Below are positions 1 to 64,000 of a DNA stretch of 64,000 nucleotides, one piece after another; within the stretch, counting starts at the first letter, position 1, and each line of letters begins with the position of its first letter. A model generated the notes under the pieces. It was not told the origin of the DNA. It made no database searches and was given only the letters and a program-made list of their open reading frames with translations. The stretch lies in the sequence record NC_019521.1; one strand, given 5' to 3'. The translations under genes and the position numbers were made by a program.

Positions 1-93
1 TATATTTATATAACATAACAAATTAACACAAGTCAAACATTACGACATAATCAAGACTTGTAAATCGATAACATAACAAAAATTTAAAAAGAA

Positions 94-1182
94 ATGGCAC
101 AATTTAATTCAGCATCAATCGGTTTGTATCTTAAAGATTTCAGAAAAATCAATCGTACTAACCTGAATGACAAATTCAGTAATGATTCTAAATACAATGC
201 TTTATACAAAGCTTGGCAAAAAGCAGAAGATAATCTTTTAGCTAATCCTAAAAACGCTAATTTCATAAGTATTGAACTTAAACGTAGATCAGCTTTAGAG
301 GATTATATCAACGATACTTATTCGCAAAAAGAATTAGCTGCATTACCTTTAGCGAAAAACAAAGGTAATCGTAATCGTGAAATCGAAAACTGTTTAGGTC
401 TTGTTTATTCAATGGCTCTTTACTATGCGAAAAATTCAAAAGCTCGTGTTGGATTCGAGGATTTAATCGCATACGGAAATCTTGGATTGGTTGTAGCAGC
501 TGATAAATATTTCACAACTGAAGTTCCTTCAGAATCTATCTTACGTTTACGTTCTAAAGGATTTGCTAAATTCTCAACATACGCATACGCTTGGATTAAG
601 AAATATATCATCGAAGGTTCTCATGAAATGGGTGCTATCGTTGGAGGATCATCAAGAACAAAAGAGGAAGCTAACCGTAATGCTAAAATCATTACTCAGA
701 ACTACTCTTCGGATGAAGGTGATGATATGACTGATGTATGGGATTACGAAATGAATAAGAAATCTGTTAACGATTTCAAAGAATTGAAAATTGTTGAGGA
801 TGATGTTAACGAACTTAAACGTTATGTAAAAGTTGTTTTCGCACCTCTTACTAAATATGAGAAACGTATTTTATTCATGGCTTTAGGTATTGATACTCCT
901 AACGGTGTTGTTTACAAAATGAACGAAATTGCTAAAATCATGAACGTTTCTAAACCAACAATTTCTCGTGATATTGCTAGAGCTTACAACAAATTACGTA
1001 CTCAAGCTTCACAAAAATTACACGGTGAGGATGCTGTAACAATGGCTGCGTTAATCTTAGGTACTGACTTAACTGATGTTAACTTACCAGAATTACGTAT
1101 GGAATCTACTGAAGGATTTGAAAATGGTCCTAAAAATGTAAAAGGTTCCAACCTTATCAAAGCTTACCGTCAAGAATGGTAA
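94..1182 (+). CDS. Phage-encoded sigma70-family RNA polymerase sigma factor
   Basis: Region 2 motifs FEDLIAYGNLGLVVAADKY and KFSTYAYAWIKKYI; region 4 HTH MNEIAKIMNVSKPTISRDIARAYNKLR. Confidence 0.88.
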   Translation: MAQFNSASIGLYLKDFRKINRTNLNDKFSNDSKYNALYKAWQKAEDNLLANPKNANFISIELKRRSALEDYINDTYSQKELAALPLAKNKGNRNREIENCLGLVYSMALYYAKNSKARVGFEDLIAYGNLGLVVAADKYFTTEVPSESILRLRSKGFAKFSTYAYAWIKKYIIEGSHEMGAIVGGSSRTKEEANRNAKIITQNYSSDEGDDMTDVWDYEMNKKSVNDFKELKIVEDDVNELKRYVKVVFAPLTKYEKRILFMALGIDTPNGVVYKMNEIAKIMNVSKPTISRDIARAYNKLRTQASQKLHGEDAVTMAALILGTDLTDVNLPELRMESTEGFENGPKNVKGSNLIKAYRQEW

Positions 1183-1272
1183 GACATAACTGAGATACTT
1201 TTTACCTCTCTAATATAAATTACCTGTCAAAAACGTAACTTGTCTGATGTGAATCACGCAAGTTACAAAACT

Positions 1273-1346
1273 TATCTTGTAGCTCAGCTGGTTAGAGCAA
1301 GTGACTGTTAATCACTAGGTCGATGGTTCGAATCCATCCAAGGTAG
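1273..1346 (+). tRNA. trnN: tRNA-Asn(GTT)
   Basis: Acceptor TATCTTG/CAAGGTA, anticodon arm AGTGA-ctGTTaa-TCACT, T-loop TTCGAAT; CCA not encoded. Confidence 0.95.
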
Positions 1347-1351
1347 CACAA

Positions 1352-1424
1352 AGGGATATAGCTCAGCTGGTAGAGCAATGGTCTCCAAAACCATCGGTCG
1401 GTAGTTCGAATCTATCTGTCCCTG
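1352..1424 (+). tRNA. trnW: tRNA-Trp(CCA)
   Basis: Acceptor AGGGATA/TGTCCCT, anticodon arm ATGGT-ctCCAaa-ACCAT, T-loop TTCGAAT. Confidence 0.95.
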
Positions 1425-1430
1425 CAATAT

Positions 1431-1507
1431 GCACATATGGCTGAGTCAGGTCAAAAGCAACGGTCTGCAAAACCGTACAACCATTGGTTCGAATCCAATT
1501 ATGTGCT
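1431..1507 (+). tRNA. trnC: tRNA-Cys(GCA)
   Basis: Acceptor GCACATA/TATGTGC, anticodon arm ACGGT-ctGCAaa-ACCGT, U73 discriminator. Confidence 0.93.
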
Positions 1508-1517
1508 CAAATAACAA

Positions 1518-1591
1518 TGCGGGGTAGAGCAGATGGAGTGCTCGCGGGTCTCATAAGCCCGAGGTCATGGGTTCGAGTCCCATCCCTGCTA
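1518..1591 (+). tRNA. Initiator-like tRNA-fMet(CAT)
   Basis: 1:72 mismatch (T:T), fMet-like 5' end TGCGGGG-TAGAGCAG, anticodon arm CGGGT-ctCATaa-GCCCG. Confidence 0.85.
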
Positions 1592-1597
1592 CTAATA

Positions 1598-1671
1598 GCT
1601 CCTTTAGCTCAGTTGGTCAGAGCAACAGACTCATAATCTGAAGGTCATAGGTTCAAGTCCTGTAGGGAGCA
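1598..1671 (+). tRNA. tRNA with CAT anticodon (Ile2/lysidine type or elongator Met)
   Basis: Acceptor GCTCCTT/AGGGAGC, anticodon arm aCAGA-ctCATaa-TCTGa, T-loop TTCAAGT. Confidence 0.88.
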
Positions 1672-1680
1672 CTTTTAAAA

Positions 1681-1753
1681 AGCTCTTCTAGCTCAATTGG
1701 TAGAGTGATAGATTCATTATCTATTGGATATGGGTTCGAATCCCATGAGAGCG
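1681..1753 (+). tRNA. Atypical CAT-anticodon tRNA (possible pseudo-tRNA)
   Basis: D-arm GCTC/GAGT, anticodon arm ATAGA-ttCATta-TCTAT (U at 37), T-arm ATGGG-TTCGAAT-CCCAT; irregular acceptor stem. Confidence 0.7.
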
Positions 1754-1760
1754 CAAATAC

Positions 1761-1902
1761 GAAACTGTAGCTCAGTTGGTAGAGTAGTAGATATATCTAC
1801 ATTCGAAAATATCTTGATTATGTATGGTTCTAGAACATACTAGAGAGACGATAGAATTCGGGTCATACCCGGTGGTCATTGGTTCGAATCCAATCAGTTT
1901 CA
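1761..1902 (+). ncRNA. 142-nt tRNA-like RNA with a 71-nt structured insertion after the D-arm
   Basis: Perfect acceptor GAAACTG/CAGTTTC, D-arm, T-arm ATTGG-TTCGAAT-CCAAT; insert 1787-1857; CGGG-tCATa-CCCG arm precedes the variable loop. Confidence 0.75.
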
Positions 1903-1947
1903 CTGTCGTAATGTAATTGAAACATGTGCCATATTCATGTATCGATT

Positions 1948-1980
1948 AAAACCCGAATTCGAAAGGATTCGGGTTTCTTT
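1948..1980 (+). terminator. Intrinsic terminator of the tRNA operon
   Basis: AAACCCGAATTC-GAAA-GGATTCGGGTTT followed by CTTT. Confidence 0.85.
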
Positions 1981-1993
1981 GTTTAGTTCAATT

Positions 1994-2002
1994 TATACAT
2001 AT
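1994..2002 (+). promoter_or_regulatory. Late-type promoter TATACATAT
   Basis: Recurrent motif upstream of virion genes; analogous to T4 late TATAAATA. Confidence 0.75.
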
Positions 2003-2026
2003 TTCATATACTAAAATTAGACAATC

Positions 2027-4333
2027 ATGATGATAGACCCTATCTTAGATAAGAAAATTGAAGAAACTTATCTAATGCATAATCACATTCTAAGAGCATG
2101 GGAAGAGGCTAAAGGTGAAACTGAATACGATCTTTATAAGGTTGCAATGTTCAAAGACCTTATAATTCTTACTAACCCTGCTGTTACATACGTAGAATCT
2201 CTAGCACAAATAGAAATATTCTTTCACCTGACAGCCATGCTAGAAGGCGGTTTGAAACCTGGACCTGATGTAACAGAAGATGCTACAGAATCCGAAAACG
2301 TAGATGTTTCTACTATCGACGGAATGGTTACAGATGACGGATTCCTTCAAATAGGAGAAGGTAACACAACCACTGATATATCTCTGACAACAAACAATGA
2401 GATAACATTAGGAATGGGTGTTCGTAAATACAGAAATAACGAAACTATTCCAGCTTCTAACGGTGTTTACAATTTACATTTAACTCCGGGTGAAAGATGG
2501 TCATTTGTTTACATGGCTAAACTTGAAGCGTTAGTTAATTCTGGTCTTACTGAGCTATATGATATTACTCTTCAAATCGAAAACGAAGGAAAAACTTTAG
2601 ATTTTGTATTCAAATCCATTAATACTGGAATCGTTCTAGTAAATGAAAAATATAATATAACCATTAGTGATGGATTTACTTCAGAGGACTTCAAAGTATT
2701 TCAGGATATACAAAGAGTTGAGTTCTATGGTAAAAAGTTCAATGACACAATGTCTAACGAAAATGGCGTACCTGTAGGAACATTCAAATTTACTTACAAA
2801 GCTGTAAGACGCTATCAGCATCCGGATTTCAATATCAATCCTGTAATTCTTGAAACTATCGCTAACGTTACATTTGATGAAGAACCTCCAAAAGAGGTTA
2901 GGGTTCATTTCATTGACACACCTTCAAAAATGCAAGTTAAACTAAATGGTAGTCCTGTTACAGAAAAGATCAATTTAGTAGGTGATGCTCCAATAGATGT
3001 TAACATAAAACTTGATTCAACAGATTACGGTGATAACCCAGTACAAGAAATAAAATCTGTTTCAGTAAAGAATAAAGATACTAATGAAGCTATTTCGTAT
3101 ACTGGTACTTTCGATGATCTGACAATAGCTCAAACTTCTATAGAAAATATCGAAGTAGGGTATGCAAAAAGTATAAAAACTGGAAATGTTAAAATAATCA
3201 AAGATGCTGGAGTATTACGTTCTTTATTGAATTCCAATAATTTCGATAATTATGAAATGACTAACGATTCAAACTATTCAGATACTTATGGTTCTGATGG
3301 TACTATAGCTATTACTACTAAAGATGGTTATAACATGAAATCTATCAAAGTAAATGACGTTGATGTAACAATTACTGATGTCGATTTCATGATAGTTCCA
3401 GTTAAATTCGTAAGTGACATTGTTACGGTCGTTACAGAATTAAATTCTGATTATCAAGTAATCATAACTTCGAATAATGAATCTGAATTAGTAACACCTG
3501 TTTCATATTACAATATATCAGATGATTGGTCGGAAGGTACTATGGAATTGAATACACCTAATTTATTTCCTGATACTACAGAACTTTCTGTAACCTTAGA
3601 ATTGAAAGATGATAGATCGTATATGTTTGGTTCTATAAAGTTAAATGACGTTGAGAAACTTACGGAACCTGAGACTTACTATACATTAGATTTCGCAATA
3701 GATAAATCAAACGTTAAGATCGAAACTTCTGTAGTCGATAATCCTAATAAAGGTAAGAATATAATATCGTTTAACTATAATGTGGGTAATATTCTAACTA
3801 AGATAGATGATGTTATAGTAACAGGGGCTAAATACTATGATCCTACTACTAATATCGTTTTAACAGTTTCTAATGTCATAAATGGTCAACCTGAAAGAGA
3901 AGTTAAGAAAATTAAAGTTATTTCTGGAACTGAAACAATAAGTGAACATGATCCAAACACTAACATTTCTTTGTTAATGGATAAAGATTATAGAATCGAA
4001 ACGGTTGAAGATTTCAAACAATATACGATAACACGTACTAACGATGATCCTAATGTTACTATAGACGTAAATGGATTCTATCCGATACCAAGTAATACTA
4101 CATTAGCACATAATGTACCTGTTTCGTTCAATGCTAATTCATCTGGAGGATTTACAGTAAAAGTTCCTATCGATACTCATATTGTTAAGTCTGTTACATT
4201 AAACGGAGTTCTTCAAACTATTGAAGAAAATGTACCAGTTGTTTCAATCCCTGCAAATACTTATACAGGAAATATAACTATCGAAGCTACTTCAGAATTA
4301 AAGCCTGAACCAGAACCTCCTGTCGAAGGATAA
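2027..4333 (+). CDS. Virion fibre/decoration protein with beta-rich (Ig-like) repeats
   Basis: 768 aa, T/V/N/I-rich beta repeats, late promoter; N-terminus resembles that of the next ORF. Confidence 0.55.
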   Translation: MMIDPILDKKIEETYLMHNHILRAWEEAKGETEYDLYKVAMFKDLIILTNPAVTYVESLAQIEIFFHLTAMLEGGLKPGPDVTEDATESENVDVSTIDGMVTDDGFLQIGEGNTTTDISLTTNNEITLGMGVRKYRNNETIPASNGVYNLHLTPGERWSFVYMAKLEALVNSGLTELYDITLQIENEGKTLDFVFKSINTGIVLVNEKYNITISDGFTSEDFKVFQDIQRVEFYGKKFNDTMSNENGVPVGTFKFTYKAVRRYQHPDFNINPVILETIANVTFDEEPPKEVRVHFIDTPSKMQVKLNGSPVTEKINLVGDAPIDVNIKLDSTDYGDNPVQEIKSVSVKNKDTNEAISYTGTFDDLTIAQTSIENIEVGYAKSIKTGNVKIIKDAGVLRSLLNSNNFDNYEMTNDSNYSDTYGSDGTIAITTKDGYNMKSIKVNDVDVTITDVDFMIVPVKFVSDIVTVVTELNSDYQVIITSNNESELVTPVSYYNISDDWSEGTMELNTPNLFPDTTELSVTLELKDDRSYMFGSIKLNDVEKLTEPETYYTLDFAIDKSNVKIETSVVDNPNKGKNIISFNYNVGNILTKIDDVIVTGAKYYDPTTNIVLTVSNVINGQPEREVKKIKVISGTETISEHDPNTNISLLMDKDYRIETVEDFKQYTITRTNDDPNVTIDVNGFYPIPSNTTLAHNVPVSFNANSSGGFTVKVPIDTHIVKSVTLNGVLQTIEENVPVVSIPANTYTGNITIEATSELKPEPEPPVEG

Positions 4334-4357
4334 TAAAATAGTAAATTGATACATATA

Positions 4358-4393
4358 AAGACCACCACTTATTAACTTAAGGGTGGTCTTTTT
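4358..4393 (+). terminator. Intrinsic terminator
   Basis: AAGACCACC..CTTA/TAAG..GGTGGTCTT plus T-tract; GATACATAT lies immediately upstream (4348-4356). Confidence 0.8.
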
Positions 4394-4438
4394 GCATATT
4401 TTAAAATCGTAAATTTAACCAAATCAATCGAATAAAAC

Positions 4439-6070
4439 ATGAAAATACCTGAAGATTTAAAAGAATATATCGATAAATCTTTCTTAAGAGCTAATCATTT
4501 ACATAGAAAGTATGAAGATTATCTTAAGTCTATAGACCCAGAAACTGGTAGAGGTTCTTTGACTTTGTATCAAGAATTTGAAGATTTATTGAGAAAAACT
4601 TTTCCTGATACGACAATACAGCATTATGTACAGAAATGGAAAATACTAAATTGGTTGAAGGAAGGAATAGGATACGAATTACATAATCCTGAAACTACTG
4701 GAACTTGGGAGTCTTATGAAAGGGGTTTTGATGAATTGAAATATTATGGTTTTAGTGAAGTCAATTATGAAGATTCTTATTTCGTTGACAAGGACTCGTA
4801 TAAGTCTAAGGGTATGTCAGAAGGTTTAATGAACAAAGAAATCGTTATGACTATTACCAATAACGTAATTATGAACGGTGAGGAAACACACATATATTCT
4901 TATAAAGATTTACCATTAGTGGAATTATCTAAAACCACGGGTGTGTCTGACTGGGTAATAGGTGGTACTATTTCGTTAACAGAAAAAATACGTGAACAGT
5001 TCAAAGAGTTCCAACCTGAATTAAGTATGCATAGCTTATACGAAACTAGACTTTTTATTAACATAGGTAACAAGTTCATAAATGTAGAATTTGTACGTAA
5101 TATGTCTACAGGTAAAGTTGAAGCTAGAGACGTTCAAACTAAAAAAGTATTACCTATACAAATAGGTACAACTTATGGACCTAATTACGTAATACAAAAT
5201 CCATCCAGTTACGAAAGTCAATTGTTAAATACTGTTTTCAATTTAACATATCGTTTCACAGGAACTGACGTTTCTAAAATGTTAGGATATACTGATAATA
5301 AACCTGCGAGAGGATTGATAAGATTAGGTTTACAGTCTGAAAGAAAATATAGAGACCCTGGAATCGATTATGATATTATAGGTAATTTATTACTAGATAT
5401 GATAGTTTATGACGATGAAGCTGATATACCAGAAAATAGGGAAACTAAAGTTATTATAGAACAAGATTTCTTGGACAGTGTAGAAGAGCTTTATATAAAC
5501 GGTGAAATTGCTACAAATGAACAAATCGTTACCAAAGATTTTATAATCGTTAATGCTAAAGGTGTTACTAAAGACAAGCTTCATTGCTTATCAGAATTTT
5601 CTTTAGTATATCCTGAAGATGGATTGACGATAAAAGAAAACAATCCAGTATTTAGTACTTACGAATTCGATTTCGAGAAAATCTTTTTACCTAGGAAGCT
5701 TGGTTCCGATATCAATGATGTAGTTATAGCATCTGGTAAATTTGATAAACGTGTTCAATGTATGTTTTATGAAAGTGCTGTATGGGGTGCAATGGAAAAC
5801 AATATAATAACAGTAAATGGTAATGTAGTAAAAGCTAGCTATCCGTATTATTACAATTATGGAGAACCTGTAAAGATAGTGATTCGAAAACAACCTGACT
5901 CGTATAGATGGAAATATACTTTGTTCATTTCAAAAAGATTCAAAGAACCAGGTGAAGATTATTATCTAGAAACTAGAGAAATTACGTTAGCTGATTTAGA
6001 TGAAAACAATGAATATGTAATAGACGATCAAGAAGGTCTTTACGATTATAGTTTTCAATTCACGTCATAA
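4439..6070 (+). CDS. Putative virion protein sharing an N-terminal module with 2027..4333
   Basis: 543 aa; similar first ~70 aa; structural-gene context. Confidence 0.5.
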   Translation: MKIPEDLKEYIDKSFLRANHLHRKYEDYLKSIDPETGRGSLTLYQEFEDLLRKTFPDTTIQHYVQKWKILNWLKEGIGYELHNPETTGTWESYERGFDELKYYGFSEVNYEDSYFVDKDSYKSKGMSEGLMNKEIVMTITNNVIMNGEETHIYSYKDLPLVELSKTTGVSDWVIGGTISLTEKIREQFKEFQPELSMHSLYETRLFINIGNKFINVEFVRNMSTGKVEARDVQTKKVLPIQIGTTYGPNYVIQNPSSYESQLLNTVFNLTYRFTGTDVSKMLGYTDNKPARGLIRLGLQSERKYRDPGIDYDIIGNLLLDMIVYDDEADIPENRETKVIIEQDFLDSVEELYINGEIATNEQIVTKDFIIVNAKGVTKDKLHCLSEFSLVYPEDGLTIKENNPVFSTYEFDFEKIFLPRKLGSDINDVVIASGKFDKRVQCMFYESAVWGAMENNIITVNGNVVKASYPYYYNYGEPVKIVIRKQPDSYRWKYTLFISKRFKEPGEDYYLETREITLADLDENNEYVIDDQEGLYDYSFQFTS

Positions 6071-6099
6071 AAATACGGAAATAAGGATTACAGTCCTTT

Positions 6100-6108
6100 T
6101 ATACATAT
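6100..6108 (+). promoter_or_regulatory. Late-type promoter TATACATAT
   Basis: Exact motif. Confidence 0.7.
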
Positions 6109-6116
6109 ATCATAAT

Positions 6117-6153
6117 ACCTAGAGGTTACAAAAACCTCTAGGTTTAGTATAAT
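6117..6153 (+). promoter_or_regulatory. 11-bp hairpin abutting a TTAGTATAAT -10 element
   Basis: ACCTAGAGGTT-acaaa-AACCTCTAGGT then ttagTATAAT; no TGAAAC at 17 bp. Confidence 0.5.
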
Positions 6154-6179
6154 ATCTTCAATAAAACAATATAGAAACT

Positions 6180-6587
6180 ATGAAAATCATAAATAAAACG
6201 ATAACTGTTAATGAGGTACAAGAATTATCTAATACTTTAGACAGATTAGTCGAATCATTTGACCGCTGTCCAACAGTAAAAGAATTTCTTATGGAAAATG
6301 GAAATTCTGAGGAAACTGCAAACATGTTTGCTAAAATGGCTTTAACTGAATGCGTTATCGATAAAGAAAAAACTTTCTTATTCGAAAACGGTATGCGTAT
6401 TCCTACTATCGGTGCTAAAATGAAATCGTTAGTTACTTTGAATGGTTTATTTGAAGCAGCCGAAAATGAAGACGAATTCGTTCAATTAGTTGAAAACAAT
6501 ATTTTACCTAAACTAGATATCGAAGAATTGTCAGAATGTGATGAAGAAAATCTAAGAGAGGTTTACAAAGAAAACAAATCTAAATAA
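6180..6587 (+). CDS. Acidic protein rich in L-x-E motifs; candidate prohead core/internal protein
   Basis: 135 aa with LVE, LME, LTE, LFE, LFE, LVE, LSE, LRE. Confidence 0.4.
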   Translation: MKIINKTITVNEVQELSNTLDRLVESFDRCPTVKEFLMENGNSEETANMFAKMALTECVIDKEKTFLFENGMRIPTIGAKMKSLVTLNGLFEAAENEDEFVQLVENNILPKLDIEELSECDEENLREVYKENKSK

Positions 6588-6590
6588 AAA

Positions 6591-7061
6591 ATGCCAGGAT
6601 TAGCAGAAATAGTAATAACTTCGATTCAGCTAAAACTTCATAAAGATACAGATTCACCGTTCGCCATTCGACAAACATCTAATGACAACTGGCAAGAAAT
6701 CATGGATTGGTCTGCTGAAGTTAAGTTAGCTATCGAAACGTTAGAAGACGGATTAGGTGAATTGTCACCAGAAAGAATAAAAGAGATGATTCTAGAATTA
6801 TTGATTTCATCTAAGAAACTGTTCGTTATTGATAAAAACATGGGTAATGGTTCTTCTGAAATGTTACCAGGTGGTATTCTACTTGTTAGAAATAATAACG
6901 AATTTACATTCTCAGTTGAAAATGCTGATAGACATGCTGTTAGTGTTGTAGACTTGAGTGATTTTGCAGAAATGCATCCAGCTGTTACAAAAACAGCTAC
7001 AGAAATAAAACTATACTTCGAATTACCTCCTACTTTCAATTTCCAAGTATTGATGTTTTAA
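6591..7061 (+). CDS. Hypothetical (probably virion) protein
   Basis: 156-aa ORF closely following the previous gene. Confidence 0.7.
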   Translation: MPGLAEIVITSIQLKLHKDTDSPFAIRQTSNDNWQEIMDWSAEVKLAIETLEDGLGELSPERIKEMILELLISSKKLFVIDKNMGNGSSEMLPGGILLVRNNNEFTFSVENADRHAVSVVDLSDFAEMHPAVTKTATEIKLYFELPPTFNFQVLMF

Positions 7062-7083
7062 GTATTTTCCATTTCTTAGACCT

Positions 7084-7092
7084 TATACATAT
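7084..7092 (+). promoter_or_regulatory. Late-type promoter TATACATAT
   Basis: Exact motif. Confidence 0.75.
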
Positions 7093-7114
7093 TCAAACTA
7101 TAAAGGTCTAAGAA

Positions 7115-7498
7115 ATGGAAAACTTTTTAAATGAACTGTTAGGATTGATTCTTAACGGTGTAACCCCAGCGCAATACGTCGCATCTTTTCTTTTTGCCAC
7201 TTTCGGTGGTATTACATCATTGATTTTAGGTACCAGTAAACGTAAAGTTGATGAAACTAATCCTGAAAAATTTTCAAGATCGTTTCTTATACTTAACAAT
7301 TTACAAAGAATCGTAAGCTCTATAATCATAACATTCATCATGATTAGAATGAGTAATATAGCTTTCGATCCAAATGTAACTATCGGATTAGCTTTCTTCT
7401 TTGGATATTCTTCTGATACAGCTATGAAGTATCTTAGAAATTTGGAATCTAAATCTAAAGATGTTGAGAAATTACGTAATCACTTTTTAGGAAGATAA
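7115..7498 (+). CDS. Holin-like membrane protein
   Basis: 127 aa, about 3 hydrophobic segments, charged C-terminal tail, late promoter. Confidence 0.5.
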   Translation: MENFLNELLGLILNGVTPAQYVASFLFATFGGITSLILGTSKRKVDETNPEKFSRSFLILNNLQRIVSSIIITFIMIRMSNIAFDPNVTIGLAFFFGYSSDTAMKYLRNLESKSKDVEKLRNHFLGR

Positions 7499-7538
7499 CA
7501 TTTAACGAATAGACTAGACCTTAACAAAATTAGAAAAC

Positions 7539-8939
7539 ATGTTAGTAGCAACTTCAGTACCTTTATTAAACGGACTTAAAGATTCAGGTGGTACATTCTA
7601 TACATTGTCACCTACTCTGAACGACTTTAACACGATATTTTCAGGTAGTAACATAAAGTTAGTACCTTCAAAGTTTGCGTTACTTAAACTTCCAAAATGG
7701 CAGAATACTTCAGGTCAAACTATATTCAAAGACCCGGCTGCATTTGGTGGTCCAACAGTAACTGACCCAAACATATTAGTACCTAAACTGATTCAAGATT
7801 ATCTTGAAGTATTCAATAATTATTCATATACGAATAGATTAGATACTACACTTTTCAATGCTTCAGAAATAGGTTTCTGGAAAATGTTGAAAGATGTCGG
7901 TGCTATGCAATTTGAAGATGATGGTACGTATACTCAAGATAATCGAGTTTATACTAGATTTATTGAGAAACAGGAATCACCAGATTACGATCCAGTAGTT
8001 AAGTATATCGGTGACATAAATCTTCTGAATCATATTTCTAAAGATGGTCAATCGTATACGGAAATATACTTACATGTTCCTACAGAATCTGGTAAGATCG
8101 ATAGAATATCTTTCACTCAAAATGACGTTAAATGGAGACTACCAGAATTTCCAGAAAACGGTGGTGGTGATTTAGCCCCAGGATTAGATGCACACGATGG
8201 TACTGGAAACGTTAAAGCTATTTATGATACATCTGACAAGAAATACAAAGTTTCTGAAGCTTTAGATAATTCTGTAATTTACTGGGACGATATCGAAAAC
8301 AATGCTACAGATTCGTATAAGAAAGGTAATTACGAATTCAATGCTATAGCTGTATATTACGATATTTGGAACGAAAATGATAAGACAACTATCGCTAGAA
8401 ATCTTTATGGTATCTTCTTTATTGATAAGTTCGTACCAGCATCCGGTGGTTCTTATGAATTGAAAGAATTCCAAAAGGTACAACCTAGTCAAGACGCAGC
8501 TGGTAACTCTTACGGTTTCCGTATCAATTTGAAATTTAGTAATGCTTCTAATCAAGTTTCTTCAGAAATAACGATAAACGATTACAATACTATTTCTATG
8601 GAATTGTATATGAAAGCGTTAGAACTTATGACTGAAGCTAACTGGAATCAGCAAAAGTTATTACAGACTAATGCTTTACTAATTCAGAAGATAAATCAAC
8701 TTGAAAGTTCTTATGGTGAATTCATTCCATTAGATGAAACTACTAAAGAGCTTCAGCAATTACGTAACATATTAAGACAGTTAGATACTAATAATCAAGT
8801 TTTCGCACCTCAACAAATATTCTCAGATATACCACCAACAAATGGAATCTTTATAGAAGGAAGTGTTTACTGGGATAAGACAGCTAAAAAGATTTATCAG
8901 TATCGAAACAATAACTGGGTATTTCAAACAGATTTCTAA
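7539..8939 (+). CDS. Putative virion structural protein
   Basis: 466 aa, late operon upstream of the gp25-like gene, C-terminal coiled coil. Confidence 0.55.
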   Translation: MLVATSVPLLNGLKDSGGTFYTLSPTLNDFNTIFSGSNIKLVPSKFALLKLPKWQNTSGQTIFKDPAAFGGPTVTDPNILVPKLIQDYLEVFNNYSYTNRLDTTLFNASEIGFWKMLKDVGAMQFEDDGTYTQDNRVYTRFIEKQESPDYDPVVKYIGDINLLNHISKDGQSYTEIYLHVPTESGKIDRISFTQNDVKWRLPEFPENGGGDLAPGLDAHDGTGNVKAIYDTSDKKYKVSEALDNSVIYWDDIENNATDSYKKGNYEFNAIAVYYDIWNENDKTTIARNLYGIFFIDKFVPASGGSYELKEFQKVQPSQDAAGNSYGFRINLKFSNASNQVSSEITINDYNTISMELYMKALELMTEANWNQQKLLQTNALLIQKINQLESSYGEFIPLDETTKELQQLRNILRQLDTNNQVFAPQQIFSDIPPTNGIFIEGSVYWDKTAKKIYQYRNNNWVFQTDF

Positions 8940-8941
8940 AT

Positions 8942-9322
8942 ATGGATTTCAATACTTTACATCCTTCAGAACCGAGATACAAAGACATTGCTGTAGTATT
9001 GAATCCAGTTTCATTATTCAGACAAGAACTTTTATTCTTACTTGAAGGGAAAAACACAGACGTTCTAGGTGATTACGAAGATTGGATCGATATCGAATCG
9101 TTAGTGTTCAAATCGAATGTCAATGAAGATGATTTGAACAATCAGTTAAGAACTGCTATACAAACTAAATCAGTATATTGCTCAGATTTTACGTGGGATT
9201 CTAGAGTATATTTCATGAAAGATGATGTTACTAATTCTGACATTGGTATTATCGAAATCGAAATATACGATTCAACGAACGAAAACGTTGCAGATACTTT
9301 AAAATTCATGTACTCAATGTAA
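8942..9322 (+). CDS. Baseplate wedge subunit, T4 gp25-like
   Basis: QELLFLLEGKNTDVLGD..IDIESLVF resembles the gp25 core; lies just upstream of the gp6-like gene. Confidence 0.6.
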   Translation: MDFNTLHPSEPRYKDIAVVLNPVSLFRQELLFLLEGKNTDVLGDYEDWIDIESLVFKSNVNEDDLNNQLRTAIQTKSVYCSDFTWDSRVYFMKDDVTNSDIGIIEIEIYDSTNENVADTLKFMYSM

Positions 9323-9331
9323 AAACAAAAT

Positions 9332-9685
9332 ATGAAAACATTATCAAAATTATACGAAAGTAAATTAAACGAATCTTCTTTGAAAACTTTTACCTTTAAT
9401 GATTTAAAAGAAGCACCGTTAACTATAGATAAATACAATATATCCCAGAAACGTAATGGTACTTTATATAACATTATGAAGAAAGATGAAATGGATCATG
9501 GTAATATAATAAGATCAGTTTCAGAAGCCTTTCAAACTAAATCTGAATCAAGAAAGCATGGACTATTCTTTGCTGAATGTACAGGTAGATACATTTATTT
9601 ATATAGAACTGATAGTCCTAAAGGTGAAATCGTTTTATCAGCAAAAAGTGAAGAAGAACTTAGAAATTTTTATTCTACTATATAA
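9332..9685 (+). CDS. Hypothetical protein with capsid-targeting-like N-terminus
   Basis: Starts MKTLSKLYESKLNES. Confidence 0.6.
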   Translation: MKTLSKLYESKLNESSLKTFTFNDLKEAPLTIDKYNISQKRNGTLYNIMKKDEMDHGNIIRSVSEAFQTKSESRKHGLFFAECTGRYIYLYRTDSPKGEIVLSAKSEEELRNFYSTI

Positions 9686-9704
9686 ATCAACGTATTGACA
9701 TGTT

Positions 9705-9740
9705 CGAAAACCCACTCTCAAATTTGAGAGTGGGTTTTCG
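9705..9740. repeat. Perfect 36-bp palindrome (terminator-like)
   Basis: CGAAAACCCACTCTCAAA/TTTGAGAGTGGGTTTTCG with no spacer. Confidence 0.9.
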
Positions 9741-9745
9741 TCGTT

Positions 9746-9754
9746 TATACATAT
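9746..9754 (+). promoter_or_regulatory. Late-type promoter TATACATAT
   Basis: Exact motif. Confidence 0.75.
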
Positions 9755-9777
9755 AATCATAAACATAATTAACTGAA

Positions 9778-11508
9778 ATGCGTAAAACATACTTTAGTGA
9801 TAAGTTCAAATTTCTTAAAAATGCTTCATTAAGATCGGATGACATTTCAGCTTCAATCGATCAATATTTAGCTTCTGTATTTAAGAACAACAATTTAAAG
9901 TGGCTTAAAACTAAGTTGCTTGCTTTTAGTCAGACAATTGCGGTCGTAAAGGAATTATCGACATTGATATTCTATTACATTGATGCAGCCTTAACAGAAG
10001 CTAATGTTTTTACAGCTCAAAAGGAAGTTTCAGTTAGAAACTTAGCTGAGATTTCTGGACATAATGTTACTAGGGCTATTTCAGCACGTGGGTCTGTTCT
10101 TATAGAATTAATGCCACAGTTTTCAGCTGAATACGGTTCTCAAGTAAGAGTTAAGAAATATGGTAAGATTGCTACAAATCAAGGACATCAATATCTGATA
10201 AATTTTGATAGTGATGAACAAATACTTTCTACTAATTCGAATTGGATTTTACCAGTTATCGAAGGTAAACTTGAAACTTCTACATTCATAGCAACAGGTG
10301 AAGAACTACTTACCATTCATTTAGACGATATCAATATTATCGAGAATTATGATGTAAACGTTTTCGTTAATAATGTAAAATGGAACAAAGCTGCCGGTTT
10401 ATATGATATGACGATAAACGAAGAAGCTTATATCATAAAAACTGGTTATACGAATCAAGTGGATATTTATTTCGGTACTGGTATAAATGGTAAAGTTCCT
10501 TCTGTTGGTGATTCTATCCGTATCGAATATATCGTAACTTCTGGATTCGGTGGTAACATTTCAGATTTCGAAACTATCGAATTTACATTTGTTGACGGTG
10601 TATACGATTTACAGGATGAACAAATTGAAGTAAACGAATTAGTTAGAATTTCTAAACAGTCTGGATTCGATTTAGGAAACGCTGGTGAGGATTTAGATAC
10701 AACTAGATTAAACGTTGGTTTTAGTTCTCGTACTTTAGTTCTTTCAAGTTCTGAGAATTTCGAAGCTTATCTTTCAAGACTTCCAGTTTCCAGAGTAAAC
10801 GTTTGGTCTGAATATGATAACACAGCTGTTAAGAATCTTTTGATACTTCCAAGAATCAAAGAACGTGTAAGATCTTATAAGGATTATTTGACTATAGATG
10901 AAACTGATTTCGTTATAACAGATAAGATGAAAGATTCTATAATCGAACTTATAGATAATTCTAGAAAGACTTATGTAACGAATGAATTAGTTTTCATAGA
11001 CCCAATAATTCGTAAGTATGCTATTCTAGTTTATATCGAATCAGATCAAGATATTTTGAATCGTTCTTCTCTATACAAAGAAGTTACAGATACGATAACG
11101 TCACATTTCATGAATCGGATATTTTCTAAGAACTATTCGACAACAGTTTCTAAAGCTGAATTGATAAACGATATTAAGAAACAAGTTCCAGAATATTTAA
11201 GGATTAACATATTCATTGTTTCAGATCAAAACGAAGAGGCTAGAATAAACGGATTTTATGAGAAAAAAGAATATATTAACAAAGATGGTATTAAACGTAT
11301 AGATACTGTAAGAATCAATATCGACATTGATGAAAATCCAGGATTAGGTCTTTCGGAATATGGTGATATTTCTGTTCAGGATATAAACGAAATACCAGTT
11401 TTAGGAAAGAATGTTAGAATACTAAGCAACGATAATTCTGTTAAGACTATTGTCGATCCAATATCAGTTTACATAAAAGATGATAATAGCTGGAAACTTT
11501 TGTCTTAA
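9778..11508 (+). CDS. Baseplate wedge subunit, T4 gp6-like
   Basis: AQKEVSVRNLAEISGHNVTRAISARG, DIYFGTGINGKVPSVGDSIRIEYIVTSGFGGN, GEDLDTTR motifs. Confidence 0.85.
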   Translation: MRKTYFSDKFKFLKNASLRSDDISASIDQYLASVFKNNNLKWLKTKLLAFSQTIAVVKELSTLIFYYIDAALTEANVFTAQKEVSVRNLAEISGHNVTRAISARGSVLIELMPQFSAEYGSQVRVKKYGKIATNQGHQYLINFDSDEQILSTNSNWILPVIEGKLETSTFIATGEELLTIHLDDINIIENYDVNVFVNNVKWNKAAGLYDMTINEEAYIIKTGYTNQVDIYFGTGINGKVPSVGDSIRIEYIVTSGFGGNISDFETIEFTFVDGVYDLQDEQIEVNELVRISKQSGFDLGNAGEDLDTTRLNVGFSSRTLVLSSSENFEAYLSRLPVSRVNVWSEYDNTAVKNLLILPRIKERVRSYKDYLTIDETDFVITDKMKDSIIELIDNSRKTYVTNELVFIDPIIRKYAILVYIESDQDILNRSSLYKEVTDTITSHFMNRIFSKNYSTTVSKAELINDIKKQVPEYLRINIFIVSDQNEEARINGFYEKKEYINKDGIKRIDTVRINIDIDENPGLGLSEYGDISVQDINEIPVLGKNVRILSNDNSVKTIVDPISVYIKDDNSWKLLS

Positions 11509-11520
11509 AGTTAGTATAAT
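11492..11520 (+). promoter_or_regulatory. Early-type promoter GGAAAC-N17-TATAAT
   Basis: Matches the recurrent class; -35 lies within the gp6-like 3' end. Confidence 0.6.
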
Positions 11521-11535
11521 TTATTCATATTACAA

Positions 11536-11727
11536 ATGAGAAATTTCAATCATTTATCGAAACAGAAAGAAACAAAATTTCCATGGCAATTAGGATTGCT
11601 TAAGAAAAACATGTCACCACGTGCTTTTGCAAATCCTTTAACAGCTTACATACTTTTCAAAGCTGAGGAAATTCTTGTTAATGCTGTTGAACAAATTAAC
11701 AAAATACGAATTTACTTTAGACCTTAA
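11536..11727 (+). CDS. Hypothetical protein
   Basis: 63-aa ORF after the promoter. Confidence 0.6.
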   Translation: MRNFNHLSKQKETKFPWQLGLLKKNMSPRAFANPLTAYILFKAEEILVNAVEQINKIRIYFRP

Positions 11728-11731
11728 AACT

Positions 11732-11914
11732 ATGCTTGACAATGCTAAAGTTGGACAAAATTGTTCAACACATCTTATTCTTGACGGTGATGGTGTATCT
11801 GGAAAGATAACTAAAATCAACAAAACTAAAAGAACCTTTAACATAAAAACTAAAGGAGGTTTAACAATTAAAGACATAGCGGAAAAGGATTTACAAGAAG
11901 TTTATGGCAGTTAA
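11732..11914 (+). CDS. Hypothetical small basic protein
   Basis: Start moved from 11675 to the ATG 4 nt after the upstream stop. Confidence 0.6.
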   Translation: MLDNAKVGQNCSTHLILDGDGVSGKITKINKTKRTFNIKTKGGLTIKDIAEKDLQEVYGS

Positions 11915-12236
11915 TATGATGATATCTAAAGAACGTACAGTTTCTAGTAGACTTAGTAAATCTGTAAACGGTAATATCTTACGTGAGAATATCTCTAAAG
12001 CTATAGCAATTGAATCAGCTATTTGTTCAGGTTCTGTTAAAGCTATTTGTAAAGTTCCATTCTGTTTCATAAAAACTTTAGGAGGTTTTATGGAAAAGAT
12101 AAAACGTAACGAAGTTCTAATTCCAGTTAAAGGTAAAAAGAATACATATCTTACCAAATCCAACAATGAGTTTGTTGCTGATATAACGTTCATTAAATCA
12201 AATTTCAGAGTTATGGAAGATACGATAATAATCTAA
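11904..12236 (+). CDS. Hypothetical protein
   Basis: 110 aa, overlaps the upstream stop. Confidence 0.65.
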   Translation: MAVNMMISKERTVSSRLSKSVNGNILRENISKAIAIESAICSGSVKAICKVPFCFIKTLGGFMEKIKRNEVLIPVKGKKNTYLTKSNNEFVADITFIKSNFRVMEDTIII

Positions 12237-12271
12237 AAATACTTGGCGATAATACATTATCGTTTAATTTT

Positions 12272-12303
12272 CCCCACATCGCAAGTCGGTGTGGGGTTTC
12301 TTT
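12272..12303 (+). terminator. Intrinsic terminator
   Basis: CCCCACATCG-caagt-CGGTGTGGGG-TTTCTTT. Confidence 0.85.
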
Positions 12304-12307
12304 GTTT

Positions 12308-12316
12308 TATACATAT
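12308..12316 (+). promoter_or_regulatory. Late-type promoter TATACATAT
   Basis: Exact motif directly after a terminator. Confidence 0.75.
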
Positions 12317-12332
12317 TTCATAATCTATAACA

Positions 12333-15188
12333 ATGCTTAGAATCTACGATCAGAACAGTCAAGAACTGTATAACAATTCAATTCTTCATCTAAATAAAGT
12401 TTCAGTTGGGCTTAATGGAAATAGAACTATCGTTATCGAAAGTTCATCTAATTTTACTGTAACTAGTCCTAACGAAAACGTAAAGTTAGCTAAACTGATA
12501 AATCAGGACAAAGTATCATTAGAACTTTCTAGGGATTATAATGTTCAGAATAGATTTACCCCAGTTTATTTGAACTTATATTCTGAGGAAGAATTTGAAA
12601 GTATTGTAGACTTATACGTAACTAATATCGACGGTGATTCTATAACGATTAAAGTTAAAACAGTATTCGAGGATAACTCAGACCGTTTGATGGTTTTATT
12701 GAATAATAATGGTGTACGTATATCAGATTTATGGTATAAGGCTATCAAATCTTCAGACCTTAATGAAATATCTTGTATCGTTCTTAATCAAAAACGTAGA
12801 GAATTCTTACTAGATTTATTGACACTTACTGGTTGTATATCAAGTTACGATAATCTATTCGCAGCTTTAGACTTCTTTGAATGGAGTGATATAGTTACAG
12901 TAAAGGAGTATTGGAAAGATGGGCAATTTGGAAAGTATCGTATAACTGACGTTAACAATAAAATCATAGACCGAAAACTATTAAATGATGGTTTCGTTAA
13001 GACTAATTGGTTAGGATTGTATTTCCAGCTAAATCAACCAGATGGTACATATGATTCAGACGGTTTTGCTAATTTCGAAGACGTAAACGTAACAGTTGAA
13101 GACTTATGGACAAAGTTATACTATCTGAAACAGATTTTAGAAGAAACGTTTTTACCAACTAATGTTAAGATTATCGATATAGTAGGTGAACATACTTCAA
13201 TAGCTGGATTAGATAAAACTGTATGGGTTGATAAAACTGTAGTAACAGATATCGAACCAAATCCTTCAGATATCTTTGATGAATTCGATATCATAGCTAA
13301 TTCAAAGGATCATATAATTATCGAAGATTCATATTGTTTACGTAAGTTACCTATTTATATCGATCTTAATGATGATATGATAAAACTTGATCCTAATGCT
13401 ATATCTTCACAACCTAATGAACCGATATTCAAAATCATAAAGACTAAGGAAGAATTAAGTCAAATGACAGATTTCAAAGATTATGAAGTAATGACTCAGT
13501 TCTATCGTGGTGATTTCGCTTCAATAGAAGTTGTATTCAATGTTATCAATGAAGATTTAGCTGGATTGATGAATTACAAAATAGCTTTACAGGAAGATAT
13601 AGATGATTCTGGTCAATTCAATCAAATCTATTTGTCAGAATTAATGTCATATTCTGAACTATTAGCTTCACAAAAACTAGGTATTAGAAAGGTTGGTAAG
13701 TTTAGATTAGTGATTTATGTTTTCAATGGATGGGGTGCTATGGATATGGTAAGTTCGACATTAGAATTTACAGTATCTATAGATTCGTTAAACATTCAAC
13801 TTTATGAAATATCAGACAAGATTGATAAAGATTTGAAATATGATATTGGTTTCTATACAACTATTCCAACAGTAAATCAAGAACTTGTAGTACCGGATGC
13901 ATTCGATCCTATATTCGATATATCTGATAGAAGTACTGCGTTTCCTGGAAGATACTTCAAAAATTCAATGACTGAAAGATATCTAGAAACTACTATCAAT
14001 CAGTATAACATGGTTGAGAATCGACAATTACAAAAATGTAGGATTATCGATTATTCAACATATCATGAAGTTCTGTTATTTAGTTTTGATGATACTGAAA
14101 CTAGCTTGAAACTGAAGTTATACGATAGACATGAATGGTCTGAAGTTTCAAATCCTTCAAGTAATCATTCTGAAAGGACTGAATTAGTTTCAAAACTAAA
14201 TGATATAAGTTTCAGAAGTACGGATTGGAAGAATCCATTTAATCGATATACTTATCATCTTACAGAATATTCTGTTGACGGTAGTCTTACAAATACTATT
14301 CCAGTAATCGTAGCGTTTGCTAAAGAAGCTGATAATTTCTTTGAAAACATGGTGCTAATTGGAAACGCTTTATCAGAACCTATTGAGAAGGCTTATTTAC
14401 GATTACTATCATTACAACATGCTGTATTTAGAATCGATAAACTTATAAATCCTGCTACTAGTGATTTGACTATCATTCAAGATAAAGTAACTACAGTTAT
14501 CGAAAACGTAACTATCAATGATTTAGATGAATTGGTAACAGTTCTTAAGAATGCTCCGATTTCAAAAATGTCATTGACGGTTTCACCGAATGGAATGTTA
14601 ATCGTTTCAAGTGATAAGGATATTGTTTTGAAACATGATTCGATTGGTACCGTTTATGATATTGTCAGAAACGTAGCTTACGATAATTTGAAATTCGCAA
14701 AAATCGGTCAGGATTTTCAAGTAACAATTCCGGTATTTGCAACACCCGAAAAACGATATAATACTTATGATTATGTTTGGGAAGTTATCGATAGATATTC
14801 AGGTGATGTAGTACATACAGAGAATAACAGAGTAATGTCATGGTTACCTTTTGATTTGGGTGTATATGATATTAAATTATCAATGTTAGACGTTCTTACA
14901 GGTAATTCAGTTATATCAGCATTTAAGAAAGGTGGAATACGTATTTCTGATAGACCTTTTACTGAAACTAGTTCTAACGTAATGTTTTACAATACTGAAC
15001 AAACTAAGACTGTTTATAATACAACTTGCTTACTTGGAACGAATCCTGAACCTTTGATCTACAAAGTAAGGGAACGTAAGTATTCTTCTACAGTTTCACA
15101 AGAAGATGCTAATATGAAAGCTTTACGAGAAATCGAACAAAATGCTCAAGACTGGGCTAACGCTTATGGCTATTGTAGGGTGATGTAA
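12333..15188 (+). CDS. Large virion structural protein (probably baseplate)
   Basis: 951 aa, late promoter, near gp6-like; C-terminal YSSTVSQEDANMKALREIEQNAQDWANAYGYC module. Confidence 0.55.
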   Translation: MLRIYDQNSQELYNNSILHLNKVSVGLNGNRTIVIESSSNFTVTSPNENVKLAKLINQDKVSLELSRDYNVQNRFTPVYLNLYSEEEFESIVDLYVTNIDGDSITIKVKTVFEDNSDRLMVLLNNNGVRISDLWYKAIKSSDLNEISCIVLNQKRREFLLDLLTLTGCISSYDNLFAALDFFEWSDIVTVKEYWKDGQFGKYRITDVNNKIIDRKLLNDGFVKTNWLGLYFQLNQPDGTYDSDGFANFEDVNVTVEDLWTKLYYLKQILEETFLPTNVKIIDIVGEHTSIAGLDKTVWVDKTVVTDIEPNPSDIFDEFDIIANSKDHIIIEDSYCLRKLPIYIDLNDDMIKLDPNAISSQPNEPIFKIIKTKEELSQMTDFKDYEVMTQFYRGDFASIEVVFNVINEDLAGLMNYKIALQEDIDDSGQFNQIYLSELMSYSELLASQKLGIRKVGKFRLVIYVFNGWGAMDMVSSTLEFTVSIDSLNIQLYEISDKIDKDLKYDIGFYTTIPTVNQELVVPDAFDPIFDISDRSTAFPGRYFKNSMTERYLETTINQYNMVENRQLQKCRIIDYSTYHEVLLFSFDDTETSLKLKLYDRHEWSEVSNPSSNHSERTELVSKLNDISFRSTDWKNPFNRYTYHLTEYSVDGSLTNTIPVIVAFAKEADNFFENMVLIGNALSEPIEKAYLRLLSLQHAVFRIDKLINPATSDLTIIQDKVTTVIENVTINDLDELVTVLKNAPISKMSLTVSPNGMLIVSSDKDIVLKHDSIGTVYDIVRNVAYDNLKFAKIGQDFQVTIPVFATPEKRYNTYDYVWEVIDRYSGDVVHTENNRVMSWLPFDLGVYDIKLSMLDVLTGNSVISAFKKGGIRISDRPFTETSSNVMFYNTEQTKTVYNTTCLLGTNPEPLIYKVRERKYSSTVSQEDANMKALREIEQNAQDWANAYGYCRVM

Positions 15189-15212
15189 CACCCTACAAAT
15201 GTTTAGTATAAT
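15184..15212 (+). promoter_or_regulatory. Early-type promoter TGTAAC-N17-TATAAT
   Basis: Matches the class. Confidence 0.6.
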
Positions 15213-15262
15213 CTATTCTAATAACAAATATATTTGTTTACTTTTAAAAGCGTCACCAAAGA

Positions 15263-16165
15263 ATGGGAGCAACATTAAACTACTTTATGACCGGTAGACA
15301 TACTGGCGTAACTACACTCGCTAAGAACCTAGTTGAGTATTCTAAGAAACTGACATTTTTCATGTCATTCCATCCGAAACAAAGACATCTGTGGTACAAT
15401 CAAAACGATTTATCAAATTCAGCTGCTATCAAAATCAATGAAATAGTTTTCGATCGTCTTTCAAAAGAACGTATATCTTCATTTTATGAAATCTATAACT
15501 TAGTAGAGTCATATGGTAAACGTCACGCAACTGAGATGCTTCAATCGATGAACTTACAATTGGATAATTTCTATAAGTTTGGTGGTAACATTATCGTTGA
15601 AGGTATGCCTTTCGTAAATGGCGAACATGGTAAAAATATTCTAAAGAATATCGAAACAATAGTTAAGTATTCAAAAGGTCATGTTAACGTTTACTGGTTT
15701 GACGCATTCGAAGGTTTAAAATTCAGATACTCTGGTGAGAATGGAGGATATACTGAATTTATGGAAGGACGTCATTCGATGGTTACACAAATGAATAACA
15801 TCAATCTTATCGAATTTATAGATGACGAAGAAAATCTTATCGAATTCATTAAGCTTACTGAAAGGTTTGACGAAACGTTTGATATCAAGAATCTAAGATA
15901 TATGAAATCTGTAAGACATTACAATCTTTACAATGATGACATGTTAATGAAATACTTTAGATCGAACTTCTTACAGTATATCAATTACTGGTCAAGGACC
16001 CCACTTCTGTCTAATATATTCGAAACCAAAAACGTTACTAATATTTTCAAAGATAGTAGAACTTATGTTCTTAACGATGACTATCATTTCATGACTTTCA
16101 AAGATATATTCAATGATTTAGTATTCGATACAAAAGTATACGAAAAATTGAAAACGTTTAGATAA
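15263..16165 (+). CDS. Hypothetical protein with a degenerate P-loop
   Basis: N-terminal FMTGRHTGVTTLAK and downstream IIVEG. Confidence 0.45.
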   Translation: MGATLNYFMTGRHTGVTTLAKNLVEYSKKLTFFMSFHPKQRHLWYNQNDLSNSAAIKINEIVFDRLSKERISSFYEIYNLVESYGKRHATEMLQSMNLQLDNFYKFGGNIIVEGMPFVNGEHGKNILKNIETIVKYSKGHVNVYWFDAFEGLKFRYSGENGGYTEFMEGRHSMVTQMNNINLIEFIDDEENLIEFIKLTERFDETFDIKNLRYMKSVRHYNLYNDDMLMKYFRSNFLQYINYWSRTPLLSNIFETKNVTNIFKDSRTYVLNDDYHFMTFKDIFNDLVFDTKVYEKLKTFR

Positions 16166-16177
16166 GTTGAGTAAAAT
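16149..16177 (+). promoter_or_regulatory. Early-type promoter TGAAAA-N17-TAAAAT
   Basis: Variant of the class. Confidence 0.45.
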
Positions 16178-16203
16178 TAATCCAATACTATAAAATCAAA
16201 ACA

Positions 16204-16689
16204 ATGACAAACAAACAAAAGTCGAGGAAGACCAAGGGTAAGCTAATTTTACACCCTGGGTCATTGTTAATTGCAAAACCTAAGTTCAATATCGCAATTC
16301 ATCCTATCTCAAGAGAAGTTTACAAAATCACAACTTCATTACAAGGCATAATGCGATTAGAACCAGTTTCAGGTTCTGGTAAAGTAAGACATGACGATGA
16401 TATTACCCAATATCTGTTTCCTTACATTATGACATCAGATAACGATGTTTACCCTATCGATTATGAATGGCAGAAAGTATTTTCATTACTTGACATTTCT
16501 AGAACATTTGATATCGAAATCAAAACTATTATTGGTGTTTCTGACATGGCTTTCAAAGCTGAGAAATCGAGATTTTATAGTATCGAAATCAATACTCCAC
16601 AAACATTGAAATTAACTCAATCTGAGTTGATAACTTTGCAAACTCTATTAAAGGGATCGAAACATAAGTTAAACAGAATAAAACGATAA
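16204..16689 (+). CDS. Hypothetical protein
   Basis: 161-aa ORF in operon. Confidence 0.75.
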   Translation: MTNKQKSRKTKGKLILHPGSLLIAKPKFNIAIHPISREVYKITTSLQGIMRLEPVSGSGKVRHDDDITQYLFPYIMTSDNDVYPIDYEWQKVFSLLDISRTFDIEIKTIIGVSDMAFKAEKSRFYSIEINTPQTLKLTQSELITLQTLLKGSKHKLNRIKR

Positions 16690-16692
16690 GAC

Positions 16693-16968
16693 ATGGAAGA
16701 ACAATATAGTAACATTAATCGTAAACAAAAGACTTTCGAAACTTGTAAAGACAATACTGAATCTATAATTCAGGACATAAGAACTGCTTCCATGTCTGTT
16801 AATTCTTTGATTCAAAACGAATTAGTTCTAAATAAATCCGATTTACGTGAAGAAGCTTTAACTATTGAAGATAATATCAATAGATTAGAAATTCGTTTAC
16901 AAGAATACGTAAAGTTCTTACGTTCCCACAGATTAGATGCTATAAGTACATTCTCTAAAATTCAATAA
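16693..16968 (+). CDS. Hypothetical coiled-coil protein
   Basis: 91-aa ORF in operon. Confidence 0.7.
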   Translation: MEEQYSNINRKQKTFETCKDNTESIIQDIRTASMSVNSLIQNELVLNKSDLREEALTIEDNINRLEIRLQEYVKFLRSHRLDAISTFSKIQ

Positions 16969-16973
16969 AACAA

Positions 16974-18305
16974 ATGAAACAATATTTAGACTTATTAAAT
17001 GACGTTATGACAAATGGTACTGACAAGGAACCATCACGTCAAGGTATGCCTGGAACTAGGCAACTATTTGGAAGACAGTTTTCAATAGACTTAAAGGATG
17101 GATTTCCATTGTATACGACTAAGAAATTGTCTTTCAAGAATATAGTAAACGAATTAAACTGGTTTCTGAAAGGTCATACTTCAGTAAAATTCTTAGAATA
17201 CTACAAATGTCGAATATGGCATGATGATTCTTATGTAAACTATACACGTGTAGCTAACGAAGTACTTCAACAAGCTAATTTAATTCAACAAATGTCTCAC
17301 GGTTCTGATGAACCTTTGATAAATATGTTTACTTGGCAATGTTCTTTAACCGTTCTAGAAAGTAACATGTTCAAAAGAACGAAAATAGAAGCTACTAAAG
17401 ATAACGTATTAGACTGTTACGAATTACTTTCTAAAGAAGAATACAAGAAAATGATTCGTAACTGGGGTGACAGTATTCATAGAAAATCGGTTATTGACAA
17501 TCATTTCGATTTAGACAAAGAAGTGGTAAACAACAAAATCATAAAGTTCACGAATCACGTTGATTCAAAAAATCTTCAATATAGTTCTACTCTATTCGAT
17601 AGTTGTATTGAAATTGCTACATCTTACAAATATCATTCTTATGATATTGGTGATTGTGGTGCACAATATGGATATCTTTGGAGAAATCTAAAAGCTGTCG
17701 AATCAGATGGTATTACTGTTAAGACTGTAGATCAGGTTGGTGATTTGATCTCAAGTTTAACTGATACACCATTTAGTCGTAGACATATTATCGATTCTTG
17801 GAATCCTGGAACTATCGATGAAATGGCTTTACATGCATGTCATCCAATTGTTCAGTGGGATGTAACAGAAAAAGAAGGGAAACGATATCTTTCATGTTCG
17901 TTCTATATGCGTTCAAATGATTTGTTCTTAGGTAATCCGTACAATATAGCATTTTACGCATTGTTAACCAATCTATTAGCACACGCATATAAGATGGGAT
18001 TAGGTACTTTGACATGGTCATGTGGTGATGCTCATATTTATAGTAATCATTTCGATTCAGTTAAAGAGCAATTATCACGCACACCAATGAAGTTACCTAA
18101 TTTGAATCTACCTAAAGATATGGGTTTCTTCTTACTTCAGGATTTAATTACACCGAGTGTCAAGAATCTATCATCAAGAACTGAAAATCAATTCGGTCAT
18201 CAGATTTATGTAGGACTTGATAATTATCTGGAACAAATTACAAATTCATTGGAAAACTATAACCCTTATGAATCTATTAAGGGTGAACTATCAACTGGAG
18301 CGTAA
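16974..18305 (+). CDS. thyA: Thymidylate synthase with a ~130-aa insertion
   Basis: MKQYLDLL, GFPLYTTKK, ELNWFLKG, SRRHIIDSWN, ALHACH, RSNDLFLGNPYNIAFY, GDAHIYSNH. Confidence 0.95.
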   Translation: MKQYLDLLNDVMTNGTDKEPSRQGMPGTRQLFGRQFSIDLKDGFPLYTTKKLSFKNIVNELNWFLKGHTSVKFLEYYKCRIWHDDSYVNYTRVANEVLQQANLIQQMSHGSDEPLINMFTWQCSLTVLESNMFKRTKIEATKDNVLDCYELLSKEEYKKMIRNWGDSIHRKSVIDNHFDLDKEVVNNKIIKFTNHVDSKNLQYSSTLFDSCIEIATSYKYHSYDIGDCGAQYGYLWRNLKAVESDGITVKTVDQVGDLISSLTDTPFSRRHIIDSWNPGTIDEMALHACHPIVQWDVTEKEGKRYLSCSFYMRSNDLFLGNPYNIAFYALLTNLLAHAYKMGLGTLTWSCGDAHIYSNHFDSVKEQLSRTPMKLPNLNLPKDMGFFLLQDLITPSVKNLSSRTENQFGHQIYVGLDNYLEQITNSLENYNPYESIKGELSTGA

Positions 18306-18709
18306 TGATTAGACTTTGTGAATTAGGGATTGTCGATACTGACAATCCCTCAAAAATATACAAAAGTAGATTTAGTGGACATTTAGCATTTGAAGACCGT
18401 TTGACTATTAGAATGGCTCCTGCTAAACATGTACATGCTTATCTAGATAAAGAAATTGTAGCAACATCTGACGAAACTTTAGGATTACCTATGTTTTCTA
18501 GAGAGTTTCTGAAAGAATACTGTGAAAATAACGGTGCTCAAGATTCAGTAAACATTCTATTCAGAAAGGCTTATATCGATATATCTAACGGTAAAGAAGT
18601 AACATATTTCGGATTCGAAACTGATGAACGTATAGCTACAGGTGAATTAATGATAATAGAAAAACTTGTACCAGCTTTGTCAGAAACTGGAAATGTTATC
18701 ACTAGGTGA
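18305..18709 (+). CDS. Hypothetical protein
   Basis: 134 aa, TAATG coupling to thyA. Confidence 0.75.
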   Translation: MIRLCELGIVDTDNPSKIYKSRFSGHLAFEDRLTIRMAPAKHVHAYLDKEIVATSDETLGLPMFSREFLKEYCENNGAQDSVNILFRKAYIDISNGKEVTYFGFETDERIATGELMIIEKLVPALSETGNVITR

Positions 18710-18736
18710 AACTTTTTGATAAATTCGTAGTAATAT
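18707..18736 (+). promoter_or_regulatory. Early-type promoter TGAAAC-N18-TAATAT
   Basis: Matches the class with an 18-bp spacer. Confidence 0.6.
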
Positions 18737-18771
18737 TACTTTATACAACAAATAAACATAATCATTTTTAA

Positions 18772-19599
18772 ATGGCAAAGAAACAAGAAAAAGCTGATGA
18801 GATTAAATCAATTGATGGATTGATGAGCACATTCAAAACTAGAGTTCCAAAGGAATTCATTCAACTTTTTGATGAAGTTTTATCGGTTGAAAGAGCTGGT
18901 AATTTATTCAGTCCTCTGTCTAAGATTAATTTTCCTGAGTTCTTAGAACAGTACGAAATGGGTAGTGGTGCATCATTGATTACATCAAGATACAGAGGTT
19001 ACAATCAGAATCAAGCGGTTGAGATTATTCGATATCTTACTTTCATCAAAAGTAAGCAACTTGATATCGAATTCAAAAATGCTAACAAACTTCACTGGTT
19101 ACTAGGAATGATATCGGATTTACGTGAACTTGAATTCAGTAATTCAGATGTAAATTTCGTTGAAGAACTAGGTGATGTATTATTCTTTATGCTTTCTTAT
19201 GCTATGGAATACAATGCACATTGGACTATTATTTCTGGTCTTATGCGACCTAATCCTAGAACTGTTGAATTGCAGTTAACATTCGATCAAGCTTACAGGG
19301 AATTGGCTAATTTATCTGATATCGAAAAAGGTCTTTTGACTTCAGGTAAACCTGGAAACTATTACGATGTATTTTCAGGATTAGTATCGATTTCTAGCTT
19401 AATCATCGAATGTTTACATGCTATGACGAAATCTGAAAATATCCCTGTTGTTACATTACATGAAGCTCTTTCATTAGTAATTGTAACTAACATGGAAAAA
19501 CTCGGATATCGTTACAAAAATTCTTACAACGCTGATGAAGACATTCAACGTAATACCGTAACAGAGGAATCTGTTATGAGTAAAGAAATCTCAAAATAA
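18772..19599 (+). CDS. MazG-like (all-alpha) NTP pyrophosphohydrolase
   Basis: FVEELGDVLFF and TNMEKLGYRY motifs. Confidence 0.75.
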   Translation: MAKKQEKADEIKSIDGLMSTFKTRVPKEFIQLFDEVLSVERAGNLFSPLSKINFPEFLEQYEMGSGASLITSRYRGYNQNQAVEIIRYLTFIKSKQLDIEFKNANKLHWLLGMISDLRELEFSNSDVNFVEELGDVLFFMLSYAMEYNAHWTIISGLMRPNPRTVELQLTFDQAYRELANLSDIEKGLLTSGKPGNYYDVFSGLVSISSLIIECLHAMTKSENIPVVTLHEALSLVIVTNMEKLGYRYKNSYNADEDIQRNTVTEESVMSKEISK

Positions 19600-19625
19600 G
19601 AAACCTTTGTTAAATTAATAGTGCT

Positions 19626-19655
19626 AAACGTATCGATAGAAATATCGATACGTTT
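19626..19655 (+). terminator. Hairpin/terminator
   Basis: AAACGTATCGATA-GAAA-TATCGATACGTTT, 13-bp perfect stem. Confidence 0.75.
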
Positions 19656-19674
19656 CTAATCTTATCTGTAAACT

Positions 19675-20238
19675 ATGGAAAATCTAACAATTGAACATAT
19701 ATGTAATCTAATCCCTTACGAAACTTTAGTGTTCAATAAAAATCACCATTCCGATTATACTGGAATCAAATACGCTAAACTAAATGGATGCTATCCATTA
19801 TACAAAGATGGTGAACCATCATGGCATTATACTACGGATTCAAATTCTACGGGTGCTAGTCTAAAGGATTGTAAACCGATTCTAATAAGTCCATACGGAT
19901 TATCATTTAACAATTTAAATGGATTATATTTAGAAGAACATTTAGATAAATCTGAAATATCTGAATGGTCTTACATATATGACCGCATACAAGTTAAATG
20001 GAAGGAAGTAACATCAGCTCCAATTATTGTAGATTCTAGATTAGCTATCAAAGTTATTACTACAGTAATCAATTCTCTCGGTATTGAAAGAATTAGAATC
20101 GCTAGAAAACTACACATCGATTTAGATGATCTGATAACAAAAAGTTTAGCGATAGACCTAAACGATTTATCAGAGTTTCAAGACTTCAGAGAGTTCTATA
20201 GAAAAACATACAATCGTAAAGACTTTAAAGACTTGTAA
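19675..20238 (+). CDS. Hypothetical protein
   Basis: 187-aa ORF. Confidence 0.75.
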   Translation: MENLTIEHICNLIPYETLVFNKNHHSDYTGIKYAKLNGCYPLYKDGEPSWHYTTDSNSTGASLKDCKPILISPYGLSFNNLNGLYLEEHLDKSEISEWSYIYDRIQVKWKEVTSAPIIVDSRLAIKVITTVINSLGIERIRIARKLHIDLDDLITKSLAIDLNDLSEFQDFREFYRKTYNRKDFKDL

Positions 20239-20239
20239 C

Positions 20240-20791
20240 ATGTCAATAACTAAAAACACTTGGTCAAGACATCCGAAATCGTCAACAACTAATTACGAAT
20301 TCTCTAGTCAAGGCGATAAACGATTCTCACCTTTATTTGCAAAACTTAGAGACGGTAGGACTATCGAACAAGCATACCAATTAGACGTAAAAGGTCATAG
20401 AATTAGAACCAATGATTGGTTACTAGCTAAAGGTAAACCACCTTTAAACGATAAAACTGTAGCTCAACTTTATTCTGAATTCAAAGAATTAGTTATTCGT
20501 TTCTTGAAAGAAAACATGAAACTGTTAAAAGAATTCATAGAGATAGCTAAACGACATGAAAACTTTATTGATAGATTCGCAACAACTGAAATCAATCAAG
20601 CTAGAGCTTACAGTGAAATTGCTAACGAATTACGTAATGGTTCATTAACAATAGAATTAGAACCAGAACCTGAGGACTTATATGAAGCTACAAGAACATA
20701 TGAAAGATGTGTTATCTGTAATATGGAAACGAATTTGTGGCATAAAGAAACTAATACACCTATCTGCGAATTCTGTGCAGTTTTAACATAA
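20240..20791 (+). CDS. NADAR-like protein with a C-terminal CxxC..CxxC zinc finger
   Basis: FSPLFAKLRDGRTIEQAYQLDVK resembles the NADAR S-x-F..DG..E..YQ..K core; ends CVIC...CEFC. Confidence 0.5.
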   Translation: MSITKNTWSRHPKSSTTNYEFSSQGDKRFSPLFAKLRDGRTIEQAYQLDVKGHRIRTNDWLLAKGKPPLNDKTVAQLYSEFKELVIRFLKENMKLLKEFIEIAKRHENFIDRFATTEINQARAYSEIANELRNGSLTIELEPEPEDLYEATRTYERCVICNMETNLWHKETNTPICEFCAVLT

Positions 20792-20798
20792 TAACGAT

Positions 20799-21047
20799 AT
20801 GATACATTTACCAAATGAAAGTTTCGATGAAACTGGATTATACTCATTACTTAAACGATTAGTTGAAAGTTTCAAAAGTTTAGAAGGTTGCGATGAGATA
20901 CCAGTATTGAAACTTAAAGTTAGTTTGTCTGAATCTGTTAAAGACTTAGCTAAAAACATAATTAGCTTCTATAATAACGATTTGAAAATAGTTAATAGAA
21001 CTAAAGAATACGTTGAATCTAATCTGAAACTGTTTTCATTCTATTAG
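20799..21047 (+). CDS. Hypothetical protein
   Basis: 82-aa ORF. Confidence 0.7.
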   Translation: MIHLPNESFDETGLYSLLKRLVESFKSLEGCDEIPVLKLKVSLSESVKDLAKNIISFYNNDLKIVNRTKEYVESNLKLFSFY

Positions 21048-21053
21048 TATAAT
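21025..21053 (+). promoter_or_regulatory. Early-type promoter TGAAAC-N17-TATAAT
   Basis: Exact consensus. Confidence 0.75.
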
Positions 21054-21085
21054 ATTCTTATCTGTTACTTATTTATTTTTAAACT

Positions 21086-21619
21086 ATGACTAATTCATTT
21101 TTCTTAGCTAATGTAAAAATAGCCGAAAGTGTATCTTACGACATGCAAATAATGGCTAACGGTTCGATAATCGAATTCAATGATTTCGATAGATATAAAA
21201 TCCTATCATCTAAAATAGATGCAGTAAATAAAACTGCTATCTATAATATAGAGCTATATCATGAACCTAACATTTTCAAAATTCATAATGCGAAATTAAT
21301 AGAAAGAACATTTGAAGCTAAATCCGAAATAAGGTTTTTCGTTCATACACAAAAGGCTATTAATAATGGCTGTCCAAATGATAGAATCTTTTTGACAGTA
21401 TCGGAAGAATCAGGCTTTTTCGTAGCATGGAAATTGCAATTTAAAAATGGTCTATTGTCATTCGGTGATCATTCGTTTAATGGAAAATATTCTTTAGATG
21501 AAGCTATAATTAAGGGTAAAACTTGGAATTCTAAGGATTATCCAACAGCTCACTTCAAAAAAGATTCTTTCTATAAAGAAATATCATTGGAATCTGTTAA
21601 AAAATTAATATCATGTTAA
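21086..21619 (+). CDS. Hypothetical protein
   Basis: 177-aa ORF. Confidence 0.75.
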   Translation: MTNSFFLANVKIAESVSYDMQIMANGSIIEFNDFDRYKILSSKIDAVNKTAIYNIELYHEPNIFKIHNAKLIERTFEAKSEIRFFVHTQKAINNGCPNDRIFLTVSEESGFFVAWKLQFKNGLLSFGDHSFNGKYSLDEAIIKGKTWNSKDYPTAHFKKDSFYKEISLESVKKLISC

Positions 21620-21909
21620 TCCTATTAAACGCTTCAATTTCTGCATTAACTGCAGCACTTCTTGTTTCGAAATCTGATCCTAATAACGAAATCGATAGAT
21701 ACTTTACTTTGGGTATATTGTTAGTTCTATTAGCTACATTGATTTGGGCTTGTGTCGATTTCTATAATCTGGAAAGATCGTTTAGAAAACAGTCCAATCG
21801 TTTAGCTGAACTCCGTAAACCTTATTTATTACAAAAGGACGTAAAGATTGATGAAAAAGAAATTCAGGAAGCTAATAACAGAATTCAAAAGTTTCTAAAA
21901 AGTAAATAA
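21613..21909 (+). CDS. Hypothetical membrane protein (2 TM)
   Basis: Two hydrophobic segments followed by a charged tail. Confidence 0.7.
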   Translation: MLILLNASISALTAALLVSKSDPNNEIDRYFTLGILLVLLATLIWACVDFYNLERSFRKQSNRLAELRKPYLLQKDVKIDEKEIQEANNRIQKFLKSK

Positions 21910-21910
21910 T

Positions 21911-22525
21911 ATGGGATGTCATACTTGGTTCTACGTACTCCATAAAACGTTAAACAATAAGAAAGCTATTACAGAATTAGCTTTGAATAACTGTCAAAAG
22001 AATATCAAAAGTGTAAATATCTATGCTGATTCTATTACTGAGTTCATGGAAGAAGGTGATAGTCCTGAAAATGCACATTTGAAAGCTCTACGTAGATATT
22101 GGGACAGTTTTAAATCGACAGAAAATTCTGTAGAAATATCAGATGAAGAATTGTTAGATTTCTATGATAGTATTAATCTATTCGAGGAATACGCTTATCT
22201 GATCGAATCTAAAACAAAAATCGAAGAAGGTGATTATGATACGATCATGGATTTTTGTTTCGACTATGTCCAAGATTACGAAAGAAAAACTTGGCAGTTA
22301 TACGTTCAAGATACAACTATGAGCAATGAACCAAGAGTTGCAAACTATCCACCAATAATCATACGTTCATTTCAGCAGTTTAAGAATTGTTTCAATAACG
22401 GTGTAAAGGATCAAGATGGTAAGATTCAACAATTTAGATACAATGAAGAACGTTTGGATAGATTTATGAATCAGATAGAACAATTTTTTAAGGACAATCC
22501 GAAAGGACTAATGACATTTGGATAA
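21911..22525 (+). CDS. Hypothetical protein
   Basis: 204 aa, starts MGCHTWFY. Confidence 0.75.
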   Translation: MGCHTWFYVLHKTLNNKKAITELALNNCQKNIKSVNIYADSITEFMEEGDSPENAHLKALRRYWDSFKSTENSVEISDEELLDFYDSINLFEEYAYLIESKTKIEEGDYDTIMDFCFDYVQDYERKTWQLYVQDTTMSNEPRVANYPPIIIRSFQQFKNCFNNGVKDQDGKIQQFRYNEERLDRFMNQIEQFFKDNPKGLMTFG

Positions 22526-22919
22526 CATGAAAAAGAAAAAGAAAACTCTAAAATTCTATAGGACTCCATCTTATGACAATCCTACAAGTTTCTATGTAGG
22601 TAACTATACTCTTAGCAATAATCCATTTGAAGGAGTTAATAGATTGATATATGACGATGTCAGAGGATTGAGGTTCGAATTAGATTCGTTAGAAACTAAA
22701 GAAAGCTTTGAAAAACTATTACAAGAGATTGTTGATATTAAATCTAAGGAATTGCATTTTTATCATCTGTCAATACTTACACATAAGACTACGAATACTG
22801 TTGAAGTAATTACTAGATGGATAGCTGATGAATTAAGAATTAAAGCAGTTAAAAGTGTCTTACGAAGATTGGGTAAGTACGAAATCGAAATTATAGAAAA
22901 GGTTCCTAATCAAATCTAA
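22518..22919 (+). CDS. Hypothetical protein
   Basis: 133 aa, overlapping coupling. Confidence 0.7.
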   Translation: MDNMKKKKKTLKFYRTPSYDNPTSFYVGNYTLSNNPFEGVNRLIYDDVRGLRFELDSLETKESFEKLLQEIVDIKSKELHFYHLSILTHKTTNTVEVITRWIADELRIKAVKSVLRRLGKYEIEIIEKVPNQI

Positions 22920-22924
22920 TTACA

Positions 22925-23725
22925 ATGAAATTCATCAAAGTAAAACATAACAGTAGATTCTGTAAAGAACATTCAACTCCAGATTCTTGGAAACTTATCT
23001 TAACAGAACATTCAGATTATCTGTCATATCGTGAGATGTCTGAACGTAGAGAAATTCAATCTTTCTTACAAGCCCCTTGGTCTGATCGTGAATTATCACA
23101 CGCTTCTGATAGTACATGTAAGAAGAAAATGATGATAAAAATCATAGCTGAATCTCGTGGAATATCTTTGATTGAAGCTTTGACTGTTACGTTAGAATCA
23201 AAATACGAAACTATTAAAAGTATGATAGAATACGGTAAGTCAGTTTTAGTAAACGAAACTGGTTCGTATTCTGACATGGATTCTTATTTTGATATACATG
23301 AATGTGAGATAGTGAAAACATTAGAATCTGAAGGTATTGTATTTCCAGTAAATGATAGTTTCGATCCTTTAAATAATGAATCAATTCTTTTAGAAAATCA
23401 TGAAAGAACTGAACGTTCTGAATCCGGTTTAGCTAGAAGATTTGATGAATATTTCAAATGTGAAGTTCCAGAAGATTTAGGTCTTATATTCGATTTAAGA
23501 AATCGTGACAGGGAATGGTTATTACGTTCTATCATGAATTCGAAAAATATCTACACTTCCACAACAGCTCAAGATTTCAAACAAATTACAGATTTGTACA
23601 ATCAACTTAAAGAACTTAGAGTTTCCGATAAGACTTTACATATTTGCGTACATGGTAGTAACGCTAAGAAGAAAATCGAAGAATTGTTTGAGAACGAAGT
23701 TTATAACAAAGTAATCATTTACTAG
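22925..23725 (+). CDS. Hypothetical protein
   Basis: 266-aa ORF. Confidence 0.75.
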   Translation: MKFIKVKHNSRFCKEHSTPDSWKLILTEHSDYLSYREMSERREIQSFLQAPWSDRELSHASDSTCKKKMMIKIIAESRGISLIEALTVTLESKYETIKSMIEYGKSVLVNETGSYSDMDSYFDIHECEIVKTLESEGIVFPVNDSFDPLNNESILLENHERTERSESGLARRFDEYFKCEVPEDLGLIFDLRNRDREWLLRSIMNSKNIYTSTTAQDFKQITDLYNQLKELRVSDKTLHICVHGSNAKKKIEELFENEVYNKVIIY

Positions 23726-23727
23726 AA

Positions 23728-24102
23728 ATGACTGAAAGAAAAACTTTTACGAAATGGATCGAAGATTCTAGAAATGAATTATCGTCAACATTCGAACATA
23801 TAAATAATTCTATCGTTTTGTATCATAGAAATAAAATTTGGGCTATCAAATATGTAGGCATGCTAAGTTTCAAAGATAGTGATGTTACATTCGAAATATA
23901 CAAATATGGTTCACATAAACATATGGAAGCGTTTAGTGTTAATTCTTCTATCATTGGTGAGATATACGAATTCGACAATCCTAAAAGGGAATGTATCAAA
24001 ATAGAATTTACTTATGAAAGATTTATCGAAAGATTGAAATTGATAGTGGATTATTTGATAGACTATTGTAAAAATTCTAGTAAAGTTAGGTACTATTATT
24101 AA
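23728..24102 (+). CDS. Hypothetical protein
   Basis: 124-aa ORF. Confidence 0.7.
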   Translation: MTERKTFTKWIEDSRNELSSTFEHINNSIVLYHRNKIWAIKYVGMLSFKDSDVTFEIYKYGSHKHMEAFSVNSSIIGEIYEFDNPKRECIKIEFTYERFIERLKLIVDYLIDYCKNSSKVRYYY

Positions 24103-24112
24103 AAGAAATTAT

Positions 24113-25054
24113 ATGAAAGCAGAGAAGTTAACGAACGAACATCACAGCTATATGCGTATGGCTAAAACTTGGGCTGATGATCAATCCTATGCTAAACGTA
24201 GAAAGGTTGGAGCTTTAGTTGTAAAGGATGGTCAGATTTTATCACATGGTCATAATGGAACTATTTCAGGTTTCAATAATGCATGCGAAGATGAAACTGA
24301 GCAAACTTATAATGAACATGTTTTACATGCTGAATCTAACACATTGATGAAATTGGCTAGAAATGGTGGTAACGGTTCTAACGGTGCTATTATGTATTGT
24401 ACTGACACTCCTTGTGTAAACTGTGCTAAACTAATCAAACAGTCTGGAATCAAAACTTTCTATTACGAAAGAGAATACTGGGATTTGTCAGGTTTAGATT
24501 TACTATTAATGTCAGGTGTTGAAGTAATTAGAATCGATTCTTCTACAGGTCTATTACATAAATTGGACCTTAAGGATGACGCTTCATATTTCAGGAAAGA
24601 AAATCTTGGATTAGTACATAAAATGGATAGAACTATCGAGGAGCTTTTCATGAAACTTAACGATTTCTGGGGACCTAAGTATTATGGGAAACTTACTAAC
24701 GGACCTACTGATGTACTTTTGAAACGTAATAAAATCGTTATTAAAATAGCTCTTAAGAAAGACGCTCCAAAGGAAATACATGATGTAACTGACGAAGATT
24801 TCATATCAACTATGAATTCGTTTAATCTTGATACAATGTTCGTTGACGAATCCGGTAATGTTTCAGATGAACGTTCTGATTATCGATCAATAGTAATAAA
24901 CGTAACAACTAAAGACTATTGGGATAGATACGAAAGAGATACTCTATTCTATGGTTATAAACTATCTGATATAGCTTATATCAAATTCGAACCTTTGAAC
25001 CCGGAACCAGCTGTTAAAGTGAATAGTCATGAAGATGTAGAAATTCATTTGTAA
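24113..25054 (+). CDS. dCMP deaminase with a ~170-aa C-terminal extension
   Basis: RRKVGALVVKDG..ILSHGHNG, LHAESN, TDTPCVNCAKLIKQSGI zinc-deaminase motifs. Confidence 0.92.
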   Translation: MKAEKLTNEHHSYMRMAKTWADDQSYAKRRKVGALVVKDGQILSHGHNGTISGFNNACEDETEQTYNEHVLHAESNTLMKLARNGGNGSNGAIMYCTDTPCVNCAKLIKQSGIKTFYYEREYWDLSGLDLLLMSGVEVIRIDSSTGLLHKLDLKDDASYFRKENLGLVHKMDRTIEELFMKLNDFWGPKYYGKLTNGPTDVLLKRNKIVIKIALKKDAPKEIHDVTDEDFISTMNSFNLDTMFVDESGNVSDERSDYRSIVINVTTKDYWDRYERDTLFYGYKLSDIAYIKFEPLNPEPAVKVNSHEDVEIHL

Positions 25055-25057
25055 GGT

Positions 25058-25066
25058 TATACATAT
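25058..25066 (+). promoter_or_regulatory. Late-type promoter TATACATAT, 3 nt before an ATG
   Basis: Exact motif. Confidence 0.7.
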
Positions 25067-25069
25067 TAC

Positions 25070-25465
25070 ATGAAAACTCTAGTGGAAACGATAACAGATT
25101 CTAAGAAAGCTTTAAACATAATCGAAACTATTCTACTTTCTTATAGTAGAGGTATTATAACTGAAGATACTACATTTAATGCCGGTGCTTTAGTTAGAAA
25201 GGGTACAGCTTTATGGACTGGTATGCAATTACTTATCAAAACTTATGCTATTCATGGAACTAGAAAAGTTAAGAAATTACCGGAATCTAATCAAACTGAG
25301 TTAAGTATCGAAATTAAAATTCCCCATACGTTTTACTGGTATAAGATCGATAAGGAGGTTACTAAGAACAAAGTTTACAAACTTCTTTATACTACATTCT
25401 CAGAAAATACTAAGAAACGATATAATGATTCTGATGGATTTATAACCGTTGAAGAAATAAGATAA
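25070..25465 (+). CDS. Hypothetical late protein, capsid-targeting-like N-terminus
   Basis: Starts MKTLVE; late promoter immediately upstream. Confidence 0.65.
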   Translation: MKTLVETITDSKKALNIIETILLSYSRGIITEDTTFNAGALVRKGTALWTGMQLLIKTYAIHGTRKVKKLPESNQTELSIEIKIPHTFYWYKIDKEVTKNKVYKLLYTTFSENTKKRYNDSDGFITVEEIR

Positions 25466-25469
25466 ATCT

Positions 25470-25511
25470 AAACCCATGTAACTGAAACTTACATGGGTTT
25501 CGTAGTATAAT
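25470..25511 (+). promoter_or_regulatory. Hairpin-embedded early promoter
   Basis: AAACCCATGTAA-cTGAAAC-TTACATGGGTTT-cgtag-TATAAT. Confidence 0.85.
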
Positions 25512-25529
25512 TTAAAAAATATTACAATA

Positions 25530-26063
25530 ATGAAATCATTATATAACATGTTTCTAGACGCAATATCAGAAACTAAACTATTCGAACAAGCATTTAAACG
25601 TAAAGATTTACTTAAGAAATTACAGAACGAATCTGATATGATAGTATTACATTTGATTAAAATAGCAATACTAAAACATACTCATTCTGATACTGTTGAT
25701 CATTGGAAACGTGAAATATCATCAGTGTTTTCTAATAAGCTCAAAGCTGATACTAAATCTGGTAATTTGAAACATAATGATTTTTACGAAAATCTATATG
25801 ATACACCACATACGGATTCTAAAGGATTAATATCTTTAATGACGTTAGGAATGTTCAGGAATTTAATTGAGGACGATTACGAAGAATCTGATTTGTTCTT
25901 GACTGATTCGTATATTAACGATACCAATTTTATCAAAAGATTATCAAAACATCTTGAAACGTTTTACAATGAAGCTTCAAATGTGATGATAGACAAATCA
26001 AAAAGATTATCTATAAGATCGTATATACTAGATTTACTTAATAATTTCGAATCAAATTTTTAA
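25530..26063 (+). CDS. DUF29-like helical protein
   Basis: IVLHLIKIA..HWKREI resembles the DUF29 HLLKW..W..I motif. Confidence 0.45.
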   Translation: MKSLYNMFLDAISETKLFEQAFKRKDLLKKLQNESDMIVLHLIKIAILKHTHSDTVDHWKREISSVFSNKLKADTKSGNLKHNDFYENLYDTPHTDSKGLISLMTLGMFRNLIEDDYEESDLFLTDSYINDTNFIKRLSKHLETFYNEASNVMIDKSKRLSIRSYILDLLNNFESNF

Positions 26064-26067
26064 TAAC

Positions 26068-26277
26068 ATGAACAATATTCAATTCCTAAAAATCAACAAA
26101 ATCGTAGGGGTAAACGTAAATCAGAAAGTATTGAAATCGACAATACAAGTTTCAGAAATATCAGAAATAACAGAAATTACTAATACTGGTTACAGTAGAG
26201 TAAGAATACTTAAAACTAATGGTGAAAGTTTTATGTGTGAAAATGATTTTGATGAGTTATTTATGAAATTACCATAA
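26068..26277 (+). CDS. Hypothetical protein
   Basis: 69-aa ORF. Confidence 0.65.
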   Translation: MNNIQFLKINKIVGVNVNQKVLKSTIQVSEISEITEITNTGYSRVRILKTNGESFMCENDFDELFMKLP

Positions 26278-26302
26278 TTTAATTAAAAATCGATAGTAAA
26301 AT

Positions 26303-26345
26303 AAACCCTTGGAAACTGAAACTTTCAAGGGTTTCGTAGTATAAT
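26303..26345 (+). promoter_or_regulatory. Hairpin-embedded early promoter
   Basis: AAACCCTTGGAA-acTGAAAC-TTTCAAGGGTTT-cgtag-TATAAT. Confidence 0.85.
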
Positions 26346-26386
26346 TACTTTATAACAAAATAAAGTAATTTGATTCTTTCAGAATC

Positions 26387-26395
26387 TATACATAC
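26387..26395 (+). promoter_or_regulatory. Late-type promoter variant TATACATAC
   Basis: One mismatch to the consensus, upstream of the topoisomerase gene. Confidence 0.45.
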
Positions 26396-26423
26396 AATAT
26401 AATCAAAACTATTCATTTCAAAT

Positions 26424-28346
26424 ATGGCAAAACTTTCTAATGAAGAAATCTTAGACAAATACAGAATGAAGGATGAGATAGAACATATCTTAACTCGTTC
26501 TGAAATGTTTGTCGGTTCTAAAGCTCCAGAAACTAAAGTAACAAACATTATCAATTCTGAAGATAAAGTTGAATCTCAAAAAATCACATACATTCCAGCG
26601 GTTTTAAAAGTTATCGATGAGGTATTATCTAACTCAGTTGATGAATATCGTCGTAATATAGCTGGAACTTCTAATTCAGGTGTTACTAAAATCGATATCG
26701 AAATTAGGAGAAATGGTCATATAACAATTCAAGATAATGGAGGTATTCCAACGGATATTCACCCATTAACAGGACAACCAATTCCAGCTTTCTTATTTTC
26801 GAATCTACGTACATCAACAAACTATGATGATACTAAATCAAGAAACGTAACTGGTACAAATGGTGTTGGTGCTGTGTTAACAAATATCTTTTCAAATCGT
26901 TTCACTGTAAAAACTTCATTAAATCCAAAAGGTCAAACATATATCAAGACTTGGGAAAACAACCTTTCAGTAACTAAGGATGATGTATTCGAGAAATCTA
27001 AAGGATTTAAAGGTTCGATATTTGATTTCGAAATCGATATGAGTCGTTTCTCTTTGGATGAAAATCAAGAAGAGATTATTAACGATGAAGTGTTATCATT
27101 ATTCAAACGTCGTTGTATTGATGCTGCGGGTGCTAATCCAGGTTTAACTATATCTTTGAAAATCGAAGATTATGAGAGAACTTGGAAATTCAATTCGTTC
27201 AAAGATTATATCAGTACTTTCAGTGGTATCGATGCTTCAAAATTGATTGGTGAGAAAAACGATCAATGGGAAATTTACTATTATCCAAATGCTGATAAGG
27301 AAGCTTACGAGATTGGATTCGTAAATGGTGCTGAATGTAATATCGGTAGACATTTCGAAGTTGGTGTTGTTGAAGCTGTTGAAGCTTTAGGAAGACTTCT
27401 TAAACGTAATAAACTTACATGTGATTACAGACAATTCGTAAATCATTGTCATGTATTCATTAACATGAATGTTCCAAATCCAGTATATTCGAATCAAACA
27501 AAAGAAAAACTTTCAACAAAGGCTGACAAACTTACAGAAAAAGGAAGACCAGCTTTATCTCAAGGATTAAAACGTTTATTATGTGAATCCGAAATAATTC
27601 AACTTTTATTAGATTGGCATGAACAATCTAAGAAAGCTGGAGAACGTAAGAAACTTAGAGATTTAGCTAACGAACAAGCTAAGAAAGTTAAGGTTGCGAA
27701 ATTGGTAGATGCTAACGCTAAAACTAATCGTAACGAATGTGAACTTTGGGTTTTTGAAGGTGAATCTGCATCATCTGGTTTTAGAAATGCTCGTAATCCT
27801 GAAACACAAGCTAAATACGATTTGAAAGGAAAAGTAATGAATACTTTCGGTATGTCAAGACTTCAAATCTTTCAAAGAAACGTTGAATATCGTGATATGG
27901 TAACAGCGATTAACTTACCAATCGATAATTCAAAAATCGATTTCGAATCTTTACGATATGGTAAAATCATCATAACAACTGATATGGACGTTGATGGTGA
28001 TTCAATTGCTGCTCAGCTTATAAGTTTCTATTATCATAATTATCGTGAGTTATTAGAAGCTGGAATGATTTACAGAGCTATCGCACCGATTATCTCAGCT
28101 GAGAAAGATGGTGAAGTTAAATTGTTTTATTCTGTTAAAGAATTCAATGATTCTGGATTACGTGGTTGGTCAGTGAGATATTTAAAAGGTACTGGTTCTA
28201 TGACTTCCGATGAATATACAGAAATGATTCAGAACTCACATTTACAACAATTGAAAATCGATGGAGAAACTGGAAGAGTTCTTGAGGACTGGTTCTCAAA
28301 TGATATTTCAAGACGTAAGAAATATTTCGAAGATGAGTTGGCATAA
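26424..28346 (+). CDS. Type IIA topoisomerase ATPase/TOPRIM subunit (T4 gp39+60 / GyrB-like)
   Basis: KVIDEVLSNSVDE, DNGGIP, GTNGVGA (GHKL); FEGESA, DMDVDG (TOPRIM). Confidence 0.95.
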   Translation: MAKLSNEEILDKYRMKDEIEHILTRSEMFVGSKAPETKVTNIINSEDKVESQKITYIPAVLKVIDEVLSNSVDEYRRNIAGTSNSGVTKIDIEIRRNGHITIQDNGGIPTDIHPLTGQPIPAFLFSNLRTSTNYDDTKSRNVTGTNGVGAVLTNIFSNRFTVKTSLNPKGQTYIKTWENNLSVTKDDVFEKSKGFKGSIFDFEIDMSRFSLDENQEEIINDEVLSLFKRRCIDAAGANPGLTISLKIEDYERTWKFNSFKDYISTFSGIDASKLIGEKNDQWEIYYYPNADKEAYEIGFVNGAECNIGRHFEVGVVEAVEALGRLLKRNKLTCDYRQFVNHCHVFINMNVPNPVYSNQTKEKLSTKADKLTEKGRPALSQGLKRLLCESEIIQLLLDWHEQSKKAGERKKLRDLANEQAKKVKVAKLVDANAKTNRNECELWVFEGESASSGFRNARNPETQAKYDLKGKVMNTFGMSRLQIFQRNVEYRDMVTAINLPIDNSKIDFESLRYGKIIITTDMDVDGDSIAAQLISFYYHNYRELLEAGMIYRAIAPIISAEKDGEVKLFYSVKEFNDSGLRGWSVRYLKGTGSMTSDEYTEMIQNSHLQQLKIDGETGRVLEDWFSNDISRRKKYFEDELA

Positions 28347-28360
28347 CTCATCTTCGTTTT
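28328..28360 (+). terminator. Terminator overlapping the topoisomerase stop codon
   Basis: CGAAGATGAGTT-ggcat-AACTCATCTTCG-TTTT. Confidence 0.85.
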
Positions 28361-28369
28361 AATACATAT
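28361..28369 (+). promoter_or_regulatory. Late-type promoter AATACATAT
   Basis: Variant directly after a terminator. Confidence 0.6.
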
Positions 28370-28393
28370 TTTATAAGCTATAAGACCAACAAA

Positions 28394-29653
28394 ATGCAAG
28401 ACAAAATTGAATTAGCTAAAGAACTATATAAATCTGGAAACGTAAAGGAGTTACAGGAATACTTGAGTATGTTGTTTACTGAAGAATCAGTTTCATATGT
28501 CGAATATGGAATGATTTATAATGTAAACGCTTCAAGTGAGGAAGAAGCTTCTAAATTACTAGAACTTGGTATTAAAGAATCGAGTGATTCTAATGCGATG
28601 GAAGCTTTTAACGTAACTTCAGTAATGGTTTTCAGTAAGACTAAGAAATATTCTATGGGTGTTTCTGGTGAAGTTTACAATTTCTTTCAAAACTCTGAAG
28701 GTGATTGGTTCATTGGCTATCCAAACGCTGAGGAACATGGTAAACAATTTGTCAAATATACATTTAACGATATCATATCGAAAGTAACGGAATTATCTAT
28801 CGATATTGATACCGACTTTAATTATCTTCAAACTTTCTTAAATAAACAAATCATTCCAGAATACGGTTCATTTGTATTTTTGAACGATTTCATATACGAA
28901 CAATTTAGTCCTACTAACGAACCTAAATCAAACAAGCCTCCAATGTATTACAAATTGGATGTTAATCGAAAAGGTTTAAGTTCTATGTTAGAAGAAATCA
29001 ATGTCAAGTTTCCAGAATATGTAAATGATGACGATGATTTCTGTAAATTGTTATTGTCACTTCCTTCTTCTCAGGGTTTTTATCGAATCCATTGTATTTC
29101 ATTCGATTATAATGGAATAGCTTACATGATTCATAAAGCTATCGACAAACCAAATCTTTATCATTTCGCTTACGGTTCTATAACAGAACTAAAGACTATT
29201 CCTGAAATCATACAGTATCTTAAAACTGCTAAAGAAATCAATCTTGGTTATCTAATGTTCGATGACTTGTATGAAACTATCGTTGAAGAAAATCCTGAAC
29301 TAGTTGAATCTTATTTCAAAGCTATCGCTGAATATGAAGACAAATTTGATAAACCTTGGGATAGGGTTAAAGGATCATTTGAATCAAATATTCAAATCGA
29401 TGTTGAGAAATCAAGATACACTAAATTAGCTTTACTTTCTGAATATTCGACAATCATGGAAAATGTAGCAAATCCAAATTACATCAGATTGCTATATTGT
29501 GAACTTACGAATGTTAAATGTTTCTTCGATGCTAACTTGAACATTTACATATCGATCAATGGTTCTAACGAAATCGGGAAATTTGAGAACATTACAGAAT
29601 TTGAGAAAGCTCTAGAACGAATTTACTTGAATACCAAAAACTTTATGAAATGA
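28394..29653 (+). CDS. Hypothetical acidic late protein
   Basis: 419-aa ORF. Confidence 0.75.
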   Translation: MQDKIELAKELYKSGNVKELQEYLSMLFTEESVSYVEYGMIYNVNASSEEEASKLLELGIKESSDSNAMEAFNVTSVMVFSKTKKYSMGVSGEVYNFFQNSEGDWFIGYPNAEEHGKQFVKYTFNDIISKVTELSIDIDTDFNYLQTFLNKQIIPEYGSFVFLNDFIYEQFSPTNEPKSNKPPMYYKLDVNRKGLSSMLEEINVKFPEYVNDDDDFCKLLLSLPSSQGFYRIHCISFDYNGIAYMIHKAIDKPNLYHFAYGSITELKTIPEIIQYLKTAKEINLGYLMFDDLYETIVEENPELVESYFKAIAEYEDKFDKPWDRVKGSFESNIQIDVEKSRYTKLALLSEYSTIMENVANPNYIRLLYCELTNVKCFFDANLNIYISINGSNEIGKFENITEFEKALERIYLNTKNFMK

Positions 29654-29979
29654 AACATATAACTAATTTTGAACTTAACGAAAGTTTGGCTGACATCAAA
29701 CAAAAAGAACATACCAAACTTTCTAAAAAGGTATTACCGATAGTCAATACAATGATTAACTTAACTGTTTTATGTATTGCTATTTTCATGCTTGTCACAT
29801 TTACGATTGAATCTTTATCACATGTCGAATCTAGATCGATATTCGATAAGATTGCATACGTTATTCTAAGATTCTTACGAAGTGCTGTTTTGATAGGTTC
29901 GTTATATCTATCGATAAAGGTCGTTTTCACATTCTTCAAATATCTATATAAAAAGCTATCAGGTGGTACTGAAGTATAG
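29650..29979 (+). CDS. 2-TM membrane protein with capsid-targeting-like N-terminus
   Basis: MKHITNFELNES followed by two hydrophobic helices; ATGA coupling. Confidence 0.65.
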   Translation: MKHITNFELNESLADIKQKEHTKLSKKVLPIVNTMINLTVLCIAIFMLVTFTIESLSHVESRSIFDKIAYVILRFLRSAVLIGSLYLSIKVVFTFFKYLYKKLSGGTEV

Positions 29980-30007
29980 ATTTTGATTCATTCCGTTACA
30001 TTACATG

Positions 30008-30056
30008 AACCCAAATTTCTTAGATGATATTTTATATTTCTTTGGAATTTGGGTTT
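30008..30056 (+). terminator. Hairpin/terminator
   Basis: AACCCAAATTTC...GGAATTTGGGTT. Confidence 0.6.
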
Positions 30057-30061
30057 AGCTG

Positions 30062-30070
30062 TATACATAT
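30062..30070 (+). promoter_or_regulatory. Late-type promoter TATACATAT
   Basis: Exact motif. Confidence 0.7.
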
Positions 30071-30101
30071 CATGTATTAAAAATTAAAAGATAGTAACGA
30101 A

Positions 30102-30911
30102 ATGGGTAAACTTGCAAAGCACTTAACAATCAATTCAAATTCAACAGAAAATTATCCGAAAATCATTCATTTCGTTTTTAACAATCATACTGAAAAATAC
30201 TACGAAGGTATTGTTTCAGAGATCGTAAAACTTAATTGTGAAGCTGGTAAAACTGTTATCGAATATTCTTCAGAGAATATCGACGAACATGGAAACATTG
30301 ACAATAGACCAGTAAGTAATGCGACTATCGTAAATCTTGTAAACTATTTTCCAGAATCTTATGATTACGATCATGAGGAAGTCTTATCGAAATATTATCA
30401 TTCGACTATAGTTCAAGAACTTATCGAATACTGTAACTTATCGAATTTGATTTTACTTAACGTAAATATCGATAACTGTTTTATGACAGCCCTTAATGAT
30501 ATTCATCAAAAGGATAAAATCGAAATCTTTCTAGAATCGAAAATAGAAAGAACACTTTTATTGAAGAATTCTAATACCGTTTGTAACGTATTCTGTTCTT
30601 ATATTTACGATAAGAAGACATTATCAGGTATTATATCAGATAACGACATTTACTTGAACAATAGATATCTAATCTTTCCAATAACGTTAAGAGAGTTTTC
30701 TACAGATTTATTGAACTTCTTATATCATAGTTGTTTTGATATCGTTAGACAAACTTACATATACGGTGAAGAACTTGAGACTATGTTCACATTCGTTAAG
30801 AACAATGTCGTAAATCCTGACAAAGTTCATGAGATACTAGATTTCATGTCAGATTCTAATGTTTACAATTATCATAACGAGCATATCGACACACTCATAT
30901 TCTACAAGTAA
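30102..30911 (+). CDS. Hypothetical protein
   Basis: 269-aa ORF. Confidence 0.75.
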   Translation: MGKLAKHLTINSNSTENYPKIIHFVFNNHTEKYYEGIVSEIVKLNCEAGKTVIEYSSENIDEHGNIDNRPVSNATIVNLVNYFPESYDYDHEEVLSKYYHSTIVQELIEYCNLSNLILLNVNIDNCFMTALNDIHQKDKIEIFLESKIERTLLLKNSNTVCNVFCSYIYDKKTLSGIISDNDIYLNNRYLIFPITLREFSTDLLNFLYHSCFDIVRQTYIYGEELETMFTFVKNNVVNPDKVHEILDFMSDSNVYNYHNEHIDTLIFYK

Positions 30912-30921
30912 AAAATAGATT

Positions 30922-30970
30922 GAAAGTTTCAGTTACGTAACTGAAACTTTCTTTCATTTCGTAGTACTAT
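30922..30970 (+). promoter_or_regulatory. Early promoter whose -35 lies in a perfect 30-bp palindrome
   Basis: GAAAGTTTCAGTTAC/GTAACTGAAACTTTC; TGAAAC-N17-TACTAT. Confidence 0.85.
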
Positions 30971-30999
30971 TCATATAATTAATAAAATTCATTTCAAAT

Positions 31000-32490
31000 A
31001 TGGCAAAACGTAGAAACGTTAAATCTTTATCAGAAATACCTAATGCTGAAAATCCTGCTAGAAAAATCAGGATAGATTCGTTAGATGTTACTGATTACAT
31101 GCAAACAAAATATCTAACATACGCAAAATATGCAGTAGCGAAACGTGCTGTTCCGTCATTAATCGATGGATTCAAAACTGGAGCTAGGAAAATATTACAT
31201 GCTGCTTTAAATGGTTCAGCTAAGAAAGGTTCTGATGTAAAATGTTTGAACTTAGTTGGTGACGTTTATTCATTATCGGGATATGATCATGGTGATTCTT
31301 CATTGTATTCGACAATGTTAACGTTATCATCAGATTTCTCGGATAACTTAGCACCATTATTTATCAAAGGTCAAGGTGGTACTTTACGTGATCCTGACGC
31401 TGCTGCAGCACCAAGGTATCTTTATATTCGTTTATCGAAATATACAAATCTGTTATACAAAACAGATTACGATATTTTGAAATTCGATGTTTCTGAGGGT
31501 GAAACTCATGAACCTCAATTCTATCTTCCAATCATTCCAACAGTTTTAACATCAAATACTTCTGGTATCGGTGTTGGTTATGCTTTCTCTTCAATGTCTT
31601 ATAATCCATTGGATTTGATTGAAGCGATAAGAAACTATTTAGCATATGGTTACATTACTTCGGTAAGACCATACGTTAAAGGTTTAACAGAAAACGCAAG
31701 ATGGTTCTTTACTGATGATAGATGGCATTGTCAAGGTCATTATGAAATCGTTAGAGCTACAAAACGTGGTGAGAAAAATAAGATAGTTGTAAACGAATTA
31801 ACTTTCGATAAAACTTTCTTAAATATCGAATCACATTATGATACGTTAGTTGATTCAGGAATAATCGAAGACTGGGTAAACAATTCAAGAGGTTCGAAAA
31901 TCAAATACGAATTATACTTTAAGACTGACGAACAATTCGAAAAAGCTATTTCAGATGTTTGGAATCTTGAGTTGAATATTCTTAAGAACATTTCGAAAGT
32001 TGAAAAGGATAATCTTACTGTTATGGACGAAAACGATAAGATTAGATATTTCGAAAAACCTGAAGCGTTGATCGAATACTTTACTAAGTTCAGACTTGGT
32101 AAATATAACGATCGTAAAGATGCTATGACTAAGAAAATCAATGAAAGAATCGAAAGAATCAATATGCTTCTTAAATTCATTCAGTTAGTTATAGATTCGA
32201 AAATCGTTCTTTCAAATCGTTCAATCAAAGACGTTAAAGCTGATTTGGATAAACATAAGATTTTACATGATGTATTGTCAATGCCAATATCCAGAATTAC
32301 TAAGGAGGAATTCGAAAAACTTAAGAAAGAATCTAAAGAATTGGATGCTGAACTTAAACGTTTATTGAATACTTCAATCGAAGAAATGTATCTTAACGAT
32401 TTAGACGAATTGGAAAAATCGATTCAAGAGGATTTCTTAGACCAAGACGAATTACCGTTAGAAATTGAAGAAGTTGAAGAGTCTGAATAA
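31000..32490 (+). CDS. Type IIA topoisomerase breakage-reunion subunit (T4 gp52 / GyrA-like)
   Basis: RAVPSLIDGFKTGARKIL, YDHGDSSL, AAAPRY catalytic Tyr, GIGVG. Confidence 0.95.
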   Translation: MAKRRNVKSLSEIPNAENPARKIRIDSLDVTDYMQTKYLTYAKYAVAKRAVPSLIDGFKTGARKILHAALNGSAKKGSDVKCLNLVGDVYSLSGYDHGDSSLYSTMLTLSSDFSDNLAPLFIKGQGGTLRDPDAAAAPRYLYIRLSKYTNLLYKTDYDILKFDVSEGETHEPQFYLPIIPTVLTSNTSGIGVGYAFSSMSYNPLDLIEAIRNYLAYGYITSVRPYVKGLTENARWFFTDDRWHCQGHYEIVRATKRGEKNKIVVNELTFDKTFLNIESHYDTLVDSGIIEDWVNNSRGSKIKYELYFKTDEQFEKAISDVWNLELNILKNISKVEKDNLTVMDENDKIRYFEKPEALIEYFTKFRLGKYNDRKDAMTKKINERIERINMLLKFIQLVIDSKIVLSNRSIKDVKADLDKHKILHDVLSMPISRITKEEFEKLKKESKELDAELKRLLNTSIEEMYLNDLDELEKSIQEDFLDQDELPLEIEEVEESE

Positions 32491-32514
32491 GACTCTTCAT
32501 TAATTTTGTCACAT

Positions 32515-32697
32515 ATGAAAATTAAGAAAAAGTACATAGGATGGATAGGATTCATCCGTTTCGAGAAAGTTGAGATTTCCTGGAATTTCAGGAATATCGC
32601 TTTACCATTGTCCTTCGATTTTACAGGACCGTTAGCGTTTGTTCAAATACTATTCATAACGTTCATTTTCCCAATGAGCAAAGACTATCATCTGTAA
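32515..32697 (+). CDS. Hypothetical small hydrophobic protein
   Basis: ATG at 32515 preferred over TTG at 32506. Confidence 0.6.
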   Translation: MKIKKKYIGWIGFIRFEKVEISWNFRNIALPLSFDFTGPLAFVQILFITFIFPMSKDYHL

Positions 32698-33098
32698 TGG
32701 AATTCAATATAAAGAAATTAAGTGATTTCGTTTTTGTTATTGACTGTACTGTCAGATTCAAGCCTTTTAATAAACTAACGATATTCAAAAGAACATTCAG
32801 AATGTATAAAGAATGTTCACAATACGTTTCTACAGCATTAGACGAAGGTCATTACGAGAAAGTTCCAAACAAATTAGTTACTTTCGAAAGTTTAGAAGAG
32901 GCTGGAAATTTCATAACTTTACTTAAAGAAGATATCGTTACCAAGAAACGTATGGATGAATACGACGATTTAAGTAAAAATGCTGTGTCATATAATAGAC
33001 ATATATCAGCTTTCCAGAATTTCACTATTCATGTAAAGAATTTGAATTTCGAGGAAGATAAGTTCGTTAGTAAATCAAGTAGAATCAAAATAAACTAA
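32697..33098 (+). CDS. Hypothetical protein, paralog 1 of 3
   Basis: Shares the F..F.IFK and L.F.x(L/Y)E.A..(F/Y) pattern with the next two ORFs. Confidence 0.7.
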   Translation: MEFNIKKLSDFVFVIDCTVRFKPFNKLTIFKRTFRMYKECSQYVSTALDEGHYEKVPNKLVTFESLEEAGNFITLLKEDIVTKKRMDEYDDLSKNAVSYNRHISAFQNFTIHVKNLNFEEDKFVSKSSRIKIN

Positions 33099-33099
33099 T

Positions 33100-33345
33100 A
33101 TGTCGTTAGCAAAAGTAGTTTCGTACAAACCAAAAAGATATAAACTAAATGACAGTTTCAATATCGTTAGAACTGTAAGGATCATGATATTTCATAGATT
33201 TACGATTTTCAAAATTTCTAAGATTATGTCTGAAGAAGTTGAATCTAATGTGTTCGTTAATGGTACTGACAAAGTCAAAAGAGAATTAGTTTTCAATGAT
33301 TATGAATCAGCTAAAAGATATTCTGAGAAATTAGCAAAAATCTAG
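33100..33345 (+). CDS. Hypothetical protein, paralog 2 of 3
   Basis: IFHRFTIFK...LVFNDYESAKRY. Confidence 0.7.
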   Translation: MSLAKVVSYKPKRYKLNDSFNIVRTVRIMIFHRFTIFKISKIMSEEVESNVFVNGTDKVKRELVFNDYESAKRYSEKLAKI

Positions 33346-33350
33346 ATCAA

Positions 33351-33680
33351 ATGATTAAGAAACAAATAACTTACGAAATTAAACAACATGGTAAGAACTT
33401 CTATAAAGTTAGATGTATCAAGTCTTTCAAGTTCTTTGGTAGTATTTTTCTTAAACTAAAGAATTATCTTTATACTGACGTAGATAGAAACGATCCCGAA
33501 TTTACTATTATCGATCGTAAGATTATCTTGTTCAATACTTATGTAGATGCTGAAAGATACATTTCTAAACTTCGTATAAAAACTGAAACTTCCGAATTCG
33601 AAAAAGAGAAATCTAAACTTGAAAGAGATTACGTTGTTTACGAACCAGCAACTGAAACTTTTCGAAGTCCTAAAGTATAA
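33351..33680 (+). CDS. Hypothetical protein, paralog 3 of 3
   Basis: FKFFGSIFLK...ILFNTYVDAERYI. Confidence 0.7.
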   Translation: MIKKQITYEIKQHGKNFYKVRCIKSFKFFGSIFLKLKNYLYTDVDRNDPEFTIIDRKIILFNTYVDAERYISKLRIKTETSEFEKEKSKLERDYVVYEPATETFRSPKV

Positions 33681-33681
33681 T
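33653..33681 (+). promoter_or_regulatory. Early-type promoter TGAAAC-N17-TATAAT
   Basis: Exact consensus within the upstream CDS end. Confidence 0.75.
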
Positions 33682-33700
33682 ATATTCAAATTTATCAACT

Positions 33701-33883
33701 ATGATTACAGTAAAAACTGAATTAGAATCCTATCCATTACATGCTGGATATACGTCAATTAAGGATGAAGCTCAATCAATTCTTAACAAGCGTATTCAAA
33801 AGAAAGCTTTGAAAGAAGCTAAAATCAAGAAAATTCGATCTGAAAGAAAACGTAAACGAATCCATTCTAAACGTAATCGATAA
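33701..33883 (+). CDS. Small K/R-rich protein ending KRNR
   Basis: 60 aa with a basic tail. Confidence 0.7.
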   Translation: MITVKTELESYPLHAGYTSIKDEAQSILNKRIQKKALKEAKIKKIRSERKRKRIHSKRNR

Positions 33884-34023
33884 TGGTAGCAAATCCATTC
33901 CTATCTGACATGATTCCTAAAGACTTTAAGAAAGCTCAACAGGAATTAAAAGCCAAAAAGAAAGCTGTAAAAGCTCGTAAGCTTAGAAAGAAACGTAATA
34001 ATCATAAGAAACGTAATCGATAA
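33883..34023 (+). CDS. Small K/R-rich protein ending KRNR (not in ORF track)
   Basis: MVANPFLSDMIPKDFKKAQQELKAKKKAVKARKLRKKRNNHKKRNR; TAATG coupling at both ends. Confidence 0.75.
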   Translation: MVANPFLSDMIPKDFKKAQQELKAKKKAVKARKLRKKRNNHKKRNR

Positions 34024-34457
34024 TGAAAATAGATTTAGAAACATTCAAAGAACGTTTAAAGAAATCATTAGATCGTTATGACCGTCACATATCTTTAGAT
34101 TCTATAAAACTTAGATGTGAACGTGAGATTCTCATCGATAGATTATTCAATAAGCTTCTATTCAGTGAAGATAAAGAAGCTTACAGATATTTCAAAATCG
34201 TATCTAACGGTAAAGCACTTTATGGATATGTAATGAAATCAGCCCTTGGACATGATGGTATAATAAGATACAATTCTGGTGTCCGATACTATCTAGGACA
34301 CGATAACTATAAATTGAAGGTTACGTATCTTGATCCAGTTGAACAGACTATAAAATATGAAACGTTTTCATTAGATTCTATAACTAGTATCGAAGTTTGT
34401 AAGAAACATGATTTCGATACATTAGTTGGAATGTTTTCAACTTTCGGATATGAATAA
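34023..34457 (+). CDS. Hypothetical protein
   Basis: 144 aa, TAATG coupling. Confidence 0.75.
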   Translation: MKIDLETFKERLKKSLDRYDRHISLDSIKLRCEREILIDRLFNKLLFSEDKEAYRYFKIVSNGKALYGYVMKSALGHDGIIRYNSGVRYYLGHDNYKLKVTYLDPVEQTIKYETFSLDSITSIEVCKKHDFDTLVGMFSTFGYE

Positions 34458-34815
34458 ATCAAGATATACTAACGAAATCGAATATATCTTATGTGCTGCT
34501 ATTTGGTACAAAGATGAAACGAAAGTCAAATTGAACGATAAAGAACAATTACGTTTAAGAGGTTTCCAACCTTACAATATCGATAAGGGATTTGTCGTTA
34601 CTGGTTGGAGACATGGAAACGTAATATCAATATTTAACGCTTTGACAGGATTACGTTCGGTTACATTTGGTAAGGATTCATGTGGTGAACATACTCAAGG
34701 ATTTCTAACTTCATGTAATAGATTCGTGGATCGTAAAGAAGGTGGTGAAATTGCATTTGCTGCTAATCAAACTAAAGAATTAAAAACATATTTATTTTCA
34801 GAAGATTTATACTGA
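34450..34815 (+). CDS. Conserved-looking phage hypothetical protein
   Basis: YILCAAIWY..GWRH..QGFLTSCNRFVDRKE; start moved to MNKSRY. Confidence 0.75.
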   Translation: MNKSRYTNEIEYILCAAIWYKDETKVKLNDKEQLRLRGFQPYNIDKGFVVTGWRHGNVISIFNALTGLRSVTFGKDSCGEHTQGFLTSCNRFVDRKEGGEIAFAANQTKELKTYLFSEDLY

Positions 34816-34816
34816 T

Positions 34817-35041
34817 ATGAAATACTTCAAGGACTGGAACAAGGAAACTAAAGAATTCGAAAAGTTTGAGAAAGAATTTGATCAGTCATTAGTCAGAAAA
34901 GAAAAAGAAGTTAAGACTAAAACAGATGATTCCATTTCTTCAGACGATTACGAAATGAATACATTTAGTAGAAACGAAAGAATCGAGGAAGATTCATTCG
35001 ATGGGATGTTTTCAGGTAAATATTCAAAAGACAATTGCTAA
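34817..35041 (+). CDS. Hypothetical small acidic protein
   Basis: 74-aa ORF. Confidence 0.65.
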   Translation: MKYFKDWNKETKEFEKFEKEFDQSLVRKEKEVKTKTDDSISSDDYEMNTFSRNERIEEDSFDGMFSGKYSKDNC

Positions 35042-35042
35042 T

Positions 35043-35396
35043 ATGGATAAACTTATAACTTTCGAAAGAGATACTGACAATCGTTGGTATGCTGTTTTAC
35101 CTGAATGGGAAGGTGAACGTGAAGAACTTGAAATGGTTCAAGGTGCTGACATAATGCTTGATATTTTGTCAATGAACTTTAATGATAATCATGACAGAAT
35201 TCAATTAGTTCTATCTACTGAATTACCTACTGGTAAATATGACAGATTCTTAACACTTAATTCTATACCTGATAACTCTTCATGTGGTATGAATTACATG
35301 TGTATTGGTGTCGAACTTAAATTTCCAGTTTGGTTATGTGATGTAACTACTTTCGTATTTGGAAAATTCCCTGAAACTATTTACGTGCTATACTAA
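35043..35396 (+). CDS. Conserved-looking hypothetical protein
   Basis: RWYAVLPEWEG..LEMVQGADIMLD..VWLCDVTTFVFGKFPE; start moved to MDKLIT. Confidence 0.75.
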   Translation: MDKLITFERDTDNRWYAVLPEWEGEREELEMVQGADIMLDILSMNFNDNHDRIQLVLSTELPTGKYDRFLTLNSIPDNSSCGMNYMCIGVELKFPVWLCDVTTFVFGKFPETIYVLY

Positions 35397-35758
35397 TGAC
35401 TAGAAAAGAAATGATACAGTTCGCTGTAGAAGCAATGAAAAACAGACTAGCTGAATCTATCGTTTCAGTTAGTGAAAGATATCCAGAAGGTTTATTTCGT
35501 TTCAAATATAAAGGCTGGGTAGTTAATGATATATTCGATATACTAAGAATCGAATGGTTAGACAAATCATCTAAGCTTAAACTAGATAACGATGATTTGA
35601 CTTTACTGATTACGAAGCATCCTGATTTCTATGATGATACATTTGTTTCTTTAGGGCATGAACCTGACTCTATCGAATCTCAAAAATACATAGCTTATGA
35701 AAGATTAAGAGGTTGGACGAGAGGATACGAAAAACTTCTTGAAAATTTCGAATATTAA
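35396..35758 (+). CDS. Hypothetical protein
   Basis: 120 aa, TAATG coupling. Confidence 0.7.
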   Translation: MTRKEMIQFAVEAMKNRLAESIVSVSERYPEGLFRFKYKGWVVNDIFDILRIEWLDKSSKLKLDNDDLTLLITKHPDFYDDTFVSLGHEPDSIESQKYIAYERLRGWTRGYEKLLENFEY

Positions 35759-35764
35759 AAGTAA

Positions 35765-35810
35765 ACGAAACCCTCGGAAACTGAAACTTTCGAGGGTTTC
35801 GTAGTATAAT
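35765..35810 (+). promoter_or_regulatory. Hairpin-embedded early promoter
   Basis: ACGAAACCCTCGGAA-acTGAAAC-TTTCGAGGGTTTCGT-ag-TATAAT. Confidence 0.85.
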
Positions 35811-35838
35811 TATTACATTATACAAAATACTTTCAATT

Positions 35839-36066
35839 ATGGTACAATTTTCACAAGATGAGTTATTACTCCTATCATCATTAGGATTCGTATTAAAGGA
35901 TGGATTCTATACATTAGAAATGGAATTCGATTACGTTTCGATTCTTAAATATGCTGAAAACGAATTTAAACTAGAATGGTATGATTACGATTCTTATGGG
36001 CTCCAACATAAAGAATATTCGAAGAAAGATGAACAACTTTCAGAATTCGTATCAAGAACTATCTAA
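35839..36066 (+). CDS. Small acidic early protein
   Basis: 75 aa, D/E- and aromatic-rich. Confidence 0.7.
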   Translation: MVQFSQDELLLLSSLGFVLKDGFYTLEMEFDYVSILKYAENEFKLEWYDYDSYGLQHKEYSKKDEQLSEFVSRTI

Positions 36067-36077
36067 TCAAAAACGTC

Positions 36078-36410
36078 ATGCAAGACCCAATAAAAGAAAC
36101 AGTCAAAAAGATTTTCGATATCGTTATTAAAGCTTTAGATAATCTACAAGAATCTGAAGTTAACGATACTTTCATTTTGAAACATGGAAACTTCATCGTT
36201 AATGATGTAGCTGATATCGTTAATATCGAATCTACGTTAGGTAACATTTCTTCAGAAGAATTCGATCTATTCGAAATCATTTACGAACAATTAAATAGTG
36301 ATACATTCTTTAGAAACGATACAGACTCAAACAATGTACGTAGACTAATTTCCGGATTACGAAGAGCTGAATACAAACGTTCATATAACATATTTCTTAA
36401 AGACATTTAA
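36078..36410 (+). CDS. Hypothetical protein
   Basis: 110-aa ORF. Confidence 0.7.
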   Translation: MQDPIKETVKKIFDIVIKALDNLQESEVNDTFILKHGNFIVNDVADIVNIESTLGNISSEEFDLFEIIYEQLNSDTFFRNDTDSNNVRRLISGLRRAEYKRSYNIFLKDI

Positions 36411-36419
36411 TCAAACATT

Positions 36420-37094
36420 ATGACAAGCACTGTTGAACCTGTTATGTTCTATGAACATAAGGACGAACTAATCAAAACTTACGAAACTATAGCTACGATT
36501 TTAATCAGTGAAGATGTAAGTGTTTTAAGAATCGAAAAGAGTCAAGAAGGAACTAGGGTTCTATTTTTCAATAAAAAAGTAGAAAATGTTCTAGACCTTC
36601 TTAGCGTTCTTAAATTCAATAGAGTTCTAGATAACAAGAGTAACATGGAAATGGAGAAATTCATGGATTTAGTATTCTTTCTGAAATCTTTAGAATTCAA
36701 AACTTCTTTGAATTGTACTGAAGCGTTAATCAAGAAACGTCTTGAAGAAATTTCAAGATATTTGAATTCGGTAGTATTCGATTTAACGAAATTACCAGAA
36801 CCTCCATTAACTTTAGAAACTATTAAAACTGGTGATACGTTCTACTATCTAAACGATAATCTTAATATCGTAAGATATGAATTTCGTGAAGAATATCCTA
36901 TGAAGTCTAAGTCTATGCAACGAAAATACTTCATAGTTATCGACAGATGTAACGAAAGACCTATTAGAGTTCATTTCAAAGTTTTGGAAAAGATGTTAGA
37001 AGCTAATATCAGAACTTTGAAAGAAGCTAAGATCGTTAAGTTGGAAAAATACAAAGAATTCGTTAAAACGTTAGAAGAAAATATCAATGAATAG
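36420..37094 (+). CDS. Hypothetical protein
   Basis: 224-aa ORF. Confidence 0.75.
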   Translation: MTSTVEPVMFYEHKDELIKTYETIATILISEDVSVLRIEKSQEGTRVLFFNKKVENVLDLLSVLKFNRVLDNKSNMEMEKFMDLVFFLKSLEFKTSLNCTEALIKKRLEEISRYLNSVVFDLTKLPEPPLTLETIKTGDTFYYLNDNLNIVRYEFREEYPMKSKSMQRKYFIVIDRCNERPIRVHFKVLEKMLEANIRTLKEAKIVKLEKYKEFVKTLEENINE

Positions 37095-37674
37095 TAAGAC
37101 AATATTAGTTGCTGGAAACATTGGAAATATGTCATGTTCTTCAGCATTGAATAAAATTCAATCGGGTGAAAAGGTATCAGTTTCATCAGACAAAGGTACT
37201 TTAGGTAACGAATGTAATCGTTCAGTTTGTGAAAACAAACCAGCTTTGTATTTCAATAAATCTACTAAGAAGCATTACTGTAAGCAATGTTCTAGTATGA
37301 TTAACGATGCTACTCGTGGTGATGCATATCGTTTGTATGGTTCTGAATTATGTCAGTTAGACGAATCTCTTACTGAAGAAGAGATCAGAATGTATGAGAA
37401 GCTTTTGGACATTGCAATTCCTCAAATACCTGAATCAGACTTAATGGATGATGCAGCTTTAGATTACAAAGATACTTACATGAAATTCAAAGAAAGTGAT
37501 ATCTTCAGTAAAGGAAGCATGGAAGATTATCTTTACGGTAAACTTACACGTAAGGAAATGGAATATGTTGGTAAAGCTATTCCAGTAACCAGTTCGATTA
37601 CTATAGGTAGAAATGACCCATGTCCATGTAAATCTGGAAAGAAATTCAAACAGTGTTGTATTAATAAACGATAA
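37087..37674 (+). CDS. SEC-C motif protein with an N-terminal Cys-rich zinc finger
   Basis: C-terminal GRNDPCPCKSGKKFKQCC; N-terminal CNRSVC...YCKQC. Confidence 0.85.
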   Translation: MNSKTILVAGNIGNMSCSSALNKIQSGEKVSVSSDKGTLGNECNRSVCENKPALYFNKSTKKHYCKQCSSMINDATRGDAYRLYGSELCQLDESLTEEEIRMYEKLLDIAIPQIPESDLMDDAALDYKDTYMKFKESDIFSKGSMEDYLYGKLTRKEMEYVGKAIPVTSSITIGRNDPCPCKSGKKFKQCCINKR

Positions 37675-37678
37675 CGAA

Positions 37679-38287
37679 ATGATAGAAAACATAGGAACGT
37701 TATATGTAATAACGAATAAACATGATGGTGGAAAATTCAAATCGATGTTTAACTTAATAGCATGTAATAAAGAAGTACCTTCTAAACATTCTATAGGGAC
37801 AGAAGATGAAATTAGTTTATTCTGGTTCGAAAAATTGATTACGAAAATAAACATAATCGACGATCAGAAAGATAAAGCTGTAGACAGTGCTAAACGTAAG
37901 ATTCGTGAAGTTTACAGGATTTTCAAAGAAATGGATTTCGATTTAGAAATGTATCTTAACTATAACGATTGTAAGTTAATAATCGAACCGGTTGACAAAG
38001 ACGTTTTCGCTATTACTGAACTAACTGAATCATTAGTTTCAGAAATTAGAACTATCGATAATCTTCAGGAAGTCGCTGAAGTCTTAGAAAAATCCATTAA
38101 GAATGGATGCAAATATGTTTCATTGAATGGTACATTCTTTACTAGTGATGAGAATTTAGCTTCTTATGTAACCTATTACGAATTTCCAGAAGAATATGAC
38201 AAGTCTTCGCTTTTGGAAGAAAGCAAGTTTCTTTCTAAAGTTCAAGCTTATAACATTTATACAGTAACTATAACAATACAACCATAA
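37679..38287 (+). CDS. Hypothetical protein
   Basis: Start moved to MIENIG to remove the overlap with the SEC-C gene. Confidence 0.7.
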   Translation: MIENIGTLYVITNKHDGGKFKSMFNLIACNKEVPSKHSIGTEDEISLFWFEKLITKINIIDDQKDKAVDSAKRKIREVYRIFKEMDFDLEMYLNYNDCKLIIEPVDKDVFAITELTESLVSEIRTIDNLQEVAEVLEKSIKNGCKYVSLNGTFFTSDENLASYVTYYEFPEEYDKSSLLEESKFLSKVQAYNIYTVTITIQP

Positions 38288-38289
38288 TT

Positions 38290-38517
38290 ATGAGTAAAAT
38301 GTCATCCCTTGCTGGATTAGCAATGTTATCAGCTTTAGGAGCTATGGAAAAATATGGAAAGGAATATTACGGAGAACCTGAAAGGGAATCTAAAGAACCA
38401 AAGGAAATAGTCAAACCTATTCCTAATGGTTGTAAAGAATACGTAATCGAAGGTAAAACTATCATAGCTATTTCTGAGAAATCTGCTATGAAAAAATTCA
38501 AAAGAAAATATGGGTAG
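38290..38517 (+). CDS. Hypothetical small protein
   Basis: 75 aa, hydrophobic N-terminus, basic C-terminus. Confidence 0.7.
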   Translation: MSKMSSLAGLAMLSALGAMEKYGKEYYGEPERESKEPKEIVKPIPNGCKEYVIEGKTIIAISEKSAMKKFKRKYG

Positions 38518-38935
38518 TTATTACGGACAGGAATATAATGTGTCACCTGAAGGTTTGTTACCTAGAATGTTAGATGCTAAGTATTTTCAGATTTCTGACA
38601 ATCTTCATATCTTTGCTACACCGAATCTAGCAAAACCTTCGTTATATCGTAAAGGTTCAATTTGTCCAACAACATGGGTTAACATAGGACCAGAACTTGA
38701 TGTTGGTTATAGATATACTGATAAACGTTTTACAGTAACATACTATCGTGGTTCTTTAGATAAGATAGATTTTCATTTCGGTTCTAATCTTTCTAAAATC
38801 GTTAAAAGACAAATCAGAGAGTATTTCGAACGTATTCATATTTCGAATCTGTCACAAGTTTCTTATACTTTCGATATCTTTGTTTATTGTGAATCCGAAA
38901 CATTCGAAAAATTTATGAAAGAATTGTCTGAGTAA
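38510..38935 (+). CDS. Hypothetical protein
   Basis: 141-aa ORF. Confidence 0.7.
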   Translation: MGSYYGQEYNVSPEGLLPRMLDAKYFQISDNLHIFATPNLAKPSLYRKGSICPTTWVNIGPELDVGYRYTDKRFTVTYYRGSLDKIDFHFGSNLSKIVKRQIREYFERIHISNLSQVSYTFDIFVYCESETFEKFMKELSE

Positions 38936-38936
38936 C

Positions 38937-38965
38937 TGAAACTTTTGACATAATCGTAGTACTAT
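38937..38965 (+). promoter_or_regulatory. Early-type promoter TGAAAC-N17-TACTAT
   Basis: Matches the class. Confidence 0.75.
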
Positions 38966-38998
38966 ACATTTAATTAATAATCTGTAAACTATACAATC

Positions 38999-39352
38999 AT
39001 GAAACAAGTAGATTTAAACAAGGAAATTCAACTTCAGTATTTAGCTATCGAAAACGGTAGTCTAGTTCTTAAAGATAATTTAGTTATACCGTTAAAACAT
39101 TTGACTTCGTTAACATCACATGCTATAGTAAAGCATACAACTAAAGGTGTGATACAGCGTACTCAAAATCCTTTAGCGAATTCGTTAGTTAGAATAGCTA
39201 CTTTTAGTTTAATGGATGAAGAATTCATATGTAAGTTTAACGAATTCGATAAGATTCCAATGTTACCTACTGAAATCGTATTACTTGATAGAAGTACTAA
39301 AGATTATCCTGTTTCAAAAATGATAGATTTTTTGAAAGAAACTGTAAAATAA
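38999..39352 (+). CDS. Hypothetical protein
   Basis: 117-aa ORF. Confidence 0.7.
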   Translation: MKQVDLNKEIQLQYLAIENGSLVLKDNLVIPLKHLTSLTSHAIVKHTTKGVIQRTQNPLANSLVRIATFSLMDEEFICKFNEFDKIPMLPTEIVLLDRSTKDYPVSKMIDFLKETVK

Positions 39353-39371
39353 TTGAAAAATAAAGTAAAAT

Positions 39372-39414
39372 AAAGCCTCAGAAACTGAAACTTCTGAGGC
39401 TTTTGTAGTATAAT
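39372..39414 (+). promoter_or_regulatory. Hairpin-embedded early promoter
   Basis: AAAGCCTCAGAA-acTGAAAC-TTCTGAGGCTTT-tgtag-TATAAT. Confidence 0.85.
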
Positions 39415-39452
39415 ATACTAAATAAAACATAAATAACTTATATCTTTCAATT

Positions 39453-39812
39453 ATGGCAAATCAATCAAATATCGACATCTTAAATTTCGAATTTCCAAAC
39501 GATACAATTCTTCATTCATATGAAGCTTCTCTTCAAATCGATTATAACTCAACTTATAACGATAAAACTAATCAGGTTACTCAAAAGGAAGGTTTTTACA
39601 ATACTTGGAAACCTAAAACTAAGAAACAACTTATCAGTCTTCATGATAATATCTTGAAACAAGTTTCAAGAGAAATGTTGACAGAGGATATTTCAGAGGT
39701 TTACATTACAGTAAGAGCTAATTACACTTACAAAGACAAACCTGGATATCCTGGTTTCAGTACAAGCAAAAACTTAGTTAAGAAATACATCACTTTCAGA
39801 AACGGTCACTAA
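39453..39812 (+). CDS. Hypothetical early protein
   Basis: 119-aa ORF. Confidence 0.75.
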   Translation: MANQSNIDILNFEFPNDTILHSYEASLQIDYNSTYNDKTNQVTQKEGFYNTWKPKTKKQLISLHDNILKQVSREMLTEDISEVYITVRANYTYKDKPGYPGFSTSKNLVKKYITFRNGH

Positions 39813-39848
39813 AATATTTCCAATAAATAATCTTCAATACTATCAACT

Positions 39849-40649
39849 ATGTCAACTACAAAAATCGATAAAATCACAAAGAAAATTGCAGCTTTACTTC
39901 AAAAAGCTGAATCAGCTAAAGAACTTGGTTCAATTGCAGAATTCGAAGCCTTTACAGCACACGCTAACAAGCTTATCATTGAATACAATATCGAACAATC
40001 GAAAATCGATGCGTTAAATGGTGAGGAAAAATTCGCAAAATATGGGAAGTCTTCCATGATTTTCTATGATGGATATTGGGGTTCTCAATGGAGATACAAA
40101 TTAGCAATGGTTTTATCTGAACATAACTTTTGTACGTTCACTACAAAAACTCGTTCTAGAAATTTAACTTTCTATGGTGACATGACAAACGTTGAAAACG
40201 TTGTTTGGTTATATCATTTCTTGAATATGAAACTTCAAGCTTTAGCTGTAAACGCTTGGAAAACTCACTTGAAACGTAAACGTACTGATCCTGTATACAA
40301 ATTGGAAGCTGAATTAATGGAAGCTTTAGGTTCTGGTACTAAACATCAATTCGGTAAAGCTTTCTTATTAGGTGTTGTTCAAGGAATCGATATTAAACTT
40401 AACGAAGAAAAAGAAAAATCTGAGTTAGCTAACGAAATCAATTCTTTAATGATCGTTAACAAAGAAGCTTTAAGAGAATATATCGATCTTACTGTTAAAA
40501 ACTTAAGACGTGATGCAGCTCCTCAGAAATTAACTTATATGTCTGATCAAGCTTACAAAGCTGGAATCGATACTGGTAAAAACATTGAATTCAACGAAAG
40601 AAAATTATCAAGTACTGAGGAACAAGCTAAATCGAAAATGTTAAGCTAA
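39849..40649 (+). CDS. DUF2786-type protein
   Basis: KKIAALLQKAES..EFEAFTAHANKLIIEYNI N-terminal motif; AFLLGVVQGI; AYKAG..G ending. Confidence 0.8.
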   Translation: MSTTKIDKITKKIAALLQKAESAKELGSIAEFEAFTAHANKLIIEYNIEQSKIDALNGEEKFAKYGKSSMIFYDGYWGSQWRYKLAMVLSEHNFCTFTTKTRSRNLTFYGDMTNVENVVWLYHFLNMKLQALAVNAWKTHLKRKRTDPVYKLEAELMEALGSGTKHQFGKAFLLGVVQGIDIKLNEEKEKSELANEINSLMIVNKEALREYIDLTVKNLRRDAAPQKLTYMSDQAYKAGIDTGKNIEFNERKLSSTEEQAKSKMLS

Positions 40650-40675
40650 AAACATCTCTCAATAATTATAAAGTC

Positions 40676-40712
40676 AATCGAACCCATCTTAACGGATGGG
40701 TTCGATTCATTT
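40676..40712 (+). terminator. Intrinsic terminator
   Basis: AATCGAACCCATC-ttaac-GGATGGGTTCGATT-cattt. Confidence 0.8.
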
Positions 40713-40730
40713 TCTCAATTTATACATATT

Positions 40731-40739
40731 TCATAGGAC
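40731..40739 (+). promoter_or_regulatory. Late-type promoter TATACATAT
   Basis: Exact motif. Confidence 0.75.
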
Positions 40740-40745
40740 AAACTT

Positions 40746-42224
40746 ATGGCAATTCAATTAACACGAGTATCACAATATTCAGCTTTAGAAGTAGGAGAAA
40801 CATTTGGATCAGATTTAAACGATATCGATCTATACGTTTACGACTTTAACAATAGTACAGGTAAACAAGTTCTAGGTGCTGACAATAGTAACAATTCAAG
40901 AAACTATTCAACGTCACCATATCTGCAAAACGTTTTCTTAAAAACTACACCCAGACCTTATATTCCTGACACTTATCATGATTCTAGAGAAATAAGTACT
41001 TTACTTCCTGGAAATTTACCAATGGTACAGTTTCAGAAGCTTAGATTACATATGTCAGCAGGTTGGACATATCCTTCTAATATTCATGGAATGTGGTTTA
41101 GAATTTATGTCAAGATAAACGAAATCGATGTTACTTTAGCTTCGATAGTTGATGAATATTTCGACACAAGATTAGAAACTAATTCGAGAGAATATGTTTT
41201 GGAAAATCAAGTGTTTACTCAACATATTGAAGTAGATGTTCTTGACATTAACTTTCTGTTCTCTCAGAAGACACAAGCTTTTCAGGATATAATTAATATT
41301 TTCACTAACGGTCAGCAAGTGTCATATGTATCAGATTTAATGATAGAATTCGGTTTTATTGATAATGATGATATGGTTACGTTTGTTGAAAATGGATTCC
41401 CATTCGAACGATTCTCAAGTTTAACTGACTATCGTAATCAAATCATACAAAGGTCTACTGAAGATTCTCAACTGTTTTCGTTAATATCTTTACAGAAAGA
41501 AAATCCAAATTATCTAGATTTCAAATTAGCTCATAGCACTACAACACTTCAAGCTTATTTCGAGAAGTTCAAAGAGATAAATGAAGAAATCGATATATTT
41601 CATCAGGTTACATTTTCATTCTATGATTCTAATGATGTACTGTTATCAACTGATTCGATAGAACTTAGAAACTTTTCTGATCAATACGCTTCAGTTAGTT
41701 ACATTCCTCATGAATACTATACATCGGATCATATACTTGTACGATGCGTTTCTAGAGCTGTTAATTCAGGTTCTGGTCAAACATGGATTCGAGTTTCAGA
41801 GTTAGCGGTTTTAACAGCTGATTTGAAACCATCGAATGAAGTATTTCAATTTGATAATCTTATCGTTAAGAACGAAATAACAAAGATCGAACATAAACTT
41901 GAGAATTCACCATTACTTCCAGAAGTTGTTGAAATTTACAAACCAGTATACTATGTTCTAGTTTCTAAAGAACAACCAGAAATTTCGATCTCACCATTTG
42001 ATTCAGCATTCGCTTTCGATATCGATATCGAAGTTGTAGCTTCTAAAAAGTTATCTTTACGAATAGGTGAACGTGTATATGAAGAAACTTCAAGGACGTC
42101 TAATTCTGTCATATTTAATATCAAAGCTTTAGAATACTATCGAAAGGAAAAGGAATACTATATCGTAGACGGAAATCTACAGGAAGTATTTCGAGGAAAG
42201 GTTACAAGATACGGAGAACAATAA
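40746..42224 (+). CDS. Putative virion structural protein
   Basis: 492 aa, stand-alone late promoter and terminator. Confidence 0.55.
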   Translation: MAIQLTRVSQYSALEVGETFGSDLNDIDLYVYDFNNSTGKQVLGADNSNNSRNYSTSPYLQNVFLKTTPRPYIPDTYHDSREISTLLPGNLPMVQFQKLRLHMSAGWTYPSNIHGMWFRIYVKINEIDVTLASIVDEYFDTRLETNSREYVLENQVFTQHIEVDVLDINFLFSQKTQAFQDIINIFTNGQQVSYVSDLMIEFGFIDNDDMVTFVENGFPFERFSSLTDYRNQIIQRSTEDSQLFSLISLQKENPNYLDFKLAHSTTTLQAYFEKFKEINEEIDIFHQVTFSFYDSNDVLLSTDSIELRNFSDQYASVSYIPHEYYTSDHILVRCVSRAVNSGSGQTWIRVSELAVLTADLKPSNEVFQFDNLIVKNEITKIEHKLENSPLLPEVVEIYKPVYYVLVSKEQPEISISPFDSAFAFDIDIEVVASKKLSLRIGERVYEETSRTSNSVIFNIKALEYYRKEKEYYIVDGNLQEVFRGKVTRYGEQ

Positions 42225-42237
42225 GTTCTCCGTTTTT
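42211..42237 (+). terminator. Terminator overlapping the stop codon
   Basis: ACGGAGAAC-aataa-GTTCTCCGT-TTTT. Confidence 0.8.
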
Positions 42238-42308
42238 GTTTAGTATAATATCAATACTAATAATACATATTCTATAATGATAAACTAGTTACTTTTCGTA
42301 ACATTCAG

Positions 42309-42337
42309 GATAACGATTATTCAAAGTTTAGTATAAT
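42309..42337 (+). promoter_or_regulatory. Early-type promoter variant GATAAC-N17-TATATA
   Basis: Weak variant upstream of the primase-helicase. Confidence 0.4.
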
Positions 42338-42402
42338 ATAATCTATTAAGATAGTTACTCATTATACACACGTACTGCAAATATTAGGAAAGATTTATAA
42401 AC

Positions 42403-45400
42403 ATGAAACACATTACAATCAAAGCTATTCATGCTAAGATGCAAGAAGGTGATGATCGTCTATATGATAGACGTTTCTCACTTTCAAGGGAAAACGATGT
42501 GAACAAATACTCAGTTCACTTAGAAGACACAGGAATGCACCCATTAATTCCAAAATTCTCCCTGAAAGACTTAGCTGAATTATCAAAACAGAATCAAGAA
42601 TCGTATACGAAAATTATAGAAGACATTAAAACTTCAAGACTTTCTGATAAACGATTAACTGGTTCTGATCAATCTATTTTTCTAAATGAAAATGGATGGG
42701 ATTCTGAAGATGATATTGAAGATATCGATCTAAGAATCGAGGAATTGAAAATTCGTTTAGCTTCAAAATATCGTGAAAGGATTGATTCAAATTCTATCGA
42801 TAATGTAATACCTCATGAATTGATTGAAGAAATCAATCGTTTAGAATTACGTAAGAATGGTTGGAATGCAATGACTAAGTTCAATGACACAAAATACATT
42901 CTTCAGAATTCGATTACAATATTTCAGGATGCTTTCGAAACTAACAAACATATTGACGACTTCGATAATAACAAAGAAACTCGTAAAGAAAAACCTTTCA
43001 AATATCGTAATCGTTCATTAGCTGGAATTTTACAATTAATCGCAACTCCGAATTCAACGAATAAGATTAATCGTGAACAAATCTATTCAGTAACAACTGG
43101 TATCAGACCTGTTTCAGATTCTTATCATCTATGGAACGGATTTCAAATCTTTGACTTAGACTTGAAAAACTCATCAACTGAACATAACGTTGACAAAATC
43201 AAGGAAAAACTTTACAACGATTTGAAACAATATAACTGGTTCTTAGGTGTTGGAAAATCAACTTCTGGTAACGGTATTCACGTTTATACTAAAGTTGCTA
43301 GACCACATCAGTATTATCTGAATCCTGAGGATAATGAATCCTTAATCAAATATTGGTTCCGTATCTCATACATTCAGAAATATTCAATCTTAAGGTATCT
43401 GTTAGGTGATGTATATGGATTAGAACTAAATCTAAACCATCCTAAGAAAGCTGTAATTGACTTTTCAATGGCACGTATTCAACAAGGTGCTAAAATTACA
43501 TACGATCCAAATTTCTTAATCAATGAGAATTTCGAAGACTTACAAATTCAGTTTGGATTTCATATCCCACCGAAAGTAAATCTTGAACTTGAAGATTGGT
43601 TGACACATCAATCGATTATGGAAAGTAAGAAAATCCAAAACTGGAATCGTGAACATGACATAATCGTTGAATCTATTGAGAACAATGGTTCGTTCAAAGA
43701 GTTCAAAGAATTAGATGTATCTACAGATTTAGAATTTGACAGAAATCAAACTATCGAAACTTTGAAACCTTTCGAAGGTGAGATTTATTACGCATTACGT
43801 TGGAACGTTGTAAATACAGTTGCTGCTATATTTGGTGAGCAAGGTCGTGAAATTGCACATTTTGTTTTGAAATCCGAATTCTGTAAAAATGAATCAGAGA
43901 TTCAAGGTATGTACAATACAGCGATAACTTCAAACAAACCATTTACGAAATGGGGTATTCAAATACTTCAAACATGTGGATTACAAGTTAAATACACAGA
44001 TGAAGGTGAGGATAAACTTGATGAAGAATTAAAAGCGGAACTTAAAGCATTACTTCAATCAGCTTCAAAGAATATTACAAGAAAGGACAATAACGTAATT
44101 ACTTTGAAATCTAACGAATATCTTGGAAACATATCAGACGTAATACTTGGGAAAATGACACAAGATAAAGTTAATCTTGTAATATCTCCTCCAGGTACTG
44201 GTAAGACTGAATGGATTAAGTCATTAGTAAAACAAGGTAAAAAGGTTTGTTTAGTACTTCCATATACTTCAATTATTCAAGCTAAAATTGAGAAAGATGA
44301 AGAGTTCTCGAAACTATTCGATTCATACTATGGTTATACAGCTATCGAGAAACATGGCGGTAAATCTGCTGTAATGACTATCGATAAGTTCGCAAACTGT
44401 GATACTGAACAATTACTTCATTCATATGATTACATAGCATTAGATGAATCTCACTTGATTTTTACAAGTTCGTTTAGGTTAAGAGCTATGTCAAATGCTT
44501 TGAAGAAAATTAAGGAACTTACGAAACCAAAACTAATGTCATTTGGATTAGCTAAAACTATTCTTATGACTGGTACACCAACTGGTGAGATTCCATATTT
44601 TGATTTCTATAAGAATTTGAATCTGTTCACAATTACTAAAGAGGAGAAACGTTCTAAAAATGTTAAGTTCAGAATTTGTAACACAGTAGATGAACAACTT
44701 TGTCAAATCGCAATTCATATAGCTAAATCATTACAAATCGGTCGTAAGGTATTGTTTCCAACAAACAAAGGTGATAATCAAGCTATCAAACTTGTTGGTA
44801 TGATCGAATTCATTTTGAAACGTTCAATCAAATGGGGATATTACAAGAAATCTAATCAAGGTGATGAACTTTCGAATTCGATTAATGACGATGCAACAAT
44901 GTCGAATTACGAATTGTTATTAGCTTCAAACTATTTATCAGTAGGTATCGATATTAAGGATATTGCAGATTTCGAATGTATCTATGATAACTCATTTGCT
45001 GCATATGAAATAGAACAATTCAATTGTCGTTTACGTGAAGTTGATATTAGTTCAACAGTTTATTTAGCTTGTCATACACCAAGTGGTGAGGTATCTCCAG
45101 CGATTATGAATGTTGAATCTTTCAGTTTAGAAATGAATCGAATAGATCGTGATTTATTACGTGACCATTTGGATATCGCTCAAACGAAATTGAATCTTTC
45201 AGCTAACTATGATCCAATAACAAGACGTATTTTCACTCCAGGATTGGATATTGAAAACGGTCAAGTGGTATTTAAACTTGAAGAACATGAATTGGTAAAA
45301 TTTGAAGAACGATTCTTACAGGTTTACAAATCTCCATATTTCGTAGCAAGAGGTTTAGCTGAATTCGGATATTCTATAGATATCGAAATAGCTGAAAAAC

Positions 45401-46317
45401 CAAATGAAGATGAACAAGCTATTATCGCAGCTGGTTTGGAAATAGCTAAAATGGATTCGATACAACAAAATAATCTGATGATCGAATCAGTTAGATGGCT
45501 GTTGAAAAATGATAAGTATACGAATAAACTTGATACAGCTACTTACGATAATCTTCCAAAAGCGATTTACGATAATAACATTCAGATAATAACTGATTCG
45601 AATTTAACTGAAGAAATTGCTCAAGTCAATGAGGATTATTTAGGAGTAATTACTTCGATTTCGGTAATGTCTTATCGAAGGTTTAATGAAGCGATTCCAA
45701 TAGCAATTCGATTATTGTCAATGTATTGCTCTGATACTGCGTTATTCATATTCGATTCTTGTGTTTCCGAAAATGGTAAACTGAATAAAACTGAAGTTGA
45801 TAGATACTTGCAATTGATTCAGTTAGTCAAACATAGTGAAAGAGATGATATCGCTCCAGCATTCTTTGAATTACTTGAAGACATTTACAAAATCGTAAAC
45901 GTTTTCGTCGAAGACCCTGATTATACTATCGATCAAGCTATTCTTTCATCTAATATCGATAACATAACAATCAAGTTCTTAGAAGCTATGAATTTAGAAT
46001 TACGAACCGATCAAATGCGTCAGAAATATCGAGATGAAGTTAATCGAATCGTAAATATTCTTACTAAGAAGAAACGTAAAAACAAACAAGTGTATCTAGA
46101 ATTCAGAGTTCTTCCAAGTCCTGATAATGAAACAAGACAAAAACGAGAAGCTTACAATGCAATTCTAAATAGAATATTCGAACTTAACGATTCTAAGGTT
46201 GAGGAAATCAACAGAATTCGTTTAAGTCATATCGATGACGATTTAGTGATAACTAAACAAACTGAAACTCTCAGAAACATCGATATCAAGAAAGTAAATT
46301 ATACAATCGCTTTATAA
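42403..46317 (+). CDS. Primase (VirE-N/BT4734-like AEP) - SF2 helicase fusion
   Basis: FQIFDLDLK and KSTSGNGIHVY primase motifs; SPPGTGKT, ALDESH, MTGTP, SVGIDI, QFNCRLR helicase motifs. Confidence 0.85.
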   Translation: MKHITIKAIHAKMQEGDDRLYDRRFSLSRENDVNKYSVHLEDTGMHPLIPKFSLKDLAELSKQNQESYTKIIEDIKTSRLSDKRLTGSDQSIFLNENGWDSEDDIEDIDLRIEELKIRLASKYRERIDSNSIDNVIPHELIEEINRLELRKNGWNAMTKFNDTKYILQNSITIFQDAFETNKHIDDFDNNKETRKEKPFKYRNRSLAGILQLIATPNSTNKINREQIYSVTTGIRPVSDSYHLWNGFQIFDLDLKNSSTEHNVDKIKEKLYNDLKQYNWFLGVGKSTSGNGIHVYTKVARPHQYYLNPEDNESLIKYWFRISYIQKYSILRYLLGDVYGLELNLNHPKKAVIDFSMARIQQGAKITYDPNFLINENFEDLQIQFGFHIPPKVNLELEDWLTHQSIMESKKIQNWNREHDIIVESIENNGSFKEFKELDVSTDLEFDRNQTIETLKPFEGEIYYALRWNVVNTVAAIFGEQGREIAHFVLKSEFCKNESEIQGMYNTAITSNKPFTKWGIQILQTCGLQVKYTDEGEDKLDEELKAELKALLQSASKNITRKDNNVITLKSNEYLGNISDVILGKMTQDKVNLVISPPGTGKTEWIKSLVKQGKKVCLVLPYTSIIQAKIEKDEEFSKLFDSYYGYTAIEKHGGKSAVMTIDKFANCDTEQLLHSYDYIALDESHLIFTSSFRLRAMSNALKKIKELTKPKLMSFGLAKTILMTGTPTGEIPYFDFYKNLNLFTITKEEKRSKNVKFRICNTVDEQLCQIAIHIAKSLQIGRKVLFPTNKGDNQAIKLVGMIEFILKRSIKWGYYKKSNQGDELSNSINDDATMSNYELLLASNYLSVGIDIKDIADFECIYDNSFAAYEIEQFNCRLREVDISSTVYLACHTPSGEVSPAIMNVESFSLEMNRIDRDLLRDHLDIAQTKLNLSANYDPITRRIFTPGLDIENGQVVFKLEEHELVKFEERFLQVYKSPYFVARGLAEFGYSIDIEIAEKPNEDEQAIIAAGLEIAKMDSIQQNNLMIESVRWLLKNDKYTNKLDTATYDNLPKAIYDNNIQIITDSNLTEEIAQVNEDYLGVITSISVMSYRRFNEAIPIAIRLLSMYCSDTALFIFDSCVSENGKLNKTEVDRYLQLIQLVKHSERDDIAPAFFELLEDIYKIVNVFVEDPDYTIDQAILSSNIDNITIKFLEAMNLELRTDQMRQKYRDEVNRIVNILTKKKRKNKQVYLEFRVLPSPDNETRQKREAYNAILNRIFELNDSKVEEINRIRLSHIDDDLVITKQTETLRNIDIKKVNYTIAL

Positions 46318-46333
46318 GCAATCTTTCCTAAAT

Positions 46334-46365
46334 CCTCGGGTGATTAAGTTCATCCGAGGTTCCTT
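46334..46365 (+). terminator. Hairpin/terminator
   Basis: CCTCGGGTGA-ttaagt-TCATCCGAGG-ttccttt. Confidence 0.65.
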
Positions 46366-46371
46366 TATATT

Positions 46372-46509
46372 ATGCAGAAACCTAAGCAACTTTCAGAAGA
46401 AGAATTGTCAAAAGTAATGAAAACTTTACATGAACAAGAAGTAGAAGACATAAGAAGATTATCTAACAGATTAGAACGTTATCTGAAATTAATGAAGAAA
46501 CAAAAATAA
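46372..46509 (+). CDS. Small helical protein (not in ORF track)
   Basis: MQKPKQLSEEELSKVMKTLHEQEVEDIRRLSNRLERYLKLMKKQK, fills the gap 5 nt before the next ATG. Confidence 0.65.
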   Translation: MQKPKQLSEEELSKVMKTLHEQEVEDIRRLSNRLERYLKLMKKQK

Positions 46510-46514
46510 GCATT

Positions 46515-47051
46515 ATGAAATGGACCACTTTATCAATGTCAGACTTATGGGATTTTATCCATATGCATGATATAAGAACATCTGAATTCATCAAACCTAA
46601 GTTCCCTACTAGGAGATGGGGTCAGTCGTTTACAAAGACTTCTACAACTTGTAAACATTCTGTCGAAAGAATATCCAAACAATTAAACGAACTTAGATTT
46701 GATACGAAAATAGTATCAGACAAAGAAGCTAACGTTAAATTCAAGAATCTTGGAAAGTTCAAATCGATTCAGATATTGACAAAAGACTTGAGAACGTTCA
46801 AAAATAAAATACTTATGTTTAGATTACAGAAAGCTGCTAACGAAATCGCAAAACGTGGAATATCACCAAAAGTGTATGCTGATGCTATTAATTTACATAT
46901 TAATAACTTCGACATGGAGTCAGTAAACTTTCCAAATTACTCACCATTAAAGCAATTCGAATTTCCTAAAGCTATTCGAGTTTACGCTAAATTAGTACCA
47001 TCTGAAGATATTACGGTAAATCCTAACTATAAAAATGATGAAACTAACTAA
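46515..47051 (+). CDS. Hypothetical basic protein
   Basis: 178-aa ORF. Confidence 0.7.
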   Translation: MKWTTLSMSDLWDFIHMHDIRTSEFIKPKFPTRRWGQSFTKTSTTCKHSVERISKQLNELRFDTKIVSDKEANVKFKNLGKFKSIQILTKDLRTFKNKILMFRLQKAANEIAKRGISPKVYADAINLHINNFDMESVNFPNYSPLKQFEFPKAIRVYAKLVPSEDITVNPNYKNDETN

Positions 47052-47238
47052 AGAATTAAAGAAAAATATCGAAGACTATTTCGAAAATAAAACGGGTGAT
47101 GAATTAATAGAAATCATGGAGAAACATGGTATGACAATTACCGAAGTTGAAATATCTGACCCATCGTTTACTGAAGAACCTTCTGATATCATCAGTATCG
47201 ATTTAACTTATGATACTGTAACATTAGAAGAAAGTTAA
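47035..47238 (+). CDS. Hypothetical small acidic protein
   Basis: 67-aa ORF. Confidence 0.65.
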   Translation: MMKLTKELKKNIEDYFENKTGDELIEIMEKHGMTITEVEISDPSFTEEPSDIISIDLTYDTVTLEES

Positions 47239-47245
47239 GTACTAT
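47217..47245 (+). promoter_or_regulatory. Early-type promoter TGTAAC-N17-TACTAT
   Basis: Matches the class. Confidence 0.6.
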
Positions 47246-47268
47246 ACAATTATACTTCTAAAGTAAAT

Positions 47269-48675
47269 ATGACTAAGAAACATACTGTACCAACCACACA
47301 CCAACCACAAGATAAGTTCAATTCGTTATTACTAAAACGTAGAAATCAGTCAAAGGATATCGACGAATTCGATGTTAACAGTGTAATTTTCAATGAACAA
47401 TTCTTTATCGAAGCGTCTGAGAAATATGTAACTGACATGGTTTCTCATACAGAACAAGAGCTTTTCAGAACTAGAAAAATTCGAAGAATCTACAAATCAT
47501 TTGAACATCTTATTCTGGATAACATCCAATATTATTCAAGAATCATTAGAACGATATATCTTTTATTCGAAAATCGTAACGTTCAAGATGGTAGATCGTA
47601 TGGATTAGTAGAAAATCCATTTAGAGGTTTGAGTCGTTCATTATACAAGCAAAAACTTACACCAACTCAAGTTTACTATCTGGCTTTATTACCTTCAGAT
47701 TTTACTTATCATGAATTCATGTTTACTTATCCAGATTCTGAACATGAAATCGAAGAAAAACGTTTAACTAAAGCTGATAGAGCTGTAATGTTCCAAAGTC
47801 TTGTAAACCATAATCGTTTCAAACTTTTACATGAGTTAGCTAGAATAAATACAAAATCTGATGAGTCCGAATCTTATAGTCAAATTCTAGAAAAAGATAA
47901 AACACCTTACAGATTCCTGAAAACTATCATGCCTTATAAGTTCCAGAAAGCTATTAAGGTCGATTTGTTAGAACAACAGGAAGACGCTTTATCGTTCGCT
48001 GACAATTACATGGAGTATCTAAAATTACTTGATACTCTGAATTCAGAACTTCCTAATTATTACGCATCTATTCGTACAGATTCAGTTCAATTATTCAATA
48101 AGATAACATATGCTAAATCTTCATGGGTTTTGAAAACACCTTTAGCTATAGAAACAGATGAAGCTTTTCCAGAAGAACTAACAAAAAATTATGTCAAATA
48201 TCGAGAAGACATAATGAAGTATCATATAAATACTGAATTTTTAGAATTCGCATTATATGAAATGCTTACAGAATCGAGATTGAATATCGATAAGTTTTAT
48301 GGTATTAAATCTTTAACAGACGGTTCAGTTTCTTCAATTAGACTTAGGCGAAAGGTAGGGGGATTAATGATAGTAGAAACTACTTTCGATAAACATGGAA
48401 ATAGTATTTCTGAAAAAGAATTAATCCAATTACGTTCATTATCTTCAGCTATCAAAATTATCGTGAAACAATTCAATTACTATGTTTTTGATATCGATAA
48501 AGCTAATGTCATCAATACGAACCTAGAATCTGTAGGTGATGTAATGAATCATATTTCAGAAGTTGTAACTAGATATCAAACAGAATCTGAAGATATAACA
48601 GATAAATATAACGAAGAAGTTGAAAGGGTTATGAAAACTTATATCAGTTTCATTAAAGAACAAAGACAGATATGA
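47269..48675 (+). CDS. Hypothetical protein
   Basis: 468-aa ORF. Confidence 0.8.
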   Translation: MTKKHTVPTTHQPQDKFNSLLLKRRNQSKDIDEFDVNSVIFNEQFFIEASEKYVTDMVSHTEQELFRTRKIRRIYKSFEHLILDNIQYYSRIIRTIYLLFENRNVQDGRSYGLVENPFRGLSRSLYKQKLTPTQVYYLALLPSDFTYHEFMFTYPDSEHEIEEKRLTKADRAVMFQSLVNHNRFKLLHELARINTKSDESESYSQILEKDKTPYRFLKTIMPYKFQKAIKVDLLEQQEDALSFADNYMEYLKLLDTLNSELPNYYASIRTDSVQLFNKITYAKSSWVLKTPLAIETDEAFPEELTKNYVKYREDIMKYHINTEFLEFALYEMLTESRLNIDKFYGIKSLTDGSVSSIRLRRKVGGLMIVETTFDKHGNSISEKELIQLRSLSSAIKIIVKQFNYYVFDIDKANVINTNLESVGDVMNHISEVVTRYQTESEDITDKYNEEVERVMKTYISFIKEQRQI

Positions 48676-48893
48676 TACATGTAAACTATACTTGTAATAC
48701 AACTGAAATCATTTATGACGATTACAAGATTATTCTTATGGATTTATATCCAAACGATAAAACTGATAAGTTGTATTCTTATGTAAGAATAGACGCTTAT
48801 AGAACACCAGAAACTAAGATTATCGATCAAATCGAATACGATAGATTAATAGAAGAATCTAGAAATCTATTTAAGAATAAAATGAAACGATAG
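48672..48893 (+). CDS. Hypothetical protein
   Basis: 73 aa, ATGA coupling. Confidence 0.65.
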   Translation: MIHVNYTCNTTEIIYDDYKIILMDLYPNDKTDKLYSYVRIDAYRTPETKIIDQIEYDRLIEESRNLFKNKMKR

Positions 48894-48911
48894 TAACTTC
48901 TTTAGTATAAT
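48883..48911 (+). promoter_or_regulatory. Early-type promoter TGAAAC-N17-TATAAT
   Basis: Exact consensus. Confidence 0.75.
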
Positions 48912-48946
48912 TCAATTATATCTTTAACATATTAAATTTGTAAACT

Positions 48947-49399
48947 ATGAGCACAACCTTCGAATTTTTAAACTTCGACGAAATAGTTTCAGGAGAAACT
49001 TCGAAAACTCCTGAAACTATGTCACTATTCGTTGAAGAATCTTCTAGCAGATATTCGTTAATCTTCGATATTAGTTCAGATGACGGTTTCTATGAAGAAG
49101 TTATATTATCACCAAATCTTGAAGATGTGGACAATAACGTTCTAGTAAAATTACATAAAGTATTTACAGAACCTTGGTCTGTTATATCTTTCGGTAATTT
49201 CAAACATGATAAAATCGTAACTATAGCATTTACAAGATTATCAGAATCTAAAATAGTTGTTTCAGTATATAACAAAGATTCAGACGAACCTGCATATTCT
49301 TCCGAATGTAAATTAGATTTAGAAGTATTCAATAGAACATTTTCCCACATAATCGATGATCATTTGTCATTCTTCAAAGATAATATCAAAATATGCTAA
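48947..49399 (+). CDS. Hypothetical acidic protein
   Basis: 150-aa ORF. Confidence 0.7.
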   Translation: MSTTFEFLNFDEIVSGETSKTPETMSLFVEESSSRYSLIFDISSDDGFYEEVILSPNLEDVDNNVLVKLHKVFTEPWSVISFGNFKHDKIVTIAFTRLSESKIVVSVYNKDSDEPAYSSECKLDLEVFNRTFSHIIDDHLSFFKDNIKIC

Positions 49400-49761
49400 A
49401 TATGGAAGAAACTAAACTACTATTTGGTTCTTACGCTAGTAGTAGAATATCAGTATTTGAAGACGATGAAAAATTAGAATTGAAACTAATTCATGAAAAC
49501 GAAGAATACGTTTTAGCCAACCCATCACAGTTTAAGAACATAATCGAAGTTATTCAGTCAGCGATTCTAAACATTTCAAGAATCGATAAACTAAAGCATC
49601 TTATCGTATATGCTGGTGAAATGTTAGATTTCAATTTATACATACATCATGACTATGTGCTAGTAAGTTCTGATGTAGTAAATATACAAATCATTAAACT
49701 TGAGTATAATTATCTAAATATACTTGATACATTCAACGAAATACTTTTCTATAAAAAATAA
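49393..49761 (+). CDS. Hypothetical protein
   Basis: 122-aa ORF. Confidence 0.7.
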   Translation: MLNMEETKLLFGSYASSRISVFEDDEKLELKLIHENEEYVLANPSQFKNIIEVIQSAILNISRIDKLKHLIVYAGEMLDFNLYIHHDYVLVSSDVVNIQIIKLEYNYLNILDTFNEILFYKK

Positions 49762-49765
49762 CATA

Positions 49766-50710
49766 ATGTCAGTATTGCAAAAAGATTTAGTTTGGTTTGA
49801 GAAATACAGACCAAAAACATTGGAAGAAGCTTGTTATCCAAAACGTATTCATGAACAATTCAAAGAAGGATTAAAAAGTAATCTTATCCTTTCAGGTATT
49901 CAGGGTTCTGGGAAAACAACATTAGCTAGAATTCTTACAAAAGACTTTTCAGTTTTAAGATTAGATGGTTCTAAAAATGGTGGTGTCGATGCTGTAAGAA
50001 ATGATATTGAAGCCTTTTGCAGTATTTCAGGATTCGATAATCGTATGAAAATAGTTTTCATTGATGAAGCTGATGCTATGTCAACTGCTGCTCAAGGTGC
50101 TATGCGTGGAACTATTGAGAAATTTGCCAAAGTTGCATATTTCATTCTAACATGTAATTATCCTGAAAAGATTCTTGATCCAGTTAAATCTAGATTCGAT
50201 TTAGTTGATTTCAATTTTACAGGTTCTGAAGCTCAAGAACAGACAGATAATTACATTCGTAGAATTGTTCATATAGCTAAAGCTGAAAATCTAACTATTA
50301 CTAAAGAGGGTATTTTGGAATTGATGAAAAGATTCTTCCCAGACTTTAGATCGATTATCAATAAGATGCAATCTTTGAAACAATCGAATATGTCTTTATC
50401 GATTGAATCTTTAATGGTTTCTGAAACAACAGAAGATTCAGAATTGTATCAATTACTTCTTACAACAAGCTATCCACCAGAACTTTACAAATATGTTAAA
50501 GCTAAGTTCATGAATAAAGAACATGTAGCTTATAACTCATTAGGTTCTACTTTCCTTGAATGGTTAATGTTAGACAAAGTTGGTAAGAATAACAAAGTTG
50601 GTGAAGTTGCAGCATGTGTTCATAAATATCAATACGAATCACAAGGTGTAATAGACAAACTAGTTACATTGTTAGCATGTTGTTACGAAATCAATAGAAT
50701 AATTCGATAG
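49766..50710 (+). CDS. Sliding-clamp loader ATPase subunit (T4 gp44/RFC-like)
   Basis: WFEKYRPKTLEE, GIQGSGKTT, FIDEAD, LTCNY..ILDPVKSRF, FPDFR. Confidence 0.95.
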   Translation: MSVLQKDLVWFEKYRPKTLEEACYPKRIHEQFKEGLKSNLILSGIQGSGKTTLARILTKDFSVLRLDGSKNGGVDAVRNDIEAFCSISGFDNRMKIVFIDEADAMSTAAQGAMRGTIEKFAKVAYFILTCNYPEKILDPVKSRFDLVDFNFTGSEAQEQTDNYIRRIVHIAKAENLTITKEGILELMKRFFPDFRSIINKMQSLKQSNMSLSIESLMVSETTEDSELYQLLLTTSYPPELYKYVKAKFMNKEHVAYNSLGSTFLEWLMLDKVGKNNKVGEVAACVHKYQYESQGVIDKLVTLLACCYEINRIIR

Positions 50711-50713
50711 CGT

Positions 50714-51085
50714 ATGTTAATGAATTGTATTAAATCGTTCAAATCATTAACAGATAACGATAAACTAGAATGTAAATTACAATTCTGTAAAGAAGGTTTG
50801 ATGTTATCTATCTGTAAAAATGAATCACGTTATAGCTTTTCTACAGGTATTTACGTTATCGAATATAATTCAGAAGACTTTCGTAAACGTTTGTCTAACG
50901 TTTCAAAAGATTTAGACAATCATTACGATTATGTGAAGTTTTCTGAAACTATAGATACGTTCTATATCAATAAACATACTATCAGAATATCAGTAAATCA
51001 TTTGTCCGAAGTTCATCATTTCTATATGTCACTCATAGAACTAAGGGACTTGGTTTTCGAATATAACAATCCTGTGAAAGATTAG
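50714..51085 (+). CDS. Hypothetical protein
   Basis: 123-aa ORF. Confidence 0.7.
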   Translation: MLMNCIKSFKSLTDNDKLECKLQFCKEGLMLSICKNESRYSFSTGIYVIEYNSEDFRKRLSNVSKDLDNHYDYVKFSETIDTFYINKHTIRISVNHLSEVHHFYMSLIELRDLVFEYNNPVKD

Positions 51086-51096
51086 TACTATTAACT

Positions 51097-51105
51097 TATA
51101 CATAA
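51097..51105 (+). promoter_or_regulatory. Late-type promoter variant TATACATAA
   Basis: One mismatch. Confidence 0.5.
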
Positions 51106-51116
51106 ATCATATCAAT

Positions 51117-51512
51117 ATGTCAATTGTTGAAAAACTCAAAGAACTCTTAAAAACTAAATCTAAAGAAGAAATTCAAGCAGCTTGGGATGCTGCAGGTGAA
51201 GCTACAAAAGATGTCAAAGGTCCAAAAGTTTCAGATTTTATCGAATCTATAAAGATAGCTAATACTGAAAAACCTATCATGTGTGTTAGAATGAAAGCTG
51301 ACACTAATCGTATGGAAGCTAACGAAATTCGACATAGACTGAATAGACTATTAGATGAAGCTTATCATGTATTAGTTTTAGTAGGTGATGATAACGATAT
51401 CGAATTCATTAATGCTAAATTCGAAGAAACCGGTAAGTATCTATTCACGCAATACGAAGTTCAAACAATTCTCTCAGAAATAGAAGAAGCTTTAAATAAT
51501 GAAGAAAAATAA
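51117..51512 (+). CDS. Hypothetical protein
   Basis: 131-aa ORF. Confidence 0.7.
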   Translation: MSIVEKLKELLKTKSKEEIQAAWDAAGEATKDVKGPKVSDFIESIKIANTEKPIMCVRMKADTNRMEANEIRHRLNRLLDEAYHVLVLVGDDNDIEFINAKFEETGKYLFTQYEVQTILSEIEEALNNEEK

Positions 51513-52245
51513 ATTCGAAGGATTCGGTTATATTCATTTGTGTGATATCGATCAACCTAATTTCGAAGATAATGAAAGATTGATACATGAACATATGAAA
51601 TCTTTTAATCCCGAAATTATCAGATATTCTCAGTATCTTTCAAATCAAAAACCAGTAGATTTTACTACTGGTTTGATTATCAATAATTTACATGATGCTC
51701 TAAATTCAGAAGAAGATACACCTATCGTTCTTATAGACGAAACTCTTGCTAATGCTTACGAATGGATCGGAAGACTTAAATATGGTGCTGTTATTCTTTA
51801 CAATTCTAATTCTATTGATAAAGAATCGTTAATCAACTTTTCTTCTAAATATGTAGAATTGCATCAAAGTTATGTAAGAACAAATTCTAAGACTGAGACT
51901 ATTCAGATAGTTAGAAACGATATGTTCAAATTCGATATCGAAGAATCTATAGAACAGACTAAAGCATTTTACAGATTCGCACCTGTAAGATATTTACCCG
52001 TTCAATTTCAAATCGAATGTAGGGGTAACATTAAGAAACTTGAAGAAGCTATGGAAGATATTTCATTGGTTAAATTTAAGATACGTAAACGTATATCGAC
52101 CAGAAAAGCATTCAATATATTTGATGCTTTATTATTCAGTATCAAATTCGATAATACGTTTTCAAAGTCTGAAGTAAAGTCAGTTCTAAAAGTAAATAAA
52201 CTACTGACAAATAAGATTAACGTTATAGAACATTTTCAATTATGA
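51499..52245 (+). CDS. Hypothetical protein, paralog of the next ORF
   Basis: GYIHLCDIDQPNFEDNERLIHE. Confidence 0.7.
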   Translation: MKKNKFEGFGYIHLCDIDQPNFEDNERLIHEHMKSFNPEIIRYSQYLSNQKPVDFTTGLIINNLHDALNSEEDTPIVLIDETLANAYEWIGRLKYGAVILYNSNSIDKESLINFSSKYVELHQSYVRTNSKTETIQIVRNDMFKFDIEESIEQTKAFYRFAPVRYLPVQFQIECRGNIKKLEEAMEDISLVKFKIRKRISTRKAFNIFDALLFSIKFDNTFSKSEVKSVLKVNKLLTNKINVIEHFQL

Positions 52246-53039
52246 TCGAAACAAATAGAATTTATACAGTAGGAGAATTCAAAAACAAAAAATCAGGTGA
52301 AATTGTATATGGTTACATATTTACGGATGAAGATGAAAAGATATTCGAGTCTTATAATAGACATGTTCACGAATTGATCCGTAGAGCTATTGTTTTCAAA
52401 CAGAGATTTAGTTTAGCTTCTGAAATAGCCGATTTACCTACATCCGATCATAATTTGATAGAACTGGAACGTAAGACTGAACGAGATCGTTATAATTTTG
52501 ATTACTTTAAATCTAGAAAATCTATAGAAGGTGGAGGTATCGTATTCTGGGAGAATTTCAATAGTATTTCTTTAGCTTCAGTTTTCGAAAAATTCACCAT
52601 CGTTAATGTATTTGAAGTATTTGGGTTCGGTTTACCGTTACCATACGTTAATTACAATTCATTTAAGAATAGTATCGTAAACATTTACATATCTGATAAA
52701 TCTACAATAAGTCCTTCTGATTTGATAAATGTCAGATATTCCGCAGATCATATTCATTATGGTATTACTTATTTCAGTACTAAGAATCTACAATGTATTT
52801 TAGATAGTATTGAAGCTACTTCTAAAAAGGCTAATCAATGTAATATCGTAATCGATTTAGAAATTCTAAATGACGAAAGTCTTCTTATATGGTTCGAGAA
52901 AACAGTATTAGCTTACGAATTGATCGACATGACTAATGTAAAATTCTTGATTAAACGTAAACCTCTTCATTCTATAATCAAATCTAATTATCCATTAATA
53001 CTAAAACATTCAAAATTTCATTACGATGAACAAACCTAA
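52242..53039 (+). CDS. Hypothetical protein, paralog of the previous ORF
   Basis: GYIFTDEDEKIFESYNRHVHE. Confidence 0.7.
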   Translation: MIETNRIYTVGEFKNKKSGEIVYGYIFTDEDEKIFESYNRHVHELIRRAIVFKQRFSLASEIADLPTSDHNLIELERKTERDRYNFDYFKSRKSIEGGGIVFWENFNSISLASVFEKFTIVNVFEVFGFGLPLPYVNYNSFKNSIVNIYISDKSTISPSDLINVRYSADHIHYGITYFSTKNLQCILDSIEATSKKANQCNIVIDLEILNDESLLIWFEKTVLAYELIDMTNVKFLIKRKPLHSIIKSNYPLILKHSKFHYDEQT

Positions 53040-53778
53040 AATCAAAATCATATCATTACATGCTAATTCTGGTGCTGGTAAAGATTACATTACCTCATGT
53101 ATGAATTATCTAGCTATCAATCCAAAAGATTTAGACATTTCAAAAATATCAAAAGAAAAATTAGAATATCTTCATAACGTTTCAAATTCTGACATTCAAA
53201 CAGAAACAGGAATTGACTGGAATAGAGGTGACTTAATGGTTTTTAGATTCTCAACACCTTTACGTAGTATAGTTCAAGCTGTAGCAGGTACTGATTTTAC
53301 CATGAATGACATGGATAAGCAATCCACTAAATTGTATCATCCTAAACATTTGAAACATGGAGAATCGATACGTGATTTACATCTATTACTTTCTGATGCT
53401 GTTAAAAATGCTATCGGAATGCCAGATATCTTCTCAGTTTTGTTGAAACATAGAGTTTTAGATTTAGTAGGTCATATAATAAGTTCTGGTACATATTGGA
53501 AAGAATTCACTATCATTATTCTAGATACAAGATATCCTGAAGAACTAAAAGTGTTGGATGATTTATCCGAAGAACTTGATAAAATGGAATGTGATTATTC
53601 GATAAATTCGATATACATTACATCAGATTCAATTAACAAAATCAATCATTCATCTGAACAAAATCTATACGAACAGTTTCCAGAAAAGTTCAATATCGTA
53701 TTTCATAACGATAAAACTAGAACTACTAGAGAAACTTTGAAAGCTGTAAAAACTGAAATAGTTGACAAGCTTAAGTGA
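53026..53778 (+). CDS. Deoxynucleoside monophosphate kinase (T4 gp1-like)
   Basis: ISLHANSGAGKDY P-loop, FRFSTPLR, IRDL, ILDTRYPEE. Confidence 0.8.
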   Translation: MNKPKIKIISLHANSGAGKDYITSCMNYLAINPKDLDISKISKEKLEYLHNVSNSDIQTETGIDWNRGDLMVFRFSTPLRSIVQAVAGTDFTMNDMDKQSTKLYHPKHLKHGESIRDLHLLLSDAVKNAIGMPDIFSVLLKHRVLDLVGHIISSGTYWKEFTIIILDTRYPEELKVLDDLSEELDKMECDYSINSIYITSDSINKINHSSEQNLYEQFPEKFNIVFHNDKTRTTRETLKAVKTEIVDKLK

Positions 53779-53804
53779 AACAATTTGTAAAGATTAGGTA
53801 ATAT
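53776..53804 (+). promoter_or_regulatory. Early-type promoter TGAAAC-N17-TAATAT
   Basis: Matches the class. Confidence 0.65.
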
Positions 53805-53810
53805 ATTATC

Positions 53811-54107
53811 ATGAAAATACTAATATCATTATTACTTTGTATCAGTTTATTAAGCTGTTCTAGAGATGTTTATGTAGATGGTAAGGATGAAAAAGGTTAC
53901 TTCTTTTATCATGAAGAATGTATAAAATCCGAAACATATACTGAAACAGTGCCAACTTTGATAAACGACGGTACTGGAATGTCAATGGGTGGTGGAGTTT
54001 ATCTATCAACTCAAACATATACAGAATGTCTAGAATCGATAATCGTAAAACGTTACATGAGTAATAGTGATACTAGTAAATACGAAAACATATACATAAG
54101 AAAATAA
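53811..54107 (+). CDS. Lipoprotein
   Basis: MKILISLLLCISLLS|C signal peptide II with lipobox. Confidence 0.75.
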   Translation: MKILISLLLCISLLSCSRDVYVDGKDEKGYFFYHEECIKSETYTETVPTLINDGTGMSMGGGVYLSTQTYTECLESIIVKRYMSNSDTSKYENIYIRK

Positions 54108-55417
54108 TGCAAAGGACTATTATCGTAGATGGTAACTTCATGTTAATGCGTATCTTCTCAGTTCTAAACTTTGAAGGAACATTCATGACAGTTAAACGAC
54201 CTGAAGAATCTGATATGCAGTTTAATGCTAGACGAAACAAAGACATTAATGAATTCATTAAAAATCTTTGTCGACATTTCGCAAAAACTGTTCAAAGATA
54301 TTCATACTGTGACAAGATCATTATAGCTAAAGATGCTAAATCTTGGCGTAAGGACATGTCAATTCCTCAACCAAAGAATTATACTTTAGATGGATTCACA
54401 GAAGGTGATGATACAGATTACAAAGGTAATCGTGTAAAGGATGATAAAGTTGATTGGTCGGTTGTATATTCAACATTCGAGGATTTTGCCCAAACTTTAG
54501 AAAGTGATTTCAATGTACCATATGCTAAAGTAAATGGTGCTGAAGGTGATGATTGGTTATGGTATCTTCCTAGATATTTGTATAAGAATAAGAAAATACA
54601 TTCATTGCTTTACTGTAGTGATGGTGATATTTCTCATACTATCAAAGATTATACAATCATTGCTAGACAAGTAAAAACTAAAATCGGACCACAAGGTGAG
54701 TTACTTACTACAAAGAAACTTAATGAAGTTTTCGATGCTACTAAAAATGCTACTATCTTTAATGTTAATCATTCAGAATCTGACCATTTAACTGAAATGT
54801 TTAAGGAAGTAAGTACTGGATTAGTTCATCATATCGTACCTAATCCAGCTTCTCATTTGGTTTGGAAATTATTGATAGGTGATGCTAAAGATAACATTCC
54901 TTGTACTGTAGCTTATACGAAAAATGGTAAACAGTGGAAACGACCTAATCATACATTCTTTTGTAAGTTCTTAGATTTCAAAGGTATTGGATTAGAATCC
55001 GATCATGAAAATCCATTAACTTTCGAACATCTTTATGATGAGAAATTCATTAGAGAGTTTTATCAAGATTGGTTCGCACCGTCAATGAAGAAAGCTATTA
55101 ATCAAGATATGGATATCGATCACGCTGTTGGAATCTATAAGAACAATCTTAAGATGTTGCATCTTTCTAAAGAACAAATTCCAGAATACGTTTATGATGG
55201 AATGCAGAAAACTATCGAATCTAAATTAGACATACTTGATAAATGTGATACGAAACTAATGACCAATGGTAACGTATTAATCAATTCGATAAATAAAGGG
55301 GCTGCTGTTAATGACTTCTTTAACATGTTCAATCTTGACAAAACTGAAAATACGGTAGAAACACCTGAAGCTTGTGTACCTGATGCTAGTATATTTGACG
55401 AACTAGGTATCGACTAA
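54107..55417 (+). CDS. 5'-3' exonuclease / T4 RNase H (FEN family)
   Basis: IIVDGNFML, DAKSWRK, YKGNR, AEGDD, SDGD, LIGDAKDNIP. Confidence 0.92.
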   Translation: MQRTIIVDGNFMLMRIFSVLNFEGTFMTVKRPEESDMQFNARRNKDINEFIKNLCRHFAKTVQRYSYCDKIIIAKDAKSWRKDMSIPQPKNYTLDGFTEGDDTDYKGNRVKDDKVDWSVVYSTFEDFAQTLESDFNVPYAKVNGAEGDDWLWYLPRYLYKNKKIHSLLYCSDGDISHTIKDYTIIARQVKTKIGPQGELLTTKKLNEVFDATKNATIFNVNHSESDHLTEMFKEVSTGLVHHIVPNPASHLVWKLLIGDAKDNIPCTVAYTKNGKQWKRPNHTFFCKFLDFKGIGLESDHENPLTFEHLYDEKFIREFYQDWFAPSMKKAINQDMDIDHAVGIYKNNLKMLHLSKEQIPEYVYDGMQKTIESKLDILDKCDTKLMTNGNVLINSINKGAAVNDFFNMFNLDKTENTVETPEACVPDASIFDELGID

Positions 55418-55425
55418 ACTAATTT

Positions 55426-55454
55426 GACTCCCATGATATTTCATGGGAGTCTTT
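55426..55454 (+). terminator. Intrinsic terminator
   Basis: GACTCCCATGA-tatt-TCATGGGAGTC-TTT. Confidence 0.85.
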
Positions 55455-55468
55455 AAACTTTATCAATT

Positions 55469-55540
55469 ATGAACATTCTAATCATAGTTATCCTAGCATT
55501 ATTTTACAGATTATATACACTAGAAAAATATGACGAATAA
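55469..55540 (+). CDS. Possible 23-aa hydrophobic peptide (not in ORF track)
   Basis: MNILIIVILALFYRLYTLEKYDE, overlaps the next start. Confidence 0.4.
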   Translation: MNILIIVILALFYRLYTLEKYDE

Positions 55541-55823
55541 GAAAACAACTTCTGAAGTCTTAAAAGAAATAGTTAAGAACGAAACTAGTAAGACTATTAT
55601 CTTTCTTTCAGGTTTACAAGAAGGTGATACTATGGAAGCTATAGGATTCATAGATTCTACGATTCTTAAAGCTGCTAAAGAAATAGCACATATGATAGTA
55701 AACGATAGTCATTGTTCACCCGACCGTATCAAAACTCCTAATAGTAACAATTGTGCTGATTATGTGGAAAACTGGTTTAAAGAAAACAAATATGAAACGA
55801 AATTTAGCATACAAAATCATTAG
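55530..55823 (+). CDS. Hypothetical protein
   Basis: 97-aa ORF. Confidence 0.7.
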   Translation: MTNKKTTSEVLKEIVKNETSKTIIFLSGLQEGDTMEAIGFIDSTILKAAKEIAHMIVNDSHCSPDRIKTPNSNNCADYVENWFKENKYETKFSIQNH

Positions 55824-55856
55824 ATTCATTATCAAAGCTTTAACGTTTAGAAAGAA

Positions 55857-56261
55857 ATGACAGATATAGAAATTTGTTTCGTAATAGGTCTGATTATTAC
55901 AGTTTACGTATTTATCAGAATATTCTTTAGTAAGCCTGAAATAATTAAATTCTATTCTTACAATTATCATAAGTATTCTGACGGACGTTCTCAGTTATGT
56001 CTATATTATTGTAATGCTGATTATTCTAAGAAAATCTGGGACAATGATGACAAACCAGTTTATAGAATTATTCTAAGAGGTCCTATAATCGATTTAGATG
56101 AATGTCTTAGGATCATGTTAGAATATAAGTACGATTTCGAAAAGACAACAAGAATCAAGTTCATAAATAAATTCTGTAACGTTAAAGGAATAGCCTATGG
56201 TTATACAATTGATCTACTATCTTACGAAAGTATAGCACTAAAACCTTTTCCAAAACATTAG
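55857..56261 (+). CDS. Hypothetical membrane-anchored protein
   Basis: N-terminal TM helix. Confidence 0.7.
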   Translation: MTDIEICFVIGLIITVYVFIRIFFSKPEIIKFYSYNYHKYSDGRSQLCLYYCNADYSKKIWDNDDKPVYRIILRGPIIDLDECLRIMLEYKYDFEKTTRIKFINKFCNVKGIAYGYTIDLLSYESIALKPFPKH

Positions 56262-56267
56262 TAAAAT
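56239..56267 (+). promoter_or_regulatory. Early-type promoter variant TAAAAC-N17-TAAAAT
   Basis: Variant of the class. Confidence 0.45.
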
Positions 56268-56274
56268 AAATATA

Positions 56275-56736
56275 ATGGAAATCATACATAAAATTGGATT
56301 CTTTGAATTCCTTGACGCGTTCTTTACAGATTCTGTAACTTACAAAAGATTAACTGTAAAAGCTAAAATGGAACATTACTTTATGACGATAAGAACATTA
56401 TCGATAATGTTACCATCATATTGTCATATCATTAACAAAACTCATAATGTTCATGTTTTGGATTCTATCCAGAAAGAAGTTGGAAATCAATCTAGAAAAC
56501 CTCAATGGTTATTTACATCTTCTAAAGGTATCAAAGCGGCTGAAGAGCAAGCTAATCCTTTAGCAAAATATCAAGAAGCTGATCTTATCGAATTCTGTAA
56601 AGACAATGAATTAGAATTCAAGGATTTGAAAACTATCCATCAATTTGCTGGTAAGAATCTTATAGCTTCGATAGAATCTTATATAGATGATCTCTTATCA
56701 GATAAGATGAAACCAACAAAGTCTAGAAAAAACTAA
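56275..56736 (+). CDS. Possible clamp-loader A subunit (T4 gp62-like)
   Basis: YFMTIRTLS..IINK..RKPQWL pattern resembles gp62 family YIINRCLS..EMN..RFSPWL. Confidence 0.4.
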   Translation: MEIIHKIGFFEFLDAFFTDSVTYKRLTVKAKMEHYFMTIRTLSIMLPSYCHIINKTHNVHVLDSIQKEVGNQSRKPQWLFTSSKGIKAAEEQANPLAKYQEADLIEFCKDNELEFKDLKTIHQFAGKNLIASIESYIDDLLSDKMKPTKSRKN

Positions 56737-56746
56737 AAAGTAACTT

Positions 56747-56755
56747 TATACATAT
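56747..56755 (+). promoter_or_regulatory. Late-type promoter TATACATAT with no downstream gene
   Basis: Exact motif, followed by ~65 nt and a terminator. Confidence 0.55.
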
Positions 56756-56821
56756 AATAGGACTTCCAAAAATCCTACTTGCTTTTAAAATAGTGTATTG
56801 AAAATTAAATGTTAAACAATG

Positions 56822-56858
56822 AAGGTCGTACGTTAATCGTACGACCTTTTTATTTTTG
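56822..56858 (+). terminator. Intrinsic terminator facing the terminase 3' end
   Basis: AAGGTCGTACG-ttaat-CGTACGACCTT-TTTATTTTT. Confidence 0.85.
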
Positions 56859-56872
56859 ATGAAATATATTAC

Positions 56873-59077
56873 CTAAAACATATCCATTAAAGATTCAGCT
56901 GAGTCATCTATGTTACCCATACCATTCTTACGAATAGGTCTCCAAGTTTCATATTGATCGTTTTTAGGTTTTTCCAATCTTTCGTGTTCGATAGCGTAAT
57001 CCATGATTTCTTTCATTGGAGCATTATCCCTAATCCTATCTTCGATGTTCTTCTTAACTAATTCAGCTTCAGCTTTAACCATAGTTTCGTAAAGATTCTG
57101 TTTAGGAGTTTTAGGAGCGTCGAAATCGTATTCAGTAGGTTCTGCAACTTGTTGAGCTGATTGTAAAGCATGTTCCTTACTAAAGTAGAATATATCTTCT
57201 TGAGCATCATAAACGAAATTAGCTGGATCAACTAACGTTCCAACTGATTCTTGTTCAGCTTTAATCATTTCAGTAACCTTGATACTTATTCTTTCAAGAT
57301 ATTTCAAGTTTGGTTCGATAAGAGTTTCACTAAATCTACGATCCAATGAAGTATCTAAAAACTCATTAGCGAAATCTTTCCATTCTTGGAAGTCTTGTTC
57401 AAGATAATAAGAAAGGTTAACCATAGGCATAACCAAATCATCATGACCGGTTGTAGCTCTGTAACGACCTCTATCATCTTCACCAAATTCACGTATTTGA
57501 CTTATAGTAACTTCATCGGTTTCGATAAATGTCCTATCGTTAAGATACTTTTTGAAACGATTAACACCGATTCGTTTAGATGAAGCATTAACTCTTATAC
57601 CTTTTTCAGGTTTCGTAGCATCCTTCGATCTATAGAATTTAGCGAAAGTCTCAAATTCGATTTCTAAGTCTGGATAAATATCTTCAAGATACTCCATGTG
57701 AGTCATTAACTGATCACCATATTGATTTCGTTCGATAATCAATTTGACTTTCTCCTGATCCATTCTACTTACAAGTTTCATTATAACGTATGCGAAATCT
57801 TTAATATCGATAAGATTATCGTTAAAAACTCCAACATTAAGTAATGAAATATTATTCGATCTATTGTCTTGATCTATAACACCACCAAGTTTTGGCATCA
57901 TTTTATAGATTTTGATAGTACTGTAATCTTGACCAAGACCTTCAGAAACGTCTACAGATAAAACGAAATAATCTTGTGACAGATTGAAATCGAATAACTG
58001 AGTCCATTGGAAAGAATCATCAAAACCTGTTGCTAGATTATGATATCCTTTCCATTTGTAACCAACTTTCGATAAGTAGTTTATCGTATCCTGATTTAAT
58101 AGCTGTTTAACTTTAGCATCGAACGATAATGCATATTGTTGAGCAAAACCAGCATCACCTAAGTTAGCTTTCTCTTGAGCTACCCATTCCTCGTCACGTC
58201 CTGGAACTTCCCAGTAATCAACTCTAAACGGTACAAGTTTATTCTTTTTCTTTAAAGCACCGTCCCATAATTCCCAGTAATAATTCTTACCGTTTGGTGT
58301 TGAAGTCAGAAAGACTTTAGAATCTGGAATGGATGAAATAGTAGGATAAATGTTAATCCATACTTCGTAAGCGTTCTTAGCATATGCAACCTCATCCCAG
58401 AATATAACGTCTACAGTATAACCCTGAATACAGTCTGGACGTAAAGGTCTTGTAATAATCCTACAACCGTTATCGAATCCCATATCTTCAGCACCCCAAG
58501 ATGTTACTCCAGGTTTTAGGAAGAATGGAAGTGCACCGATAACACCTTTTACTTTACCGAAAATCTCTCCAGCGATTGTAGCACGTTGTGCAAGAATTGC
58601 TACAGTTTTATCAGTATGGAATAAACAGAACCAAACAATGTAAATTGCTGTAGTTGTTGTCTTACCAGTTTGACGTGCTTGTAGAACTATATTAAATCGT
58701 TCTTTTTGATATTGTGCAAGTAATTTCTTTTGATATGGTCTTAATTTGATTTTCGATACCTCTTTACCAGCTTTCAGATAAACATATTTCTCAGCGAAAT
58801 AGTTAATATCATCCATACATTTAAGTATCTCTTCAAGTTCTTCTTCAGTATACTGATAAACTAAGTTAGCGTTTCTAATACCTGGTTTACCACGATAAAA
58901 TGGTGAACCTCTGAAACCAACACCTTCATTTATACAGTTATATACGAAATCGATAGAACGGGATGACCATACAATCGAAGCATTCTCCTGTTCTTCCTTG
59001 GAATCGAAAGGAAGTCTAGGATCGAATGTCTTTATAGTTTCGATATGTTTAAGTTCGTTATTATTAGTATCTATCAT
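56873..59077 (-). CDS. Terminase large subunit (T4 gp17-like)
   Basis: QARQTGKTTT Walker A, IFWDE Walker B, STPNG coupling motif, DVSEGLGQDYS and HDDLVM nuclease motifs. Confidence 0.96.
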   Translation of the reverse strand: MIDTNNNELKHIETIKTFDPRLPFDSKEEQENASIVWSSRSIDFVYNCINEGVGFRGSPFYRGKPGIRNANLVYQYTEEELEEILKCMDDINYFAEKYVYLKAGKEVSKIKLRPYQKKLLAQYQKERFNIVLQARQTGKTTTTAIYIVWFCLFHTDKTVAILAQRATIAGEIFGKVKGVIGALPFFLKPGVTSWGAEDMGFDNGCRIITRPLRPDCIQGYTVDVIFWDEVAYAKNAYEVWINIYPTISSIPDSKVFLTSTPNGKNYYWELWDGALKKKNKLVPFRVDYWEVPGRDEEWVAQEKANLGDAGFAQQYALSFDAKVKQLLNQDTINYLSKVGYKWKGYHNLATGFDDSFQWTQLFDFNLSQDYFVLSVDVSEGLGQDYSTIKIYKMMPKLGGVIDQDNRSNNISLLNVGVFNDNLIDIKDFAYVIMKLVSRMDQEKVKLIIERNQYGDQLMTHMEYLEDIYPDLEIEFETFAKFYRSKDATKPEKGIRVNASSKRIGVNRFKKYLNDRTFIETDEVTISQIREFGEDDRGRYRATTGHDDLVMPMVNLSYYLEQDFQEWKDFANEFLDTSLDRRFSETLIEPNLKYLERISIKVTEMIKAEQESVGTLVDPANFVYDAQEDIFYFSKEHALQSAQQVAEPTEYDFDAPKTPKQNLYETMVKAEAELVKKNIEDRIRDNAPMKEIMDYAIEHERLEKPKNDQYETWRPIRKNGMGNIDDSAESLMDMF

Positions 59078-59100
59078 ATTTACATAAGATGGTCATTATA

Positions 59101-59109
59101 GTATGTATA
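59101..59109 (-). promoter_or_regulatory. Late-type promoter TATACATAC for terminase
   Basis: Reverse-strand copy 23 nt upstream of the terminase ATG. Confidence 0.65.
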
Positions 59110-59112
59110 AAT

Positions 59113-59121
59113 GATACATAT
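59113..59121 (+). promoter_or_regulatory. Late-type promoter GATACATAT
   Basis: Variant, back-to-back with the terminase promoter. Confidence 0.6.
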
Positions 59122-59150
59122 AATATTACTAATCATATTGCAATAGTTTC

Positions 59151-60851
59151 ATGATACCATACCCTCATAATCGAACTAACGATAATTCTATTAATTTCCA
59201 ATTCAATCAGAAACAAGAACGAATAGTTTATTTTGACTTATCGTTTGAAGATAGTTCTGATTTATTAGAATCGATAGATTTGATTTTTGATATCAAAGAG
59301 TTAAATGTTCAAATTCATTACGGATATAGCTTAGATTCTGACAATTGGTCTCAGTTTTATATAGACTTTCAGTTATTCAAATCACATGTTAATGAACAGA
59401 TAAATCAAGGTTTCGAAACCTTTATTCGTATCAAAATTAAAGTCGATAAAGAAGATGAACGAAACTATAATGTTCTAGCTAACAATTATGATACAGTAAT
59501 GATCGAACAGATCGATATCAATTCTAAGAAAGCTAGAATATCAAAAATTGAAGTACCGTTTGCAGATAATAGTATAATCAAAAGAAAGACTACTAATCTT
59601 TGGAAGCCTTATAATGGTATGGAGAAAGCTACAAAGATTTGGAAAAACATATCTTACGCTATTAACAACGTCGTTGGATTCTATGTTTGGTATTTCAAAG
59701 TTCAATCAGATAAATCAAATAGATCGATTTCGTTAAAGTCTTATCGTTTAAAGAATGTTTCTGATTTAAAGAAAATCAAGATTTTAATACCTGATAATGA
59801 AATACCTGATAACGCTAATATCTTTTCTGAATACGGAATAACATTTAACGATGAAATGACTTTCCATATCTTAGATGAAGTGTTTATCGAAGCTTTTACT
59901 AAAGAAGCTGGAGGTCCACAACAACACGATTTCTTGTATTTCCCTCTTACTAATAGAATGTATGAAGTTAATAATGCTTATCCAGTTAAGGAATTCATGC
60001 AAGAGTATGTAAAGTGGCAAGTTAGTCTAGTGAAATATGAAAAGTCTGATATCGTTAATCTAAAAACTGAAGACGATGAAACTGTTAGTTTCGAAGAACA
60101 AATAAACGAATGGATAAACTTTCAGGATAAGAATCTAGAACAAGTTGAATCGTTCGAAGAAATACAGAAATCGACTCCAGATTATTACAACATGGATGTT
60201 CTTGAAGCTACTAGATCAGCTTTACATAAGGACTTAGAAATCATAGAATATCCAATGTACAATAAAACCGTTAAATTGTTTTCTAACTGGTATAGATTAA
60301 GTATGGTTCCGAAAGATGAACTAGCTGTATCATACAAAGCTAGAAATACTAAACCTGACAATATTTCGATATCGTTTTGGATGTATCAAGAAACTAGAAG
60401 TTCTAAACCATTGTTCAAAACGAAATCAGATAAAGGTAATTCTTGGTTAGACTTAGATTTTAAGCAAGGTAAGATAGTTCTATCGATAAATGGAGTATCG
60501 TTATTAACTTCAAACGTTTCTATAGAATCTAAGAAGAAATATTGTATTTGCGTTAACTGGTCTAATCAGTATCAATACTGTTCTATGATTATCATGGAAT
60601 ATGATGATTCTACAAGAAGTATTACTAATATCGATACTGAAACTGTTACTGTAAGAAACTATACAGAACTTTTGAATTCGATAGAAATATTTGGTGGTCA
60701 ACATCTTATTTCAGCAATGACTTTAAGAAAACGTACAATTGACGAAGCTAACGCTAAAGAATTGTTATTAACGACACAACCTAATTCAGATGATGTAATA
60801 TTTCATGATAAATGTGATACAGTTGGTTCTGATATTAGATCGAGATTGTAA
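59151..60851 (+). CDS. Neck/head-completion protein (T4 gp14-like) with extra domains
   Basis: PQQHDFLYFPLTNRMYEV matches the gp14 PxxGDLIYFP..FEI motif. Confidence 0.65.
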   Translation: MIPYPHNRTNDNSINFQFNQKQERIVYFDLSFEDSSDLLESIDLIFDIKELNVQIHYGYSLDSDNWSQFYIDFQLFKSHVNEQINQGFETFIRIKIKVDKEDERNYNVLANNYDTVMIEQIDINSKKARISKIEVPFADNSIIKRKTTNLWKPYNGMEKATKIWKNISYAINNVVGFYVWYFKVQSDKSNRSISLKSYRLKNVSDLKKIKILIPDNEIPDNANIFSEYGITFNDEMTFHILDEVFIEAFTKEAGGPQQHDFLYFPLTNRMYEVNNAYPVKEFMQEYVKWQVSLVKYEKSDIVNLKTEDDETVSFEEQINEWINFQDKNLEQVESFEEIQKSTPDYYNMDVLEATRSALHKDLEIIEYPMYNKTVKLFSNWYRLSMVPKDELAVSYKARNTKPDNISISFWMYQETRSSKPLFKTKSDKGNSWLDLDFKQGKIVLSINGVSLLTSNVSIESKKKYCICVNWSNQYQYCSMIIMEYDDSTRSITNIDTETVTVRNYTELLNSIEIFGGQHLISAMTLRKRTIDEANAKELLLTTQPNSDDVIFHDKCDTVGSDIRSRL

Positions 60852-60854
60852 TTT

Positions 60855-60863
60855 TATACATAT
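60855..60863 (+). promoter_or_regulatory. Late-type promoter TATACATAT
   Basis: Exact motif. Confidence 0.75.
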
Positions 60864-60899
60864 TTTGGAAACAATTAAGAACGATACAAAAACTTAAAA

Positions 60900-61646
60900 A
60901 TGGCTAGAAAATATAAAGACGGAGACAATTTCGATACTGAGTACGGGGGATTATACGAAAACGAATTAGATGAATTAGCTAAATCTACACATAACGATCA
61001 ATTAGCTTCTTACAAACCTTTGAATATCGATACTGAAAATACTGTAATCAAGAACAAATCTAAAACGTTTGTTAACAGTATCGTTAAGATGTATTACAAG
61101 TTCAATGATGAAATCGAAGGATTGTATTACAACGAAGAAGATAAAGCTGAGGAAAACATGCTCAAGGAAATAGTAGCATCTATTGCGAATATTGAAGCTG
61201 ATAACCTAGATATCTTACTTAAACAAGTTAAATGGTCTTCGCATTTAGTTGAGACTTTAATGAGGCGATTAGAAACTGGTGGTAACATGGACCCAGATTT
61301 AATAGAACAAATCATGAAGGCTCAACAATCAGCATTGAATCTAACGTTAACTATATCTTCACATGTTCGTAATATTCCAACGTTCTTTAAACATCTTCAA
61401 AATGATATAATGAATAACGGTAATTCTGTAATGGATAATATGTTACCAATTCATGAATCTGGTGGTATGTTACAATTAGCTGAAGCTAGTGAAGTTCATG
61501 AAGCTATTTCAGAACCTTCGGAATTCGATATAGCTAAACCTCAACGTGGTATGAAGGATTTGATAGCTCAAGTTAACAAAGCTAAAGCTGAAGCTAGAAA
61601 AGAACATGGTGATGAAATAGATTTCGAAGATATTAAAAACGATTAA
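60900..61646 (+). CDS. Acidic helical late protein; candidate small terminase
   Basis: Helical core, located between neck and sheath genes near terminase; no firm motif. Confidence 0.3.
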   Translation: MARKYKDGDNFDTEYGGLYENELDELAKSTHNDQLASYKPLNIDTENTVIKNKSKTFVNSIVKMYYKFNDEIEGLYYNEEDKAEENMLKEIVASIANIEADNLDILLKQVKWSSHLVETLMRRLETGGNMDPDLIEQIMKAQQSALNLTLTISSHVRNIPTFFKHLQNDIMNNGNSVMDNMLPIHESGGMLQLAEASEVHEAISEPSEFDIAKPQRGMKDLIAQVNKAKAEARKEHGDEIDFEDIKND

Positions 61647-61652
61647 AACGAT

Positions 61653-61661
61653 TATACATAT
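61653..61661 (+). promoter_or_regulatory. Late-type promoter TATACATAT
   Basis: Exact motif. Confidence 0.75.
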
Positions 61662-61731
61662 TCAAACATAAATTAGTAAACAACGTTGTAAGTATTACAT
61701 ACTGCTTACAGCATAACAACAAATAAAATCA

Positions 61732-64000
61732 ATGACAAATTTAGCAACTCAATTAGCACAAATTCAATTGATGGGGGCTGGTGTTTATCAATTAGTTGAT
61801 GACACTAATACACAGTTACCTCCTATCGCATCGAATGCTAGATTACGTTTCATTCCAATAAACATGAAACGTGGACCTATTAACTCGATCGTTTATTTTG
61901 AACAACGAGATTTCCAAGGTTTTAAAGATGTATTCGGTGACATTACTCGTAAAGATGAACGTCAAGGTAATTTCTCAGTTCGTACTTGTTTACAAGCTTT
62001 AGAAAATGGTCCAATTGTTGTTATGAACTTACGTAAGTTCGAAGCTGATACAGATAAGACAGAATTCCAAGGTCTTACTACAATGCTTACAACTCAATTA
62101 GTCGATCAAAACGATTCGAAAGCTAACGAAATCGAATTTTCAAAAATGTTCACTACTGACAGATTATGGACACCGAAACCTGAAGCATTATTAAACGTTA
62201 CTGATAGTAACTTGTTTATGATAGCAAATATTGGTTCTAAAAATCTTTCAGTTTTTGCAAGACGTTCACAAAATGCTGGATATCGTCAAACGATAGCAAA
62301 TTACTACAGTAATCAAAACCGTCCAGTTCCAGAATATTTGAATCCTCAGGATTTAATGATCGATACAATGGTTGAAATATTCGTATTTAATACCGATTTT
62401 TCTGACCCTGTTAAAAATCAAGCTTCTGAAACTTATGGACAATTCTTCGACGCTAACGGTTTAGTTCAAGAATATGTTACTAACACTGGTAATTTCGATG
62501 CATTACAATTACTTACGACTATAACAGAAGCTGGATTTGTTCAACGTTTCGAGGGTTCATTGATTCCAGGATCATTAGATGCTAACAAAAATCCTTTCTA
62601 TATTGAAGAACTTGTTAACGCTTCAGCTTTAGTAACTGGATTAATGTTGAAAGTCAATGATATAGCTTACGAAAACTATTCAGATTTCGAACCAGAATTC
62701 GATGCTAATGATGAACCAGTTTACGAAAATAACGCTTCTAAACGTCCATATCCAATCGATCTAGTCGGTCAAAACTTATTTGATATTGATGGTACTGGTT
62801 CGGTTGATGAAACTAAACTTACACCTACTATCAAAACTCTATCATATGATGGATATACTTTGACTAAAGGTGAAATTAAACGTAACACTGGTCAAGAATT
62901 AAGTTACGATTTAAGTGAATTCAATAGTGATGTTCTTAAAGTTCCTGTTTATACTGATGCTACAGTTTTCACAGCTGATCAATCTACTTTGATCTTACCT
63001 GATATGATTCCTGTAAACATCGGTGATAAATACATTGCAGTAAATGGTAACCTTTGTACAGTATTCGATATTAAGAACTATGGTTCTGTAAAAACTTTGA
63101 AAGGTCTTGGAACTCCTGGATTGGCTATTCAAGCTGATGGTACAGAATTCCCTAAGAACCCTCAAGGTCTTTACATCTATCCAGCAGGTTCATCTAAAGC
63201 TGGTGATTTAGTAACATTCGGTACTAATGGTTTACCTGAAGACGCTGATACTTCTGATGAAATTCCAGTTCCAACTTTAACTGAAGCACAATTCGAAACA
63301 TTATATACTAAATACGGTGCTCTTATCAACTTCTTAAAAGTTAGATTCGATGGTTTCGTTGAGAATGGTTACAATACACCTGCTACAGAAACTATAGAAG
63401 TTGTTAAATCTGATGACAATACTGAAGTTGAATTGAAAGAATCACGTGCATTCTTGTTACGTTCCGCAACTAATAAGGCTTCTTTGAAATCATTCAAATT
63501 AAAACCTTACAAAGCTAGACCTAGTCAGTTTACTAACGGTACTAACGAAAATCAAAAAGATGTATTATCAGTTTTAGGAATTCCTGGAATCGTTGCTGGT
63601 TTGAAAGCTATTCAAGAATCTGGAGTAATGAAATTCAGATATATTGTTGACGCATTCAAAACTTACATCGAACCAAATGCTAAATCTGAATTGGCTACTT
63701 TAGCACATCAAACTAATTCTAGAGCGATAGCTAACATGCCATTTATGAAAGACTTTAGTGATTCTAAAAATCCATATTTCAGAAACACTCCTCAGTCTGA
63801 TTTAGATTTATCGTTCATTCCTAAAGGTGGTAACAGAAATATAGCTTCTAACAATACGTTCTCTTTACCTAAAGATTACGCCGATAAGATTTGGTTCTTC
63901 GGACCTGGATTGAAAGCTAATCATTATGGTACAACTGTTATCGTTCCACCTGCTGGAGCTGTATCAAAAGCGTTTGTTAACAAGTTTATAGCTGGTCAAC
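61732..64000 (+). CDS. Contractile tail sheath protein (T4 gp18-like), 3'-truncated; not in ORF track
   Basis: Frame in register from ATG 61732 to the window end in every segment checked; AGVYQLVDD, KRGPIN..FKDVFG, FRYIVDAF, FFGPGL..VPPAGAV motifs. Confidence 0.9.
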   Translation, partial: MTNLATQLAQIQLMGAGVYQLVDDTNTQLPPIASNARLRFIPINMKRGPINSIVYFEQRDFQGFKDVFGDITRKDERQGNFSVRTCLQALENGPIVVMNLRKFEADTDKTEFQGLTTMLTTQLVDQNDSKANEIEFSKMFTTDRLWTPKPEALLNVTDSNLFMIANIGSKNLSVFARRSQNAGYRQTIANYYSNQNRPVPEYLNPQDLMIDTMVEIFVFNTDFSDPVKNQASETYGQFFDANGLVQEYVTNTGNFDALQLLTTITEAGFVQRFEGSLIPGSLDANKNPFYIEELVNASALVTGLMLKVNDIAYENYSDFEPEFDANDEPVYENNASKRPYPIDLVGQNLFDIDGTGSVDETKLTPTIKTLSYDGYTLTKGEIKRNTGQELSYDLSEFNSDVLKVPVYTDATVFTADQSTLILPDMIPVNIGDKYIAVNGNLCTVFDIKNYGSVKTLKGLGTPGLAIQADGTEFPKNPQGLYIYPAGSSKAGDLVTFGTNGLPEDADTSDEIPVPTLTEAQFETLYTKYGALINFLKVRFDGFVENGYNTPATETIEVVKSDDNTEVELKESRAFLLRSATNKASLKSFKLKPYKARPSQFTNGTNENQKDVLSVLGIPGIVAGLKAIQESGVMKFRYIVDAFKTYIEPNAKSELATLAHQTNSRAIANMPFMKDFSDSKNPYFRNTPQSDLDLSFIPKGGNRNIASNNTFSLPKDYADKIWFFGPGLKANHYGTTVIVPPAGAVSKAFVNKFIAGQ

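Follow-up and report, generated by a model that had tools for sequence, protein, structure and literature searches.

Phages without a polymerase of their own are thought to depend on a host sigma factor for the transcription of their first genes. To our knowledge, the early genes of every well-studied sigma-encoding phage (T4, SPO1, and phiEco32) are expressed through the host sigma. The phage factors SPO1 gp28 and gp33/34 and phiEco32 gp36 redirect the host core RNA polymerase (RNAP) to phage promoters, and phage sigmas that have been studied act after an early phase that depends on the host sigma. Late sigmas of the T4 gp55 type are about 150-190 aa in length, contain only sigma domain 2, and act at late promoters that consist of a −10 element alone. 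Among the jumbo phages, members of group 2 that lack an RNAP carry a minimal sigma together with a fuller, RpoD-like sigma (Iyer et al. 2021, PMC7824862), for which a 2026 review gives phage-specific promoters as the "likely" targets (PMC13282480). A different strategy is seen in N4 (vRNAP), in phiKZ and AR9 (virion RNAPs), in crAss-like phages (virion RNAP), and in T4 (Alt), where a protein packed in the head enters the cell with the DNA and spares the early genes the need for host promoter recognition (PMC4496689, PMC7598289). The first gene of phage PAU, gp1, invites comparison with both groups: redirection of host core RNAP is likewise proposed for it, and the logic of delivery may be the same. 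In contrast to the studied phage sigmas, it belongs to a phage that has no host-type promoters, and it is annotated as a capsid component. In contrast to the virion cargoes, which are whole polymerases or an RNAP-modifying enzyme, gp1 is a sigma subunit without a targeting-like N-terminus, and its ejection into the cell is a proposal.

The window, that is, the whole 64-kb stretch of DNA that was analysed, is identical (100%) to the first 64 kb of Sphingomonas phage PAU, a jumbo phage. Despite the "Sphingomonas" label of the record, the PAU host HER1398 has been reclassified as Sphingobacterium (PMC3738902), which agrees with the apparent Bacteroidota host of the first-pass annotation. The translation signals of PAU are also of the Bacteroidota type: GGAG or GAGG is found upstream of 1% of the genes, and position −3 is occupied by A in 63%. 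PAU resembles T4 in its gp23-type capsid protein (PMC5646251), in a −10-only late motif that precedes the structural genes, and in a candidate gp55-like protein, gp112. It differs from T4 in encoding a full-length sigma and in its early-type promoters, which are unlike those of the host, whereas the early promoters of T4 are host-like and are read by host sigma-70. Intergenic and coding regions were separated with crude ORF calls made for this analysis (292 ORFs) and not with the CDS table of the record. A search of public sequencing runs for PAU returned a wastewater DNA run as its sole match (4% of sampled words) and no RNA-seq run. The underlying sequence observation, a sigma ORF combined with a promoter motif, is confirmed here, and the interpretation first given to it is partly supported.

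The gp1 gene (94..1182; all features described are on the + strand) encodes a 362-aa, divergent sigma-70-family factor (YP_007006615.1 / AFF28006.1), for which the RefSeq product is "RNA polymerase sigma factor". Assignment to the sigma-70 family is based on family profiles, a structure model, and the conservation of core-binding and −10 positions. Against NCBIfam TIGR02937, gp1 scores 52.8 bits (cut-off 42.9, residues 95-304), and against PHROG 351, "RNA polymerase sigma factor", the E value is 9.4e-50. The Pfam scores (Sigma70_r2, 22.4 bits; Sigma70_r4, 17.1 bits, E 0.004) fall slightly below the gathering cut-offs. An AlphaFold2 model of gp1 (mean pLDDT 77.9) superposes from residue 5 to about residue 320 on residues 94..612 of Escherichia coli sigma-70, with an rmsd of 3.0 Å between model residues 5..180 and sigma-70 residues 96..451 (7xya_F). 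Region 1.1 is absent: the structural alignment begins at sigma-70 residue 94, which lies in region 1.2, and the helices formed by residues 5-85 (106..348) correspond to region 1.2 and the stretch that follows it. The N-terminal extension that had been described is thus region 1.2 with a short linker. The C-terminal extension, in contrast, is real: about 40 residues (320-362; 1051..1179) continue past the end of sigma-70 and are conserved in the family.

The presence of regions 2 and 4, as originally claimed, is borne out. Sigma domain 2 (regions 2.1-2.4; residues about 90-180; 361..633) is recovered by TIGR02937, by HMMER alignment to RpoD, and by structural alignment; for sigma domain 4, residues 239-305 align to RpoD regions 4.1-4.2, in keeping with the extent of the superposition. 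Domain 2 contains the core-binding motif DLIAYGNLGL and the −10 recognition and melting motif KFSTYAYAWIKKYIIE, which pairs with KFSTYATWWIRQAITR of RpoD in the HMMER alignments of gp1 to solved RpoD chains from which all residue comparisons are taken. Two further structural claims of the first reading hold. A 14-residue insertion, TTEVPSESILRLRS (residues 141-154; 514..555), is flanked by DKY and KFSTY in the RpoD alignment and separates regions 2.2 and 2.3; it is conserved in homologues of 62-63% identity and shorter in those of 37%. Region 3 is shortened to a pair of short helices plus an acidic, disordered segment (residues 200-228, pLDDT < 50; 691..777) that replaces the region 3.2 linker. 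In the region 4.2 helix-turn-helix MNEIAKIMNVSKPTISRDIARAYNKLR (residues 276-302; 919..999), VSKPTISRDIARAYNKLR lies opposite VTRERIRQIEAKALRKLR of RpoD, and the −35-contact positions are unlike those of sigma-70. The altered specificity positions that had been noted are therefore visible in the alignments. A166-W167, K170, and I173 are found in gp1 where primary sigmas have the invariant aromatic pair W433/W434 and, for −12 recognition, Q437 and T440 (sigma-70 numbering). W433 is the wedge residue of primary sigmas.

These features set gp1 apart from the established sigma groups. A group 1 (primary, RpoD-type) assignment does not fit: all RpoD/SigA NCBIfam models return 21-39 bits against cut-offs of 354-779 (e.g., TIGR02393, 37.7 vs 354), region 1.1 is missing, and region 3 is reduced. 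The primary sigma of the Bacteroidota reportedly lacks region 1.1 as well (Vingadassalom et al. 2005), a likeness between gp1 and the Bacteroidota sigma-A and sigma-AB, and the same host core enzyme would serve both; the differences are in the promoter code and in the distance of gp1 from all RpoD model cut-offs. An ECF (group 4) assignment does not fit either, since gp1 has a region 1.2-like N-terminus, which ECF sigmas lack, an RpoD-like region 2 (FSTYA..W), and an associated −10 element that is TATAAT-like and not CGT. The −35 hexamer of the associated promoters, TGAAAC, is identical to that of the ECF factor sigma-W of Bacillus subtilis (TGAAAC-N16-CGTA), but the PAU spacer is 17. With 362 aa and a sigma-4 domain, gp1 is also unlike the T4 gp55-type minimal sigmas (phmmer of T4 gp55 vs gp1, E 8.9). 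Across the gp1 family, down to 27% identity, the residues D123, G128, N129, G131, L132, K159, F160, S161, A164, Y165, and W167 are invariant, and these positions make up the sigma core-binding and −10 motifs. The region 2.2 motif DLI..GN.GL is kept throughout, and gp1 is predicted to bind core RNAP. The family is small, with 8 clusters at E < 1e-30 among 1.84 billion representatives, and IMG/VR contains PAU itself plus relatives of no more than 32% identity.

The early-type promoters of PAU, termed class A, follow the pattern aaCTGAAAC, 14 bases, TAG-TA[T/C][A/T]AT, with a spacer of 17 bp. In the window, TGAAAC-N15-19-TATAAT has 7 matches versus 0.41 expected, all seven on the + strand and with a spacer of 17. 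In the whole genome, exact TGAAAC-N17-TATAAT is found at 22 sites, all on the + (coding) strand; spacers of 14-16 and 18-20 yield no site, nor does the − strand. The TGAAAC-N17-TATAAT motif first reported is thus real, and its −10 element is broader than described. Of 63 intergenic + strand AGTAnnAT sequences, 34 are preceded at a distance of exactly 17 bp by a perfect TGAAAC; when one mismatch is allowed, the number rises to 47. The −10 variants among these 47 sites are TATAAT (28), TACTAT (11), TAATAT (4), TAAAAT (3), and TAAGAT (1); the "AAC" core of the −35 element is invariant across the class A variants, and the sites lie a median of 35 nt from the ATG. The rigid 17-bp spacing, the two boxes, and the restriction to the coding strand fit a sigma that has both domains 2 and 4, and gp1 is the sole PAU protein in the crude ORF set in which a sigma domain 4 was found.

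Exact class A sites in the window are located at 21025..21053 (33 nt upstream of the gp31 ATG), 25483..25511 (upstream of gp39, with the −35 element in the loop of a −14.5 kcal/mol hairpin), 26317..26345 (with a hairpin, upstream of gp41, DNA topoisomerase II), 33653..33681 (at the 3′ end of gp49 and ahead of gp50), 35782..35810 (with a −21.6 kcal/mol hairpin, upstream of gp57), 39386..39414 (with a hairpin, upstream of gp65), and 48883..48911 (without a hairpin, upstream of gp74). Sites with a TACTAT −10 element precede gp45, a topoisomerase subunit (30942..30970), and gp64 (38937..38965). A one-mismatch site (TGTAAC, 15184..15212) with a hairpin of unrelated stem sequence lies upstream of gp22, and other one-mismatch sites start at 11492, 16149, 47217, and 56239. 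The genes behind class A are of early or middle type and include topoisomerase, SSB, ligase, helicase, MazG, and many small ORFs. Class A also precedes the operon that contains gp112 and, at genome position 219285, gp1 itself, with the arbitrary break of the linear record between the two.

Hairpins of −14 to −22 kcal/mol (all with z ≤ −4.7) overlap 17 of 33 class A sites and carry the −35 hexamer in their loop; at least 10 different stem sequences are observed. A strong stem-loop that overlaps an early-type promoter and is repeated between genes is also the mark of the PeSLs of T4, which are composite terminator/early-promoter cassettes (PMC4122927) and from which the PAU arrangement differs in the placement of the −35 hexamer in the loop. 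Recognition of the hairpin itself, as in the hairpin promoters of N4 vRNAP, was considered and rejected as the main reading, as a strong hairpin is missing from 16 of the 33.

The Bacteroidota housekeeping consensus (−33 TTTG / −7 TAnnTTTG) on which the first-pass annotation had relied is confirmed in the literature (PMC9723704), and the mismatch with the phage promoters holds. On the intergenic + strand of PAU, TAnnTTTG occurs 7 times versus 8.0 ± 2.6 expected, which is chance level, and no occurrence has a −33 TTG. Host-type TTTG/TAnnTTTG promoters are therefore absent from the PAU coding strand, as judged by a consensus that derives from Flavobacterium and Bacteroides and may not be that of Sphingobacterium. 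This absence bears on an unlikely alternative: class A would be read, as the early promoters of T4 are, by the host primary sigma-A, with or without a small co-factor from the phage, and gp1 would serve minor or different promoters. The use of host sigma for the early genes of T4, SPO1, and phiEco32 speaks for it, as does a generic scan in which class A appears as CTGAAA-N18-TATAAT and agrees at 10/12 positions with the proteobacterial sigma-70 consensus, TTGACA-N18-TATAAT, a match that some host sigma might tolerate. A reading of class A as plain sigma-70 consensus was rejected because TTGACA/TATAAT is not enriched (96 sites vs 106.6 ± 9.4 expected). Against a host sigma-A reader stand the lack of the −7 TAnnTTTG and −33 TTTG boxes in class A and the fact that no further orphan two-box motif was found in PAU for gp1 to read.

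A third argument against host sigma-A comes from the relatives of gp1, a sample of 5 to 12 proteins from large protein databases, on short contigs. In the L008/L009/L010/L012 lineage, the sigma is 37-38% identical to gp1 and retains the region 4.2 helix "PTISR", and the promoter is aaaaTG(A/T)AAT-N17-TATAAT, with one copy upstream of the sigma gene. In Chryseobacterium phage MA9V-1, the sigma retains KFSAYAYHWIKK and has a different region 4.2 helix; its promoters have a −10 element of TATAAT/TATTAT and a different upstream element, TTTCATATGTCAAA. As far as these few data points go, the alignments indicate that region 2.4 and the TATAAT-like −10 element are kept and that differences in the −35 element accompany those in the region 4.2 helix. 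In MA9V-1, the −35 element thus shifts with the phage helix, though both hosts are Bacteroidota.

A second motif named by the first-pass annotation, TATACATAT (tTATACATATt), is likewise enriched, with 11 sites in the window versus 2.1 expected and about 49 in the genome. No conserved −35 element is present across its sites, and the motif is best described as a separate −10-only late class (class B), for which the gp55-like gp112, and not gp1, is more likely the factor, as judged from profile matches. The counterpart in T4 is TATAAATA, the late element read by gp55. Class B sites are found at 1994..2002, upstream of gp9, and at 6100, 7084, 9746, 12308, 25058, 30062, 40721, 56747, 60855, and 61653, and its core ATACATAT at 4349, 28362, 42263, and 59114. 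Of the 15 genes annotated as structural or lysis genes, 14 have a class B site as their nearest upstream promoter, and none of these has class A within 250 nt; for replication and nucleotide genes, the nearest promoter is A in 12 and B in 11. The matches of gp112 to PHROG 234, "late sigma transcription factor" (E 1.1e-6), to Pfam Sigma70_r2 (E 0.0067), and to T4 gp55 by BLASTP (E 0.019) are weak, and no sequence match is present in the PDB. A phmmer search for a second PAU sigma, with gp1 and T4 gp55 as queries against the crude ORF set, returned nothing significant; gp112 was recovered with the PHROG profiles alone.

The suggestion that gp1 is possibly in the virion finds outside support in the GenBank note of the depositors, "internal capsid vertex protein (mango) subunit 2", and this database note is the source of the capsid location. 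Unexplained inner structures have been described beneath the PAU capsid vertices (Hua et al. 2017, PMC5646251). Directly downstream of gp1 lie 7 tRNA genes (1273..1903: Asn, Trp, Cys, three with CAT anticodons, and Ser with an insertion), which have no promoter motif of their own, so co-transcription with gp1 is probable. The tRNA genes are followed by gp9, "capsid decoration protein (banana)" (2027..4333), and gp10, "internal capsid vertex protein (mango) subunit 1" (4439..6070), the annotated partner of gp1 and an orphan without a family match. The idea that gp9 and gp10 have an N-terminal domain in common was discarded, as their similarity is not significant (E 0.27). A class B motif is present 127 nt upstream of the gp1 ATG (219331), and in relative L011, which keeps the gene order sigma-tRNA-gp9-like-gp10-like, 32 nt upstream of the sigma ATG; late expression of gp1 is predicted from these motifs. 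In T4-like phages, internal proteins carry an N-terminal capsid-targeting sequence that the prohead protease removes. A similar N-terminus, MKxLxxLYEA(KLNEA), is common to further annotated internal capsid proteins of PAU (gp142, gp154, gp199, and gp270) and to the scaffold gp152. This T4-like capsid-targeting motif is absent from gp1 and also from gp10, and a vertex-anchored protein need not be ejected. That gp1 is packed under the capsid vertices, ejected with the DNA, and able to start transcription on host core RNAP without a host sigma is therefore put forward tentatively, as a possibility that we consider rather doubtful.

The same annotation could describe a capsid-interior protein that was exapted and has no sigma activity, or a "sigma sink", in which the capsid absorbs gp1 late, class A is switched off, and no delivery to the next cell takes place. 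The note of the depositors names a structural role only, gp1 is annotated in complex with an orphan protein, Ala occupies the position of W433, and neither Pfam score reaches its threshold. Both versions are nonetheless improbable: the conserved residues are those of core binding, the −10 element, and the region 4.2 helix-turn-helix, which is unexpected for a purely structural role, and the sink would still depend on sigma activity of gp1 at an earlier stage of infection. Least probable is a gp1 that reads class B as a late sigma with gp112 as an accessory or unrelated protein, for although gp1 adjoins the late structural genes gp9 and gp10, has class B motifs ahead of it in PAU and L011, and as a virion protein would be needed in abundance late, class B has no −35 element for the intact and conserved region 4 helix-turn-helix, a gp55-like candidate is available, and MA9V-1 has nearly the same late motif (ATA[C/T]ATAA) despite a large sigma that is only 25% identical.

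The reading that we favor, with confidence somewhat better than even, is that gp1 is a working sigma on host core RNAP at class A, with gp112 at class B and a start from the virion possible. That PAU supplies its own promoter reader is probable in view of some 47 promoters with strict spacing that do not resemble host promoters, and the assignment of class A to gp1 is suggested by geometry and by comparison among relatives. An active sigma is further indicated by the coincidence of the invariant family residues with the core-binding motif, the −10 motif, and the region 4.2 helix-turn-helix. Counting against gp1 as the class A reader are the Ala at the W433 position, the Pfam scores below the gathering cut-offs, and the modified cytosine in PAU DNA (PMC5646251), which may affect promoter recognition. 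In the proposed sequence of events, gp1 would bind Sphingobacterium core RNAP and direct it to the roughly 47 class A promoters; gp112 would then take the polymerase to the roughly 49 class B promoters of head, tail, and lysis genes in a T4-late-like manner. Since class A and class B both lie upstream of gp1, the protein would be made early through class A, in a self-amplifying manner, and late through class B, for packaging. The absence of host-type promoters, together with the listing of gp1 as an internal capsid protein, suggests that virion-carried gp1 may launch the first round of transcription.

PAU thus combines two phage-specific promoter classes, an absence of host-type promoters, and a full-length sigma that is listed among the capsid components. 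With host sigma-A as the reader of class A, the finding would shrink to an ordinary, already annotated phage sigma. If gp1 is ejected with the DNA, it would be the first virion-delivered sigma subunit and, if true, this would constitute a third route beside "host sigma first" and "bring whole polymerase". Should gp1 both read class A and arrive with the DNA, it would provide a function for the unexplained densities under the PAU capsid vertices and an orthogonal sigma/promoter pair for Bacteroidota genetics, and it would account for the functioning of a T4-like lineage in the Bacteroidota, whose promoter code is unlike that of most bacteria.

The first 6 kb of the window are 100% identical to Sphingomonas phage PAU (JQ362498 / NC_019521, 219,372 bp), starting at its position 1, the entire window is the opening 64 kb of that genome, and the ORF at 94..1182 (+) is PAU gene 1. 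The host field of the record reads Sphingomonas paucimobilis HER1398; by its genome, however, HER1398 is a Sphingobacterium, phylum Bacteroidota (White and Suttle, PMC3738902). The GC content of PAU (~31%), its translation signals and its closest phage relatives (hosts Chryseobacterium and Tenacibaculum) agree with a Sphingobacterium host. GGAG/GAGG is present within 20 nt 5' of the start codon in 1% of PAU genes (3.2% background), A occupies −3 in 63%, and A is also frequent at −11 to −13: despite the Sphingomonas label, this start-site pattern is of the Bacteroidota type without a Shine-Dalgarno sequence. Window-wide, the 20-nt leaders are G-poor and A-rich and lack Shine-Dalgarno sequences. 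Given the reclassification and these agreeing features, the Bacteroidota host called by the first-pass annotation was right, and the GenBank host field, taken at face value, would wrongly refute it.

Profile scores place gp1, the 362-residue product of gene 1, in the sigma-70 family, with 52.8 bits against TIGR02937 (cut-off 42.9), an E value of 9.4e-50 against PHROG 351 and Pfam r2 and r4 scores slightly under the cut-offs. Its scores against all RpoD/SigA equivalog models fall far under the cut-offs, so gp1 does not belong to the primary sigmas. Alignment by HMMER with RpoD chains of known structure shows the residue strings quoted in the first-pass annotation, including a 14-residue insertion, TTEVPSESILRLRS, between regions 2.2 and 2.3. 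In these alignments KFSTYAYAWIKKYIIE of gp1 pairs with RpoD KFSTYATWWIRQAITR: W434 is retained, and T432 is replaced by Y, W433 by A, Q437 by K and T440 by I (E. coli sigma-70 numbering). In region 4.2, VSKPTISRDIARAYNKLR pairs with RpoD VTRERIRQIEAKALRKLR, and the −35-contact positions are altered (R584 to K, E585 to P, R588 to S, Q589 to R). The gp1 family is very small, with five relatives among 5.8 billion proteins and eight clusters at E <1e-30 among 1.84 billion representatives; a search of IMG/VR added none above 32% identity. Its invariant positions are the sigma core-binding and −10 recognition positions, a pattern that argues for retained sigma function.

An AlphaFold2 model of gp1 (54 sequences, mean pLDDT 77.9) has as top structural matches primary and group 2 sigmas within holoenzyme complexes, and a second aligner superposes residues 5..~320 on sigma-70 residues 94..612. 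On this alignment, the N-terminal 85 residues are the predicted counterpart of region 1.2 and not the extension previously claimed, and region 1.1 is missing. In agreement with the shortened region 3 and C-terminal extension described earlier, modeled region 3 is reduced, with two short helices and a disordered, acidic segment at residues 200-228, and ~40 additional residues are placed past the sigma-70 end.

The Bacteroidota sigma-A consensus TAnnTTTG (−12 to −5), correctly stated beforehand as the promoter code of the phylum (PMC9723704), occurs 7 times on the coding strand of PAU intergenic DNA versus 8.0 +/- 2.6 expected, and 0 times there with a −33 TTG or TTTG box. Every detectable promoter-like signal in PAU is therefore phage-specific. 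The first of these, class A, was proposed as TGAAAC-N17-TATAAT. TGAAAC-N15-19-TATAAT is found 7 times in the window (0.41 expected), always on the + strand with a spacer of 17. The full genome contains 22 exact sites, every one on the + strand; spacers of 14-16 and 18-20 give zero, as does the − strand. A single mismatch at spacer 17 is seen at 11 sites (background ~3). The motif and its spacing are thus real, but TATAAT is not the only −10: inspection of motif-less intergenic regions revealed a second variant, TACTAT, with the same −35 and spacing. With the −10 redefined as AGTAnnAT, 63 intergenic + strand sites are counted; TGAAAC stands precisely 17 bp upstream of 47 of them if one mismatch is tolerated, and is perfect in 34. 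The −35 always keeps its AAC core, and the next ATG follows at a median of 35 nt. A generic TTGACA/TATAAT scan, which parses class A as CTGAAA-N18-TATAAT, is unenriched (96 versus 106.6 +/- 9.4), and class A was rejected as a generic sigma-70 consensus. B. subtilis sigma-W promoters have the same −35 hexamer (PMC5829568), whereas the −10 of class A is of the primary-sigma type; among the main rival readings is that host sigma-A itself reads class A.

At 17 of 33 class A sites (≤1 mismatch), the −35 hexamer lies in the loop of a strong hairpin (z ≤ −4.7; −14 to −22 kcal/mol), with at least 10 distinct stem sequences (window 25470..25500, 26304..26335, 35768..35800, 39372..39403 and others genome-wide). 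Flanking A runs and T runs make these hairpins look like composite bidirectional-terminator/promoter cassettes of the PeSL type, known from T4-type phages (PMC4122927).

Class B, a −10-only motif resembling the T4 late promoter in form, is found as TATACATAT 11 times in the window (2.1 expected); the genome has 36 + strand copies and a single − strand copy. For 49 gene starts its core, ATACATAT, is present in the preceding 150 nt, with no conserved element upstream of the core. A candidate gp55-like minimal late sigma is the unannotated 155-residue gp112 (L002:39849-40316, PAU genome 89849..90316, outside the window), encoded downstream of a class A site; it matches PHROG 234 'late sigma transcription factor' (E 1.1e-6), weakly Pfam Sigma70_r2 (E 0.0067) and, marginally in direct comparison, T4 gp55. 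With gp1 it would form exactly the pair, a minimal and a fuller RpoD-like sigma, that Iyer et al. (PMC7824862) describe in jumbo phages that lack an RNAP and have gp23-type capsids. A second main rival is that gp1 reads late class B. Class B is the nearest upstream promoter of 14 of the 15 annotated structural/lysis genes, none of which has class A within 250 nt. Of 23 replication, nucleotide and transcription genes, 12 have class A as their closest upstream promoter and 11 have class B; class A precedes topoisomerase subunits, ligase, one helicase, SSB and MazG, as well as numerous small ORFs. Tandem class A and class B sites precede SSB gp173 (genome 126168/126208), gp188 (140325/140360), gp267 (197215/197245) and gp1 (219285/219331), which suggests expression in both infection phases. 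The two gp1 sites, class A at 219285 and class B at 219331, are just upstream of the gene once the linear record, whose end is arbitrary, is joined to its start; PAU uses headful packaging with terminal redundancy. A similar tandem region is present in the window at 25058/25483.

In a lineage represented in four samples (L008, L009, L010, L012), the sigmas are 37-38% identical to gp1 and retain the 4.2 helix 'PTISR', and the promoters read aaaaTG(A/T)AAT-N17-TATAATtac, with a conserved copy ~115 nt upstream of the sigma gene. The sigma of Chryseobacterium phage MA9V-1 (~25% identity) retains KFSAYAYHWIKK in regions 2.3/2.4, but its 4.2 helix differs. At the early-type sites of this phage the −10 is still TATAAT/TATTAT, and the element upstream, TTTCATATGTCAAA, is not that of PAU; aTTTTCAtATGTCAAAt with TAT(a/t)cTATAAT or TATTAT after it is present at five intergenic positions within 40 kb (L033:7728, 18986, 19869, 35516, 35902), one copy of the element precedes the sigma gene, and the late-type motif, ATA[C/T]ATAA, is close to that of PAU. 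In this small sample, the −10 is constant where region 2.4 is constant and the −35 differs where region 4.2 differs, as expected if these sigmas read these promoters.

In GenBank JQ362498, gp1 has no sigma annotation; its sole note reads 'internal capsid vertex protein (mango) subunit 2', and subunit 1 is gp10. The sigma label was added in RefSeq NC_019521, where the product is called 'RNA polymerase sigma factor'. No joint discussion of the two annotations was found in the literature searched. Empty PAU capsids have inner structures under the vertices, the description of which was deferred to a future manuscript (Hua et al. 2017); no such follow-up paper was found. Outside the window, the annotated internal capsid proteins gp142 (L003:6051-6512), gp154 (L003:13313-13735), gp199 (L003:46167-46715) and gp270 (L005:549-1592) and the scaffold gp152 (L003:12151-12984) share an N-terminal MKxLxxLYEA(KLNEA) motif and T4-like LxE cleavage sites, which look like a T4-like capsid-targeting and prohead-protease system. 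The motif is absent from gp1 and gp10, so gp1, if packaged, would enter the capsid by a different route. Annotated internal capsid protein gp70 (window 46515..47051) also lacks the motif, and the major capsid protein has ALME close to its reported cleavage point, ~residue 65. The remaining main rival takes gp1 as an exapted capsid protein or as a 'sigma sink' late in infection.

The order sigma, tRNA, gp9-like (gp9 being a 'capsid decoration protein (banana)') and gp10-like is conserved in relative L011. In PAU, three consecutive CAT-anticodon tRNA genes (window 1518..1754), which may be initiator, elongator and lysidine-dependent Ile tRNAs, precede a tRNA-Ser (1761..1903) with a ~55 nt insertion (Rfam tRNA model, 45 bits over 142 nt); ARAGORN makes no call for the latter, and the record joins two pieces. 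The sole annotated minus-strand gene in the window encodes the terminase large subunit (56873..59077, −), where GC and AT skew drop.

The original observation of a sigma factor alongside class A is confirmed and extended. The accompanying interpretation, redirection of transcription by the phage's own sigma, is plausible and partly supported; that gp1 would read class A, and would do so when carried in by the virion, is an inference from its sigma identity and the existence of class A. Phage sigmas are a known kind, and gp1 was already annotated as one. What is notable in PAU is the apparent lack of host-type promoters together with a capsid-annotated sigma, and this in a phylum whose promoter code is its own.

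Follow-up and report, generated by a model that had tools for sequence, protein, structure and literature searches.

Gene 8 of Sphingomonas phage PAU, at positions 1761–1902, is best read from its sequence as a gene of the tRNA(CAU) family that is interrupted by 70 nt after nucleotide 27 or 28, and the anticodon-stem site at nucleotides 28/29 appears to be a previously undescribed hot spot for structured inserts in many phage lineages. Interruption of a phage tRNA gene is a phenomenon that has already been noted; what is new in PAU is the location of the insert in the stem and the odd anticodon loop that is left when the flanks are joined. The window analysed here is the first 64 kb of the PAU genome (NC_019521, 219,372 bp), with which it is identical, and window coordinates are therefore genome coordinates. 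Within it, 1761–1902 is a real tRNA-like gene, the last of its operon, and its likeness to tRNA is far beyond chance.

The acceptor stem of gene 8 (GAAACTG, 1761–1767, with CAGTTTC, 1895–1901) is Watson–Crick paired at 7/7 positions and is followed by discriminator A1902, the D arm GCTC-AGTTGGTA-GAGT (1770–1785) is of the 4-bp class I type, the T arm reads ATTGG-TTCGAAT-CCAAT (1878–1894), and U8, G18G19, the G15/C48 partners and the T loop are also intact. The first-pass annotation had described the acceptor stem, D arm and T arm as complete, and this description held: the D arm, an acceptor stem of 7 bp and a T arm whose loop is of the GTTCGAATC type, as in Rfam model RF00005, are all present, and the gene scores 45 bits against a gathering score of 29, with an E-value of 2.4e-6 for the whole window and a match to model positions 1–71. 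On the plus strand, the tRNA 5′ part occupies 1761–1788 (acceptor strand 1761–1767, U8 and A9, D arm 1770–1785, A26 at 1786, G27 and U28) and the 3′ part 1859–1902 (remaining anticodon arm, variable loop, T arm, acceptor strand 1895–1901 and A1902). The variable loop GGTC (1874–1877) has 4 nt, and CCA is not encoded. As encoded, the gene measures 142 nt, against about 70–95 nt for a tRNA with a 5-bp anticodon stem and a 7-nt loop, and the Rfam model can fit an anticodon arm to it only by means of a 4-nt loop; the full 142 nt folds with a z of −1.6, and ARAGORN at default settings misses the gene.

Seven tRNA genes are annotated in GenBank at 1273–1903, between gp1 and gp9. The first six, on the plus strand at 1273–1754, are ordinary genes for Asn GTT, Trp CCA, Cys GCA and three with anticodon CAT, on which ARAGORN, Rfam (53–70 bits) and GenBank agree. 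Spacing in the array is 4–9 nt by ARAGORN, gene 8 starting 6 nt past the preceding tRNA, and an intrinsic terminator (a 12-bp stem followed by a T run, plus strand, 1949–1976) lies 46 nt 3′ of gene 8, so that no gene follows gene 8 in the tRNA transcript. The PAU genome thus carries four CAT-anticodon genes, at 1518–1591, 1598–1672 and 1681–1754 in addition to gene 8; the anticodon loop of gene 7, UUCAUUA, is unusual in having a pyrimidine at position 37. In PAU, 26.6 of every 1000 codons are AUA, which accounts for a third of the Ile codons, so there is demand for a CAU-type tRNA-Ile, and it is plausible that at least one of the four CAT genes encodes such a tRNA. Bacterial initiator identity resides in a 1×72 mismatch, A11–U24 and three G–C pairs at the bottom of the anticodon stem. 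The CAT arm of gene 8 had been called initiator-like, and of these features the three G–C pairs alone are present: G1–C72 is paired and C11–G24 is found, both elongator features, and gene 8 does not qualify as a bacterial initiator tRNA. The initiator hallmarks in PAU belong instead to gene 5 (1518–1591), which has a U1×U72 mismatch, A11–U24 and three consecutive G–C pairs, although at 28–30 and not 29–31.

As a phage, PAU is an orphan. Its proteins gp1, gp9 and gp10 have no homologues among cultured phages, searches by DNA and protein finding PAU itself only; PAU alone was returned when gp9 and gp1 were searched in IMG/VR, and a search of gp9 against 5.8 billion proteins gave the self-match only. 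Members of Sphingomonas have a G+C content of about 65%. At 31.3% G+C, the base composition of the PAU genome is a poor fit to the named host.

The position of the interruption was determined by a removal test in which excision of a single insert was tried at every position, a 5-bp stem and a 7-nt loop with U33 and R37 being required of the product. There was one solution, in which 70 nt are taken out after nucleotide 27 or 28. The joined anticodon arm then reads A26 G27U28C29G30G31 / GUCAUAC / C39C40G41G42U43 GGUC, with G–U at both top pairs of the stem, and the joined flanks form a 72-nt cloverleaf that ARAGORN calls tRNA-Met(cat). When compared with uninterrupted tRNA(CAT) genes of Ackermannviridae, the joined flanks showed 83–84% identity over nucleotides 5–67, in one piece across the junction, the corresponding segments being GAGT A GTCGA CTCATAA TCGAT TGGTC ATTGG in Klebsiella phage FKP14 and GAGT A GT|CGG GTCATAC CCGGT GGTC ATTGG in PAU. 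The Ackermannviridae genes, such as those of FKP14 and of Salmonella phage PhiSH19, share with PAU the T arm AUUGG/CCAAU and, spanning the junction, GAGUAGUCG, but unlike PAU they lack an insert, their loop is the canonical CUCAUAA and their variable loop has 5 nt. Judged by these matches, gene 8 is most probably related to elongator-type tRNA(CAT) genes of other large phages. Relative to FKP14, the 31–39 pair has changed from A–U to G–C and positions 32/38 from C,A to G,C, so that pairing has been kept and extended, not lost.

The insert therefore occupies 1789–1858 or, equivalently, 1788–1857 (plus strand), as indicated by both the removal test and the homologue alignment; since T1788 and T1858 are interchangeable, the 5′ part of the tRNA may equally end at 1787. 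An insert of 71 nt at 26/27 had been proposed earlier, and while the insert itself is upheld, its boundary is better placed 1–2 bases further 3′: alignment at the junction scores 19 for 27/28–28/29, 16 for 26/27 and 17 when the palindrome described below serves as the anticodon arm, the margins being small. The last arrangement had also been raised as a second reading, with the palindrome as a reduced anticodon arm. It is the one chosen in the optimal Rfam alignment, where GUAGA-UAUA-UCUAC becomes a shortened anticodon arm and 67 nt are shifted to the variable region, and it scores slightly lower at the junction, 17 against 19.

At the 5′ end of the insert lies the perfect 14-nt palindrome GTAGATATATCTAC (plus strand, 1787–1800; fold z −3.1), whose RNA folds into a hairpin of 5 bp topped by a UAUA loop; this hairpin spans the 5′ junction and draws on exon bases G27 and U28. 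Perfect palindromes of at least 14 nt number 39 in the 219-kb PAU genome, against about 30 in simulations, so chance is an unlikely explanation for one that falls precisely at tRNA position 27. The CAT hairpin TCGGG-TCATA-CCCGG (plus strand, 1858–1872, CAT at 1864–1866) has a fold z of −2.1. Both hairpins were present as the first-pass annotation had given them, and they are the only elements that exceed shuffled folding. The remaining 57 nt of the insert (plus strand, 1801–1857) had been drawn as a long hairpin; its named pairs can be formed, yet the folding is at chance level (minimum free energy −7.9 kcal/mol, z −0.10), 85 of 200 shuffled sequences folding equally well. The whole 71 nt from 1787 to 1857 gives a z of −0.69. 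Of the self-contained unit of two arms that had been envisaged, the palindrome thus survives and the 57-nt arm does not, and the proposal of a structured multi-arm RNA with two extra arms finds no support, its large arm folding no better than shuffled sequence.

Searches for the origin of the insert were negative. No second copy that would mark it as a repeat or mobile element exists elsewhere in the PAU genome, no direct repeat exceeding those in shuffled sequences points to internal duplication, and the insert contains no promoter by consensus scan and only trivial small ORFs that overlap the tRNA. Rfam, with its ribozyme and intron families, returned nothing but tRNA for gene 8 at E ≤ 10, and similarity to 72 other phage tRNA inserts was below the null. 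A pattern for the CAT arm found PAU alone in IMG/VR, apart from coding matches, a search for an FKP14-type tRNA with an insert at PAU's site gave two false matches and nothing else, and gene 8 occurs in no other genome or contig of the collections searched.

The loop restored on joining, GUCAUAC, is itself unusual in that G32 and C38 can pair, leaving a 5-nt loop UCAUA. Two pattern scans of 185,579 species genomes, which covered common D-arm and T-loop sequences only, returned no tRNA with a GUCAUAC loop. A metagenome contig (L109:4217–4293) carries a bacterial-looking stand-alone tRNA(CAU) gene with the same loop as PAU's joined flanks, promoter-like hexamers of its own and an encoded CCA; GTDB representative genomes contained no gene like it under the patterns used.

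Gene 8 was placed in a wider context by scanning IMG/VR for a common D arm and T arm lying 65–95 nt apart, a search that is unbiased as to insert site. This first scan returned 86 loci, about 55 of them with 7/7 acceptor stems, and a second scan added about 30; in the interrupted loci tRNA alone was recognised by Rfam. Among the 21 distinct genes from the first scan that had clean solutions, the insert lay after nucleotide 28 or 29 in 13 and in the anticodon loop in the other 8. Its removal gave canonical arms for Lys UUU, Asn GUU, Ile UAU, Val UAC and Pro UGG, with Thr and others in the second scan, and the exon pairs 27–43 and 28–42 covary across the insert (CG/CG, GG/CC, UC/GA).

Many of these loci carry one recurrent type of insert, here named family A, of 42–55 nt and mostly located after nucleotide 28; those located there begin with UA following an exon G. 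The insert forms a hairpin with compensatory changes in 7/7 pairs, followed by an invariant CAGCA(A) and then by 7–13 nt more. A covariance model of the family (R1) matched 24 times in the 86 loci. Rfam detected no known RNA family, ribozymes included, in a family A insert, and we found no published name for the family. Family A loci in IMG/VR fall within our series L007–L089 and L118–L172 (for example L036:905–1026, L041:14658–14774 and L128:3235–3349). The family is also present in cultured jumbo phages, namely Serratia phage BF, Erwinia phage pEa_SNUABM_12 and relatives, Pectobacterium phage CBB, Cronobacter phage GAP32 and Yersinia phage fHe-Yen9, where the genes are inconsistently labelled tRNA-Lys, -Phe, -OTHER or -Undet. 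Each genome of these Eneladusvirus/Rak2-like jumbo phages carries several copies, and two copies lie where nothing is annotated. The 50-kb tRNA region of pEa_SNUABM_12 that was examined (L177) holds at least five elements, at 5379–5424, 23721–23764, 24175–24219, 25374–25415 and 29914–29990, and the sole tRNA-Lys listed in that region is an interrupted one, which argues that such genes are functional. An uninterrupted tRNA-Lys of Pseudomonas phage PaBG is 90% identical across the junction.

The PAU insert resembles family A in its position, after nucleotide 28 (range 27–29) and so at the same or an adjacent site, in having flanks that rejoin to a normal cloverleaf and, if the junction is read G|UA (27/28), in beginning with UA after an exon G. 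It differs in content: family A has the covarying 7-bp hairpin and the invariant CAGCA in 42–55 nt, whereas the 70 nt of PAU have neither motif, CAGCA being absent and the R1 model giving no match to 1761–1902 (cmsearch with filters off, E ≤ 10). Taken with the match of the joined flanks to uninterrupted tRNA(CAT) genes, the recurrence of the 28/29 site makes a non-canonical tRNA intron the best-fitting of the possibilities that had been listed for gene 8.

Several further observations were made in the same material. A second candidate family of inserts, recognised by eye from the motifs AAUUUC...GGCUA...GUUACUU, is found at L018, L033, L043, L045, L047, L053, L069, L077 and L164; genes for tRNA-Asn and tRNA-Cys carry it after nucleotide 28, and those for tRNA-Tyr(GUA) within the anticodon loop. 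Three 140-nt genes (L126, L134, L155) have a 68-nt anticodon-loop insert that holds a T-arm-like ATGAG-TTCAAAT-CTCAT and recalls the ‘intron that encodes a tRNA’ of Lak megaphages. Six other loci (L014, L044, L059, L063, L065, L071) show a D arm, the CAGCAA motif and a T arm, with acceptor pairing absent at the expected place, and may represent a different tRNA-derived RNA. In phage contigs that have interrupted tRNAs, a GOLLD RNA (316 bits) and tmRNA genes also lie near the tRNA clusters (L077:2851–3249, L033:5605–6001, L019:1842–2248, L077:1276–1681). Finally, pEa_SNUABM_12, which to our knowledge is not known as a recoded phage, has a gene labelled tRNA-Pyl(cta), amber-reading, at L177:18444–18519.

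Oversized phage tRNA genes have been reported before. In Lak megaphages, ‘enigmatic introns’ in tRNA genes were noted in 2019, their mechanism being left unexplained (Devoto et al., 2019; PMC6784885), and this is the only report bearing on the mechanism of phage tRNA introns that we found in the literature. The Lak genes are like gene 8 in being oversized through short inserts without an Rfam family. Their inserts, as located by tRNAscan in eukaryotic mode, lie in or near the anticodon loop and are conserved between genomes (PMC6784885), whereas the PAU insert lies in the anticodon stem (27/28–28/29), has no relatives and leaves a non-canonical loop.

The explanation that we prefer, though tentatively, is that gene 8 encodes a tRNA(CAU) from which the insert is spliced by proteins guided by the tRNA body. 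Gene 8 would be co-transcribed with the six upstream tRNAs and its ends trimmed as theirs are. The insert would be an intervening sequence of the 28/29 kind seen in many large-phage tRNA genes and would be cut out, and the halves rejoined, by proteins and not by the RNA itself, a step suggested by the class and not by PAU. The cutting enzyme would recognise the tRNA body, which would set the cut sites and so explain the presence of unrelated inserts at one place. The joining enzyme may be a host RNA ligase such as RtcB; a host enzyme is proposed since none of the PAU proteins tested proved to be a ligase, RNA ligase, RtcB and polynucleotide kinase being absent from the 42 unannotated mid-size proteins and likewise from PAU's sparse GenBank annotation. 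The predicted product, a 72-nt tRNA(CAU) with the junction GAGUAGU|CGGGUCAUACC, would have an anticodon loop of uncommon tightness; its decoding may be poor, or its role may be other than the standard one.

In favour of this splicing hypothesis are the intact tRNA body with its score of 45 bits, the regular spacing in the array and the terminator that follows; joined flanks that are called tRNA-Met(cat), match uninterrupted tRNA(CAT) genes at 83–84% identity and do so at the best-scoring junction; the retention of the 31–39 pair relative to FKP14; and the use of AUA, which creates a demand for CAU-type tRNA-Ile. It is also favoured by the interrupted IMG/VR genes, 13/21 of which share the site and regain canonical arms on removal of the insert, by the interrupted state of the only listed tRNA-Lys in pEa_SNUABM_12 and by the ‘enigmatic introns’ already on record. 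Against it stand the isolation of PAU, with gene 8 in no other genome; an insert that lacks the motifs of the recurrent families, as seen with R1 at E ≤ 10 and in the comparison with 72 inserts; the two G–U top pairs and a loop absent from the genome scans, one metagenomic tRNA excepted; the three other CAT tRNAs already in PAU; the lack of a ligase, RtcB or kinase among the 42 proteins; and the use of the palindrome as the anticodon arm in the optimal Rfam alignment. A more general proposal, that gene 8 is one case of a widespread phage route which removes inserts at 28/29, is neither of the group I nor of the bulge–helix–bulge type, and accepts orphan inserts because the cutter measures from the tRNA body, seems to us rather unlikely.

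The foremost competing explanation, though a doubtful one, is that gene 8 is dying: a tRNA(CAU) copy redundant with genes 5–7 would have received a 70-nt insertion and begun to drift, and its RNA, if made, would have no role. In its favour are the orphan insert that folds at chance level, the non-canonical anticodon loop missing from the genome scans, the shortened variable loop, the two G–U stem pairs, the three other CAT tRNAs and the lack of a ligase among the tested proteins. However, decay does not sit easily with a tRNA whose other features are all intact in a genome of 31% G+C, with changes in the anticodon arm that keep or extend pairing, or with an insert that lies at or beside a recurrent site and not at a random one.

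We regard as unlikely the proposal that the insert is retained in a stable, non-decoding tRNA-like RNA whose ends are processed as those of a tRNA, possibly as a decoy or sponge for a host tRNA-binding enzyme or nuclease. A precedent may be seen in the stable RNAs rnaC (139 nt) and rnaD (119 nt) of phage T4, also called species 1 and 2 (L117:2909–3172), which are comparable in size to gene 8 and likewise lie distally in the tRNA cluster of their phage. The T4 RNAs fall below tRNA thresholds (rnaC, whose T arm is canonical and whose acceptor-like stem has 8 bp, reaches just 17.5 bits, to tRNA-Sec) and have no apparent flanks that could be rejoined, whereas gene 8 reaches 45 bits and joining its flanks gives a tRNA(CAU). 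Retention of the insert would leave the palindrome hairpin exactly at the place of the anticodon arm, producing the mimic of a tRNA with a huge variable region that is drawn in the Rfam alignment, and would be compatible with the maintenance of a tight CAU hairpin by paired changes. It is opposed by the central 57 nt, which have no structure above chance, by the absence of conservation that would indicate selection on the insert and by the lack of an identified partner protein.

GenBank labels gene 8 (there 1761–1903) as ‘tRNA-Ser AGA’ in two joined pieces, and the gene is thus already annotated as an intron-containing tRNA, but the label is wrong. ARAGORN reproduces this call at 1761–1903 when introns are allowed, giving a class II tRNA-Ser(AGA) with a 47-nt anticodon-loop intron at 32/33 and the TCGGG-TCATA-CCCGG hairpin as a long variable arm. 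This structure is highly improbable: its anticodon stem has 3/5 pairs, one of them G–U, the 4-bp D arm is of class I, the T arm is preceded by TGGTC, a variable loop of class I, and the flanks have their closest homologues in tRNA(CAT) genes, which are also of class I. In metagenomes GGGTCATACCC does occur almost only in variable arms of bacterial tRNA-Ser(GCU) genes, which would favour the serine reading, but these matches were forced by the search pattern used.

Group I and archaeal bulge–helix–bulge introns are the known ways of interrupting tRNA genes, and the archaeal ones can, like the PAU insert, lie in stems. A group I intron has a catalytic core of about 200 nt or more and is inserted in the anticodon loop, and the bulge–helix–bulge motif consists of two 3-nt bulges at the two cut sites with a 4-bp helix between them; we know of no splicing endonuclease in the bacterial host domain. 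That the PAU insert belongs to either type is scarcely credible, as its 70 nt are too short for a group I core (the first-pass annotation had set group I aside for the same reason, and Rfam finds no family but tRNA at E ≤ 10), its site is in the stem and outside the anticodon loop, and a bulge–helix–bulge scan at gene junctions 27–28 and 97–98 was blank, although this strict, simple scan was also blank on one giant-virus tRNA-Tyr.

The prevailing view is that tRNA genes of bacteria and their viruses are interrupted by nothing other than group I introns, which are self-splicing and sit in the anticodon loop. Gene 8 of PAU presents an interruption of the kind noted in the Lak megaphages, here in a phage that is cultured and away from the canonical site, in the anticodon stem. 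The value of the PAU case is mainly that of a pointer to a hot spot for inserts which reaches the cultured jumbo phages of Serratia, Erwinia, Cronobacter, Pectobacterium and Yersinia and can therefore be tested in them. If the inserts are spliced, infected bacteria would contain a novel endonuclease–ligase pathway that acts on tRNAs; without splicing, these phages would make a class of tRNA-shaped RNAs with another role.

Follow-up and report, generated by a model that had tools for sequence, protein, structure and literature searches.

The locus analysed here raises the question of why the -35 box of a promoter should lie in the loop of a hairpin, and whether the hairpin serves that promoter or a function of its own. 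The window, i.e., the whole stretch of DNA that was analysed, comprises bases 1-64000 of the 219-kb genome of a distant and unclassified jumbo myovirus, "Sphingomonas" phage PAU, whose actual host, despite the name, is a Sphingobacterium (Bacteroidetes). An earlier note on this DNA had compared it with the T4-like phages; PAU has a T4 gp23-type capsid protein (PMC5646251), but as a jumbo phage it is not T4-like in the narrow sense.

At four sites in the window, arms of 12-15 bp enclose a loop that reads CTGAAAC or ACTGAAAC, and TATAAT follows exactly 17 bp past TGAAAC (Table 1). Hairpins, arms, loops and spacing read at all four as the earlier note had described them; its stem sequences are also correct, except that one G·T pair in each of the cassettes at 26303 and 35765 went unmentioned. 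The four sites are real, but four is too few: a hairpin with an (A)CTGAAAC loop occurs in 16 copies in the 219-kb genome, every copy being intergenic and on the coding strand. In the window, CTGAAAC-N12-20-TATAAT is found six times, against 0.06 expected from shuffled sequences. The four hairpins fold as RNA with energies of -14.4 to -23.7 kcal/mol (z-scores of -4.1 to -6.8 relative to shuffles), and the cassette stems contain 4-7 G·C pairs. Altogether, 27 hairpins with a dG of at most -12 kcal/mol and at least nine pairs end 2-13 nt ahead of the -10 box. No known RNA family was recognized by Rfam at the cassette sites, the sole match in the window being a tRNA cluster.

Table 1. Hairpin cassettes, related promoters and the candidate sigma factor gene in the window (predicted features)
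Feature	Coordinates	Strand	Elements	Location and remarks
gp1, sigma-70-family protein	94..1182	+	regions 2 and 4	candidate reader of TGAAAC/TATAAT promoters
Unrelated 11-bp hairpin	6117..6153	+	loop ACAAA; -35 position GTTACA	ends 4 nt before AGTATAAT; gp10-gp11 intergenic
Unrelated 10-bp hairpin	15173..15212	+	loop ATGTAA; -35 variant TGTAAC overlaps loop; then TTTAGTATAAT	spans gp21 stop codon; upstream of gp22
Hairpin-less promoter	21024..21053	+	CTGAAAC-N17-TATAAT	overlaps gp30 3' end, upstream of gp31; dG -2.6
Cassette, stem type A	25470..25511	+	stem AAACCCATGTAA/TTACATGGGTTT (25470-25500); loop/-35 box CTGAAAC 25482-25488; -10 box TATAAT 25506-25511	gp38 (end 25465)-gp39 (start 25530) intergenic
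Cassette, stem type C	26303..26345	+	stem AAACCCTTGGAA/TTTCAAGGGTTT (26303-26334), one G·T pair; loop ACTGAAAC 26315-26322; -10 box 26340-26345	upstream of gp41 (topoisomerase II subunit)
Palindrome, 13-bp arms	30922..30970	+	GAAAGTTTCAGTT-ACGT-AACTGAAACTTTC, perfect (30922-30951); -35 box 30941-30947 in 3' arm; T-rich tail, then -10 variant TACTAT 30965-30970	upstream of gp45
Hairpin-less promoter	33652..33681	+	TGAAAC/TATAAT class	overlaps gp49 3' end, upstream of gp50; dG -4.4
Cassette, stem type B	35765..35810	+	15-bp stem ACGAAACCCTCGGAA/TTTCGAGGGTTTCGT (35765-35802), one G·T pair; loop ACTGAAAC 35780-35787; -10 box 35805-35810	gp56-gp57 intergenic
Hairpin-less promoter	38936..38965	+	CTGAAAC-N17-TACTAT (-10 variant)	directly after gp63 stop, upstream of gp64
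Cassette, stem type D	39372..39414	+	stem AAAGCCTCAGAA/TTCTGAGGCTTT (39372-39403); loop ACTGAAAC 39384-39391; -10 box 39409-39414	gp64-gp65 intergenic
Classic terminator-like hairpin	42211..42249	+	ACGGAGAAC-AATAA-GTTCTCCGT; then TTTTGTTT, then AGTATAAT; no TGAAAC box	gp67-gp68 intergenic
Hairpin-less promoter	48883..48911	+	aTGAAAC-N17-TATAAT	-35 box within gp73, upstream of gp74

The reading of the conserved blocks as -35 and -10 boxes holds. The predicted promoter class has the consensus AAcTGAAACtt-N15-AGTATAAT, and its octamer AGTATAAT is present at 38 sites on the + strand, compared with 12 on the - strand. When the 38 + strand sites were picked by the octamer alone, the hexamer located 17 bp upstream was exactly TGAAAC in 22 and differed from it by one mismatch in eight more; all 17 exact occurrences of CTGAAAC-N17-TATAAT are on the + strand. 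The predicted promoters lie 20-90 nt ahead of annotated start codons, and the genes downstream include those for a topoisomerase, helicases, SSB, ligase, NrdH, MazG and the sigma factor. A second promoter-like motif, TTATACATA, has no -35 box. Two strand-specific predicted promoter classes are indicated, TGAAAC-N17-TATAAT ahead of DNA-metabolism and small genes, and TTATACATA ahead of virion genes. Neither resembles the TAnnTTTG promoters of the host, and host-type TTG-N-TAnnTTTG promoters are almost missing from the coding strand of PAU.

Promoter and hairpin can occur apart. No hairpin accompanies at least nine promoters of the exact consensus (none of which folds better than -6.3 kcal/mol); in six aligned hairpin-less copies only the two boxes are conserved, and at several the -35 box lies within the upstream coding sequence. 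The earlier note had argued that termination alone does not call for a fixed loop register; no explanation beyond the -35 box of the promoter is needed, since the same box at the same 17-bp spacing is kept at the hairpin-less promoters. Nor is the register universal: at 30922 and 166061 the 3' arm contains the -35 box, at 121074, 140313 and 197207 the box crosses the arm/loop border, and at 218554 TGAAAC forms the loop of an unrelated 15-bp stem. A hairpin followed by a promoter is a general habit of the PAU genome, also seen with unrelated hairpins (Table 1) and with the second class, in which 12 of 31 TTATACATA sites are found 3-17 nt past a strong hairpin; the median loop is 4 nt for these hairpins versus 7 nt for those of the TATAAT class.

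The stems differ between copies yet stay paired around a fixed loop, as had been claimed. In the eight copies with a common 8-nt loop (seven distinct rows), pairing is kept in 100% of cells at all 12 stem pairs, five of the 12 show double-sided changes, and this level of pairing was reached by none of 500 shuffles and by no slid register. The type A copies, with a 7-nt loop, were assessed by folding and stand outside the formal pair count, because an ungapped alignment moves their left arm by one column. As the evidence comes entirely from paralogous copies within a single genome, part of the covariation reflects a few stem types that were later copied. Of the 16 copies, 10 contain a G·T pair, for which the opposite strand has an A·C mismatch; genome-wide, a stem finder neutral as to the type of mismatch returned 22 G·T against three A·C mismatches, about half of the G·T count being one repeated position in one family. 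At pair 12-25, G·U is found in five of the seven rows, and where a copy has a wobble pair, its + strand RNA exceeds the - strand RNA in stability by 2.6-3.7 kcal/mol, a modest strand asymmetry of folding energy that is gone under DNA parameters. The excess of G·T favours + strand RNA over a DNA cruciform, and the stems point to selection that acts on structure, at the level of the + strand RNA.

Relatives carrying the cassette were sought in several collections. A strict cassette pattern was unmatched in the JGI metagenomes and in IMG/VR matched only PAU itself; among the matches listed for a looser pattern in IMG/VR, other contigs gave single, chance-like matches. No close relative of gp41, a neighbour of one cassette, was found in IMG/VR or in metagenomes, and a search of a phage collection at the DNA level returned PAU alone. 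The sigma protein of the nearest isolated relatives is only about 25% identical to that of PAU, and the initial 50 kb of Chryseobacterium phage MA9V-1 contain no such cassette, just ordinary terminators with loops of 3-6 nt.

We propose, with a probability of about 0.7, that the cassettes are compact putative terminator-promoter fusions of 45-90 bp, in which two coding-strand signals overlap. The first would be the promoter of the downstream gene, with the -35 box AAcTGAAACtt, the extended -10 box AGTATAAT (variants TACTAT and TAATAT) and 17 bp from TGAAAC to TATAAT. The second would be an RNA hairpin that ends the upstream transcript, with an A-tract, a G+C-rich stem base and a UUU(C/U)GUAG tail, serving as an intrinsic terminator or attenuator and possibly also as a 3' stabiliser; the 3' ends of upstream transcripts would be expected at the UUUCGUAG tails of the cassettes. 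The -35 box would come to lie at the apex because the hairpin ends just before the -10 box, the spacer is already T-rich and an arm takes up about 12 bp, and the AA and TT beside the box would form the two closing stem pairs. On this proposal the loop, being the -35 box and hence an element recognized by a protein, does not vary, whereas the arms covary because pairing alone matters. We infer that the promoter motif starts and the hairpin ends transcription, and that gp1, rather than the host sigma-A, reads the promoter. Of the three options in the earlier note, this one fits best the hairpin-less copies, the other registers and the G·T excess. The U-tract is weak, with only four T among the 8 nt that follow the G+C-rich stem portion, and of the four sites a consensus terminator scan, with a rule of at least five T in eight, called none on the + strand and two on the - strand.

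For the candidate reader, gp1, RefSeq gives two labels, RNA polymerase sigma factor and internal capsid vertex protein; its packaging in the capsid has a single annotation note as its basis. Empty PAU capsids display inner structures below the vertices (PMC5646251). No RNA polymerase domain was detected by Pfam, which divergent polymerases can escape, in the eight largest of the 295 PAU proteins. Because the promoter classes are unlike those of the host and gp1 is annotated as capsid-internal, PAU may carry its own sigma factor into the cell. It is conceivable, though we regard it as rather unlikely, that gp1 enters with the DNA and that the host core polymerase then starts at duplex TGAAAC-N17-TATAAT promoters unreadable by the Bacteroidetes sigma-A. 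A sigma factor delivered by PAU is the more interesting side lead.

Two other options in the earlier note give the hairpin a role in initiation, and both are weakened by the G·T pairs, the 7-8-nt loops, the hairpin-less promoters and the lack of a detected polymerase domain in the eight largest proteins. Extrusion of the repeat in duplex DNA could hide or present the -35 box and so switch the promoter in a supercoiling-sensitive manner, as the long inverted repeat (12-15 bp) with the box at its centre might suggest, and single-stranded DNA of both strands folds well (-8 to -14 kcal/mol; z-scores of -3.8 to -6.8). However, the repeats are not perfect, 10 of the 16 copies having a G·T/A·C mismatch, extrusion would be costly with the loops of 7-8 nt seen in all 16, a bias of 22 to 3 in favour of G·T is not expected from selection at the DNA level, promoters of the same consensus occur without any repeat, and hairpins also precede the TTATACATA class, which has no -35 box; such cruciform switching is very improbable. 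Equally improbable is that a polymerase or factor delivered by the virion reads an extruded hairpin on the incoming DNA, as in phage N4. The double annotation of gp1 allows for a packaged transcription factor, and the structures below the vertices of empty capsids and the near absence of host-type promoters from the coding strand are in line with it; but gp1 is an ordinary sigma-70-family protein, and such proteins read duplex -35 and -10 boxes, the same boxes without a hairpin are common, and no polymerase domain was detected in the proteins tested. The promoter hairpins of N4 have a stem of 5-7 bp and a 3-nt loop, far smaller than the stems and loops of PAU. The two phages share a hairpin-forming inverted repeat at the promoter and, possibly, the involvement of a virion-delivered transcription protein; in N4, however, no promoter of the class can do without the hairpin, and a giant T7-like polymerase reads it, whereas the PAU hairpin is large, varies between copies and may be missing, and the candidate reader is a sigma-70-family protein. 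A combination of the two ideas, in which the hairpin promoters are a structure-gated subset whose repeat extrudes on DNA under torsional stress just after injection, so that the -35 loop is shown to, or hidden from, packaged gp1, seems to us just as far-fetched; if true, the subset would be an immediate-early switch of PAU without counterpart among sigma-70-type promoters.

Other explanations bear on how the copies arose and on what binds them. The near-identity of copies could come from mobility or gene conversion of PeSL-like cassettes, which as recombination substrates would shuffle small genes in addition to acting as terminators and promoters, and for which there is a precedent (PMC2839356). 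Several scattered copies are identical across 39-49 nt, and in four pairs the shared stretch reaches 78-88 nt, the similarity between the cassette at 26303 and the copy at genome position 91477 spanning about 88 bp; moreover, pairs of cassettes enclose one or two small ORFs (gp39-40 between 25470 and 26303, gp114 between 90572 and 91477, and gp200 between 146740 and 147409), and further enclosed ORFs are gp247, between 175172 and 175936, and gp248, between 175936 and 176716. Duplication of a gene together with its cassette was rejected, as a comparison of the 40 downstream proteins at E<=1e-3 revealed no paralogues among them; gene duplication is thus not how the cassettes spread. Since strong selection on a short, densely functional sequence could also produce identity, and no close relative of PAU was found among phage records, IMG/VR or JGI metagenomes in which insertions or deletions at the cassette borders would be revealed, we hold mobility to be a tentative possibility. 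Less probable is that the RNA hairpin protects the 3' end, is processed or binds a protein, instead of terminating transcription. Structure at the level of the + strand RNA and the weak U-tract would agree with such an element, and the invariant loop could also serve an RNA-binding protein; yet the -35 box, constant also at promoters that have no stem, already accounts for the loop, and ordinary tetraloops with T-rich tails are seen in other hairpins that PAU has at this relative position. If a dimeric DNA-binding regulator had its operator here, overlapping the promoter, this would account for symmetric arms around the -35 box, a usual operator position, but an operator would keep its sequence, not its complementarity, and the idea was rejected on the compensatory changes between copies at five arm positions; we give it hardly any credence.

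The proposed terminator-promoter fusion has parallels in known systems. Like intrinsic terminators, the PAU cassettes have a stem-loop with a G+C-rich base right after a stop codon, an A-tract upstream, a U-run downstream and strand-specific G·U pairs; they differ in the 7-8-nt loop and in the short U-tract, broken by the spacer and the extended -10 sequence. As in the jumbo and T4-related phages that encode sigma-70-family factors (Iyer et al. 2021, PMC7824862), no phage RNA polymerase was detected among the PAU proteins tested, and the sigma factor of PAU would redirect the host core enzyme; in PAU, the tie between gp1 and the TGAAAC-N17-TATAAT promoters is a deduction. The closest parallel are the PeSL (promoter-early stem-loop) cassettes of the T4-like phages RB49/phi1, T4/PST and KVP40/nt-1 (Arbiol et al. 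2010, PMC2839356; Comeau et al. 2014, PMC4122927), so that the earlier note was mistaken in supposing this architecture undescribed in T4-like phages. PeSLs are composite promoter/stem-loop terminators with both activities established in reporter assays, and their stem-loops may overlap the -35 or the -10 box and have G-T pairs (PMC2839356, PMC4122927). Both PeSLs and the PAU cassettes are repeated, intergenic and oriented as the genes, join a bipartite -35/N17/-10 promoter to a stem-loop that acts, or in PAU would act, on upstream transcription and that may be placed between the boxes or over one of them, have G-T pairs in the stems, are conserved over about 50-100 bp and often flank small genes of unknown function. 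Unlike PeSLs, the PAU cassettes, which are known from their sequence, have a TGAAAC -35 box in place of TTGACA or TTTAC, have no Shine-Dalgarno part, occur in a distant jumbo myovirus with a Bacteroidetes host and, in the main family, hold the box exactly in a 7-8-nt loop with unusual uniformity. What is new, then, is the phage lineage, a TGAAAC -35 box unlike the promoters of the Bacteroidetes host, and the phage sigma factor gp1. The analysis provides a first, predicted map of promoters and terminators for PAU, an orphan jumbo phage with a Bacteroidetes host, and would extend fused terminator-promoter cassettes of the PeSL type well beyond the classical T4-like phages.

By megablast, positions 25000-40000 of the window match Sphingomonas phage PAU at 100% identity and in the same coordinates as the record (NC_019521.1/JQ362498.1; 219,372 bp), and the motif study covered the full PAU genome, beyond the window. 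PAU, a jumbo myovirus, has a capsid protein of the T4 gp23 type (PMC5646251), and its host strain, HER1398, has been moved from Sphingomonas to Sphingobacterium, in the Bacteroidetes (PMC3738902). Its G+C content is 31.3% and the + strand carries nearly all of its genes. The start-codon context TTTCAA(T/C)TATG occurs 19 times on the + strand of the genome and never on the - strand (e.g. window 35828-35841 and 39442-39455), and no Shine-Dalgarno sequence was seen at the start codons read; such starts fit the Bacteroidetes host (PMC6847099; PMC3738902). Elsewhere in the genome, gp103 (13211-18784 of stretch L002) has 1857 residues with 16 DUF285 repeats (E=2e-271) and a weak PKD-domain match; a role as surface or fibre protein is probable.

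The sequences reported in the earlier note for four hairpin-promoter cassettes (25470, 26303, 35765 and 39372, + strand), in which the loop of an inverted repeat, (A)CTGAAAC, coincides with a -35 box, agreed exactly on re-reading; the stems pair as described, with one G·T pair in two of the four that had gone unmentioned. Folded as RNA, the four hairpins reach -14.4 to -23.7 kcal/mol (z = -4.1 to -6.8). CTGAAAC-N12-20-TATAAT occurs six times in the window, always on the + strand, against 0.06 expected from shuffles, and the exact form CTGAAAC-N17-TATAAT is found 17 times genome-wide, again only on the + strand. Eleven of these 17 sites have the hairpin which, with five hairpins before variant -10 boxes, makes a family of 16 members across the genome. 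Every one of the 12 stem pairs is kept throughout the eight copies whose loop has 8 nt, and five of the pairs have changed on both sides, values reached by none of 500 shuffles and by no slid register; covarying stems around a fixed loop, as first proposed, are thus borne out.

When promoter sites were chosen by the octamer AGTATAAT alone, ignoring the -35 region, 38 were found on the + strand and 12 on the - strand of the genome. The hexamer 17 bp upstream of the + strand octamers is exactly TGAAAC in 22 of 38 cases and differs by one mismatch in eight; four of the remaining eight are intragenic. When the 17 exact copies were aligned, the six without a hairpin had only two blocks in common, AACTGAAAC(tt) and AGTATAAT, which would constitute a two-block promoter of fixed spacing. 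Because hairpin-less copies share it, the invariant loop of the others can be read as the -35 box, and the AA and TT flanking that box close the stem with two base pairs. The predicted promoters lie 20-90 nt upstream of annotated start codons, ahead of genes for topoisomerase II subunits, two helicases, SSB, ligase, NrdH, MazG and the sigma gene, and of many small genes without assigned function.

Not every promoter of the class has a hairpin, and where one occurs its register varies (see the table). For at least nine promoters with the exact consensus, the upstream sequence does not fold to any meaningful degree (-0.9 to -6.3 kcal/mol). Other members of the class have hairpins unrelated to the family, with the box placed differently. 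In the palindrome at 30922 the -35 motif is present twice, in inverted orientation, and the box is presented on both strands; the palindrome could act as a bidirectional terminator. Across registers, the distance from stem end to -10 box is roughly constant (2-13 nt, median 4 nt). Tandem AGTATAAT boxes at 42244 and 42332 (42211-42340) occupy a 178-nt spacer ahead of the gp68 helicase gene; a hairpin precedes the first only, and neither has a TGAAAC box. In several cassettes AT-rich palindromes, such as TACTTTAT-N-ATAAAGTA and CATTTAATTAATTAAATG, start right after the -10 box and might serve as operators or as hairpins in the 5' leader.

Positions of hairpin and promoter features in phage PAU (record coordinates, unless a genome stretch is named)
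Position	Feature	Detail
90572, 146740, 203391	Cassette hairpin	Variant -10 box TAGTACTAT
159943	Cassette hairpin	Variant -10 box TAGTAATAT
175172	Cassette hairpin	More divergent -10 box TTAGTAAGAT
11492, 21024, 33652, 48883	Hairpin-less promoters (several)	-35 box within upstream coding sequence
30922-30951	Perfect palindrome, 13-bp arms, GTTTCAGTT-ACGT-AACTGAAAC	-35 box in 3' arm, complement GTTTCAGTT in 5' arm
166061	Hairpin resembling the 30922 arrangement	Box in 3' arm
121074, 140313, 197207	Hairpin with 4-nt loop	-35 box straddling arm and loop
218554	Unrelated 15-bp stem	Loop is TGAAAC
42211	Classic terminator, TTTTGTTT tail	Followed by AGTATAAT, no TGAAAC box
1994, 6100, 9746, 12308, 40721, 60855, 61653	TTATACATA in the window	29 more genome-wide
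26346-26367; L002 27520-27539, 38759-38779; L003 28418-28438	AT-rich palindromes	

PAU has a second promoter-like motif, TTATACATA, with 36 occurrences genome-wide on the + strand against one on the - strand, mostly in intergenic positions ahead of virion genes (sheath, portal, protease, major capsid protein). It resembles the T4 late promoter, TATAAATA, and probably serves as the late promoter of PAU. At 31 of these sites the 45 nt upstream contain no TATAAT-class -10 box, and 12 of the 31 follow a strong hairpin by 3-17 nt; these hairpins have ordinary loops (median 4 nt; e.g. GAAA, TAAC, AATT), and the median loop before the TATAAT class is 7 nt. Since both promoter classes show hairpins just upstream, a hairpin directly ahead of a promoter is a general layout in PAU, and the large fixed loop is confined to places where a -35 box must fit.

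Our stem finder allowed any isolated mismatch, whichever its type, and returned 22 G·T against three A·C, about half of the G·T coming from one position of a repeated family. In + strand RNA a G·T pair is a tolerated G·U, whereas the opposite strand, like a cruciform, has an A·C mismatch there. In copies with wobble pairs the + strand RNA is 2.6-3.7 kcal/mol more stable than the - strand RNA, and DNA folding parameters make the strands equivalent. The G·T bias and the higher + strand RNA stability favour a hairpin that would act in the sense transcript. Because the predicted start of the cassette's own transcript is downstream of the hairpin, the hairpin would be present only in transcripts arriving from the upstream gene, as a 3' end element. 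Most likely the cassette fuses a terminator and a promoter in compact form, the -35 box lying at the apex through geometry; among the meanings offered in the earlier note this is the best supported, by the RNA-level + strand bias, the optional hairpin and the likeness to PeSL (promoter-early stem-loop) cassettes. This reading is weakest at the tail, UUU(C/U)GUAG, which is moderately U-rich only, and a simple terminator scan called none of the four sites on the + strand.

Cruciform-gated promoters, the first of the readings proposed, are disfavoured by mismatches in the stems, centres of 7-8 nt, strand bias and those promoters of the class that have no hairpin. Recognition of the hairpin itself, as in N4, likewise fares poorly, given the size of the hairpins and their being optional, and no RNA polymerase domain was found in the eight largest PAU proteins tested; the accompanying suggestion of a packaged factor deserves attention through gp1. 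An operator for a dimeric protein was excluded, as the arm sequences change while complementarity stays.

The product of gp1 (94-1182) belongs to the sigma-70 family: it matches PHROG 351 (E=9e-50), and its alignment with RpoD/SigA takes in regions 2 and 4; RefSeq also labels it 'internal capsid vertex protein (mango) subunit 2', and unexplained structures lie beneath the vertices of empty PAU capsids (PMC5646251). It may thus be a packaged sigma factor. Because regions 2 and 4 suit a bipartite -35/-10 promoter, we infer that gp1 plausibly reads TGAAAC-N17-TATAAT promoters as ordinary duplex DNA, possibly after injection with the genome. Host-type promoters of Bacteroidetes have a -7 box, TAnnTTTG (PMC9723704); such promoters are nearly missing from the coding strand of PAU, where TTG-N17-21-TAnnTTTG has seven sites (none intergenic among those examined) against 20 on the - strand, and the phage appears, on these counts, independent of the host sigma-A consensus. 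Two elements precede gp1 across the record ends: at 219285-219313 a TGAAAC-N17-TATAAT promoter, and at 219331 a TATACATA motif. A possible virion-borne sigma factor with its promoter set is a lead worth following; the hairpin architecture is of modest interest. Downstream of gp1 is a cluster of seven tRNA genes (window 1273-1903), three of them tRNA-Met, in which a 143-nt tRNA-Ser is annotated as two joined pieces, suggesting an intron.

No close relatives of PAU were found among phage records, IMG/VR and JGI metagenomes, and the nearest isolates, MA9V-1/-2 and PTm1/PTm5, are very distant. The cassette was not found in the first 50 kb of Chryseobacterium phage MA9V-1; there, two terminator hairpins (3156-3195 and 39460-39499 of stretch L126) are followed by a common motif, TTTGAAAA(A)TAGTTGC, possibly a promoter class particular to that phage. 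The PeSL cassettes of T4-like phages are repeated intergenic modules in which a strong promoter of sigma-70 type is combined with a stem-loop ending upstream transcription; about 100 bp is conserved, G-T pairs are indicated in the stems, and five subclasses are told apart by stem-loop position, including overlap with the -35 or -10 box (PMC2839356; PMC4122927). Similarity between PAU cassette copies spans 30-55 nt, or 78-88 nt in four pairs, and cassette pairs bracket one or two small ORFs with mutually unrelated products; PeSL-like spread would fit both, which are consistent with it without proving it. PeSL are the closest described system, which the PAU cassettes would join on sequence-level features, while differing in phage lineage and host phylum, both new, and in a distinctive promoter consensus.
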